Assembly (NCBI GenBank): GCA_958009085.1 | Contig: OY253683.1 | Location: 372,001-436,000 of the forward strand | DNA: 64,000 bases | From: Protoeuglena noctilucae | Lineage: Eukaryota | Direction: 5' to 3' | Shown here: positions 1 to 64,000 of the stretch, in pieces | Numbering within the stretch: position 1 is the first letter of the stretch | Layout: each line of letters starts with the position of its first letter | Position numbers and translations under genes: made by a program | The notes under the pieces: model-generated | The model's database searches: none | Seen by the model: only the letters and a program-made list of their open reading frames with translations | What the model was told of the DNA's origin: nothing

Positions 1-934
1 GAGGTGCCGCCCAGGCCAGGTGACTCATCAGGGCAGGGTGCACTGCAGTTGACACTCCTACTAAGCCGTGTCCCCGATGCCAGGCGATGAGTCCAGCAGG
101 CTGGCCTGACGGAGCTACGTAGGCTTGTCTGTCCCCGCTATGCCCGGTGCTAACGGTTGTGCGCTTGGTCCATCCCGATGCGAGAGTCTCACTGGCCCGT
201 GCGTGCGTGCGTGTTCCCAGGGGTTCTTCGGCTGATGGACGAGGCCCGTGCGGCAGGGCTCAAGGTCGCAGTGTGCTCTGCAGCCACCAAGAGCTCTGTC
301 ATTGCAACGCTCGACGCCCTGATCGGAAAGGAGCGGTTTGCGGCCCTCGATGTATTCATGGCAGGGGACGACGTCCCTCGCAAGAAGCCCGATCCTTTCA
401 TCTACCAGGTGAGGGAGCTGCGAGGGAGTTTGCCGGACGTACCTGCGACTGTCGCACAGATGGGCCGCAAAGACGGTGTGTCCTTGGAAGGCTGAGCGCG
501 GCCCATGCGCTTGTGGGGGTGACACGACTGCATCTGCCCTCGGATGCCCGCAGCTGGCAGCGCAGAAGCTGGGACTGGACCCCAAGTCTTGCGTGGTGGT
601 GGAGGACTCGACCATCGGCCTCACTGCTGCGCTGGGGGCCGGGATGAGGTCCGTGCCCGCTCGCGCCAGGCAGCCCTCTCTGCTGCACAGCTGCCAATCC
701 CTCACCCATGTCCCTCACCCACACTTATGCACCTCGCCCACGCCCCTCACCCACGTTCCTCGTCGCCCACCCAGGTGCGTGGTTTCCTACACCCCGTCCA
801 CCGCCAAGGAGGCCTTCGAGGGCGCGGAGTGGGTCGTGGGGTCGCTGGGGGAGGACCCCGCTGTCGTGACGGTCGAGAAGCTGAGGCAGGGCGTGGTCCG
901 GCAGGACGACCGCGTCGAGGTCATTTCCGCTTGA
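1..934 (+). CDS. HAD-superfamily hydrolase, CbbY-like (5'-truncated by window; exons 1-19, 221-408, 554-648, 775-934)
   Basis: Spliced product ...PRPGVLRLMDEARAAGLKVAVCSAATKSSV...GDDVPRKKPDPFIYQLAAQKLGLDPKSCVVVEDSTIGLTAALGAGMRCVVSYT... carries HAD motifs II-IV as in CbbY. Introns are GT-AG with matching phases; stop TGA at 932-934. Confidence 0.9.
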
Positions 935-1330
935 AACCCACCCTGAGCCACGTGAACCGATTTTAGCAGTCTGACGATGGGATTTGCAGGACTTCTCTTT
1001 CTCACATGGGCCTTTCAAGGGGCTAGTGCACCTTGGCGACATGCGAACGTAAGGTCCGATGCTAGCGGCCAAAATAGCACGTAATGGGGGAGCCAAGCTC
1101 CCTGCCTTAGGAACGCAAGCGCGGCGGAGCAAATCGTAGGGTGTGGGCCGAGGCAATTCTACCTGACTACCTCTCAAGCGTGTTTGAGAACACGGAGGTT
1201 GCTGGCGACGCGGGAAGGCATCACCTAGGCTGCGGAGTGGGTGGGTTCTAGCAGGCATGCGTTCCGGAATCCGGGGGCTCGCGAAAGGAAGCCTCGCCAT
1301 CCAGGGCGCCCGGCACAGGCGCGGCGTGGC

Positions 1331-4300
1331 TCATGCCATGTGCAGCGTCTCCCAGTCGTCGACCGAGGCGATGGGCGAGGTGGCGTCGAAGGCGGAGCCC
1401 TCGCCGTCCTGGCGGGGCCGGATGACGACCTCGCCGGTGTCCGGGTGCACGTCGATGACGGCCGTGTCGCCCTTGATCAGCAGCCCGGAGAGCAGGCCGT
1501 CGGACAGGGGGTCCTCGAGAAGGGCCGTGACGGCGCGGCGGACGGGGCGGGCGCCGTACTCGGGGCTGTAGCCCTCCGCGACGAGCTTGGCGACGACGGC
1601 GGGGCTGAGCTCGAGGCGCACGCCGCGGTCGAGCATCCGGCGGCGCGTCTGGGCCACGTGCATGTCCGTGATGCGCTCGACGTTGGCCACGGACAGGTGG
1701 TGGAAGACCACGATCTCGTCGAGGCGGTTGAGGAGCTCCGGGCGGAAGTGGCCGCGGAGCTCCTCAAGCACCAGCGAGCGCACGCGCTGGTGGCGGTGCT
1801 CGTCCTCGGTCTCCTGGTCCGTCACGATGTCGAAGCCGATGGACCCGCCGCCCTTGGCGATGACCTGGGAGCCCACGTTGGACGTCATGACGATCAGGCT
1901 GTCCTTGAACGATACCTTGCGACCGTGCGAGTCTGCGGGGCGAGCGGCGGGGGGGGCGTTACACAGTGTCACCGCGCGGAGCATGGCGTTGCGTTGCGCG
2001 CCTCGTTGCCCGTCGCCGCCTCCGCCCCTTCCGCGTCCCCCGACTCGCCTGTGAGGACGCCATCCTCCAGGAGCTGGAGCAGGAGGTTGAAGACGTCCGG
2101 GTGGGCCTTCTCAATCTCGTCAAAGAGCACGAGGCTGAAGGGGTGGCGGCGGATGGCCTCGGTGAGCTTGCCGCCGTCGTTGTAGCCAACGTAGCCGGGC
2201 GGCGCGCCGATCATCTTGGCCACCGAGTGCCTCTCCATGAACTCGGACATGTCCAAGCGGATCTGGGTGGGTGGCGAGGGGGCAGCGAGCGCGGTGAGGG
2301 CACACACGCAAGCAGGGCCGAACAGCGTCCGACACGGCATGCAGCGACAAGCACTAGACACCTAGCCATCGCAGCAGAAACGTGCATTAATAGTGCAATG
2401 TGTCATTTGTAACAACAACTGCCTGGGATGCTCTCACCATGGCCTTCTCCGACCCGAAGTACTCCTGGGCCAGGGAGCGCGCCAGCTCCGTCTTGCCCAC
2501 GCCCGTGGGGCCGCAGAAGAGCATGTCCGCGATGGGGCGGCGAGGGTCCTTGAGCCCGCACCGGGCGCGCGTCATGGCCCGGGACACGGCCGTCACGGCG
2601 TCGTCCTGCCCAATCACCCGCGCCATCAGCCGGTCCTCCAGGGTGGCCAGGCGGGAGAGCTGCGGGCGGGACAATCGACACCGGATGCTCTCGCACCGTC
2701 CAAACATCGCCGCAGCTCGCGTCGCCCCACATCCCTTGCATCGCCATACGCGCCCCCGTCAGAGCAACCCTCGCAACGACCCCCGAGCCCATCCACGCCA
2801 CGCCCCGCGCAGCCAGCAAGGGCCCTGCCACTCACGCCACGAACATGCGCCCCTGCCTCACCTCGTTGCCCGCGAGCTTTTCCACCGGCACGCCGCTCCA
2901 CATAGCGACCACGTGCTCAATGTCGGGAACGTCCACGACGGGGATGGTCGGCGCCTCGTCCTCCGTCACGAGCCCCGAGAGCTGCGCCGTGATCTCGATC
3001 TCGCGGCGGTGCAGGAGCGTGGCCTCCTCGAAGAGACCGTCCTTGACCGCCTCGTCCTTGGCGTCCTTGATGTTGGAGAGCTCCTGCATGGCCCCCGCGG
3101 ACGCCATCATCTTCCGGGCGTGGCGGCTCAGGCCCATGGCCAGCTGGTCCATGTCGATGCCCTGGCCCGACTGCGCCGCCTTGTACCCCTCGAGCGCCTT
3201 GCGCTGCCGGGCCCGGTAGGCGCTGATGCGCGCCCGCGACCCCGCCTCGTCAATCACGTCCATGGCCTTGTCGGGGAGGTGCCGGTCGTTGATGTACCGC
3301 ACCGTCAGCTCCACGGCCGCGCGCAGGGAGCTCTCCGTGTAGAGGCACCCGTGGTGGCGCTCGTACCGGGCCTTGAGGCCCATCAGGATCTCCACGCTTT
3401 CGTCCGCCGTGGGCTCCCGCACCAGCACGGGCTGGAAGCGCCGCTCCAGCGCCGCATCCTTCTCCACGTACTTGCGGTGCTCGTCCAGCGTCGTGGCGCC
3501 GATGCACTGCAGCTCGCCCCGCGCCAGCGCCGGCTTGATCAAATTGGCCACGTCGAGGCCCCCGCCCGCGCCGCCGCGGCCGACGGCGCCGGCGCCGATG
3601 ACCGTGTGGATCTCGTCGATCATCAGCACGACCGTCTTGTCCTCCCGGCACTCGCGCACCAGGTCGGTCACGCGCTTCTCCAGCTCCCCCCGCTCCTTGG
3701 CGCCCGCCATGATCAGGCCCACGTCCACCTGCAGGATGCGCTTGCCCTTGAGGAACGCCGGGATCTCCTCCCCCGTGGGCCCCACCCCCTCCACGATGCA
3801 CCGCGCCAGCCCCTCGGCGATGGCCGTCTTGCCGACGCCCGGCTCGCCCAGCAGGATGGGGTTGTTTTTGGTGCGGCGCGCCAGGATCTGCATCACGCGC
3901 CCGATCTCCTTCTCCCGGCCGATCACCGGGTCGATCTTGCCCCTGCGGACCTGCTCGTTGAGGTCGACACAGAAGTCCTTCAGCGCGTGGGGCTCCTTGC
4001 CCTTGCCGCCCTTGCCGCCCGCCTCGACCTTCTGCTGGCGGCGCCCGTCCGCGTCCGCGTCCGCCGAGATGCGCCGCGCGGCCTCCTCGCGGAGCGCCGC
4101 GGGGTCCACGCCGGCGTGCTGCAGCACGCGCACGGCCGCGCAGTCCCCGATGGACAGCAGGGCGACCACGATGTGCTCGGGCGAGATGAAGTTGACCTCC
4201 TGGCGCTTGGACTGCTTTAAGGACTCCTCAAACACCGTCTTGGCCGCCTTGCTGCGGGGGAGACCCTCGGGGGCGCGTTCGATTCAGGCACGCGCCACAG

Positions 4301-5524
4301 CACAGGGCCGAGCAGCTGCCCCCATGCCGACGCGCCCACGCCGACGCGCCTGAATTGGAGGTCCTTGGCGGGGGACGAGATCGGGTTGGTGCGGCCGAAG
4401 AGCTGCCGGGCGATGTCGCGCAGCTCGTCGGGCGTGACCTTGCTGCCCAGGAAGCCGGGCTTGGCGCTGACCGACGCGTGCTCCTCCATCAGGCCCAGCA
4501 GCAGATGCTCCGTGTCCACCTGCAGGCGGGGTGGGGACCCCGGGCGCCATCGGTCGCGTCCCCACGACGCCCAACACACCGCCCCTAGGTCAGATGCGTC
4601 CAGCGCGCGCGCGGATGCCGGCCCGGGGCCACGAGCGCCCGACGCAGCGACCGGCGAGGAAACGCGCTCGGAGCGGCAGCCCATCCGGCAAGCGAGCGGG
4701 CCGCGGGGACGGGGGGCTGCGAGCCCTGGTTGTCACGCGTTTCGCCGCGCGCGCGGGGCCCAACCCGTCGTCCGGCGTCCCCGGAAATCGAAACCGCGAG
4801 CGGCGCTCGGCAGGCCACGACGACGACGCGCAGCGCGCGGCCGTGGCGGAGCCCGAGAGCCCAACAGCGACCGTTAAAGGTGCACGGCGACCCGCTGCGC
4901 GAACGCCTCCCCGCGACGCCCCCGCGACCGCTCCCGAGGAACGAGCGCGGGGGCGCGCTCGGAGTCGCCGGGGGGCGAGCCCCGCGGGGCACTTTTGGGA
5001 AAAGGTGGAGTCCCGTTTGAACCCCCCGGCGAGATCTGGGCCGGGGGGCCTCCGCGGCCGGGTCCGCCGCGCTCCCGAGCGCCGGTCTGAGGGTTCGAGT
5101 GGGCGAGCGGGCCGGCAAGGGCGCTCACCTGGACGCAGCCGAGCTTCTTCGCCTCCTGCTGCGCCAGCATGATCGACTTGATGGCGCGCTCGGTGAAGCG
5201 CTCGAATACGGCGCGGACGGTCACGGAGCGCGCACGGGAGGCGCGCCGCACCGACGCAGTGGTCCGCAGGGACGTCCCCCTGCGGGCAGGGTCGGCAAGG
5301 TCCTCCTGCCGCGCCAGGGGGCGATGGGGGCCCCCCGCGATCGCCCTCCGGAAGCGCGTCGACGGAAAAGCTACGTGCTGGCGGGCGAGCTGCGGAACTA
5401 TAGCGGGCGCAGCGCCCAGGCGAGCCCGCGGGGACCTCGAAACGGTTACGCTCGCGGAGCGCGCGGAGGGGCGCTTCCGGGCCTCCTCCCGCCGAGAACG
5501 CCAAGTGCGCTCATGTCGTGACAT
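1331..5524 (-). CDS. clpD: Chloroplast Hsp100/Clp chaperone ClpD (ERD1-like), 6 exons
   Basis: An Arg/Ser/Ala-rich transit-like leader is followed by [15 protein letters not shown] (ClpD-type N-domain). NBD1 contains [22 protein letters not shown] and LMIDEIH. NBD2 contains [40 protein letters not shown] and [11 protein letters not shown]. Two introns have GC donors (4349, 2048). The start codon is approximate. Confidence 0.9.
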
Positions 5525-6032
5525 CCGGGACCCCGCGCGAGCGCTCCCGAGCGCCGCGAGGAGCCGGGCGCGCCCTCAAAGTCACCTCAGCGCGTGCGAC
5601 GACGCCAGGCCCCCAAACCGCGCATCCGACGCGCCCGACCGCCCGACGAGACCCAACGGGCCCGCGCTCCGGCGCCAGCTCGGCGGGGCGGCCCCCGCCC
5701 GGGGGCACGCCGACGCGCCCAGCGCGACGCAATGCATTCCCGCGAAAGTGAACGCCTCTCCGGTCAAATGAATACGTGACGACGACCGCAGCGAACCTAG
5801 TCTTTGTCGGGAGGCGCCGGCGGGGCGGGGCCGGAAGAGGCCCGGCTTGCCAGAAGCAAGGGCATACCGTGCCTGACGTGTCCGCCCCGCCGACGCGCGG
5901 CAGCGGCAGCGCCGACGCGGTATATCCGCTCGCTATCGACCATCCGACCGGCGGGTGCATCTTCGTTGCTGTCGCTGCCCTGTGCGCTCTCATCTGGGCC
6001 GCTGGGACAGCCGCCCCCCGCAGGCTGCCGCC

Positions 6033-8264
6033 ATGATGCTGGGCCGCGCCTCCGCCTGCATGGAGGCGCGCCTCGCACGAATGCTGACCCGCTACAACAC
6101 CGCATCGTCCCGCGCTGTTCTCCCGAGAGCCGCCGCGCGCGTGGTGCTGCCCGAGTCCCCCGCGGCGCGGCCACGCCTCCCCGAGCGGCAGCGCGGCCAG
6201 TGTCTCGTCGCCAGCGCGTCGGGGGGAGAGGCAGAGCGACCACGCGCCTCCGCGACGGCTGCTCCCTTCGTCATCGTGAACTTCTACCATCTTTGCGACA
6301 TCTGGGACCCTGAGGTGGCGTGTTGCTCGCCGCGCGCCAGGCGCTTGGCGCGTTCGGTGCCGCCGCTCAGTCTGGTACGCATTCGTCCATCGCGCGGCTT
6401 GTGTATCGCAGGCCGAGCTCGCCGAGCACCGGCGCTTCATGGCCGGCCGCGACATTGCGGGGCGCATCTACATCTCGTGGCAGGGGATCAACGCGCAGTA
6501 CAGCGGGCCCATGGAGGACGCGCACGCATACGCCGAGTGGGTGGCGAGCCGGCCGGGTTTCTCCGGGCTGGCGTGGCGGACCGAGGCGAGTGCGGCGCTG
6601 CTGCGTGTGCGGCCTGGGCAACGAGGGGCCCGCTCGCAGCAGGTCGATACCACGCCGCTCTTCTTCGTCTGGATCCGCAGAGGGTACCGGCGCAGATGTT
6701 CCCACGCTTAAAGCTCAAATTCCGCCAGTCGCTCATCTCTATGGCTGGGGGCACGAAGCACCTCAACGTGGGCAAGCCCGGGTACCTTCCCGAGGTGCGT
6801 GGAGCTGCGGGCCGCTGCCTCGCTGCGTCGCGCGACTCAAACATCACATGACAATCTCTCTCGTGGCCCGCCGCAGCACCTGGAGCCCCGGCAATGGAAG
6901 GAGATGATTCGCGCCGCACAACAGGTCAAGTCGGGGGGGCCAGTCAGGTGCGTGGCGAGCATTTGTGGTACGAATGCGAATGACGGGGCCGGTGCGGGTC
7001 TCGCTGGGCTCGTGCCCAGGTCTGCTCATGCTTCGTATGCGTGCGCAGCTCGGGCACGCTGCCCCCAGCGGTGGCGGACCAGCTTCAATCAGCGGCCCTC
7101 AAGGACATCGTGGTCATGGATTTGCGCAACGACTACGAGTGGGACGTGGGGCACTTCGTCGGGGCCGACAGGCGAGGGAGGCTGCTGTGCTGCATGGGGC
7201 GGGGATGTCACCTGAGTTGGGCAGCGCGTGACCGTGTGCTGTGCTGCCCGCGTTGACAACTTCGCAGGCCTAAGGAGACGATGTTCAACGAGACGCCGAC
7301 GGATAAAAGTTCAGGGGAGATGCCGGCTCCCCTCCAGGGCAGGGACCCAGAGACACCCGTGATGATGTACTGCACGGGGGGCATTCGATGCGACGTGTAC
7401 GCGGCGTATCTCAAGGAGAAGGGGTTCAAGAACGTGTATGCGCTGAAGGCGAGTGGAGCGGGGCCTGCTCGACTGGCGCACTTGGGTAGCACTGAAGGAT
7501 GCGTGGAGTGTGGGTCAGGGCATGTCAATACAACAGTCATGAATACTGTGGTTGTTCACTTGCCCCCAGGGCGGTGTGCACAACTACTTCATCGAGGAGG
7601 GGGGGGACGAGTGGAAGGGGTCGCTGTTTGTGTTTGACGGGCGCGTGGCGGTGCCGGCAGAGCATCCCGAGGAGGCGGAGAGGCGGTGGAGGACGCCAGA
7701 AACGGCGGGGAGTCTGGAGGGGGTCACGAAGGGGCAGGTCGACAGCTCGTTCGCCCTGGGAGCCGCCAGCCCGTTCAAGTGACGAGCAGCAGCACCCGGG
7801 TCGGGCTTGCTTGCGTTTTGGTGACACCCGGCAGTGTGCGGCACGATCCCACGCAGCCCTGCCTCACGCCGCAGGGGCCTGAAGGCAGCGACGGGGTGTT
7901 ACGTTTGCGGGGGCAAGGCGGAGGCGCCGCACATCAACTGCGCCAACATCGACTGCAACCGGCTCTTCCTGGCATGCCCCCGCTGCAAGGAGACGATGCG
8001 GGGCTGCTGCTGCAAGGACTGCATCGGGGCGCCGAGGCTTCTGCGGCCGTTGACGGAGGGGAACTACGGCCGATGGACTGCATATGCAGACGAGGGCTTG
8101 GTGAGTCACGTGTGCGCGTGAGATGAGAGCTCCTGCGGCTTTGGTCTACATTCACCCTTCCCCTACATCTGTTATGACCTCGCCGCTTCGCGCAGAACAT
8201 CAAGGAGTTGCGCCGGCAGCTCCAGGCGGAGGGTCGGGAGGAGCAAGTCAACTCGACTGCGTAG
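6033..8264 (+). CDS. Rhodanese-domain protein of the STR8/TrhO(YceA) family, plastid-type leader, 9 exons
   Basis: Motifs FVIVNFYHL, GRIYISWQGINAQYSG, MDLRNDYEWDVGHF, MYCTGGIRCDVY, LKGGVHNY, WKGSLFVFDGR and a C-terminal Cys-rich NCANIDCNRLFLAC. GC donors at 6586, 7172 and 7449. Confidence 0.88.
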
Positions 8265-8464
8265 AGTCCATTGATTTTCGGCTGGATGTATTGCTGCGAA
8301 TGGCATCTACTTGACTTGCGTCGTTCTCGCGACGCATGTGCACTAACGGACCGGGTCTGGCCCTCGCGCGGCGTGTCGGCGACACGCGCAGCACTGCCGC
8401 CCACTTTGAATGAAACGCGACGCTGCTGTGTGATGTGAATGGCTACGATTCCAGTGTTGTCAAG

Positions 8465-10956
8465 ATGGTCGGGCACGCCTTGAGGCGGGGGGTGTCTGCG
8501 CTGGTGGGAGCCGGCGCCGGCCCATCTCTGGTGTGGAAGTGGGCCGGGCTGGGATCGGTGGCAGTCGCGATCAACGGCAAGTCCACGTGAGTAGCCCGCG
8601 CCCCGCGCACACGATGCGCGCGGCTCTTTTGGCGCCGGGAGAGCGCGTGAGAGACACATCGGCCTGGCCCCGACGCCCCCGGCATCCGTCAATGTCATGA
8701 GGGTTCGCGGCAGCTCCAGTACCTACTTCTCATCTCGCAACGGTCGCCCGCGTGGGATGCACCGCGGCTTCGGGGTCGCACGGGCCCAGCCGTCCCGCTT
8801 GCCCCTCCTCCCGCGATCGGCATCCCCGACACGCGATTGCTATCGCCGCTCCCTCGACGGGGGTGCCTTTGTGGCGCCGTTGTTGCTTACGCCCGTACGA
8901 ACGGCCCCGTCGCGGCGGGGATCCCCGGCAGCCACCACCTGTCGCTGTGGGGGCCACATCGCCGAGGCGCTGCACGTTTTGCATAAAGACTTGGGCTGGT
9001 TTCCTTTCATACTTCGTGTCCGTCTCAGCCGGCGGCGCAGATCCGTCGCCCGGGCCGGGGCGCGACGGAATCGTCCATCCCCGCACTGGGCCGCAGGGAG
9101 CTGGTCGACCGGCGGTGGTTCGCCGCCGAGCGGAAGCCCCACGTCAACGTCGGGACGATCGGGCATGTGGACCACGGCAAGACGACCCTGACGGCCGCCA
9201 TCACCAAGGTCTTGGCCGAGGGGGGCTCTGCCAAGGTGCGCGGCACAGCCCCCGCTGCGAGCCTGGGGCGATGGCTGAATGAGAGATAACGCCTTATGAG
9301 GCTACACTCTTCGTCACCCTCGCCGCAGTTCTCGGCATACGACGAGATCGATAAGGCCCCGGAGGAGAAGGCGCGCGGCATAACCATCTCCACGGCACAC
9401 GTGGAGTACGAGACCGCGAAGCGCCACTACGCGCACGTGGACTGCCCCGGTGAGGCCTGGCGGTTCTGCTGTCATAAAGGAAGCCTGGGCAAGTGCGGGG
9501 AGGCGCTGGGAGCGTCGCTGCGCGGGGTCAGGCACTCAAACAGGCGTGCCACCCATGCAACCCACGACGCTGGTTTCTACCTGGCCCCCGCAGGCCACGC
9601 GGACTATGTGAAGAACATGATTACGGGCGCTGCCCAGATGGACGGCGCCATCCTGGTGTGCTCGGCCACGGACGGCCCCATGCCCCAGACGCGCGAGCAC
9701 ATCCTGCTGGCGCGCCAGGTGGGCGTGCCCGCCATCGTGTGCTTTTTGAACAAGATCGACGCCGTGGAGGACGAGGAGCTCGTGGAGCTGGTGGAGATGG
9801 AGCTGCGGGAGCTCCTCACGTTCTACAAGTACCCAGGGGACACCACGCCGATCATCCGGTGAGGGCAGGGCTTGCCACTCGCAAACGATGTCTCACGGTG
9901 ATGTCCGCGGAATGCTGCTGCCGGTGCCGGGTCGCGACTGCCGAGGCTTCCTCGTCGCACGGACGAGCGATGGACGACCGCGCCGGTCGCAGGGGGTCGG
10001 CGCTGTGCGCGCTGCAGGGTGAGCGTCCGGAGATCGGCAAGGAGGCCATTTTCAAGTTGATGGACGCCATCGACGACTTCATCCCGACGCCGGTGCGCGC
10101 TCTGGACAAGCCCTTCGCCCTGTCGATCGAGGACACGTTCTCCATTGCCGGTCGCGGCACAGGCGAGGCTCGCTGTTCGGGGTAATTTTTGCGGCGAGCG
10201 CAGTTCGGGAGTGAGGCGCGATGACACGCGAGGTGCAAGGGTCCACGCAGTGGCCACGGGCAAGATTGACCAGGGGATCATCAAGGCGGGGACGGACGTG
10301 GAGATCGTGGGCATCCGGCCCACGGTCAAGACGACGGTGACGGGGGTGGAGATGTTCAAGAAGTCCCTCGACCAGGGCATGGCTGGGGACAACGTCGGTC
10401 TGCTGCTGAGGTGAAGCCCTGGGCCGGCCCTCCAGTCCCTGCTGAGTTCCCTCGCGGGCCACATGAGGCCGCCAGCTTGCGTGGCATTCGCTGAACACCG
10501 AGAATGTCGTTCTCGCGACTTGCAGGTCTCTGAAGCGGGAGGACGTGGAGCGGGGGCAGGTCATCTGCAAGCCGGGATCGCTCACGCCGCACATCAAGTT
10601 CGAGTGCGAGCTGTACGTGCTGCGCCAGGACGAGGGTGGCCGGCACACGCCCTTCTTCAACAACTACCGGCCGCAGTTCTTCTTCCGCACGGCCGACATC
10701 ACGGGGTCCGTCACCCTGCCCGCGGGCAAGGAGATGGTCATGCCGGGCGACAACGTCACGTGCACGGTCGAGATCATCCACCCGATCCGTGAGCCGCACG
10801 CCGCGCTTGATCCCGAGCCCCGGGGCCAGCATCGAGCGCAGCCTCACTCGCCGTCCCACGCCCTCGTCTGCAGCGTGCGAGGAGGGCCTGCGGTTCGCTG
10901 TGCGCGAGGGCGGGAGGACGGTCGGCGCGGGCATCGTCTCCAAGATCCTGCAGTGA
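8465..10956 (+). CDS. tufA: Elongation factor Tu, mitochondrial (8 exons; first exon 8465-8586, 510-nt first intron)
   Basis: Motifs [66 protein letters not shown] and [14 protein letters not shown]. The presequence [13 protein letters not shown]...RRWFA joins in phase to exon 2 at 9097. The mitochondrial assignment rests on the presequence and on plastid tufA being plastid-encoded in chlorophytes. Confidence 0.93.
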
Positions 10957-11116
10957 ATTTCCGCGCTGAAGTGGGTCCTCGGGCATTCTTGCGTGTCGCG
11001 CCAGCCCTTTCTGGATCGCCGCCTCCTCGCTCTGCGCTGCTGTCTCGCGGACCGACTGTTGAATCCGATCACGTGCCATCATCGTCGTGCTGCAGTGATA
11101 GTGCGCTTGCTGGCTG

Positions 11117-11883
11117 ATGCAAGGATTGGTGGTGCAGCACGCACGACCAGCACTGGCCGTGCGTCCAGCGAGCGGGAGGCGCCGAGCTCGACCTTTATCC
11201 GTCTCGAGCGACTGCGGCGGTCCCCGCTCGAGCGAGCCATGGGAGCAGCCGCAAGTCGTAGAGCACACGCAGCGTCTGCTCGAGTCGTTCCGAAGGCATG
11301 ACGCGACCTGGGATTGCTTTCCCAGCCGCCTTGGCCTCCGATCGTTGCATTTGTCGCCGTGGTTTGCATGGAACACCATCTCTCCGTCCCTGCAGGAAGA
11401 TTGGGCGCGACCTTCATCCCGGTCTGGCTGACGCTCGCGATGTGGCGCGATTCGTCTATGATGGCCCCTTCTGTGTCCTTTCCCATGACACAGATATGCA
11501 GTACAACTACGCCAACCGGGCCGCGCAGCAACTGGTGAGCCCAGCAGTCCACAGAGCGCTGCTTCTTGTGAATGTGAGCATAGAGGGCGGTCCTGGAGGC
11601 CTCTGGAGCGCCTGCCAGTGCGCCATCGCAGTGGGGCTACTCCTGGAAGGAGTACATGGGGATGGACTCCTGGCGGTCGACACCGGCCAGCGAGGCAGAG
11701 GCGATGGAGGGGCGGCGGAAGCTGTGGGCGCACATGGATGTCCACGGGAAGATGCTCGGCTTCGAGGGCCTGCGTGTTGCAAAGGACGGATCGCTCTTCA
11801 CCATCAAAGACGTGACCGTGTGGACAGTGGACCTGCCTGACGGGACCTTCCTCGGCCATGCAGTGATCTTCGACCATTGGTGA
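11117..11883 (+). CDS. Standalone MEKHLA (PAS-like) domain protein with transit-peptide-like N-terminus, 3 exons
   Basis: Spliced: ...VEHTQRLLESFRRKIGRDL...ARFVYDGPFCVLSHDTDMQYNYANRAAQQLWGYSWKEYMGMDS...FEGLRVAKDGSLFTIKDVTVWTV...GHAVIFDHW*. This matches the MEKHLA consensus as I recall it. The first intron is GC-AG (11296-11395). Confidence 0.85.
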
Positions 11884-12190
11884 GTTGAGGTGCAGATGAG
11901 AGTACATTGGGTCACAGACGAGTGGCCGCGCAGGCAATGTGTCATGTGACGCCGCTGCTGTCGTGGGCGCCCGCAGGGAGACGTCCGAAGGGGAGGTCGT
12001 CTACGCACGATGATCAGAAGCGATAGTCACGATTCAATCACATCACATGTACCAGTCACATTCATAGCAGCACCACCAGCGCGTGCAGACGCCACGAGCT
12101 CCACGAGAGAAAAGGGAGAGAGGTGGCACATTCACGCACAGCACGCCGAGAGCAACAGGAGGTGCAGGGGTGACACACACGGTCACGGCA

Positions 12191-14931
12191 TCACCCCTCC
12201 GCCTGCTCCTCCCCGAGCGCCACCGTGCTGCCCTTGTCAGACGCCGCGTCCGACTGAGTCATGGCGTTGCGCAGGCGCACCATCGACACCCCGTCGACCA
12301 CCATGTCATCCGCCGCCGGCGCCTGCACCACCTCCTGGCGCAGCCGGACCCCGTTCAGGTGCACGTGCACGTGCACGACGGGCCCTGCGAGAGAAGGAAC
12401 GAAGCGCGAGGGTCAGACCGACCCATGAACCCTGGCAGCTGTCCCACCATCCCCCTGCATGTATGTTTTTGCGACTGACCAGTCTCAAAGCAACCCAACT
12501 CACCGTCCTTGGCGGCCTCCTCCCCGCCCTCCTCGCCCTCCTTCTCCTCCTCCTCCTCGCCCTCCTTCTTCTCTTCGTCTCCCTCCTTCTTCTCCTCCCC
12601 GCCGCCCTCCTTGGCCTCATCCGAGGACTCCTTTCCGCTCTCGGCCTTGTCGTCCTTGGCCGCCTCGCGCGCCTCCAGCTTGGCCGCCACGATCTTGCGC
12701 AGGTCGCTCAGCGCCAGCTCCGGCTTGCCGTAGCACGACAGCAGCACGGACGACACCTCGGCGGGCGCCACCAGGTCCGCGGGCAGGGCGCCCACCTCGT
12801 CCTCCAGCGGGTGGTTGTCCCCGAACACGCGGCGCCAGAACTGCCGGAACATGGCCTGGTCACAAAGCCCCACGTAGATGCACTCCATGCGCCGCGCGCG
12901 CAGGAAGCTGGAGTCCTCCCCCATCTGCATGAGCTTCTCAATCGAGTTGGACGTGGCGATCACCACGCGCCCGGGCACGTTGAGGGCCCCGTCCAGGATC
13001 GCCTTGATGGAGTGGACGGACGGCGGGTCGTTGGCGCCGATCTTGACGGTCGAGGGGCCCGTGTTGGTGATGGCGCCGCCCACGCCTGCGGCAAGCGAGA
13101 GGCTCTTGGAGAAGAAACCCCCGCGGTTGTCCTCGAGCAGCTCCTTGAGCGCGTGGTCGAACTCGTCCAGCAGGTACAGCACGTCCTTGGCCGAGATGTT
13201 GCTCGACTTGCCCCCCGGCCTCGTGAAGACCTCCTCCATCAGCTGCGGTGCAGGGGCGCGGTAGCAGCGCGTTCGCCGCTGTGACACCTCGCCGCCGACT
13301 GCCCGACGCTGCGCCCCGGCGCAAACAACAGACCCGCTCTGCGCCAACGCTGCCCGGCGCCGCGTCTCGCCTGCACCGTCTTCATCGACTGGAGGCGCAC
13401 GTGCAGCAGGAAGCGCGTGAGCTCCCGCGCCATCGCCTTGGCCATCGTGGTCTTGCCCGTCCCCGGCGGGCCGTGCAGGAGGATGTTGACCTGGTAATCA
13501 GCGCCGATGCGGCGGAACCGCTCAGGGTCACGCACCGCGGCCACGATGTCCTGCAGCCGGCGCCGGCAGTCCTCGGAGAGAATCAGGTCGTCCAGCATCA
13601 CCTCCCCCAGCGGGTGCTCGTTGTACTGGAGGTACAGCGAGTCATCCCAGTACGTCTTGACCTGCGGAGTGGAACAAGCGGAAGCTAGGTCGAGGGCGGT
13701 TCTGGGTTCGTCGGCCGCGACCTGGCCGCCACACGGAGGCCTGTGGAGGCTTCCCTATCCCCACCCCTCGCAGATGAGCCCAAGCGCCGCGGAGCGCCGC
13801 CCTCACCTCCGGCCGGAGGACGGTGAGCTTGCGCCGGAGGAGCTCGTCGATGTGCGCGTTGTACTCCTTCTCCCACTGCTTGAGCGTCGCGTCCAGCGCA
13901 GCCGAGGAATCCTTGCAGTAAACGTCAATGTGCACGCTCTGCTTGGGCGTCATGGCGTGGGCCAGGCCCATGCCCATCCCCCAAGCCCCGCCGCCGTTGT
14001 TGTTGTTGTTGCCGTTGTTCTCCGGAGGGTCCCGGGAGTCCACGGCCGTCTTGATCCACAGGGACGTCTTGCCGTCTGTCAGACGGAGCTTGCGCTCGCC
14101 CACGGGCATCAGGTACGACATGGTCGTCTCGTCCGAGTTGGTGGCGCCCCTGGGCGAGAAATGGGAAGAGGCTTGCTGCCTTGGCAAAAGGGCGGCGACG
14201 ATGGCACCCGAGGACAGGCACGCTTCACGTGACGTGTTGCAGGCCAATGCGTATGGCGCTCGCCCACCGCGTGGCGCTTCATGCATCGCAGCCGACCCGC
14301 GCATGGCGCTCACCGGAGGGGCGTGAGGACCTGGAGCGACACGCACTGGGCGTGGATCTTGTGCTCAATCAGGTACTGGTGGATGCGGTGGAGGACCGCC
14401 AGGAAGCGGTCGGGGACGTGGTCCTTCTCGACCGTCATGTCGAAGGCCACCTCGGCCGACAGCGTCACGGACGCCATCCCGCGCCACTCCCACCACTGCT
14501 TGAACACCTCCACCCATCCCTGCTTGTACACCGAGTAGATGGCGTACCCAACCGCCGCCCAGGCGATGAAGTGAAGCGGGATCTGGTCCCCCGTCTTGAG
14601 GGAGCTCAGGATGGTCTGCGTGTGACGGGGCAATCGACGTGTTGACGCGGCTGGAGGACACGCCGTGCGCGCTCGCCCCAATATGCACAGGGTTGCGTGC
14701 CAACATGGGCCGCGTCAAAAGTCCGCTCCGCTTCGCAGAATCGACAATTCCGGACGCACTGCTGCCGGCCATGGAGCGTCGCGGGCCATCGGAGCCTCGC
14801 TCGGCGCTGGCCGCCCAGGGAAATCCGCCATGCATCGCCGTGCTTCGCTCGCGTGTCACCTTGACCGTCCCCTGGAGTGCCTCCGTTAGTCCCAGCATGA
14901 AAATGAGCTGCTGAGGGTCGATAGCGCTCAT
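12191..14931 (-). CDS. BCS1-like membrane-anchored AAA+ ATPase, paralog 1 (6 exons)
   Basis: N-terminal TM segment ([17 protein letters not shown]), Walker [14 protein letters not shown], Walker B YLLDEFD, ILDG...GRVVIATSN, Arg finger LRARRM and an acidic linker. Last exon [12 protein letters not shown]...; stop TGA at 12191. Confidence 0.82.
12640..13007. repeat. 368-bp near-identical direct repeat, copy 1 (copy 2 at 20129-20496)
   Basis: Base-by-base comparison with 20129-20496 found only 2 mismatches. It lies in the C-terminal part of the AAA domain of both ATPase paralogs. Confidence 0.95.
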
Positions 14932-15488
14932 CTCCGTCTGCGGATGGGGGCCATCGTGGGGCCGGCATGCAGGCGCAGGTGGGACGCCGTGCGGCGTGGC
15001 CCGGAGGCCTGGGCCGAAACTGCGCCGAATGAGCGCGACGGGCAAACGAGCCGCCGCCACAAAGCGCGGCTTGAATCCCTTGGCGGCTGCCAGGCCGCCG
15101 CAAGGGGCGGGGCCCGGCGTGCTTCATGGTCCAAGTCGGCTACCATCACCGCGCCGCAAGCCGACCGCCTCCAGCGCAACGATATCGATGTCACGCTGCG
15201 CAGGCAACGATGCGCTCGGCAAACGCGACCCAGCCCGCTCTTACCTCGAATGCGGAAGGTCTCGAGCCCTTTTCGAGCAATTCCTGTCCTTAAAGCAGTC
15301 GCGGTGGGGCTGGAACCCCTAATCTTGGTCTACCGAAGCGCATTATGCGCATGCAACGCCCTGCCGCGCCCTCTTTATGCAGCAAGGACCGGGCCGCGGG
15401 CAAGGTCATCCCCACTGGCACTTTGGCCGCGGGCTCAATTCGCAATAAAAACCCTATCCGTCCCAGCGGAGCGAGGCAAACAAGCGTA

Positions 15489-17287
15489 TCATGCCGCACC
15501 CGTCTCGGCGAGCATCCTCCGCACCGCGTGCCCCAGCTCAGCCTCGAACTGCGAGGGCGGCATGCGGAGGGTCCTTTTGGCGGCATGCGAGACGTATCGC
15601 GATGGGGAGGCAACGTCGATGGCAATCGTTCCCTACCTCGTCGGTAGCCGCACGAAGGGCGTCGTCCAGGGCCCTCAGGACCGCGTCCCTGTCCAGGCCG
15701 CCCGGCCTCGGCGGCACAAGCGGCACGCGAGCCGCGGCACCCGCCCCCTCCATGCGCCGCAACAGTTCCTCCTGGCGCTCCCGAAACTCCCTGTCCCGGT
15801 CCGCCTCCCGGCGTATCTGCAACCAGGGTGCGTCGGCATGAGGACCGACCTCATCCTCATCCCCAGCTCCCTCCCCAGGCGCCCACCTCAGCCTCGAGTT
15901 GTCGGAGCTCCTCCCGCATGGGCGATATGAGGTCGGCGTGCGCCGTACTGGGCGGCGCGACGCCCAGCACCACGCTGGCCCCGGCCGAGCTTTGCCCCAG
16001 GGCGTTCACGCGGATGCTTTGCGGATCTCCGGCAGAGTATCCCGCGGTCGACATGGGCGTGGCGGCCGGCATGCGGGCAGGGCTCTCGCCCTCCCGCAGA
16101 GCCCGGTTCCGATCCTCCATCGCCGTCACCCTTGCGAACCGCTGCGACGGCCGAGGCACACAAGGGATGCGTCGCGCTGCGGTGGGGCGGCTCTGCAAGA
16201 GGCATCCGCGTCCCCCAGTTTTCTCACCTCTTCCAGCTCCCTGTGCTGCACATGCGCCTCGCGGTGCGCCCCCCGGCAACGCTCCAGCACGCCGTCCGCA
16301 CGCGCCAGCTCCCTCTGCAGGAGAACCTGCAGCCACGCGGCCGCGGCTTCCCGCTCGTCCGCCCGCGCGGCGTCGACCGTCTCGGCCGTGAACGCCCCCG
16401 TGCACAGCTTCCCCTCCAAGCCGGCCTGCCGCAGCGTGTCGACCGACCCGGGCCGCGCCTCCCTCCTCGCCTGCGAGCGGCGCAGGAAGGCCTGGCATGT
16501 CCCGTCGCAGGAATCTATGTGCAATGCACCCGGGTTGGCCCCTCCATGGCTCCGTGCCAGGTGGTGCGTCACACCTGGGCCAGGGCGGCCCACGTGTACG
16601 GCTCGAGGGGTTGCGTCCCCGAGGACGGGCACGGGAGCGTTGAAACAAGGTCCGGCATCTCCTCCTCCTTCCCCACGCGCGTCTCCTTGGTCCGCGGCGT
16701 ATAGTCCTGCCCCTTGATGGCCTTCACCCGCGTCTTGCGGGCCCTGCGGACCCCCTGAGCGAGCTCCGCGGAGCGTCCCGCCTCCCTGTGCATGAGAGCG
16801 AAAGACTGGAAATGCCCCATCCGACTCCAACTGAACGGGCCAGCGCGCCTGCCCCACATGCACGCACCGCTGCTCGATTTCCGCCGCCAGCGCCGCCTCG
16901 TACTCCGCGAGGGCTTGGCGAATGCGTTAACCGGCGTCTTCCAAAGCGATATATTGGTCCAAGCGACGCGAAGCCCGCTCGTGCAGCTCGCCATTCAGCC
17001 TGCGAGCGTGGAGCACATTGTTACGCCCGACTCGCTGCCGCGGGGCTCGCCCTGGACGCACGCAATGCTCCTGGGCATCGCTCGACGCCCGCTCACCTCA
17101 CGCACGCCTGCATGACGCGCATGGTCTGAGCGAGGGGGACGACGGACGATGCATCCGGGAGGCGGGTGCGCGCCAGCGTCCTCGCGGCTGCCCTGAGTGC
17201 TACGGGCTGCGCCCTCCCCTGCTCCAGCAGGCCGGCCAGGGCCGAGACCTGGGGAGCGTCGGGAACAAGGGCGTTGTTGTCGCCCAT
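15489..17287 (-). CDS. Uncharacterised coiled-coil protein, 7 exons, interrupted by one in-frame TAA (16927-16929); pseudogene, base error or recoding
   Basis: Seven GT-AG exons join in consistent phase: MGDNNALVP...MQACVR / LNGELHERASRRLDQYIALEDAG*RIRQALAEYEAALAAEIEQR / EAGRSAEL... / AFLRRSQ... / RFARVT... / IRREADRD... / FEAELGHAVRRMLAETGAA*. The start is uncertain. Confidence 0.6.
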
Positions 17288-17722
17288 CGTGGCGCCCCCT
17301 CCACGGCGCCCACGTGGGCGCGGGGAGTCCAGCCGCCGCTCCAGCTCTAAACTAGCGAACGAAGGATGCGATGTTTGGTGCCAGAGCAGCTTCTTCAGGC
17401 TTGGTCTGGGGCTGACTGACACGCGTGTGGCGTCAGGAAACCGAACCAAGCTCTTCGGGGGACAGCCCGCGAGCTGCCCGCAACAGTTACAGCTTCCGCA
17501 GGCACGTGGTCATTGTCACGTCGCTTCTTGTCATCGCATTCGTCGAGAGATCCAAAGAAATCTGCGTTCTCTCCTGTGTTCTCTGCGTTGACGGAGCGGC
17601 AATCGCAGAAGGGGTCGCGTGCTGCCTCTTTGGCAAGGAAGGTTGAAAAGCCAGCTTGCAGACGGTTTCCTCGACGTCGCCTCGGCTTAGGGTTGCGGGC
17701 TTCACGTCTCTCGGGGTTGGCC

Positions 17723-18907
17723 ATGCCGCCACGCAAGGAGGACGACCGGCTAGGCCTCCTGCAATACGCAGGTCTGTCATTAGCTTGACCATGAACGCCA
17801 GGCAATCTCGGTGTGCGTGCCGCTGAGGGTACCAAGTTGCCCTCCTTGGCGCCCTCCTTGGCGCATTCGAGGATCCCGACCGTTGGAGCGCTCTCATCAT
17901 GCAGGAGTCGCGTCGGACGATCCCCATCAGCACCACGACGATGCCAACGGGGCCCGAGGACGGCAGGATTTCCATGGGGACGCAGGCGTTCGCGACACGG
18001 GGGAGGCTGTGCCCAACCCCTTGGCGCCATACCCACAGCAGCTGGCACCGCAGGGCGCGACGGGGGCGACCACAGGTGTGAGAGCATGGCCTTCCTTTCG
18101 TTCCCCTGAGACCAACCTCTGCTATCACGCATAAGTAGTACTATACGTGCGCCCTCGGATGCACCCGCAGGTGGCTCCATGTACTTCGTGCCGGAGCTGC
18201 CGGATATCGAGGTCTTGTGGGCCCGGCAGCGGCCCATCGTGACAGCCATGCTCGTGCTGTCAGTTCTAGGCACAGCGTGGCACGTCCTCATCCTCCTCGC
18301 GTGGGTCTTCGTGTTCGGCCTCGCGGGGCAGATTGCCGGCATCGTCGCGACCAGCATGTACGTGTGCAACTGCGGCGCGAGCCACGTCACTGGGCCCATC
18401 CGGTCGATGCGCGCGGCGCTGACGGCCTCTCTGGCACTCACGGGCGTCTCCGCCGTCCTCAGCTTCTACATCGTCGTGGGTGAGCGAGGGGATGGCATGT
18501 GCTGTTCGCTGATGCCCTCTGCAACCTTCGCTCGACGCCGTCAGCTGGACCACGTGCCACCCTCCGCAGTGGCGTGCGTCATTGGTGACATCGGGCTGGG
18601 TATCCTGAGCGTGCTGCACATCGTGGGGTACGGCATCTTCCTGTACCTGGGTGTCGGCGTGTGGAAGGCGGCGACGAGGGTGATTCGCGAATTACCCACG
18701 GGGATGCAGGTGCGTTCCAGGCTGTGGCCCTTGCAGTGCGGCTTGCTTGCGATCGCAGCCATGCCGGTGATGCGGGGAATTCGTGCTTCGCAGAACATCG
18801 TGGTGAACGTGCCGCGCCAGTACGAGTTGCGGGAGGCCGCTCCCACAACGAACGGCATTCCCATCGCCGCGGGTGTCCCTGTCCGGCTGGGGCAGGACGC
18901 TGCATGA
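17723..18907 (+). CDS. Uncharacterised integral membrane protein (~4 TM), 5 exons
   Basis: MPPRKEDDRLGLLQYAG / VASDDPHQ...GATT / GGSMYFVPELPDIEVLW...hydrophobic helices... / VACVIGDIGLGILSVLHIVGYGIFLYLGVGVW / NIVVNVP...GQDAA*. GT-AG introns are phase-consistent. Confidence 0.7.
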
Positions 18908-19158
18908 GCCTGGCAGGGCCAGAGGTGGCAGGCGTCTTGCTGTGAGCCTGGCCCCGGCGCCAGTGCAAGACGCTGTGTGGGTGATACGGGTTGCCCTTTG
19001 ACGGGGTTGAGTAACCGATCCACACCGCACCGCGGATGCTCTGTGCTGCAGCGTCAGACACAGAGGCAAGCTTTCAGTTCCTGTGCGTCCCTTCTCTATG
19101 TATATACAACGGAAAGATGTGACTTGGTGCCGCCGCCATCGTTGCGCTGGCTGGCCAG

Positions 19159-19661
19159 ATGTTGAAAGACGTTTTCGTCGGCGCCCTCAGCCCCGGGGTG
19201 AACGGTGCGTTCGTCACATAGGGATCTGGTGGCAGCAGTGTTCGTGAAGGACAGCGGGCGCTGCATAACAGCGCTACCCAGCCCCGTTAAGCCCCGTTCT
19301 TCCCCCGCAGCCACGACCCTCCTTGTGATCAACGGCAGTGTCGTTTTGTTGCTCTTGATCGTGGGCCTGCTGGCCTGGGCTACAGCGGACGTCGCACCGG
19401 AGCTCACGGTGCGTGACTCGCGTGGCTTGCGGTGCACAGGGATGCTCCACCGTCCCTATGCTGACATTTGCATCCATTTTGCATCCCTAGGTGCACTGGA
19501 TCGTGATTGAGATCGCATCTGTGGTCCTGCTTATCGTCTTCAACTGGCTCATCGCGAATATCGGCATTGCCGACCCGGTGGAGCAAGCAAAGCACGTCGA
19601 AAGTATGCTACGCGGCGGCGACGACAGGCCCGCGGAGGAACAGCTAAGAAAGCAAGAATAG
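19159..19661 (+). CDS. Pkr1-like small ER membrane protein (V-ATPase assembly factor family), exons 19159-19204, 19311-19408, 19491-19661
   Basis: Spliced MLKDVFVGALSPGVNATTLLVINGSVVLLLLIVGLLAWATADVAPELTVHWIVIEIASVVLLIVFNWLIANIGIADPVEQ...* has the PG..T, two-TM, H and NW pattern of Pkr1. The family call is by recall. It is largely missed by the ORF track. Confidence 0.7.
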
Positions 19662-19693
19662 CTACTACGTCATAACAAGTGAGCCGATAGCTA

Positions 19694-22278
19694 CTAGTCG
19701 TCGTGGACGGTGGACCCCCGCGACGACGATGCGCCGCCGCAGACCGACGTGCGCGGGCTGTCGTCGCCCTTGGCGACATCAGGAGTCTCCCGGCCCCCGG
19801 CAGCCTCTGCGGGTGCCTCTGCCGCTGCCGCCCTGTCCTGGGAGCTCTTGACATGCAAGGTCAGGTTGATGTTCACGTTGGTCGTCCCTCCCTTGGCCGC
19901 TGCAGACGGAGGAGCGAGTTGCGAGGGGTCACATGAGCGCAGACGGAATGCACGATTCCATGTCCCTACAGGGCAGCAGCGGAGTGCCTCCTCACCCTTC
20001 TTGCCCTCCTCCTCGTCGTCGTCGTCATCTTCACCCTCCTCATCCTCTCCCCTGGGGCCCTTGCGGCCTCCCTTCTTGCCGCCCTTTGCCTTGCTGCCCT
20101 GGTCCTTACCGCCCTGGTCCTTCCCGCCCTCGGCCTTGTCGTCCTTGGCCGCCTCGCGCGCCTCCAGCTTGGCCGCCACGATCTTGCGCAGGTCGCTCAG
20201 CGCCAGCTCCGGCTTGCCGTAGCACGACAACAGCACGGACGACACCTCGGCGGGCGCCACCAGGTCCGCGGGCAGGGCGCCCACCTCGTCCTCCAGCGGG
20301 TGGTTGTCCCCGAACACGCGGCGCCAGAACTGCCGGAACATGGCCTGGTCACAAAGCCCCACGTAGATGCACTCCATGCGCCGCGCGCGCAGGAAGCTGG
20401 AGTCCTCCCCCATCTGCATGAGCTTCTCAATCGTGTTGGACGTGGCGATCACCACGCGCCCGGGCACGTTGAGGGCCCCGTCCAGGATCGCCTTGACGGC
20501 CTGCACCGTGGGCGCGTCCTCCGCCCGCACGCGCCGCGTGTTGGGCTTGTTGCGCATCCACTGGCTCCCCGGGTCCTCCTTTTCCCGCTCCTTGAGCGTC
20601 ACCGTGCTGTTGGCCACCATCTCCTGCAAGGCGTGGTCGAACTCGTCTAAAAGGTACACGACGGAGTCCGCGCCCAGGGCCGCGCTGTCGCCCCCGGGGC
20701 GCGTGAAGATCTGCTCGAGGCACGCCGTGGAGTCGATGGCGGGCAGGCGCACGTGCAGCAGGAAGCGCGTCAGGTCCCGGGCGATGGCCTTGGCCATCGA
20801 CGTCTTGCCCGTGCCTGGCGGGCCGTGCAGCAGGATGTTGACCTGGTAGTCGGCGCCGAGGCTCTTGAAGCGCGCCGGGTCGCGCACCGCAGCCACGATG
20901 TCCTGCAGCCGGCGCCGGCAGTCGTCCGACAGCACCAGGTCGTCGATGCGCGTCTCGGCGAGCGGGTGCTCGTGGTAGGCGATCGACGGAGCGCTGCACC
21001 ACGGGCGCCGCTTGATCTGGGGGACAGCATGGGTAGCGACGGGTCAGGCACAGGTCTCATGGGATGCTCGTCGTTCCGTAGACGGTGTGGATGGGGACGT
21101 GCATGCCGCAGGCCGGACACGCGGGCTGGCTCGTGGGCAGAGATAAGCGGCACCCCACACCTCGGGCCGCAGCACGGAGAGGTGCCTCCTTGCCGACTCG
21201 CGCACGTGGTCGTCGTACTCCCTCTCCCACGCCCGCAGCACGGCGTCCAGCTCCGCCGAGCTCCCGGCGCAGAGCACCTCCACCGTGATCTTCTCCTTGG
21301 GCCCCGCCTGCTCTGCCATGCGGCTGCACGCACGGCACACACGGGACGGGGTCTCGCGAAGGCGCAGCTGGATGCGGCGAGCTGCTGTGTTACCTCGCGT
21401 CCCTGACTGACAGAGCGTGCACTTCGAAAACGCACAGCTCAACCCTCACCTCATGTCGCCCAGGTCGCCCCAGGGGTCCATGACGGGAACCACGGCCTGC
21501 TGCTGGCGGCCCGGCTCCTCCTGGGTGATGTTACCACGCACCCAGACCTTCTCCCGGCCCCTGGCGTCCCTCGCGAGGCAGATCTTGCGCCACTTGATGG
21601 GGAGCATGTAGGTCATGGACTCCTCCTCGGTGCTGCCGATGCCGCGCAGGGTCGTGGCCACTTGCACAGAGACGCTGAAGGCATGGAGGGTGCTGGTGGC
21701 GAGGTGGGCGTTGATGCGGTGGAGCACAGCCAGGAAGCGCTTGGGCACGTTGTCCTCATCCACTGCGGTCCTAGCCGGGGCAGGAGACTCAGCGGGGCAG
21801 GATACTCACAAGGGCACCGTGCAGGCGACATGGCCCGTCACATGGGCGACAGGGCATGTGGCAGCGACCCGTCACTCGCCTGAAAGGTCCAGGGAGAGGC
21901 GGGCGTTCAGGCTGACCGAGGCCCTTCCGCGCCTCCCCCACCAGGACCACAGCACCCTGTGAGGGTGGTACTTGGTGTGGACGTACCAACCGACGGCCAA
22001 GAGGACGACGACCCACAGCCGCCGGCCATCGGGGCCCACCAGGGGGCCGACCACTTCCTGTGGTCGGGGCACGCGGATGCATTGGTTGCCTGGGGCTGCC
22101 TCAGCGGAGGGTGTTGGCGCTTGCGGACCCGGTCCGGACACCGGCAGCGCGTTACTCGCGCCGAGCGACGACCGGGCCAGCGGTCCCCCGCACTTGCCTT
22201 GGCCAAATCTTGAAGAAAATCCTTTAAACCAAACATCAGGATCATTTGGTTGAAGTCCATCCCGCCGCGTCCGTCCAT
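19694..22278 (-). CDS. BCS1-like membrane-anchored AAA+ ATPase, paralog 2 (6 exons)
   Basis: MDGRGGMDFNQMILMFGL (paralog 1: [12 protein letters not shown]), TM LWVVVLLAVGWYV, Walker [10 protein letters not shown], Walker B YLLDEFD, the same AAA C-terminal half as paralog 1, an acidic linker and last exon AAKGGTTNVNINLTLHV. GC donors at 22197 and 21879. Confidence 0.82.
20129..20496. repeat. 368-bp near-identical direct repeat, copy 2 (copy 1 at 12640-13007)
   Basis: Offset 7489 nt from copy 1, with 2 mismatches. Confidence 0.95.
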
Positions 22279-22892
22279 GGTTGGCCCCTCCGCGCTGGGG
22301 CGCTTAGCAGCGCGGGGGTTTGGGGAGGCTAATTTTGCTGCGGAGCACGCCCGTCCCCCAGGGCGGCGGCGGCTCGCCGGCGACTATCGTCGCCCCTGCG
22401 ACCCTGGATTTTCCAACACTGCAAGCATGGGATCGAATAGGCGCCATGGAATTGCCATCGCGAGGCTGGAGCAACTGACATGTGTTACGAAGCACGGCAT
22501 CTGATGGCCGTATCCAAAGCATCGAAAGACTCGAATCGCACGAGCATCACATATGCGTGCTAAATGAATGCGAGATCGCTTGGGGACAACCCAGGATATG
22601 CCTCCCCGCGCTTACCTGGTGAGTGAGATGGAAAAAGAAACGCCCCTCTCAAGCTCTCTATTCCAGTGGATTTGCAAGCAGCCGAGGAGAGCGGCTTGAT
22701 GTGGCAGCGTAAATTATGCTGGCAGACCAGTTGAAGCCGAAGCTTTTAGCTTCCAAACGGCGGGCCGCGGCCTGGGGCATGTACCTGTGCTGCACACCTA
22801 GGGTGCGCGTTTTTGCTTCTTTAATCCTCCTGAGCTGCAAAATAAGATGATTAGATGGCTATGGATAGGACATTGTCGTGTTCTCACGCTTG

Positions 22893-23857
22893 ATGACGGC
22901 GGCACCTTGGCTGGGAGGCTGCGCGCAGAGCCTGCCGGCGCGAAGGAGGCTTGCGGGAGTGAGGCTGGGCTGCTGCATCGCTTTGGCAAGCTTGCACGTC
23001 ACATTTTCCATCGCCTGTCCGGTCCTGAGTTGTTGCTGCTCGCTATCCCCGCAGCGTGCGGGCCCCTCCCCGCGATGTCGGGCCTCTGGAGCGCCCCTTG
23101 TCCACCTGGACAAGCAAACCTTCCTGAAATAACTTCGTGCGCGCCACGGGCGCACGAAGCACCGCGAGTGGCCGCCCCTGAGCGAGCTGCTCCCCGATGC
23201 TGTGCTGTCGGACATCTGCGTCGTGCTGGTGTGCACGAAGCTCCCCCGGTCGATCGGCTCTGTCGCGCGGAGCATGGCCATCTTCGAGTGCGTGGACCTG
23301 CGCCTGGTGGACCCGTGCGAAGTGACGAGGGCGTCATTCAACACCGCCAAAGTGAGCCCGCTCCCACTGACTGCAAGTCCTGCAGAGGGCCTGCAGCTGA
23401 GGTTTCTCGCCAAACGCTCAGCCGTCGCCGTGTCGGCTCCCAGGGCGGCCAGGCTGTCGTCCACCAAGCCCGAATATACGAATCGTTGGACCAGGCCACG
23501 ATCGACTGTGCGTCTCGCGTCGGATTCCACCGGTGGGTCGGGCAGGGCAGCCCAGGCGAGGGCGGCTCACGGCCGCGCGTGGCGGTGGGAGTGGACGCGC
23601 TGATTGCGCGGGAGGGCGACTTGCCGGGTGCAGCTGTGAGCGCCACGTCGCGGCCTCCAGGCGCGCCCAAGGTGGCTCTCGTGTTTGGGCGGGAGGACAC
23701 CGGGCTGACTGACAGCGACCTGCGTCACTGCGACACCCTGTGCTCCCTGCCTTGCGGGCGCCTGTGCGAGAGTCTCTCGCTGTCGCACTGCGTCACGGCC
23801 GTGCTGGCTCGGCTGTTCGAAGTACGGACAGCGGGCACGCCCACTCCAGGGTCATGA
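22893..23857 (+). CDS. SPOUT (TrmJ/SpoU-like) tRNA/rRNA 2'-O-methyltransferase with organellar leader; in-frame TAA at 23130-23132 upstream of the catalytic domain
   Basis: ICVVLVCTKLPRSIGSVARSMAIFECVDLRLVDP...AK / GGQAVV...KVALVFGREDTGLTDSDLRHCDTLCSLP...ESLSLSHCV gives SPOUT motifs 1-3. Introns 22959-23054 and 23352-23443. The N-terminal structure is uncertain because of the TAA. Confidence 0.8.
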
Positions 23858-24246
23858 ACGATCGTGTGCTTTAGTTGAGTCTTCGCGCATAGGCTGTACA
23901 TCACGGTTGAAAACGGTCTTCTGTTCTCGTCAACAGTTCCTGCTAAATGCTTGGTCCTACCACAACAGGCGCCGACCTGGTGAAAACCCACGGCATGAAC
24001 ACAGGTGGCTGCCAAGTGCATAAGTTGTTAGGGCACGGGACACGCATGGGAGAATGCTTTTGCGGCACAGCACAACATAAGGACAGACTAACACAAAATG
24101 GCTCCCCACGCCTGATGGGGAATGCAACTCACGACAAAAGGCGTCCGAAATCCCCTGTCCTGAACCGAGGGCTGTCAGGAAAAGCACGTTCTGTGGACCG
24201 CCGTCACGCAGAGCACGTTCCGAGGGCCGTCATCGCGCAGAGCACG

Positions 24247-27200
24247 TCACGAGAGCCCCTGCGCGCGGCTGCCCTGGATGGCGGTCTTGTGGAGCTCCAA
24301 CAGAGCGTTGTACTTCTGCATCATGAACAGAACCATCGCCAAGCCGCCCGCCCCAAGGCCCAGCAGCGACACCACCAGCCACGCCTCGCGGCTTGTCCAC
24401 CGACCGTCGTCATCGCCTGGGTGTGACGACGGGGGCGCGGTGGGGGTTCACACAGGGCAGGGCCATGCCATCCGCAGCGAGGGGTAGACAGTGAAATAGA
24501 CTGCTCTTCATTGTAGAGAGTGAGAAGGGCAGAGGTAAGGGCAGGGTGCCTTGGTAGCAGCAAAACGCTCACCGGAGTTGGAGTCCGGGCGCATGCCCCT
24601 CGAGCCGGCCTTGGAAGTCAGAAGCAACGCAGGGTCCCTGCGTGGGAATCATAACAAGGGCATCTGAGTGCCGACACAGCACCGAGTGAATTACGACGTG
24701 TCATGCTGGCCAGGTCCGCGCGCTCATGGCACCGCCGCACATCTAAGCAAGCGCATCTGGGCATGGTGAAGGTTTCAGGTTTGCTTCCCTGCCCGTCCAT
24801 GTCCCTCTCACCACTCGCTGGGAAACACGGGCTTGGCCGTGGCAGACGGCAGGCCACTCCACATGCTCCCCCGGGCGCTGCCGGCTGCGTCGGGGCCGTA
24901 GAGGCTCGATGTCTTGGACTGCAACCAGAAAACGGGCAGCTGCACGTCAGGTATGTCATTTCATCGTATCATGCCACACATCGACAAGTGCACCGTCCCT
25001 GACTAGTGCAACTGGGGTCACGCACACACTGCACAACACAGGTGGGTCAGAGCCGCATTCCTATCACCGCCGTAGACACCATGCTTTATGAAAGCCCCGC
25101 CGCGGCTCACCAATCGGAACCCGGCGGGGTTGCCGGGCGGGGCTCCGTAGATGGAGGTGCGCATGCTGCGTCGGGACTGCTGGGTGTTGGACGCCGCACG
25201 GAGGGACACGACGCGGGTCATGTGGTGCGTGTCCAGGGCCAGGATGTCGAGGGGCGTCGTGCTCGTCACCGCCACAGAGCGGAAGCTGCTGTCTCCAAGG
25301 AAGAAGGCCCAGCCACCTTGGTTCAGTGCCACGAGCCTGGGAGCGAGGCGCGAGCAGTGCCGCAATTCGGCAACGATACATGCAAAGGGCTGTGCACAGA
25401 GCAGGCATCGTGCACCTCTACAGGTACACATTGTCAACTACACCTCGCCAGCCTTAGCCCACGCACGGCGGCTGGCATTGCGCTGTGCCCTCATCACCGA
25501 CCCATCGCTCCGCACCTGTCCCCGAGCTGTTGGATGTAGCTGACCCGCAGGAGGCGCCCGGAGGAGGATACAACGAAATAACCGCCCCGCCCCTCGTCAC
25601 CCGTCCAACCCAGGGCGTCCGGCCCTCCGCCCCAGAGCTTGTCGTCCCGCCGGTCCTGGCTCCTCCGGCGACGCCTGCGGGTCAAGTGCAGTGCAAATAA
25701 TGCTCTTTAGACTGCCCGCAGTTGACTGCATAGGTCAGCAGACCAGGTGCATGCATGTGTTAGCGCGCTGTGACGGCCACCGCAGCCATCGGCCATCCGC
25801 CGTTGCAAACCGCAACCACCGCCGTCCACCGCCGCCCCGCACCTGCCCCCCGCCGCGCGCTCGCCGGGCGCCTCGACTGCGGCCACCGTCACCGCGTCCC
25901 CGCTCATGTCCCAGTCCGGCAGAGCCACGGGTTCCTTCTTCACCAGGTCCCAGACCTGGCAGGCGGACGTGGAAGCTAAGAACGGAGCTCCCGACTCGTG
26001 TTGGCTCCTGGCGGTGCCGGTGGCCACGACCAGCCGGCCGTCCCGGGACACCGCCACGGCGGACCCACATGGGGCGGTGAACTCGAGCAGGAGTCGGCCC
26101 CAGGCGAGCGAGGGGGCGAAGGCCTGGACGCCTTGGGTCAGCCGGGACCACAGGGCAAAGGCGGAAGAGGACTCTCGCCAGGTGAAGACTCGCACGGCGC
26201 CCTCCACCGTCGCACACGCCTGTGGCAGAGGGAGGGGCGGCGCGGGGTGTTTGGATGACTGTTGGTTGCATGACAGTGGCAGGCGTGAGCTTGTTGGTGA
26301 TTTGTTTGTTTGAGAGGGTGGCACCCTGTCGATGCCGGGAGGGTAGGGAGTAGCGTGGGACTGGAGAAACAGCTGCAATGGTTGCGGGTGCTACTGCTGC
26401 CACTGCTCACCAGGACGGTGCCGTCTCCGCTCAGGGAGACGTCCGTGACCAGGTTGCCACAGTCGGGGCTCTGCCACACGCACGCCCACCGGTCCGTCCA
26501 GCCCTTGAAGAACGGCTCGCGCCACACCCGCACGAACTGGTCCGCGGACCCCGAGGCGACTGCGGGGATCGGGATGATTGCCGATAACATCACGTCGACT
26601 GACTCACGCATCAGCATGGGCCTGACAGCCATGAACATCCCTGCACGTCGCACGTCGCACGTGCTGTGCTCTGGTTAGAGCTGCGCTCCAGAGCTGCGCT
26701 CGCCTATGGTGCCGGAGTCGTTGACGGAGCACGCAGTGATCTCTGCGGTGTGGCCCCGCATCCTCCCGACGGCCTCCCGCATGGCGGTGGAGACGGCGCA
26801 GAGCGTCCCGTCGCTCGACCCGCACACGCACACGCTGCCGTCCCGGCTGAAGCTGACCGTCATGACGCGGCGCGTGAAAAGCGCCTTCTCAACCAGCAGC
26901 GACCCGTCCGGGCGCCACAACGCCACCGACCCGTCCGCGCCGCCCGTCGCCGCCATCTGAGGTAAAGAACACCACACCTTGGTCTGGGTCTCTCCACGCA
27001 ACCCATAGCATCATTGCTCTGACATCCGAACTCGCCGTGTTCTGGACCCCAGTCACCCGCTACCGATCCCATCCCTCACCTTGGTCGTGGGGCAGATGGC
27101 GCTGGACTTGTCGCGCAGCAGCGGCCCAGCCAGACGGAAGGTGGGCTGAAGGTACAGCGACGGCGGGGCGCCCGTGGCGTCGATGGAGGCGCGGCGGCTG

Positions 27201-30200
27201 CCCCGGGCCTGGTTCTGCCGCGTGCCGGGGCTGGCGGGGCTCGCGCTGGGCTTGGCGTTGCACCCGTCCGCCGCCCCGATCGACCTCCGCCGCGCGTTGT
27301 CCCTCAATGACATCGACATGCGGTGCTCCATGGACAGGCGCTTCCTGTAGCGAAAGGAGACGCAGTGTGCATGTTAGGTCAGGGTCACTGGGGCGGGCGC
27401 TGCACATCAGGCGAGAGTGTGTCCCACGCCAGTCCTTTGGTGGGACATTGTCCGCCCACCAGGGCACGCAGCCAGGGCACCTCTCTGCCTACTAGTCCAC
27501 CTGTCACTAGACCAGGCTTATGGCCACCCCCCCCCCAGCCTCGCCTGGGCGGCAGGGAGTCCTTGAGGAAGACGCGTCGGTCGAACCCATCGATGGTGGT
27601 GGAGCTGGTGGGGAAGACGAGGAGCCCGTCGGCCACGGCCACGCTGCGGGTTTCTGGCGTGACGCCGATCTCGCGGACGAGGTCCACCGACACAGAGCAG
27701 CGGGAGCGGAGGGCGGTGGTCCCTGCGCCTTTGGGCGAGTCGTGGCGGCCTGGGACACTCGAGGGCGACAGGGACCCAGGGACGGTCGTGGCGGTGTCCT
27801 CGGAGTTAGAGGGCTCCCCGGCATTGCAGGAGATGCGGAAGAGGCGCACAGTGTTGTCCTTGCACGTCGAGGCCAGCCACTCCCCACAGAAGGACGCACG
27901 CAGCGTCATGACCCAACTCTGGTGGCCCTGCGGGTGGGCGGAGGGATGTGGCACGGCCTTGTCGGTGCTGAGTGGGTGCGTGGCGGCGCGGGCAGCGTGG
28001 TGGAGCGAGAGCGCATGCGGCAGCGCATTTGCACAGCAGTGCAAGGGCCATGGTCTGCCCACGGGAGCATCGCTGCGTCACGGCTGCAACGCTCGCCTGC
28101 ACGACGGTTAGCTCCTCCTGCGTCAACACGTCCCACACCCGAATCTTTCGGTAGTTGCTGCCCGTCACGGCCAGGGCTCCGTCCGTGGGGTTGCAGGGGT
28201 TCTTGATGAGGCACACGGCCCTGCATCAGAAGGTTGGGCCACTCGGATCAAGCGATGCTACAACTATTCAGAACTGCCCGAGTATTCACAAGCAGCACAG
28301 TACTATCGGAGGGTACCGCGGGTAGTACTGACGGGGTACTGATAAGTGTTACTGAGCATCATTGGACGTCGCTTGCGCTCACCGGACTTCCAAGGGATGC
28401 TTGAGGTGCCGCATGGTTCCCGAGGCGGGGCGGTAGCCGCCGGAGCTGAGCCGGGGGTTGCGCTTGAGCATCACCGCCCCAACCGTGCCGTCGTCGGTCC
28501 CCCAGGACACCCACATGCGCGTTGAGGGCAGGAGTAAGAGGTCGCAGGCCTTGACGGCGGAGTCGTGGCGGTGCTCGAATGCCACGCTCTGCCTGCCCTC
28601 GGCCAGGTTGTAACACCGCACGCGGCCCTGGGCGCTGGTGGTCGCCAGCACCTCCCCGTTCACCGACAGCGCCACAGCCTTGTTCCTCCCCATCGTGGCG
28701 TCGAACTCGTGCTTCTTCTCCACCAGCCTGCGAGCACAGGCGTGCGGGTGCAACGCTTGAGTGCGTGCGCACGCTGCCCCACGGGGCTGTGTCTTAATAC
28801 CACTACTGGGGTTGCGACTGGGTGAGGCAGCTCGCAGTGCTTGACATCCAAGCAAGCGAGGCTGTACGGTGAAAGACTCGTAACACACTTGTCACGCTTG
28901 AAAACACGCCACAGATGCCTCACCATGGCCCGTCCTCCCCAGCCCCCGGCCCAGTGACGTCCCACACGGCCACCAGCTTGCGCTCGTAGCAGGCCGCCAC
29001 CCGCCACCGTGTGTCTCCCATCCGCACCACCGCGCAGGACGTGGCCTTCTCGCTCATGTGCTGCACCTCGGCCAGCAGGCGGCCCCTCTCCAGGTCCGCG
29101 TCAGCCTCCCACTGCAAGCACGGCCACACCCGGGGTGACGGCGAGGGTGCTAGTGATGGTGAGGGTGGCAGTGGCAGTGACAGTGACAGTCCAATCCCAC
29201 GAATGCATGCGCGGAATGTGTTCATTCCATGTCACCCATACATAAATTGTCTCGCCAGGGCCTCACCAGCAGCACCACCCCGTCCTCGGAGCAGCTGGCG
29301 ATCTTACTGCCGTCGGGGGCGACGCTCACGCACTGGATGCGCGCGCAGTGGCCCCGGATGGCCACATGGGTCAGCGCCGGCGCGACCTGCAGCGGCGCAT
29401 GACACACACCAGGGGGTATGTACAGCAGGGATAGCATGGTGGTACCAAGGACACATGGCGCACAGCGGCTCAGGCTCACCTGGGACAGCTGCTTGGTTGG
29501 CTCCTGCACGCCGCGCATGGCCCCGTCGGTGAACCGCGAGGCTTTGCTCGCGGCCAGCACCCCAGACAAGTCCCAGAGCTTCACCACGCCGGTCCTGGTC
29601 CCCGCCGCAATCAGCGCCCCATTGCCCGTCCACGCCCCCGTGGTCATCTCCTCTCCTCCCTTGAACTCCGCAATGCGCTCCCCGGTGTCGACGTCCCACA
29701 GCCCCACCGCGCTCTGCTCGCGCCACGTGTACACGCACGCCAGCGCGCCGTGCGTGCGGCACAGGCCGCACCACTGGGGGTCCCCGCCGGGCAGCTTGAT
29801 GTCCCCAATGGCCGAGGCGGTGAGCCCGTCGAACAGCCGCACCGCCCCACGCACGCACGCCGCCACCGTGACCTGCATGCCCCGCCGCGACTCCCCCACG
29901 CGCAGGCTGCAGTGGTACACGGCACTCGCGTCTCCCAAAGAAGCCACCACCGTGCCCTTGACCCCCGCCCGCGGCTGCACCTCCTCCTCCCCCAGCTCCC
30001 ACAGCAGCAGCATGCCGTCGAGGGCGCCAGAGACGGCGTAGGCCCGTCGGGGGACATGGCCACGCTCGAGACGCCCCGCAGGTGCCCGGACAGGATGACG
30101 GGCTCGTGCGACCGCATCCACTGCCAGACGCGCACCGTGTGGTCGTCGGACCCCGTAAGAATGCGGTCGCCGGCGTCTGACATGGCGACGCAGCTGATGG

Positions 30201-33200
30201 CGCCCGCGTGGGGCAGGCTCCCGGGGGACGGTAGCACGTGCATGCGCGCCCGCAGCGGGCCGCCGTTGAGCATGGCCGTCGCTCCGGATGACGACGCCGT
30301 GTTGTGCGTGTTGTGCGTCGTGCCGCTCATGCCCAGCACGCCCAGGGCGGACCCGGGCGCGGGGCTGTGGAGCATGGTGTTGGTGAAGGCCAGCGAGCCC
30401 TGGTTGGTGTGGGAGGCGCTGGGCGATGGCACGGGGCGGTCACCCGAGGGGAACACGCCGTGGGGCGTCGACGCACCCGACAGGTTTGAGTTGTTGCTGT
30501 CGTTGTTGGAGTTGTTGGTCGAGCTCCCGCGGCCGCGAAGGGTCTGGAAGCCGTCGCCCCCGACGCCCTCCCACACGTAGAGGCGCCCGTCGGAGCCCCC
30601 GGCGGCAAAGACGGCGCCGTGGCGGTCCACGGCCACGCACCCCAGCGTCGCGTTGGTGCCGGTGCTGAAGACGCCGCGGAAGAGACCGGCCGTCACGCTC
30701 CACACAGACACCTGCGGGGTTGGGGGATGCTGGCGTCAGACCCTTGGTCGGTCTTGATCAAGGCGTGTCGCATGTAGCAGGGGCGCTGTGGGGTTTCACT
30801 GAAAGCAGTTGCAGCTGTACATGCCACATGAGCAATGCGGCACACACCTTGCTGTCTCCGTCGCTCATGTCCTCATCGACGGCGACAGAGGCGCAGACGG
30901 CTCCGTCCGCGGAGAGCGCCACGCCTGCGACGGGCTGGGTGTGCGCCACGAGCGACCCCACGAGCGGCGCAGGTGGGACCGACGTCTCTTCTTGAAGCCA
31001 CGACTGCACGGGGAGGTCCTGATCCTCTGCCAGGTGCTCAGCCATGGCGCGAGGGAAGGTGTTGGGAGCCGCCGACGCAAGGGCCTGGGGAGCAGCGAGC
31101 CAGTCCTTGCTTGTAGCAACACTACTGATAATCCCTGATGTCGCCCATCGGCCGCAGCTGCACTGGTGTTGGGCGAGGTCAATATCAACATGTGGGCGTC
31201 GTTCCCGCCCCCTGTCACCTGGTACACCATCTCCAGTGCGTCCGGGTGCTCGGCGTAGGCCCCGAGAGACGACAGGAAGTGGCTCATCTCACGTAGGTTG
31301 CGCAGCATCTGCCGTTCCCTGGCCAGGTCGCCGTCCTTTCCCAAGTCCTCTGGCAGACGCATGGCGGGGAGCACCACGTCCCGGCCCACACGGCGCGAGG
31401 AGGGGCGCTCCTGCAAGGCAGCGGGGGTAGGAATCAGGGCAGCTGAGGCTGTGTGGTTGTAACTGCTGGGCCACCATGGCACCACCGGTGGCGCCGGGTA
31501 CAATCGTGCGAATGCGTGTGATCAGAACGCAGGCGCAAGTCACACCTGCCGCAGCCTGCGGAGCTCCAGTGCCTTCTCCTTGACCGCATAGACGGCCTGG
31601 AGCTTGCGGATGAGGGCGCCGACATCGGTGAGGAAATCCTGGAACTGCAAGCGACCGGCCTCGAGCTGGGCGCGCGCGAAGGCGATGTTGGTGATGACTT
31701 GGGAGGAGAGGTCGAGGACGGAAGACGAGGCGGGCCAGAGGGAGTCCGAGGCGCGGGCGGCGTCGTCACTGGGGAAGTCGCACTCCAGGTCCAGCGTGGC
31801 GATGAAGTGGCGCAGCGTGTGCTGCAGCACGTACTCGTGCGCGTGGCCCAGGTGCACCACGCCGGGGGTGAAGACGTCCGCGATCTGCAGGCGGTACACG
31901 ACGCGCACGCACCGCTCGGCCATCGCCGCGTGGAGACGCGCCAGGAAGGCGCGGGAGGCGTTGGCGTCCCGTCCTGTTGCTGCTGCGCCCGTGCTGGCCC
32001 CCGACTCGCTCGCGCCGCCCCGGCGGGCCGCCCCGTGCGCCCGCACCGTCGCCCTCTCAAACAGCCACTCGCGCATGCTCTGGTGCAGGAACTGCAGCGT
32101 GCGGCTGCCCCCCTGCGGCGACGACGACAGCTCCACGAGCTCCTGGAGCCGGTACAGCACGGGCGACAGGTCCGACGCCTGCAGCACGTTCCCAGTGCGG
32201 GCGTGAACCATGAGGTCCGCCACGTCCTGGGGCCTCATGGGCTCGAGCGCCACCATCATGATGGACAGCAGGTCCTCCACCCGCTGCCGCATCTCGGGCT
32301 CGAGGCCGTCGTAGACGCGGGCCAGGTCCAATTCGAAAATCGAGTCGAGGTTGGCCGGGAGGTCCTGCAGCTCCGCGAGCGTCCAGGTGCGGTTCTGCGC
32401 CCCGATCTGAGAGAAGATGCTCCGCATGTACAGGAAGGAGGTGTTGGAGTGCTGCAGCAAAAGCTTCACGGCCTGGGGCAGGTCGTCTGCTGGGATCATG
32501 CCCTGGGGGCGAAAACGAGGGAGAGGGCGAGGGGTGACACAAGAGGGTGGTCACGTCGAGGCATCGCAGCGCATGGCCTGGGAAGCGCTGCCATCTCTGC
32601 GACGGTTCATCGCAGGTGCGGTGGGTCACAACAATCGTGCTGCGGTGGGTAACGATCGATCGTGCTGTGGCAGCTCGCCTGGAGTCTCTTGTGCGCGAAG
32701 GCGCTGAGGTCGGCCTCGAGCTCCGGGCGGAATCTGCACACAGCGAAACATTGCTGGATCACGGTCCTTGATTGTTGTCTCTAACTGCATGCTCAGCTCA
32801 GCAAGTCTCTGGCTTGCAGCCAGCACACGGCATTGGATGACGCAGCAACGGCTCCTCGCCTCTGCAGGTCCACCCACACCGCCCTCCCCCGCAGCCGCGA
32901 CAGCCCCGCCTCTCTTCCCAGAAAGAGGACGTACGCGAACGGGGACAGGGAGGTCCAATCCAGCGACAGCAGCATGACGCGCTCGCGCTCGGGCATTTCG
33001 TCCACGCCGTCGATGACGATGAGGGCCTTGGACCCCGCGCAGTCCGCTGCCACGGTGCGCAGTGGACCCTCGATCATCGCCGTGAAGGCGTTCGAGGCGG
33101 GGACCCCCGTCATGCTCCCTTCCTCCGCACCCTGCACGAAGCGAGAGCACACGGTCACCCTAGTAACCAAGCGAGGCTGCTGCCACCCCAGCTGGCCTGG

Positions 33201-36200
33201 GGCCTTGCTGGCTGCTTGCCGCACAGCGCACGTCAGGGCACGGTCGCCGCCGCGCCTTCCGCGCACGCCTGGGGCCCTGGAGGCGCACCTGGACGGCCGT
33301 GGCGGCGTCGAGGATGAGGTCGAAGCACTGCGGGATGGACGAGGCCAGCTGGTACGCCAGGCTGTCGATGACACGCCGTGCGGACTTGGTGAGGTCCGTG
33401 GAGTGGTGGCAGAAATGGAAGGCCTTGATGTCGAGCCGCTTGATCTGACAGAGCGCCGCGGCAAACGTGGTCTTGCCGATGCCTCCCGGCGACACAATGC
33501 ACATGATGCGCTGGGCACGGTCGTGGGCGGCGGGGGCCTCGCGAGCCGCGGCTGCCGCGTTGAGGGAAGCGAGGATCTCCGCCGGGCCGTGGCGCTTCGG
33601 GGTGGCACCGGGGCGAGACACACTGCACGCGGGGGTCGGGATGGCAGGTCGGCTCAGACACAGCATGCGAGGGCATGCATGCTCCACACACCCTTGCCGC
33701 GGCCAGTCGTTCCCATGCATAGCAAGTGCGCCCCACGCACCACCGCCCCAGCCCCTCAGCCAGGCTCACCTGCTGAAGGCGCTCCCCGCACGGCTGTCCA
33801 CCCAGTCGCGCACCCAGCTCTCGACTTTGTGGACCAGCCACTCCCGGGTCCCCTGCTCCAGCCGCGCCCCCTCGCGCCGCACGCGGTCCAAAGACGGGAA
33901 GTACGCCACGGCATCGAGGACCTTGGCCAGTCGGTCCAGTTTCACCTTCAGATAGGACTCGATGATACCGTTGGCGCGCACGGGGTCCAGCTCCCACTGC
34001 AGCGCCAGGGCTGCGAGGAGCTCCTTGAGCGTTGAGGGCTTGCCGGTTTGCCCCGGGCGCGACTCGGCCCACGCGGTCAGCTCGATGTGGAGCGCGTAGA
34101 CCTGCAGGGCCTCGACGCTGCCGGTCGACATGGGGTCCAGGCGTGAGCACAGGAGGATGTCTGCGGGTCATGGGACGTGGGTGGTCGTGACGGGGGTAGC
34201 TAGGGGCGGGACGGAGTGGCGGGGTGCTGAGTGGCCAGGCGCATGCAGTGCATGTGGCGTCGGCCCGTTCCATGAATGTCAGCTCGTGAGGCAGGGTTGT
34301 GCTCACCGAGGAAAGGGTGACGGAGATGCTGCTTGCGCACCGCGATGCCCTGCCGCTCCGTCAGGGCCAGGACGCTCCGGTCTCCCCTCTCGATCGTCTC
34401 GGCAAGGGAGCGGTCCGCGGCAGCCATCCGCAGCACCGCCTCTTTGAACGTCTCGTAAGGCACCGTGTCACTGTCCGCAGACACCTCCTCCTTCCACAGA
34501 GCCTGCAGGGACATTGACCGAGAAGCCGTGTGTTATGTTACAGCGCTGTTCACTCGCGCCGCTTTTCATCAGCGTCTTGCACCGTCGCAGCAAGCGCACT
34601 CCGGCAAGGCAACACGGTAGTTGAAATCGCACATGCAGAGCCTGTGCCCGTGCATGCATGCTGCGTGCCTGGAGCTGGGGCGGAAAGTGCTTGGGGAGGT
34701 GCAGCCGTGGTGCACCCTGCACGCCCCTCAGCTCCATCTCCAGCTCCTCTGCCAGCTCACGCGCCGTGATGCGCCGGTAGGCGTCCATCTCAAAGCACAT
34801 ACGAAGCGACTGCTTCAGGCTGCGAGGGGTCGCGGGAGGCAATGCGAGTGGCCGTCAAGACAGGCGGTGGCAGGGGCGCCCAACGTGCTGCAGGGGTGCC
34901 CAACATGCCGCGCGCATCCTCTGTGCCTCCTTCTCACCGCTGGCTGACCGTGTTGGGCAGGAGGCGCCAGTCCGGCGGCGACCCGACCTGCGAGGGCCCA
35001 GTTGAGGCAACCTGTCACGCAGTGTCGAGAGAGCCATGGCACCTGCCCCTCGACGTGAGCGCACACCAGCTGCCGTGGCAGTCGCGGCGTCCGCGGCATG
35101 CCATCTCTCACCTTCCAGATGCGCTTGGCGCAGAGAAGCTCGACGATGAGGTAACCGAGCGACCACACATCGCTGGCCGTGGACAGCGTCCCTCCCTTCT
35201 CCTCGGCCTGCTCCGGGGCGCAGTAGGCAAGCGTGTACGCCTCGACCGCCACCTGCTTGTTGCTGCCCAGGGCCTTGAGCGCCCCGAAGTCGCTGATGTG
35301 CACCCCCAGCTTGTGGTCCAGCAGCACGTTCTGCGGCTTGAGGTCCGAGTGTGCTGCGCCCAACTCCTCATGGATGGACTGCAGGCCCGTTGCTATCTCC
35401 AAGCTCATGCGGAGGGCATCCTCGAGCGGGGGCGGGTGGGGAGCGTACTGCTGCATGTAGCGCCTGAGATCCATCGGGTACAGATGCATCACGATGGCGC
35501 TCCCCGCGACACCGCAGGCGTGCCCCTCCCCAAACTGAGTGCATCCGTACAGTTTGGCCACGTGGGTGCAATGGAGCACAACGTCGAGGAACTTGATGAT
35601 CTCCTCCCGCAGCTGCTTCATCGTGCGCGACGCCTCCGAGCCGATGTAGATCTTGACTGCCACGTCCTTTGGGTGGCCCCGGCCGTTGGGGCGGTACTTG
35701 CCACGCCGCACCACCGCGAAGCCGCCCCGGCCCAGCTCGGGCTCGTGGGGGTCGATCTCGATGAACTCCGCAGGGAGGAAGAGACGGCTCGCCAGCTCCG
35801 CTTGCGGGGTGCCACCCAGCGGGCCCTGGTGCGCTGAGGGAGCCTGCAATCGGGGGCGCGGCAGAGGGTGCGGCAGAGGGTGCCATGGCGAGCACGACGG
35901 AGTGAATCACTTCCTTGACATGCCGCTGGGTCGTCAGAGTACCCTCAGTTCGTGTCACAGTGGGCTTACCTCCGGCTCGCGCCCGCCCTGGAGGCGCTTG
36001 TAGCGCATCGACATGCTCTTCATCGGGTCGGCATCCACGCGGCGGTGCGTCAGGTCCGTGCCGCTGTCCACGCCGTGCATCTGCGAGGGGCGCCGCCCTG
36101 GCTGCTGGGTGCGCATCGGCGTGTAGAGGCCGGCCGGAGAGGCCCTGGCCGGGAGGGGTCCGGCGCTCTCCTCCTTCAGCTGCGCTGCAGGCACGTCCCC

Positions 36201-36723
36201 TCGCCCTCGGATTCGCGACCGCAAAGCTGCGGGGGCGAAGGGCTCCGGAGGCTCGGCAACGCAGCGAGGGGCCATCGTGACGGCCCAGGCCCCGCGACCC
36301 CGATTCGCCGCGAACCAACTCACTTCCCGAAGTGTCAATCGATGGGGTGAAGATGGCCGCCGCGAGACCGCCGCCGGTCTCGGAACCGGCCGCGGACTGC
36401 CCAAACACCGCTTGGCTCGACAATGAACGCCTCCTTCGCATCGTTCGAGGCCGGGTAGCTGCAAAGCCACGACCGAAGGGGCGAGTTACCGACATTGATA
36501 AAGCCGTGAATGGATATATTGGGCCAAGAGGTGCACGCTCGCCTCCACGGTCGGATTCCTCTGCCTCTTCATCCAGATGACCCGCCGCGCGACGACCCAG
36601 GCGACCCAGGCGGCTCCGCACGCTCGCCCCAGCCGCCTGAGACTGCCACGCGCACGAAGGGACGGAAACCGCGCCGGCGTCGTCGGCGCCGGGCGGTGCA
36701 TCATTCGGCGGGGGGACAGACAT
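24247..36723 (-). CDS. Large (~2,800 aa, ~28 exons) Ser/Thr kinase - NACHT(STAND) NTPase - WD40 repeat protein with C-terminal TM tail anchor; 1-nt frameshift near 30043
   Basis: Kinase: GRGGFAVV, VAVK, HSDLKPQNVLL, DFG, YCAPE, DVWSLG. NACHT: GTREWL, SPGGIGKTT, AFHFC, VIDSLAYQLA, LIVIDGVDE, SFLY...LPANLDSIF. Multiple WD40 repeats, e.g. HAGAISCVAMSDAGDRILTGSDDHTVRVW and GHTAEITACSVNDSGTIVASGSADQFVRVW. Last exon AWLVVSLLGLGAGGLAMVLFMM. Exon junctions are phase-consistent. Confidence 0.8.
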
Positions 36724-37060
36724 GATGCCCGCCACGACAAGGCCTCCCCGGACCGATGAGCCTGAAGAATCGTTACAAACGTGCTAAAGGACGCCGACGA
36801 TGCCAAGAACAGCCACTCGTTGCGCTCGTTCGAGCGCAACGACACGCAGAGTGCGCCGGCAGCCACTCAAACGGCGGCAGGCCGTCCCGCAGGAAAGACG
36901 AAATGTCGCGCATGCACAGTCACAATTTCAACAAGCTACGGGGCGGGGCATGGTCAAAATAGCGTCATTGCGCCGCGGTTGACCTGCGCAAGAACACCCA
37001 GCCCCGCAGCCCGCTGCCCAGCTGCACCCAAATCGTGAGCAGTATCCCACTACTCAGACG

Positions 37061-37910
37061 TCACCGCTCCAACTCGATCATTCGCCGCACAGAGTTGACC
37101 GCAGCCACCGCGTCCTCCGAGCTGCGGGAGGCGAGCGCCGTGGTATCGGCAAAAGGACTGGGTGTGATGACATGCCGGCAGCGTCCTCAGGCAACACCAC
37201 GGCCACTTACCACAGATATGTCCGGGCGATCTCCCCCTTGCGCAGGATCGTGACGGTGGGCATCTTTGCGATACGGTAGTCCTTTACCAGGTCGTAGGGC
37301 ACCGAGTTCACGTCCACGAAGAACAACGGGATGTTCGGGTACTGCGGACGCACGTATGAGGCGCCGTCCTGTGCCAGGCTCGCCCCTAATGCATCTGCGA
37401 GCACCGTTTGTGCCATGCCAGCCCCCACTGGTGACGCACCTCCGTCTCCATCAGCTTTACCAGCTTGGGCTTGATGTACTTGCACTTCCGGCACCACGTG
37501 GCCATCCAATCGACCAGGCAGAGCTCCTCTCCCATGACCTTTGTCCTGTGCGTGAGGGGCAAGCGACCATTCTGCACCTCAAACAGCGCTGGGCTCGACA
37601 GGCAGCGACAACCCGCTCTGTTGAAGCATTGAATAACCCTTCCATTCCAGAATCAACGCGCAAACGCTCGCCTGAACTCCTCTTCGCTCGCAATCAGATC
37701 GTCCATGCGCGCCTGCCCATCTGACCGCGTGCCATCGCTCTCTGCCCTCGCAACGACGCTCCGCGATGCGATCCAACACGGATCGATCCGCAGCCGGGCC
37801 CGCGACGTTGCAAATCCACGCCTGGGGGACGGGACAGCCGCGGCAGCAGACCGCGCAACCCCCACGCGAGCAGGGATCGTGACCCCCGCTCCTACGCCCT
37901 GTGCGTGCAT
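37061..37910 (-). CDS. Chloroplast WCRKC-type thioredoxin (thioredoxin-like 3), 4 exons
   Basis: Transit-like leader, then [19 protein letters not shown] / [15 protein letters not shown]...KMPTVTIL; final exon [20 protein letters not shown]. The first intron has a GC donor at 37671. Confidence 0.88.
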
Positions 37911-38260
37911 GTCGCAGCTCCTTCTGCGCCCGGCACGCTGGTCTGCGGCTTGGACGACGCGGATTGGTCCCTGGCTCACAGCGAGGGGGGCAAGCAAAGT
38001 CCGATGAGAGTTCCAGAGCCCACAACAGTGCGCTTCCGGACACCAACTGAGACAGGTGGCCCGCATTTACGGCCCACGGGGCTCAGGCCAATCGCCCAGG
38101 GGGAAGACCACGCGCAAGAGGGCACGCAAGACGACATGATCAGACTGGTCTTAGCGCGGGCGGTTTATCCCCGTTCGTTGCGTATGGCGTGCCTGAGGAC
38201 GCCGGCGTTCATTTGGTAGGAAGGCCGCGCGTAGGGGTGAGCATTGACCACGAAGGTTGC

Positions 38261-39412
38261 ATGGGCAACCGGGGTTCACGCGCCTGCGCGACGGATCCGG
38301 ATCCGTGCAAGTCTTTGGGGGTCAGATTTGTCTCTGTTGTGATCCCCGCCCTGAATGAGGCATCGTGCGTGGCTCAGACCGTGCGCCGCGTGCGCGGGGG
38401 AGCGGGGGAGCTGAAGGTGGAGGTCATCGTTGTCGATGGCGGCAGCCAGGGTGAGATTCGCTCATTTTCAAGCAAAAGATCGCTTGCATGAGGTCGGTGA
38501 CCCACTTGATGACCCCCTTGCTCTCAAAGATGCCACGGCGAGGGAGGCGACGGGGGCGGGTGCCCGTGTGGTCTCTTCGGCTCGTGGCCGCGCGAAGCAG
38601 ATGAACATGGGGGCCAAAGCATCCTCCCCGTCCTCGGACGTGCTCCTGTTCCTTCACGCGGACACCCTCTTGCCCGAAGACTGGGCCACGCGTCTGTGCC
38701 GGGAGGTGGAGAAGTGAGCGCTGTTGGTGTCGGTCACGCTCTCACGAGCCGCAAATGTGATCTGCTCAGAGTGCTTTGCCGACGTGCACACGGGCACCAC
38801 GTGTTGCCTCAGTGGCGGTTGTGCAGTGCAGGGACCGGGGCTGCAGGGGCTGCAGCTGGGTGGCGCCGAGCAAGACGTGACGAGTCCGCGAGGGATCTTT
38901 GGGGATGCTTTGAGTTCACGACAGACTCCTCGGACTGGCTGATGCGCGTCGTCGAGGCAGGCACCAACCTGCGCACCCGCATCGCAGGTGCGTCCCGCCC
39001 TCGCTTCTCTTCAGCCTGAAGAGCAGTGCCGTGGTCAAAAGCCTTTAGTTTGTCTTTGCCTCCGCAATGTAATCCTGGCTGCCCGCACGCAGGCCTGCCC
39101 TACGGCGACCAGGGCATCTTTGTCAGCCGCGCCGCGTTCCGTGCGGTGGGCGGCTTTCGCGACGTACCCCTGCTAGAGGACGTGCATCTGGTGCGGGACC
39201 TCTCGCGCCGCACCTCCCGGCGTCGCCCCGTGGTCGTGCCGGTCCCTGCTGTTACGTCCGCCCGCCGGTGGGCGTCGCTGGGAGTGCTGCAGACTACGGC
39301 TCTCAATGCCGCCATCATGGCCGCATGGGCCATGGGATTCAAGGAGGACCAGCTCGCGCAGTGGTACAAACGAGGCCGCGTGGCGCTCGCATCGACGCAG
39401 CGACTTGAATGA
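38261..39412 (+). CDS. Glycosyltransferase family 2 protein (small 'transferase 2'/TIGR04283-like), 4 exons
   Basis: Motifs VSVVIPALNEA, VIVVDGGSQD, GRAKQMNMGA, LLFLHADT, LPYGDQGIFV, GGFRDVPLLED and TSARRW. Confidence 0.88.
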
Positions 39413-39623
39413 CCCTGTGGCAGCGCCAAGGGAGGCAGCGCCAAGGGAGGCGGCTACGGGGCGCTGAGGCCCCGCCAACTCGCCGGCGGTCGACAACCCG
39501 CGAGCCGGGGCAGACGCGGCTACGCGGGCGACTAGAGCTCATCGCCGCACGGAGGCCGCCCGGACTCGCCCAGACTCGCAAACTTCACGGGCTTACGCTC
39601 GGGCTAACGGCGCACCACGGCGC

Positions 39624-42600
39624 CTAATAGGCCTGGTCTCCTCGGATCTTGCCCCAGAGAGCGCCCAGCACGGGCACCAGCATGGCCCACCCCATCTCCA
39701 CCTTGTCCGTGGAGTTCACGCGGAAGGATATCTGCAGGGACCAGAGCAAAAGCCGCAAATGGGTCAGAAAGACTGCGCCGAGCGCAACAGCACCGCCGGC
39801 AGAGACACTGACAACGCATGAACTTTGACATCGCAGCGATGACGAGTTCCATCAAAGCACAGACCCCTCGGGCATGCCTGCCGTAGAAGCAACCCGTCCA
39901 GCGCATCGCATTGCTTGACCCCTTCAAGAGTCGGTCCCTTCGCGTGTTCACCTGGCCCGTGCCCTTGGTGTTGATCGTGGCCTTCGCGAAGCCAGCCGTG
40001 CCCTTGGTCATGCTGAACTGCGCCTGCGCCGACCCCGTCACGTTCGTGTCCCTCCGGTGGCGCATGAGGTTGCACCCCACCGTGATGCGCGTGCTGTCAT
40101 CCTCGCCACGCTTCAGCTTCGCCTCCAGGTTGCCGGCCCACGCCGTCTCCCTGACCTTGCTCGTCCCCATCGCCTTGACCTGCGCGGACACGACCAAAGG
40201 CAAGGGTCATGCTTCCATCGCATCGCCCCCGCCCGTCGCTCCGCCAGTCAGCCCGCCCCACGCTGCCGCCCGCAGACACCCCGCCGCCGGCGCACCTGGC
40301 TGGTGACCATGGCCAGCGAGCCCCAGAACTTGCTGCTCGGGTCGAGCCAGAACCGGTCCTCAATTTTGAATCCGTATGCCATGGGGCCCGACAGGGGCAC
40401 GCGGCCCTCGGCGAGGCGGGAGACGAGCACGCCGCCCACGACCTTGTTCTTGCGGCCCTCGCCGCCGTCCCTCATGTTGGTCCACCGCATCTCCGTGGTG
40501 TGCGTCCAGAGCGTGTCGGGGCCCATGGCCTGCATCTCGGCGCCCAGGGTGGCCACCAGCTCGCGGCTCAGGTAGACGGACGCCTCGCTGTTGCCTTGCA
40601 TGGAGAAGGCGTTCTTGTCCTTGCTGATCTGGCACATGGCCGTGAAGGGGTGCCCGCCGATGTAGCGGCCCAGCGGCCGCACCATCCCGGCGTTCTCCAG
40701 CTGCAGAGAAGGAGCCGGGTAAGGACACTGGCTCAGCGGGATGCACAGAGCACGGTGAGGACAATGCACGGGGCGAGCATGGCAGGATGCCTTTTATGGA
40801 GCGCGACCGCGCTTGCCGGACTATGACTGCAACATCCATGGCGCATAGTAATGCTACAACTGTACCCCCTCGGCTCGCCTGCGTGGCCGTGATGTTGTCG
40901 TCCTTCTCGTAGCCGTTGTGGTCGATGGCCGGCACGGCCCTCCACGACGCCACATCGTTCTGCAGGTAGCGGTAGCGGTGCTGCACCGCCTCGTGCTCAA
41001 ACGTGGGGTTCTGCGGCGGCTCCGGGCCCAGGCTCCCCGGCGAGTCCCGGGCCTGCATGGCCTCCATGCGCTTCTGGTTCTCCAGGTCCCTGCGGCGCCT
41101 CGTCTCCTCCTTTGCCTCCTCGGCAGGGAGCTGCTTGATCTCGTAGTCGAACTTGACGTCCTTCTCGTCTTCCGGGGGCTTCTGCGATGGTATGACAGCA
41201 CGGCGATGCGTGCAGTGGTGTGGAACAGTGCACAGGGAGTGGGCAGGGAGCCAAGGGTAGGGAGCTGACGGTGGGGTGCCAAGGGTGGGAGCTGAGGGTG
41301 GGGTGCCAATGGTGCAGAGGTAAGGGAAGAGAGCCAAGGGCAGGGACTTGGATGCCCCACTGCCCACTGCCACCACGCACCTTGGGCGGGTGCGCCTGGG
41401 CCAGGTTGGTCGCCAGGTACGCCACGGGAGGGATCTTGGCGCCCATGCCACCCAGTCCGCCCAGGAGCGCCGCCAGGCCCTGGGGCTCCGAGGACTTCTT
41501 GTTGGCCACCTTCTGGACCTGCGGGTGACACGAGGGCACGCGGCGGGGGTAAAACAGCTGGTCGACTTCAGTAAGAAAGAAGAGCCTGGCAGAGGAGCCA
41601 CCCTTGAGGTGCGCCTGCTGCGCCAGGTGCTATGGGGTCGAGCGCAATGGCGTCTCTTGTTCTCTTGTGCGCAGCACGAACAGCGGCACTCGCCTTCATG
41701 TCGTCGTCAAGGCTCTGGAGGATCCCGACGGCGGCGATGAGGTTGAGCACGCTGGGGCGCCAGGGCTTGCCGTTGGGGGTGAGGGGCTCGCCGTCAAACT
41801 CGCGGCGGTCGCGGGGGAAGTTCTCGGCCACGATGACGGGCGGGGTGATGCGGGCGTCGTTGGAGCTCTGGCGGATGGTGGTGGTGAGGAGCTGGGCGCG
41901 CTGGGAGGTGTAGGCCTCGTAGTCCAGCGGGCCCTGGGTGCCCTCGCCGGGGGACGTGCCGGCGTGCGTGAGGACCACCGGGGTGTTGTACCACATGCTG
42001 CGAGACACGGCAGTGGTCATCGGGGATTAGTCTCGACGGAGCGGTGACCCCCTTGCATGAGCAACCATGGGCAGCAACCATGGACAGCCAAGCGTGGTCG
42101 TGACGGGCCTCACCTTCGGCCGAGGATGCTAGAGATGGTGCGGAAGAGCTCGAGGTCCCCGAGGTTGCGGCGGACGTAGTCGAGGCGGTCGAAGTAGAGC
42201 ACGACTTGGGGCTTGTACCAGTCGGCCAGGGCCTTGATGCGCGTCAGCAGGCGCATGTTGCGGCCCTTGTCGGCGCTTGAGGGGATGAGTCCCGGGGTGT
42301 CGATGAACTTGAAGCGCGTNNNNNNNNNNNNNNNNNNNNNNNNNNNNNNNNNNNNNNNNNNNNNNNNNNNNNNNNNNNNNNNNNNNNNNNNNNNNNNNNN
42401 NNNNNNNNNNNNNNNNNNNNNNNNNNNNNNNNNNNNNNNNNNNNNNNNNNNNNNNNNNNNNNNNNNNNNNNNNNNNNNNNNNNNNNNNNNNNNNNNNNNN
42501 NNNNNNNNNNNNNNNNNNNCAGCTGTCCGAAACGCGACGAGGAGCATCCCGCAAGCCGCGCAGCGCACCTCAGATCCGACTTCCTCCAGGTCCCCGCCGT

Positions 42601-43458
42601 CGACCACCTCGTCCTCCTCGTCCGTGGGAGGGCTCGAGATCACCGCCTGCGGATAGGGAGACTCGCGCGTCACGCTTGAAGACGGCGCGGTCGCCGGCGG
42701 ACCCCCCGGCCCACGGCATGGCGCGGGCGGATGGGCGGGCCGCCGCGAGCGGTGGGGCCCACGATGCGCGGCAGAGGGCCGTGCAATACACAAACAGCGG
42801 CCCCCGAGCCGCGGGTAGGAAAACAAGGAGCACGCCGAGCCCAGCGGGCGACGGGACCGCTGGGGGAATCGGCCATGTGTGGAAACGCGCGGGCCAGATC
42901 CAAAGCAAGGGAGCCGCGAGCGTGGGGAGGGCACGGCACCGGGCTGGCGCCGCAGACACCAAGCAATCCCCGAGCGCTTGCCACTCGATGCAGCAGCCTC
43001 GGCGCGCGGCCGCCGGGGCCGGCAAAAAAGGGGCCCTGACGGCTGGGACGGCGACCCTGAGGCCCGGCGCAGCAAACCTTCCGCAACGCTTCCGTCATTC
43101 GACGCCCTGGAGACGGGGGAAACGCGCGCTACGGCCAGCGAAGGCGGGGCTCGCCGGGATGGGACGCACCCCAACCCGCAGCGAAGCGGCACGGTCGAGG
43201 AAATCAGGCCGCTTTTCGATGGATTGACGGAGTCCATCCGAGCGGGCGAGCGGGGCTGGGGTGTCGAGACCGTCTCGGGCTCAGCAGGCAGACGGCGGCG
43301 AGATGGGAAAGGGAACGCTGGTGCCAACGGGGCGGGCCGATCACATGCATTATTGGCAGACGGGGAGCGTGACCCATCGCGCTCTTGCGCACCTCGGCGT
43401 CCCCATCGGCCTCCTCCCCCCCTCCCCACTCGTCACGGAGCCTCCTCACGGCCTCCAT
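39624..43458 (-). CDS. Toc159-family (Toc120/Toc90-like) chloroplast protein-import GTPase; part of G-domain lost in assembly gap
   Basis: Short acidic N-terminus; FIDTPGL, VLYFDRLD, WYNTPVVLTHA, AEN...PNGKPWRP; M-domain PTF..HRYRYL, DHNGYEKD, QISKDK, YGFKIEDR, AWAGNLE. Ends DQAY-TAG. GC donors at 41693 and 40878. Confidence 0.85.
41245..41340. repeat. Intronic degenerate minisatellite (~27-bp unit gccaagggt[a]gggagctga[c/g]ggtggggt, ~2.5 copies)
   Basis: Directly visible tandem units inside a Toc gene intron. Confidence 0.6.
42320..42519. other. Assembly gap (200 N)
   Basis: A run of 200 N. The Toc P-loop expected upstream of DTPG is missing, so the true gap is probably longer than 200 nt. 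Confidence 0.99.
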
Positions 43459-44023
43459 GGTGACCTAGCGCGTCGATTGCGCGCATCGGAGCGCCCCTGG
43501 CGGCCTGTGGGGCCCGGGTTGGCGCTCTGTCGAGCTGAGTCAGGGTCACCGCCCGTTCAAATTGCAACCCTTGCGGACCGCCGCGCGGACCAATCCACTT
43601 CTTCATTTGTCCCGGTCCCCCTCTTCCGCGCACTGAGGTCGGGTGGGCGCATTCGCGCTGCCCCGAGCCCGTGGAGGGCGCTGTGGGCCGTCCAGTGTCC
43701 TCCACCATTCGATCGTTCCCTCGACCTGCTGCGCTCGGGTCCGGGGTCCGCGGCGTCACGGGGGTCGGTCAGGAGGCCCCTCGCCAGGGCCCCTTAGTGA
43801 ACGCGGCCCGCCGGGCGCGGGCTTCGGAGGCCCGGGCCGTTTCTTGCCTCTGAGCCCTCCGGGATCGATAGTCTGACCGATCGGCTTTTGCTCTGCGGGG
43901 CGGGCGGCGCCTCGGGTTGCGGGGGAGGGGCTTGGAGGAGCGGCACGAAAAGCACACTGCGTCGCGTCATCTGTACTCCCGGCTTTCCCTTCCCGCGACG
44001 GGTCGCTGGATTCACGGCCCAGG

Positions 44024-47000
44024 ATGAGCGCAGCGCGCCCAGCAGCTGCGGCGGATGGCCGCCGGGGGGCCGTCCCCAAGCGCAAGCGGTAAGGGGCACG
44101 GCGCGGGACCCTCGCGTGACATACAATAGCAAACGCGCTGGATCCGGGATGTGTACGCTCTGTTTTGCCTCTGGGTGTGCGCGAGAGGGCTGAGATTTTA
44201 TCGCGTGCGCCACTCGAAGCCGGCAGGCTGCCCAGTGGGTCACGCTGAGCATCTGGGCGCTTGGGGAGCACCTTTCGCAGTCGCGCTGGCCTCTGCGACG
44301 TGCCATGGCGCATGTATTGTTGCCGGGACCTGCTCCTTCCGACTTCCGGTGCCGCGCCGCGCTCCCCAGGCACTTGGCATCATCCGTCCCGTCTCACTCG
44401 CAGGTGGGCTGCCCAAGATGCGTTGAACGCCGGGTCCGAGGTGTTCGACGCCGCGCGACAAGCTCTGAGCGTCCTGCCGCACGCGGATCCCGAGTGGCGA
44501 CCTCCAGAGACGTTCCAGGACGCGGTGGAGTGGGTGCAGGCGCGAGAGGCAGAACGCAAGCGGCGCAAGGAGCGAATGGCAGCGAGCAAGTCCAAAGGAG
44601 AGACGCCGGCGGATTACCTGGACGCGCAGGCGAGTCGCGCCCTCGGCTGCTCTTCGCTGTGGCCCATGCTCCCACAGGCGCCAGGCCCTAGGTTCACGAT
44701 GGGACTTTGCGCTGTGGACGCAGCCGGGGCTGTTGCCGGGGAAAGACGCGGACATCCCGGCTTATTGGCTCGTGATGAACGAGTACCTCCGGGACCTCAC
44801 GCGCGAGGACGTGATGGCGCTGCTGCCTTGGGTCATTGACCCTTGGGACGACCCAGACCTCCGCATGCCGCCGCTGGGGCAGCGGCCGGGCGAGGGCCCG
44901 GGCCGCGAGGACGCCGACGGGCCCGCGGAGGTCGAGGCGCGCCCCGCCAGCGTGGATGCCAAGTCCCGCATGGCGCAGCGGAGCCCGGGGGTGACGCCGA
45001 AGGTGCCGAGCCCTCTGCAGCAGCCCCAGCGCCGCGCGCCCGCGCACCGGGCGAGCACCGCGAACGTCGTCTGCATATACTCTCCCCTGGGGGACCCGGG
45101 CGCGCCGACCTGCGACGCCTGCTGCCAGCCGGCGTCGCCCGACGCGCCCCTCACGGCGTGCTCCCGCTGCGGCACTCACATCCACGCATCCTGCCACTCC
45201 GACGGCGGCGCCCCGCTTCCGGACCCCTGGGTCTGCGAGGGCTGCGAGGAGGCTGAGCGGTTGGGGCGTGACCCCGAGTGCTGCGTCTGCCTCCGCACCG
45301 GGGGAGTGCTGAAGCACGTCGCGGGGCCAGGGGGCGCCCCCGGCACGTCCATGGCGCACCAGTTCTGCGCACAGGTGAGAGGCGGAGGCGCTGCACAGGA
45401 CCCTTGGCAGCACAGCCGACCGTGGCGACCGCCAGCCTCTCTGGTTGCTGCCCGAGGCATCGACCAGTATGTTGAGTTGATCCTGTGCCGCGTTGGCGCA
45501 GTTTCTGCCCGAGACGTTCGTTGCGGAGGACGGGCAGGGCCGGGACGTGGTGATGAACTTCCATGCGGTGGAGAAGGCACGACTGCGACTGACGTGCGTG
45601 CTGTGCAGCAAGAAGGGCGGCGCGCCCGTCCAGTGCTCCTTCAGCTCCTGTCGACAGGCCTTCCACCCCACGTGTGCGAGGGACCAGGGGTACCGGTGAG
45701 TGGCACGGCGGCGCACGTCCCCAGCACACGTCGCGTGCTCTCGATGCTCCCCACAGAGGCCGTGGCTGTCAGTCTGTAGTGATGAAGCTGGTTCACGGTT
45801 GTTCCGTTCTCAGGATGGACCTCGTCGAGAAGCAATCCAAGGGGACGCTCGAGTACCGGCAGTACTGTTCCAAGCACACTGAGCGTCTGTTCGACGCACC
45901 AGGGGCCGCCGCAGAGGGTGCGGCGCCCGAAGCCGACGTGCCGGCAGGCGTCACGTCGCCGCGGACGCCCGACGGGCCGCGGAAGGAGTCGGCGAGCGGC
46001 GTGCGTGCGCGGGTGGAGCCCGACTCAGTCGCGGCGTTGCTGTCGGGGTACAACGCAGGGGACCTGGCCTTGCTGGTGGGCCTGATGGACACCACGGGGC
46101 TCGTGCCGCTGCGTGTCGCGGCCGAGGGCGCGGGCCTGGACGAGGCAGAGCTGAGGGACTTCGTGTCAGGGCGGGCGGCGGGCGAGGGCGCGAGCCCGGG
46201 GCCCCGGGGCGAGCGGCGGGGCGGGGTGAAGCGGGAGGACGACGGGGGGGATCGTTTGGAGAGGATCGCGGAGTGGCTCGTGGGGCTGGGGTCAGGGGTG
46301 GTGGCGGGCGTCTCCAAGCGTCGCGGTGCTGTCGGTGTCGTGGGGGCGACGCTGGGAGGCTCCCAGGCAGGAGGAGCGGGAACGGTGACGAGCGGGGTTT
46401 GCTGGTGGCATATGGCAGCGTGTCGCTGTGGCTTGCTGGAGGCTGCTAGTGGTCACTGGTAGCGTGTGGCTGCCCTACGATGGCATGGCTCAGGGCTACA
46501 TCGTCATCGCACACACTGCCACCCTGTCGCTCTCGCAGGCACCGGGCTCCATGCCCCGCGTGACGCCCGACCTGGGGTGCGAGGTGTTTGGGTCCGTGGC
46601 CGCGCCCATCGACGGGGTCGTGCACCCCTTCATCGCCCAGATGCTCCGCAAGAGCGCGCCGTGGAGCCTCGTCTTGTGCCCCTCCGCCGCGCCCGCCCCG
46701 CAGAGCCCTCCCCGGGGCTCAGGCGCCCGACGGGGCAGGGCCGCAAGGGGCGGTGGCAGCAAAGGGGCGGGGCCCAGGGCCTCGCTGGATGGGCCCCAGG
46801 CCCCGAGAGGCGAAGCGAAGCTGTCAGACGGGGCGGCGGGGCCTGTTCGGGAGGGCGCGGAGGGAGCTGCGGCTGTGGCGGGGGCGGATGGCGTGCAAGG
46901 GGCGGCATCTCACGAGGACGGGGTTGCGCCGGAGATGCTCGCTTTGCGGCCGGTGCCCGAAAGTCCCTTCGAGCCGCCCTCCCTGCGTCTCCCCGATTCC

Positions 47001-49890
47001 TTCCCGAGTTTCACCGGTGAGAGAGCCACATGTGCTGACTGATGTAGTGAGTGTGGGACACTGCGGGACACCCCTGTTACGCCAGTAAGACTCGGGCGAC
47101 ACGCTGTCGTCTCCGACCGAGTGTCCTCAATTGTCACCAATCTCTGACGGTCCGACTGCTGCCCCGGCGCTTGCAGCGACGTTGGCAGGGGACGCCCGCC
47201 CTGCCGCGGAGTCCGGCTGCCCGAGCGCGGCGGGCTCGGAGGGGCGCCCGGGGCGGTCCTGGACTGCGGGGGAGGAGAGCGAAGACGACGAGAGCCTTGC
47301 CTGGGGCGATTCGGGCGCAGGGGGTCCGACGCAGGAGGTGGTCAGCGCGGCCGCACCGGAGGACGAAGTGTCTGCGGAGATCCTGGAGTTACAGGCGGAG
47401 CTGGTGCAGGTCATGGTGGCGAACCGCGCGAGGCTCGCGGAGGCCCTGCACGGGGCCCTGCGGGACGTGGGGAGGCAGGCGGAGGGGGCGCACCACGCGC
47501 GGCACGACGCGGCTGTGCTCCGGCACTTCGCGGCGGTGATGCGGGACATCAAGCGGGCGCAGAAGCGGGAGAAGCGCGAGAAGGCGCAGCGGCAGGCGCA
47601 GGTGGCGGCCAAGGTGGCGGCCCAGGCGTCCCAGCGTCGGGGGGCACGAGGGGCGGACGGGGTGCGGCTGGGTCCCGAGCTGTGGAGGGAGCAGTTCAAG
47701 GTCGGCGATCACTTCGTCGACATGCTCGCCAAGCGCATGAGCGAGGTGAGCGAGCGACGGGCCTGTCCACGTCGATCCATCACCGCATATAGACACCCTT
47801 GCCATTATCGCCATCTTCTCCGACACCCCTGCCGTCGACTGCAACCGTGCTGCGCCCTCCAACCCGCTGTCTGCGTCCACGCTGCTCTTCACTGCGCAAT
47901 CTGAACCTTTCTCCACGTTCCTTGCTTTCAGGGCCAGGACGATGTTTGCGCCGTGTGTGGTGATGGTACGTCCGAGCCGCCGAACCAAATCGTCTTCTGC
48001 GAGCGGTGCGACCTCCCCGTGCACCAGAGCTGTTACGGCGTCGTGGAGCTCCCCACTGGGGAGTGGCTCTGCGAGCCCTGCCGGTGCCACGAGCAAGACC
48101 TGGAGGGGCAAGGCATGCCGAGGGCGCAGGTCCGACCCCCCCGGTGGCAGCGCGCCGACACGTTCGGGTCCGTGCAGGGCGGCTCGCACTCCGTGTCCTG
48201 CGTGCTGTGCCCGCTGCGGCGCGGCGCGTTCGGGCATGTGGTGCGGGACCCCACGCAGCCGCCCGGCCCCGGTCGCCAATGGGTTCACCTCTACTGCGCC
48301 CACCGGCACCCGGAGTGCGAGATCGACCTCACGCGCGGCATCCTCCACGTGCACAAGGTCAGGGGCGCGGCGCCTGGGACCCCGTGCATCGTCTGCGGCC
48401 TGCCGGACGGCGCGTGCGTGGCGTGCTGCGCGCCGGGGTGCGCCCAGGTATTCCACCCCGTGTGCGGCCGCAACGCCGGGTTCTTCATGCCGCACAAAGA
48501 GGGCAAGCGGGGCATCCTGCGACAGTACTGGTGAGACCAGTTGCGCCTGGGCTGCAGCGGCAGGGGTCTGCTGGACTTGTACATTCCTGGAGTATGCGAA
48601 TGAGGAAAGGGTAGGGGGCCTGCGCACGCTCAATCGCGGAATCTCGTGGCTCGCAGCGACGTGCACTCGGATGCGGCGATGGAGAACGCGGGGCGAGGCG
48701 GGGTGGGGGCCCAGGCCAGCCGGGCCGAGCGCAAGCAGATGCAGGTCGCCTTGGCGCAGGCGAGTGACCTTGGTGTCATCGGCTGTCCTATGCACAGTGC
48801 TGCTTTTTGGTACCAGGAGGGCTGCCCCGTGCACCTCCAGCTGCCTTGTAGTACTGGGAGTCGCCCCTCGTCACCTTGCCTCGTTTCCTTTGTTGCAGCG
48901 GGAGCGAGACCACGCGAAGCTGGCCGAGATCCGCCACGAGCTGACGTCCGTCCGTGCCATCGTGGACCACGTGGCGAGGCGAGAGCACGCCAAGGTGGCA
49001 GTGGTGGCGGCCACCCGGGCGCTCCACGCCGCGCGGATGGCAACGCCGGCGTCGGCACGGGCGGCGCTGGAAGGGCTGGCACAAGCGGGCGAGGGGGTGA
49101 GCCGCTGTGCTGACTGTTGCATGAAGTGTGTCGGGTGCAGGTTTAGTCGCATCTTGCTGCCTCAGTCAGGCTTAAAGAGAGAGCCCAAAGTCCTCGCATG
49201 GAGCTTGCGCTGACCCGGACGACCCCGTCTGCAACTCACTCGCAGGGTCAGGCCGTGGGGGGCATCCCGGGAGAGGCCCTGGCGCTGGGGTCGGGCCCGG
49301 TGGCGGGTGCCGTGCACGAGGCCATGACCACACCCTGGCCGCCCGCGTCGTTCGACACCGTCCCGCCCTCGCCGCACCACGGCCGCCTGCCCTCGCTCAA
49401 GCTCCCCGCGGACCTATCCCCGATGCCCGCCTTGGGAGGCGGCGGGGGCCGCGGGGGCGTAGGGGCCCGGGCGGGTCAGCAGAAGAAGCGGCCGAGAGAG
49501 GACGAGGGTTCGGGGAGCGGTGCGGCGGGGCCGGCGGCGAGCGGGAGCTCCGGCGGGGTTGGGCGGGGGTCCGCGGGGGCTCGGGGGCGGGGGCGTGGGC
49601 GGGGCCGCAGCGCTGGGGCTGTGTGGGGTGCAGGGCGCGGCACGCCGGGGGCGGGCGGTGGTGCTGGGTCGAGCCCGGGCCCGGCCACCCCGGGTGGTCG
49701 GGGCGCGGGAGCTGCGCTTGCGGCGACGCAGCTGCTTCGCCGGGGGGGTGGCCGAGGGCCTGGGACGGACCGGTACGTGGTGGAGCGCACTGTGTCAATG
49801 ACGCCCCGTGAGGCGGAGGCTGCCAATGCGAGGTTGCCGCCCAACTTCCAGTACTTACCCGTGGGGGGACAGAGCCAGCACGGCGCGTGA
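44024..49890 (+). CDS. Chromatin PHD-finger protein with two PHD-Zn knuckle-PHD (PZP) modules (BRPF/Jade/NTO1-like plant-type family), 11 exons
   Basis: First module: CDAC...CSRCGTHIHASC...WVCEGC and CVLC...GAPVQCSFSSCRQAFHPTCAR. Second module: CAVCGDG...QIVFCERCDLPVHQSCYG...WLCEPC...WVHLYCA...FHPVCGR. C-terminal MTPREAEAANARLPPNFQYLP. GC donors at 44630 and 48760. Confidence 0.85.
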
Positions 49891-50142
49891 GGGCGAGGGA
49901 ACGCAGGGGCACGGGCGCGGCACGGGCTTGGGGGGAGTGCTTAGGAGCTTCGTCTGGCATTGAGCGCCACTGTCGATGATTTCTCAGGAACGCGTATGAT
50001 GCGGCTGATGGCCAGCGAGCGCATGATGCATGGCTTGCTCGGTCATGCGCTGCAAGTCTTCTTCAACGGCCGTCGCCAAGCGTGCGTTTCACCCCCAATA
50101 GTCGCTGGGTCCACGCGGGACACACGAAGGTGTCAATGACAG

Positions 50143-51721
50143 TTACTTAGACAGGCGCCCCACGATGGCCTGGCAGCACGACGTGGTGGTCACCACCAGG
50201 GTCGCCATGCTGAAGGACACAGCAATGGTGGCCGACTGGCTGGCGGCCGCCGCGCCCACAGACAACGCGTGCACCAGCACTGCCACCTGCGCCGAAGCGG
50301 GACCAGGCCCGGTTCATACGATGTCTTGATTCGGCCGACGGCATCCTGTCCGTCTGCGCAGTTGACAACACGTCTCTGTGCCACACGACAACTCCCACTC
50401 CTCCCTTACCTGCAGAACGGCGCTGGCGCCCAGTCCTATGCTCATGCCCACAGACACGAGGCCGCCGAGCGCCCTCCGGTTGGCGCTGTCCTTGAGCGTC
50501 AGAAACCCCTGCAAGGAACGGAACCCGACAGCGTGCACTTCAGGCTCCCCTTCACCCTCTCCCTGCAGAAGGCACCGAGAGTAGTATCCGATCCCAGCGT
50601 TGGTGACCACCGTGTCAATAACGCAAAGGCGGCTCACCATCGCGACGAACAGCATGCCCGCGCCCATGCTCCTGGTGTAGAAGGCGCTGAGGGGACTCGA
50701 GAGGCCCAGGAACCCCACAGCCGCCTGGGGTTGCAGCAGGCACAGCGCTGAGACGCCTACCGACGCCAGCGTCAGGAACAGGAAGCTCGCCGACTTCCAC
50801 TCTGCGAGGGCCGCGGGAAGAGGGAGAGCACAGGTGGGTTGGTGGGTGTGATTTGGCGACACGTGGTACACTGGCGAGGGGTGCGAGTGCCGCCCCATGA
50901 GCCGTGTCGCTTAGACGCACCTGTCACTTCAAGGATGTGCTGTGCGTCCCTCAGCACGACAGAGAGCGGGGACCGGCCCGTCCCCTGCACTGCGACGAGG
51001 CCGGTCGTTGCGACGGCGGCGGACCCCAGGAAAGCCACCAGGGCCGTCGTGAGGTGGGCCGAGGGGTTGGGGAGCCCTGCGAGGAACTGCAGACCTGCAG
51101 GCGGGGCGAGGTTCACGGCAGGTGGGTGGAGAGGCGGCGAGGTCCGTACGTGCAGTGCTGTCAATGCGCTGTGCCATCTCAGCCATGCATGCCATGGTAC
51201 GCGTGGGAGACGCGCAGTCGCTAACCTGCGTTGCCGAGCCCCACGAGGAGCAGGGCGAGGTTGAGTCGCGCGAACGCGGGGTGCCCGAGGCGGCCGTGGG
51301 CGGCGCACGACTGGAGAGCCCAGGCGGAGGTGACGGTCGCGGGCGCCACGCTGCTGGCCAGCCTCAGCACCGTCAGCAGGGGCTCCGTGGCCGACGACGG
51401 TGGGAGGCCCCAGATGCCGCGGGCGACCCACTGAGGGGCGATCATGAGGCCGGCGCCCCAGACGGCCCAGAACACGGCGATGAACGTGTAGCCCGTCGCG
51501 AGCAACCCCTGGAGGGCCGTGGGCTCCCCCGGGGGCAGCTCCGCCTCCGTGCTCGAGAGAACCGCGCGCGGAACGAGAACTTCGCGATGTCGCGTTCTCG
51601 CGTGCCGACGCGCGAGGCCCTGGGCGGCGCTGACGGTCTTCGGCAAGCAGACGCTGGTGGCGTGTAAATCGCCGGGACTGCTACCGCGGCGGGCCAGCCA
51701 GACTGGACGCCGAGAAACCAT
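50143..51721 (-). CDS. Uncharacterised multi-pass membrane protein with plastid transit-like leader, 5 exons
   Basis: Arg/Ser-rich leader ending VPRA, followed by about 8 hydrophobic segments over phase-consistent GT-AG exons. Ends GRLSK-TAA. Confidence 0.7.
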
Positions 51722-51965
51722 GGGCCGGTGCGGCTGGCTTGGGCCTGCGGGCCACGAGAGGCGAAGATCCTGCTGCCTGCGATCCGGAGGGAAGTGCCGC
51801 CAGGCCAGCCGGCGTGCTTTCCTGGAAGACCGGGTCCCCGTTCGAGCTTACCAGGAGCGGAATTGACCTCGCGAGTCGCGAGTCCGGGGACCCCGGAGCC
51901 TCGCGCGATGGACGCGCCACCTGCCATGACCACCAACGGCATATGGGGCACGCCCGCAAGGCCCG

Positions 51966-54168
51966 ATGCGCCCTGCGGAGCTCGAGGGTATGCTGTGGAG
52001 ACTCTTGAAGGCACGAACGCTTGCGCTTCTCAGCAGGGCCAGCTGTGGCTCCTCAATCTTCAACCCCCGTCAAAATCATGTCCCAGTCGTTTCACGCGCG
52101 ACCTTCCCCCGGCGCGAGTGTGCCAGCTGTCGTGCCAATCAAGCAGAAGACCAGTCCACTTCTGTCCGATCACGCCCACCGCAGCCAGAACCACGAGCGT
52201 CCTACGTCTGACAGCGCTGACTTCTCGCTCTGATCAGTCCTTGCCTGCGATCCCGTATTTGTCAGCTTCCCCAAGATCGCGTCGTTAGTTGCAAGTCATC
52301 TGCATTGGGGGTGACGGGCATCCAGGCACACATCTGCTTTCGCACAAGAGGCAGTTGCTCCAGGCCCAAGCGAAGCGCTGGGGGGCCCCTACACGGGGCT
52401 GTCTTGCACGACTGGGCTGGGACTGGCAGCGGGGGGCAGCGCTGAGACGGGGCGCGCCGGCATCGCCCGGTCGCCACCATGGGAAGTCTGCAGGAGCACG
52501 CTCGCGCTTTGCAGACAGCCATATCGTTGGGGGACGGCCGAAAAGCGGCCCTTCTTCTGCGGTGAGGCCCAAGGCCAGGGGATTGTTGCAAATGGGACCG
52601 GCCGCCCACCAAATGGTGATTGCCGCTCAGCCAGTGGGCGATGTCAGGCATCTCCCCGCGCTCAGAGTGGACAATGACAAGCTGGTCGGGGCGGTGCAAC
52701 AGGTGGTGTCGTTCGGGGGCGACGTCCGGGACGCCGCACGGGTGCTTCGGGACGAGCAGTGGCAGGGCATCGCCACAGCACTGTACGAGTGCTTGGCGCA
52801 GGTGGCGCAGGGCAAGCCAGATGCGTACAAGAGCTACGAGAAGGTGGTGAAACCAGGTGAGCGCGGGGACCAGTGCCAGGCGTCCTGCCCAGGCGTGCCA
52901 CGCTGTGCCTGGCGCGGGCCCCTCCCTGCCCACCCACCCACCCATCGGCGCCTCCTACGCAGCGCTGAGGGCAGCCCAGAAGGAGGACCTCTCTCGGAAG
53001 CCGTTCTGGACGTCGGTCGCGAGGGCCCTGGCCGCCAACGTGAGGCTGCTGGCAGCCCGTTGCCACCTGGACGTCAGCCAGAGCGAGGCGCTCACGCCCC
53101 TGCTGAATTCGACGTTCGGGAACCTGCGCTCGATCTTCTCCTCCGGCGCCGAGTTCGCCCCGATGCTCGCCGTGCACTGCGAGATCATCCGCGTGGCGTT
53201 CATCTTCAACCGGATCAACTTGGGCTTCGATCAGCTGACCCTTTTCCACGACCAACACCTGACAAATGCCCCGATGGCTGACAGGGTGACCTTCAGCTAC
53301 TACAAGGCGCGGCTCTGCATCCTCGAGAACAGGTGCGGCATGAGGGTGGAAGATGCCACGTGGGTGGATGATGCCACGTGGGGGTGGATTATAGCAGCAC
53401 GCCGCCGTCTGCAGTTGCAGACCTGTTTGGTCTGCACCACGACAGCTTCCGCTCCACGCTATGGTGCAGGCAGTGCCACATGCGACCGTGGCCGCCCCGG
53501 CGCACCCACTCGCAGGTTCGATGAGGCGAGGGAACTGCTGCAGTATGCCCTGGACAACTGTCCGCCGGGGGCGAGGAGGAACCGGGAGCTGATCCTCAAG
53601 TACCTCGTGCCGATCAACATGCTGCAGGGGCGCATGCCGGCCGCGCAGATCATGCGTGGGCCAGCCATGCAGCCCTACCTGCAGGTGGCTACAGCCGTAC
53701 GCGCTGGCAACGTGGGCGCGCTGCAGGCAGCGCTCGACAGCAACCTCCAGACGTTCGTGCGCGACGGCACCGTCTTCCTTTTGGAGCGCCTGAAACTCCT
53801 GGCCCACCGGCGGCTGCTGCAGCGCGTGTGCCAGATCTACGGGGGCATGCTGGGCCCTGATGCAGACGACAGGGTCAAGGCCCGCCTCCCGCTCAAGGTT
53901 CGTATGCGCTGTTGGCACATGCGGCAGCGAACGCGTGTGGCCCGGCCACTGCGGTGCGTAACTCGGCTCACAATTGGATGTGGCGCTCTCCATGCAGTAC
54001 TACGTGGCGGCGCTCGAGGCTTCCGGGGAGGAAACGGACCTGGATGACGCCGAGTGCGTCTTGGCCAACGCCATTTACCACGGCAAGGTACGAGCGGTGA
54101 TCAGCCACGCCAGTCGGATCCTGGCATTGTCTAAGGAGAACCCATTCCCGACCCTGACGCCGCGCTGA
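51966..54168 (+). CDS. PCI-domain protein PCID2/Thp1/EER5 (TREX-2 subunit), 6 exons
   Basis: MRPAELEGMLWRLLK / TAISLGDGRKAALLLR / ... DRVTFSYYKARL, NRELILKYLVPINMLQGRMP, ECVLANAIYHGKVRAVISH, LSKENPFP. The first intron (52011-52514) is GC-AG. Confidence 0.85.
53350..53389. repeat. Short intronic tandem duplication (gatgccacgtggg[g]tggat x2)
   Basis: Directly visible. Confidence 0.6.
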
Positions 54169-54239
54169 GGGCGGCGACGCGCGTCCCTAGGTGGCTCCCG
54201 GAAGCGTTCAACCTTGCCCGGCAACCGACCGACGCTGCT

Positions 54240-55547
54240 TTAAGCCACCTTGGTCAGGGGGTTCGTGCCGGCCGTGGGGTGCCGCTCGGGGGACGGGTAG
54301 TACTCGAAGTGAAGCTCCCCGACGTCGTCGCCGCGCACCTTGCGCCACCCGTCAGCCGTGACGTGGTAGACCGACACGGTGCCGCCCGACACCGCGTCAC
54401 GGAACGTCGCGTGGTAGATGGAGCGCCGGCCCAGCTCGATTGCCTCCTCCACGGACATGTCCCACCGGTAGCCCTCGTCCAGGACGCCGTAAGCGTAGAG
54501 CGAGCCGGACCCGACACTGAAGACCTTGCCCTTGGTGCGCTGGCCCTCGGAGTCGACGTAGTAAAGGCCCGGGCCTTCGGGGTCCCACCCCGCGATCATC
54601 GTGCCCACGGAGAGGCCCATGCCCTTGTACGAGTACATGATGTTGCCGAGGATCTTGGACGCCGCACGCACTGCAACGCAGGGTGGGGAAGGGGTCGCAA
54701 AGGGTGCGTGCGGGAGCACAGCCAGCGTAGGGTCGAAGGAAGTGGAGCGCATTGTACCGATAGCTGGATTCAGTGCATGCCGCTAACATAACACTGGACA
54801 GCGTTGCCTGAGCGGGGGAGGCGCGCCGCCGAGAAGCACACTCACCCGTGATCCGGCGCCCGTTCCGCAGCTCGAACTTGCGGCACTCGACTCCGAGGTT
54901 GCGTTGCCAGAACTGGCAGTCCGCCGCGCCGCCCGCCATGGTGCCCAGGAGGTACGGGTTGATCTCGATGACCTTCTTCACCGTCTGCGTGCCACCGCAA
55001 GCCCGGCAGGCTCGCGCACGCGTCCGACGGACTGACCCGTCGCGCCGTTCGGCGACGGCGGCGAGCCATCGGCCAATCGCGGCTCACCTGAGAGGAAATG
55101 TAGGTCCCCATCGACGCGCGTGAGTCGACGGCGATGATGACCCCGCCCTGGAAGATGAAGCCCAGCGTGGTCGTCCCGTGCGCCGGCTTGACGAACTCCA
55201 TCACCTCCCGCTCAAAGCCGTCCAGCTGCGTGCGGGGGCGCGCGCGGATCTCAGCCCAGGGCACGCGAGCACCCGTTGGCGTCAGGAACGCCGACTCGGT
55301 CGCTCCAACATTTGCAAAGCATACGGCGATCTGTGAATCTGGACGATGTGCGGCTTGCAGGCCTCGAGGCCGTCGCCATCGTCGGCTAGCGACCCACGGG
55401 CGCGGCAACGTCCCTACTCACGTCCTGCACCGCCGGAAGCGGGAACTCAGCCCCCATTGCCGCATCGCAGAAGCTCTGCTCGTCCTCCGCACACCCGAGG
55501 GTGGCGGCGTCCCTCGAGAGGCAGGAGAGGTCGATGCGACCAGCCAT
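54240..55547 (-). CDS. PSMB5: 20S proteasome subunit beta-5, 4 exons
   Basis: Propeptide, then [68 protein letters not shown] and [10 protein letters not shown]. Stop TAA at 54240. Confidence 0.96.
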
Positions 55548-55985
55548 GGCGCACGGGACCTCCTCCCCCTTCACTCGGGCAGCGAGCCGCGATGCGGTTC
55601 GAAGAGCACGACCCTGGTGACCACCGTCAAGCGATGAGTGCCGAAGCAGCGCAAAGCGTCTCGACAAAAGCGAGCGCGGGAGCGTGGTGGACCAGCAAAT
55701 CGACGATCTTCTCCTTCGGAACGACGCACGCGCGTGTGGCAACAAGATATGGCAGATGACGGCGCGAATCACGGCCGGCCTGCCTTCACGTCGACGAGAG
55801 CTCGCTTCTCTGGCGCCAGATGAGCCGTTTGACCTCTTACCTCGCCGTCTGCCGCACCTCTCCCTCACACCGTCGCCATTTCAGAAAGGATAATTGCTTG
55901 CGTACACTGTCGCTCTCGGTCCGCCGTCCAGCACAGCGTAGCGCGGCAGCATGCATCCGTGCGCTCGCCAAGGGGGCACGCGGCC

Positions 55986-57410
55986 ATGACGTCCCTTCCC
56001 CGTGTCGTGGCCTTGCTTGGAGAGTTCGATGAAAAGCTGCTGCAAAGGCTCAGGTGCGCCTCGGCCCGACAGGCGCTAGCATGCTGTGGGGCATGCGTCG
56101 GGGGTTAGCGTCGCGGGAGCCGGCCCTTCGACCTCCGCGAGTCGCGTCAGCGCAAGCTGTGCTGGTTGTTGACACGCGTATGCCTTGCACGCGTCTTGCG
56201 CGCACGTATCGTGCGCAGGGGCGCTGCATGACAGGGTCTGCTCACGCGTGCGAGGCCCACAACCCCTCCCCGGGCACGCAGAGATGCCGAAGAGAATAGG
56301 GAGAAGGAGCGCAAAGCCGCCACGGCCATCCAGGCGGCGTACCGGTCTCACCTGGTGCGCAAGCGCCTAGCCTTCAAGGCGCAATGCCTGGTGCGCCTGC
56401 AAACGTTCTTCCGGGGCTGGGTGGGCCGGAACGAGGCGACGGCCAAGCGGAGGGACCGTGACAGGGAGCTGCGCAAGGCCTACTTCGACCTCTGCGCCAC
56501 CACCATCCAGAGGCACTGGCGGGGCCACTACAGCCGCATCAACATCCACGACTTCCAGGCGCGCAAGGCATACCTGCAGGCCGTGGTCGAGAAAGGGAAG
56601 CAGGTCCGGGAGGAGAGCACTCTGCTGGCCGAGGTGAGGCGGGCTAGCATACAGCCTGCCTGTCAGCATGGCCATCACAGTTACCGCAACAACGCACGCC
56701 GTCTCGTTCGTGTGCTCGCAGGACACCCTTCGGCTGCAGGCCTTGGAGGAGGAGCATATGCAGCACGAGCGGACGCTCCGGCAGATGCAGCGGATGCACC
56801 ACCTGGTGTCGACGGCAGCGCAGCCGGGTGTGCTGAGCAACCCGTACATGGCCATGATGGGGCAGTCGGCGACGATCGGGGGAAGGCCCGCTGAGGATGT
56901 GCTGAAGAACACGGCCAAGGGCGCACGTGAGTGCTTCAGACTCCTAGCCAGGGGGACCAGGTCCTACGGTGCAGGTGCAGGTCCTGTTGCTGGGCCACAC
57001 CCTCACACCGCCCCGCGCTCGCCCTGCCTGCAGTGACGCTTCCGCCGCTGAAGCTCCGGGGCGACGTGGTGCGGCCCCAGATGTACAAGCTCCCCCGCCA
57101 ACAGGTTGGGACGGGTGCGACGCTGCGGTGCGGGGACCTCTATCAGCACAACGACGAGCACCGGAAGCTGGACGCGGCCGTGTCGGACGCGCTGTGGCGG
57201 ACGCTGCACCCGGCCCCGTTCCGGAACAGCCTGGCCCGCCCGCCGCGGGTGCTGCCCAACAAGCCCCTGATCTCGTCCATGCGCTACGACCCGACCCCGG
57301 TGCTGCAGCCGCGGTCCGAGAGGCTCACGGACAAGGCGCGGTCGATCAGCAAGGTCAAGTGGACGAGCGCCACCCACCGCATCGAGGTGTTCGACACGTC
57401 GATCGTCTGA
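55986..57410 (+). CDS. SPATA17-like IQ-motif flagellar protein, 4 exons
   Basis: Three IQ motifs (IQAAYRSHLVR, LQTFFRGWVGR, IQRHWRGHYSR), plus HDFQARKAYL and HHLVSTAAQPGV, which are characteristic of SPATA17. First exon MTSLPRVVALLGEFDEKLLQRLR. Confidence 0.8.
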
Positions 57411-57606
57411 CGGTCCGCGCCAGTCCATGCCAGCGCCACACCGGCTGCTCTTCCGTCGCCGTGCGTCGCAAACCCTTGTATACCCACATTGCCACCGATG
57501 GATTGAAAATCGATGGCTCTGTAGCTCCTCCACCGCACGTCAGTCATCAGCTCACAACCCCCTGGGGCCTCCGGGCATGCAATCTCTCAGGGCATTCACG
57601 GTCGCC

Positions 57607-58220
57607 ATGCAAGCCACGATCGCCCGCCCCCCCGCGCCCGCCTCCCTGTCTGTGCTCCGCACTTCCCGAGGTGCAATGGGTGGCCCTCCGTCGCCGCTGC
57701 TGTTTCCCACGACGAGCGCATCGTCAGCTGTAGCATGTGCGATTGCGACAGCTGCGAGGTCGGGAGGGCGCCTCATCGCGTCGCCTGCAGGCTCCCGCCA
57801 GATTATGGCGAGCGCAGCGAAGGAGGCTCTTGTCGCCCGCATCCAAGAAACCAACGCGAAGAACCCGGTCGTCGCGTACGTCACTTCCTACTGGTGAGCG
57901 TGGGGAGGCATGGGCGGCCGAGGGCTCGCCGGCGGGTCGCGCGGGCGCAGCGTTCTGGACCAGGTCCTTTCCGCAGCCCCTACTGTCACGAGGTGCGTCG
58001 ACTTTTCAAGGAACTCAAGGTCGACGCAACCATCGTGGATTTTGACGCGGCGGCGGACGGCAAGGAGCTGCGGGCCGCTCTTAACGAGACGTTCGGGGTC
58101 CACACGGTGCCGCAAGTGTTTGTGGGCAACAAGCGCATCGGGGGCTGCGACGACACGCTCGCGGCGTACCAGTCCGGCAAGCTGAAGACGTCGCTGGCCG
58201 AGGTCGGGATCAAGATCTGA
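57607..58220 (+). CDS. Class I dithiol glutaredoxin (CPYC), organelle-targeted, 2 exons
   Basis: The active site C-P-Y-C is formed across the splice (tg|c ccc tac tgt). Also TVPQVFVG and IGGCDD, after a long Ser/Ala/Arg-rich leader. Confidence 0.92.
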
Positions 58221-58305
58221 GGGGCGCGCCAAAGGAGGCGGGAGAAGGGGCCCTCACCCTCATCCGTGCAAATTGTGATGCTGCCCGCAAAGACGCACCC
58301 CGCCC

Positions 58306-59321
58306 TCAGAAAACGCGACCCCTCTCGCGTAACTTGCGCAGGATGTAGTCGATCTCGTCCTTGTGCTGGGGGATCATGTGCTTGAGCGTGTAGCCCTTGA
58401 AGCCCAGGCGCAGGACCTTGCGCACGTACGCGGGATTCATCAAGGGCCGCAGGCCTTTCAGGTTGCCCTTCCGCCGCGACGACTTCTTCGAGTTGTTGTG
58501 CCTGCGAGAGAGGGGTGGAGAATGACAACTTGTCCTCGCATCAAACGAGGGCCAGCACAGGCGCAACAGGTCCCCTAGGCCCAGTCCGTCCCATGCGCCC
58601 TGCGTGCCAGGACGCCCACCTGCGGTTCGCCGCCCAGTGCAGCAACACCGGCTTCTTGCGTTGGTGGACGGGATCCCAATCGTGCACCAGGATGAAGCGC
58701 TTCTTCAGAGAGCTCGGCACCCGCTGCTTTATCTGCGACCGTGGAGAAGGGTGGGTGTGAACGGGTTGCCTCGGAGTTGGGAGAAAAGCCGTCAGAACCC
58801 GCCTGGGTGCTGAGGCAGCATGGTCTCTCCCATCTGCTGCACACCTTTGGGGGTTTGGGGTGCTCCACGTGCTGGCGCCTCATCCACCCCCGAGTCTTGA
58901 GCCCTCTACTGGCGAACGGGGGCCCGGTGATCTCCGTGCAGGCGCGGGAAGGGCATGCCAACGCTCGCAGCCGATCGCGGCCCATCTGGGCAGCCGATGA
59001 CGACGCCCACGCGCATCCCCCGCTCCCTCGCTGACCGACTTGAAATGCTAGGCCAGAAAACGCGTGACTGGCCGGGGATGGGCGCCTCGCCCACGGGGAT
59101 GGAAGCTGCCCAAGTTCACAGGGTTGCCTGCAGCGCGAGAGAAGATCTTCTTGCGCTTCCCTGCGCGTCATCGATTGACACGGGAACACTGCATCCGCGG
59201 GCCCCCAAATGAAGGCCAGGCGTTGTTTGTCGCACCTGTTCAGGGCAGCGGCCTCCCCACCCCGTGCGACAGCTGATGCCGCGGACAACACGCTCTTCAC
59301 CGCTCCCCATGCCCGCCGCAT
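58306..59321 (-). CDS. Mitochondrial ribosomal protein bL35m-like, 4 exons
   Basis: Presequence MRRAWGAVKSVLS..., then PKIKQRVPSSLKKRF...LLHWAANRRHNNSKKSSRRKGNL, which fits the L35 pattern PK.K....KKRF...RH...KKS..RK..L. Confidence 0.7.
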
Positions 59322-60037
59322 GGGGTAATGCCCGCGTATCAGCCGCGTGCGATACCGAAAACCACCAAATGACCCCAGAGACACGCGAGGAAAGCTGTTT
59401 TTGCCAAACACGCGACGCACCGAATCGTGTCACGGCGATGGCATGTCCCTCGGCAAATTGGTCGTGAGCCAGGGTCCCAAACACGCCGTCTGCGCGGAAC
59501 CGGCGCGACACTGAGGGCTGGCAAGTTTCATGCAGCACCGACCGGAGGGTCGCTTGGCCGCACGCTCTGCGGCGATGATCATTTTGTAGCTTAGATACGC
59601 AGGCGGCAGACGCGCCTGTGCCGTGATTGGCGTCGTGCGAGCGTCTTCCACCGCGACGCTCAACAACGAAGGTCAGGGCTCGCAACGGCGCAAGGAGGCG
59701 GGCTGAAGGACCGCCCCTGTCTTGATTGTCACCCATCTTGTCCCTGGCTTCTGTCGTGGCCCGCCGCGTCCGATTTTGCGGGCTCTGGCAAGCGCACATG
59801 GCGGGTTCATCCGTGCGCCCCGCTCCAGCAGCGGGTGTCGCCTGGCCTGCCGATCGACGTCTCCGCAGTGCAATCGCGAATTGTTTGACTGGCTGCCGAA
59901 GCCAACCGGGTTGTGGTGCCCCAACGACGTGGCAAGAGGCTCCCCTTGCGTCCACGACGGTGTAAGCCCGCCTTGCCCGCAGGGGCCGGGGCTTCCGGTG
60001 TCATGAGAAAGCGTACAGTTACCATCGCAAGAGACGT

Positions 60038-63000
60038 ATGAACAGGTCCTCCGAGCGGGCGTCGCGGCCGACGCCGGACGCCCAGGTGCGGGATAGACGG
60101 GGTGCGGCCGCGCAGTCCACAGCCAGAGGCGTTGATGGCGAGCTTGGCCCCTCGCTTGTCGTCGCAGCGGAGACTACACGAAGTCCTCGGCACGCCATCC
60201 GTCGCGGACCGCCTGGCGCGGGACGAGCTGCTGAGCGTCCTTGAGAAGGACCCCGTGTCCGCCCCGCTGGCCGAGGCACGGCGTCGCGAGATCATGCAGG
60301 TGCATTGCGTGCGTACCACGTCCTGCTTGCCGCAGTCGAGAACTTTATCCCCAAATCTCTAAGGCACCTTGCCATCGCCCTCGCTGTCGCAGGAGATCGG
60401 CATGGCCTCTGGCGCCGCGGACCTGGTGGTCTTTCAGCGGCAGATGGACAAGCTGCGGTCGGACTTGGAGGAGACTCGGCGCGGCCTCGAGGCCTCGGAG
60501 GCGGCGCAGCGCTCCGAGCGCATCCGGCGCACCGAGGCAGAGAAGTTGGTCGAGGTAAGGGGCGTTGAGGAGGGTCAAGGGACGTCAAGGGAGGCAACGA
60601 TTGACAGCGTGGCCTGACAGGGCACACGGCACGCAAAGAGCCGGTTGGAGCAGCGGAATGCGCTTGAGTCGCCGAGCATACATGTCACGGTCAGCAGAGT
60701 GGTGTGCGTGGCCCTGTCGACACGGCGACAGTGGCGTGCGATGCCGTTGCAGGTGCTGCGGAGGGAGGTGGAGGACCGCGCGCGCGAGGCGGCTGAGACG
60801 GCCTCGGCCCGCATCACGGCCGAGAGGTCTCTGGCGGCGTCCCAGGCGCGGCTGCAGGCGCTAGAGACGACCGTGGCAGCCGGCGAGCGCGACTTCGGCT
60901 CCATCAAGGCCCAACTGGAGCATCAGCTCGAGGCCCGCATGCAGGCAAGCTGGCTCCAGCCTACCTCGCACAGCGTATGACCGCGACGCCGTGTGTGTCC
61001 TCGTCAGTGGGGGCGCGTGGCCTGTGGTGCCGGGACAGTTCATGGGAGGATAACTGGTGTTGCACCAATCCAACTCTTTGTGTTTTCTGTGCCCAGGAGG
61101 CTCAGGAGGCGCGACAGGCATTGGCACAGGCTCATGGGGCGCTGGATGCCGAGCGCGCCAAGTGGCAGGCCAAGGAGTCGGAGCTGAGGGACAGGGCGCA
61201 GCAGATGGAGTCCGAGTGCCGCGCCGCGCGCGCCGCCCTCGAGCAGTCGCAGGCGGCTGCGGAGGCTCTGCAAGCACGCGTCGTGAAGTTGGAGACCGTC
61301 AACGGGGAGCTGCGGCGGCAGCGGAGGGCCCTGCAGGAGGACCTCAGGCAAGAAGTGCCTTGCTCTTGTGTGTGATAAGATTGGGGTGCGACCCACGAAG
61401 CGGCCTGCGCCATCGCAGCGACGGGGCGTGGCGAGATTTGCAAGGTGCGTTGCGACGGCGCGCCTTGGTCTGCGGCCGCAGGGAGGTGGAGGAGATGCTG
61501 GCGGAATCGGAGCGCGAGAAGGACCAGATGGCGCAGAAGTACGTGTCCCTGGGTGAGAAGATGCACTTGCTGGCCGAGGTGGAGGAGCAGACCAGGGAGG
61601 ACGCCGAGCGTGAGTTGTCGATGGTCGACCGTGTGCTGGCCGAGCGCGGCGAGATGGCGCGCAAGGCCAAGGAGTGGCGCCGGGAGGCCAAGCGCATGGA
61701 GCGTCGCGTGGCGGAGCTGGAGGCCGAGCTGGCCAAGGGTACGGAGGAGGGGCAGAGGCGCGCCGAGGCGCTTGCAGCGGCAGACAAGGCCGTGCGGGCG
61801 CTCCAGGAGCAGCACGTGGGCCGCACGCGCGCCCTCGAGGCCCAGGTCGCGGCGCTGAAGCATCAGGCGAGCCGGGCGTAGCACCTTAGCGATGAGGTGC
61901 CATGGCGAGACCCGGTGGGGTGGGCGGCGTGACTGGTGGCGCTGATCAGACCTGCCGCCGAGCTCTGCATGATCAAGCAACGACCTGGCTGCACATTCGT
62001 GTATTGCCACCCCCCACACCCCGTCGTTGCCCTCGTCGCCTGAAGTTGACTTCCCCCGCACATCTCCCCTCGTGCAGGTGTCGGAGCTCGAGGTCGCCGC
62101 GGAGCGCGCCGAGCGGCGCTCGGACGCCGTGCGCCGCTCTGCCAAAGCGGACTACGACCAGCGGCTGGAGATGGAGTTGAAGGAGCAGCAGCTGCGGCAC
62201 GAGCGCCGCGTGGGGGAGCTGGAGCTGGAGATCAAGCGGCTGCAGACAGGGCCCGGGGCGCAGGCGCAGGAGGCGTTCCGCAAGTGGGTCGAGTCGCGGG
62301 CTGCGGAGGGGGCGGGGAGCGTCGCGAGGGCGCCGACGGCCCCACCGCCGCCTGCCCCTGAAGAGCCCGGGGTGCCGCCCGCGGGGTGGGTCTCTCGGGA
62401 CCACCACATGGATGCGGTGAGCGGAGAATGGGTGCTGGATTGGTGTCAAGCGGTGGTGGTGGTGGAGAGGTGGCAGGGGCTGCCTTTGTGCTCTGGTGTC
62501 ACGGGTGCTTTGCCGTCGCGGTTTGCATGAGCAACTCGTGTCTTGGGCTCTGCAGGTGCGCCGCGCGGCCTCGGATGCGCGCGCGGAGGAGGCGCAGGTC
62601 TGGCGGCGGCGCCTGGAGCACGCGCGGGAGGAGGAGCGGGCGTCGGGGGCGGCGGCGCTCGAGGCGGCGCACGCCAGGTGACGCTCGGCATGCACAGAGC
62701 GCTTGAATAGATAAGGCAGGCGAGGCTATCAAGGGATCAAGCCCATGAAATAATCAACCATCCTGCCAGCGCCCGTTCCTTGTGTCTCTGCGCGGTCACG
62801 TCACGCCGCATTGCCTGCTGCTTGCAGGGTCGTGGAGGCCGAGCGCCGCGCCCAGGACGAGCTGCGGGAGGCGCGGGCGCGTCTGGAGCGTGAGATGACG
62901 GCCGCGACGACGAGGGCGGAGTCGGACCTCGCGTCGGTGCAGCAGCGATTGGCGGAGACGAGAGACGCGCTGGAGGACGCCCGGCAGCAGCTGCAGGAGG

Positions 63001-64000
63001 AGAAGCTGGCGGCAGGTGAGCATAGCGCGACTGAGGGCAGTTGACAGGCCGCGTCAAGGGGTGGGGCTGCTGCATGGCATATGAGCACCGCCCTGTTGGT
63101 CGGCATCCGCATCTGGGTCAGCGTCCGTAACATGGCTGGTATTGGCGCAGGCAAGGCCAAGGCCCGCCTGGAGTCGGCCCGTGCGGCGCACTCGGAGCTG
63201 GAGGCGTCGTCCAAGGCCCGGGAGAAGCGACTGGACGACTGCAAGCGAGACGTGGCCAAGCTCAAAACCCTGGTGGAGGAGCAGCAGAGGAAAATGGCCG
63301 AGCTGGCCCAGCAGCTGGCGGAGGAGCGGCAGGTGAGGCGCTAGCGATGGTATGTTCTGAGATGAGGGCGGCGGGTGTCGAGATGAGGCGGGACACGGCA
63401 GGGCAGGCGATGAGATGGGTCATGAGTGCTGGTGATGTACATGTGTAGCTGCATGGCACGGGGTGTCACACATAGCAAGCGTTCCATTGCCTGCCCGAGG
63501 TGTCCACCCCAGGTGTCTGCCAAGGCCCAGGCGGCTGCCGAGAGCGCCGAGAGGGAGGCCGCGTCCCTGGGTGCGCAGCTGAGCCATGCCAACACGACCA
63601 TCGACCGGGAGCGCGAGAGGGCCTCGGAGCAAATCGCCGCCACGATGCGACAGGTGGGTCTGCCACCCGGCACGAGGTGCTTAATGGGCCCTGTACCTCG
63701 CACCACCAGGCTGATGTCAAATCGATTAGTGTCATCGCTGAGGATCGAACGGGTAACCTGGGATGCAGGCGGAGGACGACCGCGCCCAGGCGGCGGCGGA
63801 GGCGGCCGAGTCAATGGCCGCGCTGGCAGAGGAGGTCTCCGCAGCCCTGGACGCGGCGCTGGATGACGCCCAGAGATCGGGACGCGACGTCACCGATGCC
63901 GCGCAGGCGGCGGCGGGGGCCGTGGCGGCCTTCACCGGGGCGCTGCAGCGGTGCGCCGGGGCCGACGTGGCTGTGGTGAGGGACCCAGGCCAGAGCTGGC
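60038..64000 (+). CDS. Large uncharacterised coiled-coil protein (3'-truncated by window), at least 12 exons
   Basis: Successive E/R/A/L/Q-rich heptad exons join in phase, with three GC donors (60945, 61348, 61867). No recognisable catalytic motif. Confidence 0.75.

Follow-up and report, generated by a model that had tools for sequence, protein, structure and literature searches.

A putative membrane-anchored kinase-NACHT-WD40 protein of the alga Protoeuglena noctilucae

A stretch of 64,000 nucleotides of the genome of the marine green-lineage alga Protoeuglena noctilucae (contig OY253683.1, positions 372,001 to 436,000; the window, to which all positions below refer) carries on its minus strand, at about 36275-24247, what we hold with modest confidence to be a single protein-coding unit specifying a membrane-anchored STAND switch with a kinase output. 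In the best model, the gene has 28 exons (27 introns) and encodes 2,648 amino acids without an internal stop. From the N- to the C-terminus, this model contains a low-complexity head, a kinase, an EF-hand-like pair with a linker, a NACHT-type NTPase with a winged helix, WD40 propellers and a tail-anchor helix.

STAND/NLR proteins couple sensing to an output by oligomerisation, and NLR-type outputs are poorly known among eukaryotes other than animals, plants and fungi. The fusion of a kinase to such a switch has precedent: it occurs commonly in sequence collections from bacteria and has been listed for fungi. The sequences compared here suggest a conserved and very rare algal family in which an intact kinase would be the output and the whole protein would be held at a membrane. 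Should the switch model be true, the protein would be a simple system in which NLR-type activation is read as phosphorylation, and a way into signalling (perhaps of an antiviral kind) among marine picophytoplankton. Its value is limited by the fact that the kinase-STAND pairing is already widespread in bacteria, and the P. noctilucae copy may be broken.

Homologues with the same domain order

The metagenome protein P0002 (2,802 aa) is encoded by an intronless, uninterrupted ORF of 8.4 kb (203-8767 of locus L002), in which the kinase, the NPHP3_N domain, the WD40 repeats and the terminal helix occur together. The gene is present at 100% identity on three metagenome contigs, and residues 69-2715 of its product are colinear with genomic positions 36035 to 25168. 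P0004 (CAG9464661.1, 'unnamed protein product', 2,632 aa) of Pedinophyceae sp. YPF-701 has the identical order of kinase, EF-hand-like linker, NPHP3_N NTPase, winged helix, WD40 repeats and terminal helix. As the P0002 ORF is uninterrupted on three contigs, the kinase and the NACHT-WD40 part are considered to form one gene, which upholds what had been proposed for P. noctilucae in an earlier note made from the letters of the window. Against the curated model, P0002 shows 40.8% identity (1,018 of 2,494 aligned columns) and P0004 32.6%. The P0002 gene differs from that of P. noctilucae in having neither introns nor the frame break described below, and the low-complexity inserts of both homologues differ from those of the P. 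noctilucae protein. Only 12 matches at E<=1e-3 were obtained among 1.84 billion representatives, and no paralogue was found within the 64-kb window. The family thus looks small and colinear across species, unlike the expanded and fast-changing NLR repertoires.

Gene structure and transcript ends

The features of the gene are given below with the evidence on which each was placed.

35970..36275, minus strand: exon 1 (tentative), ATG at 36275 and low-complexity N-terminus, aa 1-102; codon log-odds and tblastn, donor GTAAGC
35112..35843, minus strand: exon 2, kinase core, aa 103-346; Pkinase match, acceptor TTGCAG at 35844 inferred
34938..34987, minus strand: exon 3, 50-nt mini-exon, kinase subdomain X/XI, aa 347-362; dynamic-programming model
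34669..34819, minus strand: exon 4, closing part of the kinase domain, aa 363-413; P0004 homology
34307..34502, minus strand: exon 5, first half of the EF-hand-like pair, aa 414-478; junction GTGAGC..CGCAG
33770..34160, minus strand: exon 6, second EF-hand-like loop, helical linker and pre-P-loop GTREWL, aa 479-608; junction listing
33289..33622, minus strand: exon 7, NACHT-type NTPase with Walker A SPGGIGKTT, aa 609-720; NPHP3_N match, junctions backed by homology
32860..33131, minus strand: exon 8, Walker B LIVIDGVDE and putative sensor-1 arginine in LFLGRE, aa 721-810; motifs
32679..32733, minus strand: exon 9, 55 nt, aa 811-829; donors GCGAGG and GCGAGC, homology
31546..32502, minus strand: exon 10, helical and winged-helix domains of the NACHT module, aa 830-1148; HTH_TANC1 match
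31219..31410, minus strand: exon 11, helical spacer, aa 1149-1212; junctions by homology
30848..31084, minus strand: exon 12, spacer running into the first propeller, aa 1213-1291; matched by P0002 residues 1295-1375 in tblastn
30064..30711, minus strand: exon 13, WD40 repeats and low-complexity insert, aa 1292-1507, 3' end uncertain; WD40 match (4.9e-15)
30046..30048, minus strand: frame break at a run of three G; P0002 comparison
29480..29974, minus strand: exon 14, WD40 repeats, aa 1508-1672, 5' end varying with the bypass intron; WD40 match
25111..29386, minus strand: exons 15-25, remaining WD40 region, aa 1673-2535; RNA-shown introns and WD40 matches
29386-29267, 29111-28924, 28727-28383, 28220-28097 and 27927-27545, minus strand: exons 15-19
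27344-27080, 26956-26704, 26559-26411, 26219-25843, 25674-25516 and 25336-25111, minus strand: exons 20-25
24918-24812, 24637-24573 and 24416-24247, minus strand: exons 26-28; RNA-confirmed introns
23895..24246, minus strand: 3' UTR and poly(A) site; X3 contig end

Spliced RNA contigs from marine metatranscriptomes show 14 of the 27 introns, all of them in the 3' half of the gene, with GT or GC..AG ends on the minus strand. All introns between exons 15 and 25 were seen in such contigs of runs X1 and X2. Joining the exons over the RNA-shown introns gives 1,030 open codons that finish in the hydrophobic helix and the stop codon at 24249-24247; exons 26-28 encode a low-complexity tail, this helix, 22 further residues and the stop. 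Exon 13 is covered by RNA contigs at 30163-30644 (X1) and 30155-30707 (X2), and record 3 of X1 and record 7 of X2 both depart from the genomic sequence at 31545, the donor of exon 10.

Several of the 5' exons were placed by comparison with the homologues. Exon 3, which is flanked by GTGAGA donors, is predicted, with no RNA joint seen; its translation, PPDWRLLPNTVSQR, corresponds to GPDLGTIPDAVPHD in P0002. Exon 4 encodes PRLHLPKHFPPQLQA, which corresponds to PKLHLPPHLSQELRA of P0004. Its donor, GCACGC, is unusual; all frame-keeping donors listed are weak GC sites, and GCACGC fits the homologues. The peptide of exon 9, RFRPELEADLSAFAHKRLQ, aligns with LFRAELEQDIESFAKSQLQ of P0002, and the exon 11 junction, at which HPDALEMVYQ is followed by ALASAAPNTF, aligns with HPEAASLTFQAIMSAAPGTF of the same protein. 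The link between kinase and NACHT exons is drawn from the homologues, because none of the RNA joints listed connects the two in P. noctilucae.

The 5' end had been put at 36723 in the earlier note, a position that was given up: the ORF starting there has codon log-odds of -0.31 to 0.02 in 40-codon windows, while the minimum of known coding windows is 0.06. The scores become coding-like at about 36190, in the same frame as the ATG at 36275, and tblastn similarity to P0002 begins at 36035, in exon 1. Judged by these signals, the ATG at 36275 is the likelier candidate start. The poly(A) site of the gene lies at 23895, where an X3 contig ends and a loose plus-strand T run is found. A second loose T run, at 36913, represents the end of an upstream minus-strand gene, and the two runs thus set the limits of the kinase-NACHT-WD40 unit.

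The kinase and the linker

Pfam was searched on stop-to-stop ORF pieces. Pkinase (PF00069) was obtained at 1.3e-28 (100.6 bits against a cut-off of 31.7) within 34815-35906, and the kinase motifs reported earlier are all in place. Exon 2 carries the Gly loop as well as VAVK (35663-35652), HSDLKPQN (35351-35328), DFG (35291-35283) and APE (35219-35211), all on the minus strand. By its sequence, the N-terminal domain is a non-RD Ser/Thr kinase with complete catalytic motifs: the catalytic loop reads HSD in the P. noctilucae protein and P0002 and HGD in P0004, and VAVK, H[SG]DLKP, DFG and APE are kept in all three. Non-RD kinases are tied to pattern-recognition receptors. The nearest solved relative by sequence is RIPK3 (4.5e-15), which scores marginally above EGFR, MKK6 and INSR. 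The kinase is the best-conserved part of the protein, at 64% identity with P0002 and 48% with P0004, and the NTPase core comes second (53% and 41%); this conservation, with the motifs kept in three proteins, may be read as signs of selection on activity. The mad6, PD-T4-6, MkoA and Stk2 models of PADLOC/NCBIfam match the kinase part only, and the NCBIfam kinase matches are all far under their cut-offs.

The segment between kinase and NTPase is a possible EF-hand-like pair followed by a helical linker. An AlphaFold model of the P0002 equivalent has a pLDDT of 75-89 over its first 100 residues, and the best VIA-align match was the EF-hand of the Cbl TKB domain (Z 7.1, rmsd 2.0, 79 aligned residues); most of the other matches listed were EF-hand proteins as well, with Z 3.5-5.2. 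Foldseek gave nothing significant with the linker model (best E 0.22), and no Pfam family matched the linker. The loop residues, as read from the sequence, are non-canonical for an EF-hand. The linker exons are 36-38% identical to those of the homologues, and the segment carries a pre-P-loop motif that reads GTREWL (33852-33835) in P. noctilucae and GSRQWL and GTRDWL in the other two proteins.

The NTPase module

The NTPase part was matched by NPHP3_N at 5.1e-7 in the ORF piece 33160-33765 (30.5 bits against a cut-off of 24.8). With the same family (PF24883), exon 7 on its own scored 31.6 bits (2.2e-7), P0002 44.9 and P0004 57.4 bits, and profile positions 120-150 matched exon 8 at 0.017. Downstream, within 31540-32550, the TANC1-type winged helix HTH_TANC1 (PF25521) was found at 1.4e-6 (28.6 bits against 27). 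The Pfam NACHT family PF05729 scored 14.5 bits on exon 7, under its cut-off of 26.7, and was absent at E<=1e-4 from P0002 and P0004, while the distant relative P0012 scores 25.8 bits with it. Because PF05729 stayed below the cut-off, the NTPase is filed under the NPHP3_N family.

The motifs are those of a NACHT-type STAND NTPase. Walker A is SPGGIGKTT (33492-33466), with GFGKT in P0002 and GTGKT in P0004. The arginine of LFLGRE (32927-32910) is conserved in the three proteins and is presumably sensor 1. Walker B is LIVIDGVDE (33023-32997), and hhhhDGVDE is likewise conserved in all three. A Walker B of the type hhhhDGxDE is NACHT-like and unlike the hhhhDDVW of NB-ARC proteins, a contrast described in the available part of PMC4773052.

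The module is supported as a STAND NBD-HD-WHD fold by structure prediction on P0002 (mean pLDDT 72.3, pTM 0.45). Foldseek returned 160 matches at E<=0.001, the best being MalT (4.9e-7), Avs3 (1.3e-6) and Apaf-1 (3.5e-6), followed by NLRP5, CED-4, plant NLRs, NLRC4 and NLRP3 (NLRPs up to about 1e-4). TM-scores were low (0.2-0.43) because domain orientations differ. The ESM Atlas clusters nearest to exon 10 are fungal NLR WHD_GPIID, WHD_TANC1 and WHD_NWD1 with NPHP3_N, at scores of 0.89-0.97. The sequence profile of the module found no relative among solved structures, and no PADLOC or NCBIfam model, including those for bacterial defence NACHT/Avs proteins, matched the NTPase part. With NPHP3_N and HTH_TANC1 above their cut-offs and a STAND fold by Foldseek, the earlier assignment as a NACHT-type STAND NTPase stands, PF05729 itself being below threshold. 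Kinase, NTPase and WD40 repeats follow one another in the effector-NTPase-repeat order in the P. noctilucae model, P0002 and P0004.

The WD40 repeats and the C-terminal helix

The WD40 stretch is about 1,250 aa long. PF00400 exceeded its cut-off in four ORF pieces between 26675 and 30735 and fell under it in one (21.4 bits); P0002 and P0004 scored 117.6 and 131.1 bits. The ORF piece spanning exon 14 matched at 3.4e-11, its top-scoring repeat being located in exon 15. A regular expression of our own found nine WD-type strand signatures at aa 1286-2284.

No segment of the protein is more hydrophobic than the helix at 24387-24316 (aa 2603-2626), which has a Kyte-Doolittle value of 2.27 in a 19-residue window; the only other segment reaching at least 1.6 (1.61) lies at the junction of spacer and WD40 region. 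The repeats and the terminal helix are both as first described. The strongest hydrophobic segment is also C-terminal in P0002 (aa 2761-2782) and P0004 (aa 2605-2624), and 8-22 residues follow the helix in the three proteins. The protein is predicted to be tail-anchored: its one strong hydrophobic helix stands fewer than about 30 residues from the C-terminus, and it has neither an N-terminal signal nor a second membrane helix.

Comparison with known systems

Fungal NWD/HET-E-type NLRs and animal NPHP3, TANC1/2 and NWD1 share the NTPase family, the winged-helix type and the pre-P-loop GTxxWL with the algal protein, and NWD, HET-E and NWD1 also bear C-terminal WD40 repeats. Identity to the algal family is too low for direct matches. 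To our knowledge, none of these proteins has a tail anchor or an EF-hand-like linker. Fungal NLR repertoires are large and variable, whereas the algal family is small and colinear.

Bacterial Ser/Thr kinase-STAND fusions, known from Bacillota and Cyanobacteriota, have an N-terminal Pkinase followed by a STAND NTPase, often with repeats. Nine of the ten ESM Atlas matches listed pair Pkinase with NB-ARC, NACHT, nSTAND6 or AAA_35 (scores 0.88-0.91); these clusters are look-alikes by language-model features, which does not imply kinship. Unlike the algal protein, they come from prokaryotes and measure about 900-1,400 aa, with no WD40 array or tail anchor among the matches listed. LRRK2/ROCO proteins combine a nucleotide switch, a Ser/Thr kinase and a WD40 domain in one membrane-acting chain. 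Their switch is a ROC-COR GTPase, the kinase comes after it and no tail anchor is known; the likeness to the algal STAND protein is an analogy, the switches not being homologous.

In fungi, PKinase is listed as a rare N-terminal domain of NLRs in the available part of one survey (PMC4986451), and PKinase domains also occur in NLRs of Sordariales according to that of another (PMC12258605). Together with the bacterial Pkinase+NACHT and Pkinase+NB-ARC clusters, these reports mean that the novelty of the fusion was overstated in the earlier note. NACHT-WD40 proteins have been reported for Chlamydomonas reinhardtii (PMC4773052), likewise a green alga with NACHT and C-terminal WD40 repeats; the likeness noted is one of architecture, and the available part of that source reports neither a kinase nor a membrane anchor.

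Proposed mechanism and alternative readings

By the example of established STAND NTPases, the WD40 part would keep the NTPase closed in the resting state. Once a ligand is bound, the nucleotide could be exchanged and the protein would oligomerise on an organelle or ER membrane, at its cytosolic face; the N-terminal kinases would thereby be gathered so that they phosphorylate one another or a substrate. This mechanism is an analogy, and both oligomerisation-triggered activation and an immune role are inferred.

A role outside immunity is a real possibility, if one held tentatively: the protein may be a membrane-bound regulator or scaffold with a conserved housekeeping task, e.g., in traffic, flagellar or organelle control, for which animal NPHP3, TANC1/2, NWD1 or LRRK2-type proteins serve as models. 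The fit of NTPase and winged helix to NPHP3_N and the TANC1-type WHD agrees with such a role, as do the few relatives, their colinearity across distant algae and the single copy in the 64 kb. The WD40 part, which aligns with P0002 over 1,164 columns at 36% identity, is not hypervariable. The non-RD kinase, its marginally best similarity to RIPK3 and the effector-NOD-repeat order, on the other hand, are also typical of immune STAND proteins.

The frame break bears on whether P. noctilucae makes the full-length protein at all. At about 30046-30048, similarity to P0002 shifts frame without an intron, the G run being one base short. The break was present in every assembly seen, among them an X5 DNA contig (24744-33075) and an X3 RNA-run contig from another study (29728-30331), each with 0 gaps, and ORFs P0018 (15 contigs) and P0020 (one contig) start in the post-break frame. 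No intact longer ORF across the break was found among 5.8 billion clusters, the best match being 41% identical. In-frame introns that would bypass the break are candidates at 30135-29975, 30063-29975 and 30063-29996; the first (161 nt, GTGCGC..GTGCAG) is typical in length and ends. Either a candidate bypass intron restores the frame at about 30046, or the P. noctilucae allele is truncated. Since the conserved reading is one base short there, a full-length protein is made in P. noctilucae only if such an intron skips the break. Of the roughly 28 phase-consistent exons first proposed, an open 28-exon chain with 14 RNA-shown introns thus stands, while its phase at this point depends on a candidate intron.

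It is rather unlikely, but deserves serious weight, that the allele is frameshifted. Translation would then leave the conserved frame at about 30046 and stop at about 29644, and the four-part protein would exist only in relatives; the product would be a truncated kinase-NACHT protein that keeps two or three WD blades but lacks the anchor, or mRNA decay would leave no product. Besides the recurrence of the break in several contigs and the lack of an intact ORF in those clusters, the similarity to P0002 VAISPSGAYAVSGSLDG crosses the break in two frames, free of an intron. Local identity exceeds the protein average, and the break region was therefore coding until recently. Against truncation, the 15 exons past the break have high GC3, stay open for >1,100 codons and continue to be spliced and polyadenylated, and in-frame candidates for a bypass intron exist. 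As a recent frameshift predicts the same picture, the downstream openness is not decisive.

More specifically, the membrane-anchored switch might serve green algae as a one-protein platform for innate immunity or cell death, a doubtful proposal in which an NLR is fused to a RIPK-type kinase with a MAVS-like anchor on an organelle outer membrane, WD40 sensing and a NACHT-switched kinase. The predicted anchor is weakly hydrophobic, Gly/Ala-rich and followed by a basic C-terminal tail; on this proposal, it would place the protein on the mitochondrial or chloroplast outer membrane. The propellers would sense a viral or organelle-damage signal, and the frame break would mean that a conflict gene was lost recently or survives as a splice-rescued variant.

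That the kinase serves as bait for pathogen effectors (an integrated decoy) instead of as the output is very improbable. Decoys of this kind have been suggested for some NLRs of fungi and plants. Such a role has been proposed for PKinase domains in Sordariales NLRs (PMC12258605), but nine of the 12 cases in the available part of that source are C-terminal, while the kinase here occupies the N-terminal, effector position of STAND proteins and is the most conserved part, with all catalytic motifs kept in three distant proteins. Least credible of all is that two adjacent same-strand genes, one for the kinase and one for the NACHT-WD40 part, only appear fused: no RNA contig listed spans 34600-33700 in P. 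noctilucae, where depth is low, but no poly(A) loose end is listed between 23895 and 36913, every junction keeps the frame without a stop, the P0002 ORF spans both parts on three contigs, the order of P0004 matches and the linker exons are conserved.

Gene extent and domain order

The GC content of the window lies between 0.62 and 0.74 in 2-kb steps, and a chain of coding pieces occupies its minus strand from 36.3 to 24.2 kb. The following features were recognised in this chain:

34815-35906, minus strand: Pkinase (Pfam, 1.3e-28, on a stop-to-stop ORF piece)
33160-33765, minus strand: NPHP3_N, a NACHT-like P-loop family (Pfam, 5.1e-7, above cut-off)
31540-32550, minus strand: TANC1-type winged helix (Pfam, 1.4e-6)
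30735 down to 26138, minus strand: WD40 repeats in several pieces (Pfam, on stop-to-stop ORF pieces)
24247-24447, minus strand: final piece, with a hydrophobic stretch at its end

All motifs that the earlier note had cited were found in place in the gene. The final curated model has 28 exons and 7,947 coding bases specifying 2,648 aa, with a median intron of 155 nt and a GC3 of 0.895. The 5' end reported previously was revised: codon-bias scores at the ORF start proposed then (36723) resemble those of noncoding sequence, and a coding bias does not set in until about 36190, in frame with an ATG at 36275. The start codon is one of the weak points of the model, along with the 50-nt exon 3, the donor of exon 4, and the frame break.

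Exon 10 of the model (319 aa; helical domain and winged helix) was matched with E<=1e-3 by just 12 of 1.84 billion representative proteins. Two of these are full-length relatives, namely P0002 (2,802 aa, from metagenomes) and P0004 (2,632 aa, recorded as an "unnamed protein product" of Pedinophyceae sp. YPF-701). According to Pfam, the domain order in both is Pkinase, NPHP3_N, and WD40, and the TANC1-type winged helix is listed for P0004 as well; each protein ends in a hydrophobic helix at the C-terminus. Remoter matches are TIR-NPHP3_N proteins, with (P0010) or without (P0012) ankyrin repeats. P0002 is colinear with the window from 36035 to 25168. Its gene is present on three metagenome contigs at 100 % identity and, in the metagenome locus L002, forms a single ORF (203-8767) in DNA of 65-70 % GC. 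This locus is genomic DNA, and the organism's copy of the gene is intronless. Mainly because the P0002 gene is one intronless genomic ORF, the kinase and NACHT-WD40 parts of the window are taken to belong to one gene. A metagenome scan with exon 14, the WD40 exon following the frame break described below, gave no relative, while one with P0002 returned its own gene (three loci) and 28 loci matching the WD40 or kinase part only, at 24-43 % identity. Downstream of the P0002 gene in L002 lies a long ORF (9525-11288, 587 aa) in which no Pfam family was found even at E<=1.

Transcripts and exon structure

Sampled sequence words of the locus were present for 18-44 % in four public RNA runs from one marine metatranscriptome study, and all of them were present in four runs of "organism A". 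Contigs of three RNA runs (X1-X3) and of one "organism A" DNA run (X5) were placed on 23800-37200. Between 24416 and 29479, 13 stretches are missing from within the contigs of X1 and X2, and a 14th (25675-25842) was derived from contig record positions; read on the minus strand and within the stated ambiguity, all 14 begin with GT or GC and end with AG. Joining the RNA-supported exons gives 1,030 open codons that end at the stop at 24249-24247. Loose T runs mark the poly(A) site of the gene (23895) and the end of the upstream minus-strand gene (36913), and the gene unit is therefore bounded. Contigs of X3 are unspliced, one of them crossing the confirmed intron 26220-26410, and are therefore informative on sequence, not on splicing.

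Among the RNA joints listed, the introns confirmed directly are those of the 3' half, the junctions of the 5' half resting on comparison with the homologues. These 5' junctions were curated singly against P0002 and P0004, because a purpose-made gene finder (dynamic programming on codon bias and splice sites) recovered just 10 of the 14 RNA-confirmed introns and was used for drafts only. The first exon of the draft (37081-37065) was rejected, as it lies past the poly(A) site of the neighbour at 36913. Neither a variant with a homology bonus, which extended exons into weak donors, nor one with strict donors, which lost a conserved exon, did better. The final model equals the best draft in residues identical to P0002 (1,021) and has fewer gap columns (454 vs 487); its overall identity is 40.8 % to P0002 and 32.6 % to P0004. 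Exon 3 (50 nt) is supported by homology only. All listed frame-keeping donors of exon 4 are weak GC sites, and the unusual GCACGC was chosen because it fits the homologues. GC donors, mostly GCGAG, occur in six of the 27 introns of the model and in three of the 14 confirmed by RNA, the other three GC-AG introns being modelled:

26560-26703, minus strand: RNA-confirmed GC-AG intron
27345-27544, minus strand: RNA-confirmed GC-AG intron
27928-28096, minus strand: RNA-confirmed GC-AG intron

No introner-type repeats were seen, in that no intron matched another intron or any other site in the window.

Thirteen loose ends of RNA contigs were checked. A single one maps in the window, from 37122 to 37212 across an intron of the neighbouring gene, and the others are paralogue or chimeric joins. 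Two long joints, 28025-34423 and 29185-34716, with sides of 21 letters and ends unlike splice sites, were treated as repeats or chimeras. At position 33388, in the P-loop exon, a base is missing from one X2 RNA contig of depth 3.1 but not from the DNA run; the cause is either strain variation or an assembly error.

A frame break in the WD40 part

The minus-strand sequence at about 30046-30048 is GACGGGCCTAC. The frame before the break gives HTVRVWQWMRSHEPVILSGHLRGVSSVAMSPDG and the next frame, from the break onward, gives AYAVSGALDGMLLLWELGEEEV; in P0002, both pieces form one uninterrupted WD40 blade. With one base more in the run of G, the reading would be continuous again. An X5 DNA contig has the identical sequence with 0 gaps, and so does a contig of the X3 RNA run, which is from another study. 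P0018 (ORFs from 15 contigs) and P0020 (a 304-kb contig) start only in the second frame, and no intact longer ORF across the break was present in a collection of 5.8 billion clusters, the best match being 41 % identical. Since the same sequence occurs in several independent places and the collection holds no intact ORF, the frame break is real.

Either an intron bypassing the break is used or the allele is truncated. Three candidate introns would keep the frame:

30135-29975, minus strand: 161 nt, in-frame, typical ends
30063-29975, minus strand: 89 nt, in-frame
30063-29996, minus strand: 68 nt, in-frame

Any of them would cost 30-54 residues of one blade. Contigs of the spliced runs stop at 30163 (X1) and 30155 (X2) and are, by bin arithmetic, absent from 30058-30154; this gap would fit the 161-nt intron, but absent cover is no evidence. 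The exons downstream of the break have kept their open frame, splicing, and polyadenylation, as would be the case with splice rescue and with a recent lesion alike. A 141-aa ORF, P0019, on an 861-nt ENA contig, matches the window at about 30013-29640 and tracks exon 14 as far as EEMTTG; its residues beyond that point are unrelated, and it stems from either a chimeric contig or an alternative transcript.

Kinase, linker, NTPase, and tail

Conservation is highest in the kinase and next highest in the NTPase core. Identities to P0002 and P0004 are 64 and 48 % for the kinase, 53 and 41 % for the NTPase core, 41 and 33 % for the helical-winged helix part, and 36 and 28 % for the WD40 region.

The kinase has every catalytic motif and is of the non-RD type, with HSD in the window protein and P0002 and HGD in P0004. 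Among solved structures, RIPK3 is the closest to it in sequence (4.5e-15), with EGFR, MKK6, and the insulin receptor not far behind; with matches so nearly equal, the kinase was not assigned to a subfamily.

The linker that follows has no Pfam family. In a structural model of its counterpart in P0002, with a mean pLDDT of 70.1 and values of 75-89 in the first 100 residues, there are two helix-loop-helix units with short paired strands. With VIA-align, the top match of this model was the EF-hand of the Cbl TKB domain (Z 7.1, rmsd 2.0, 79 residues aligned) and most other listed matches were EF-hand proteins (Z 3.5-5.2), while Foldseek gave no significant match. The loops are noncanonical for an EF-hand, and the linker is termed EF-hand-like in a weak sense.

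The NTPase module has a Walker A motif, a NACHT-type Walker B motif (hhhhDGVDE), a conserved arginine after strand 4, and GTxxWL before the P-loop. Its earlier description as NACHT-type holds as far as the family NPHP3_N is concerned, which scores above threshold in the window protein and both homologues; the Pfam NACHT model proper stays below threshold. A structural model (pLDDT 72.3) matches MalT, Avs3, Apaf-1, NLRPs, CED-4, plant NLRs, and NLRC4 (5e-7 to 1e-4), and its fold is that of STAND proteins. The look-alikes of exon 10 in the ESM Atlas are the winged-helix families of fungal NLRs, TANC1, and NWD1. A sequence profile of the module found nothing below E 0.05 among PDB sequences, and no PADLOC or NCBIfam model matched the NTPase part.

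In all three proteins the strongest hydrophobic helix is at the tail, followed by 22 (window), 20 (P0002), or eight (P0004) residues. Modest hydrophobicity and a basic tail suit the outer membrane of an organelle, and the helix, having both, would suit such a membrane.

Possible function and precedents

Judging from the established behaviour of STAND NTPases, the protein is probably a switch. The WD40 repeats would act as a sensor that holds the NTPase closed, and a ligand would permit nucleotide exchange and oligomerisation. The N-terminal kinase domains would thereby be gathered and activated by proximity, with the tail anchor placing the assembly on the cytosolic face of a membrane.

Animal members of the same NTPase family are known as scaffolds and ciliary proteins, the kinase-NACHT-WD40 family is tiny and colinear across large distances, its WD40 part can be aligned throughout, and no paralogue of the gene is present within the 64-kb window. 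These points speak against an immune receptor. In favour of such a role are the non-RD kinase, the arrangement of effector, NOD, and repeats, and the existence of NLRs in animals, plants, fungi, and bacteria (bioRxiv 10.1101/2022.07.19.500537).

Kinases paired with a STAND NTPase are already known. Of the ten ESM Atlas clusters listed for P0002 residues 101-1300, nine combine Pkinase with NB-ARC, NACHT, nSTAND6, or AAA_35; taxa are recorded for seven of these nine, and all seven are bacterial. Published studies name PKinase among the N-terminal domains of fungal NLRs (PMC4986451) and in 12 NLRs of Sordariales (PMC12258605), and report NACHT-WD40 proteins in Chlamydomonas (PMC4773052). A tail-anchored kinase-NACHT-WD40 protein was not described in the literature searched, which is weak evidence, most subscription journals lying outside the search. 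The same incomplete search gave no description of an algal protein that has a non-RD kinase at its N-terminus, continues with an EF-hand-like linker and a NACHT of the NPHP3_N type, and carries a very long array of WD40 repeats before a tail anchor.

Genomic surroundings

The upstream neighbour on the same strand is a thioredoxin-like gene (36913-37652, minus; PF00085, 1.8e-6, in 37386-37652) with its poly(A) site at 36913 and an intron of about 37123-37211, as indicated by three RNA runs whose loose contig ends at 37122 map to 37212. Downstream, a SpoU rRNA-methylase-like ORF piece (23477-23818, plus; 9e-8) faces the 3' end of the kinase-NACHT-WD40 gene in convergent orientation, and the ends of the two transcripts are no more than about 100 nt apart. 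A TOC159 membrane-anchor domain, part of a chloroplast import receptor, is located at 40290-40706 (minus; 2.9e-12) and fits a plastid-bearing host of the green lineage, in keeping with the alga assumed in the earlier note. Other Pfam genes on coding-like pieces lie at 1337-4283 (minus), 9326-10805 (plus), 13368-13664 and 19988-21025 (minus), 44703-45365 and 47188-47754 (plus), 54246-54665 (minus), and 56301-56636 (plus), and comprise a ClpB-like chaperone, an EF-Tu-type GTPase, two AAA ATPases, a PHD finger, Ada3, a proteasome subunit, and an IQ motif. The neighbourhood is one of ordinary eukaryotic housekeeping, not a defence cluster. Codon bias gives strongly coding scores (86-141) to each of six ORFs that overlap at 42119-42676 in several frames and on both strands, a pattern more suggestive of a GC-rich repeat, simple or triplet, than of a gene.
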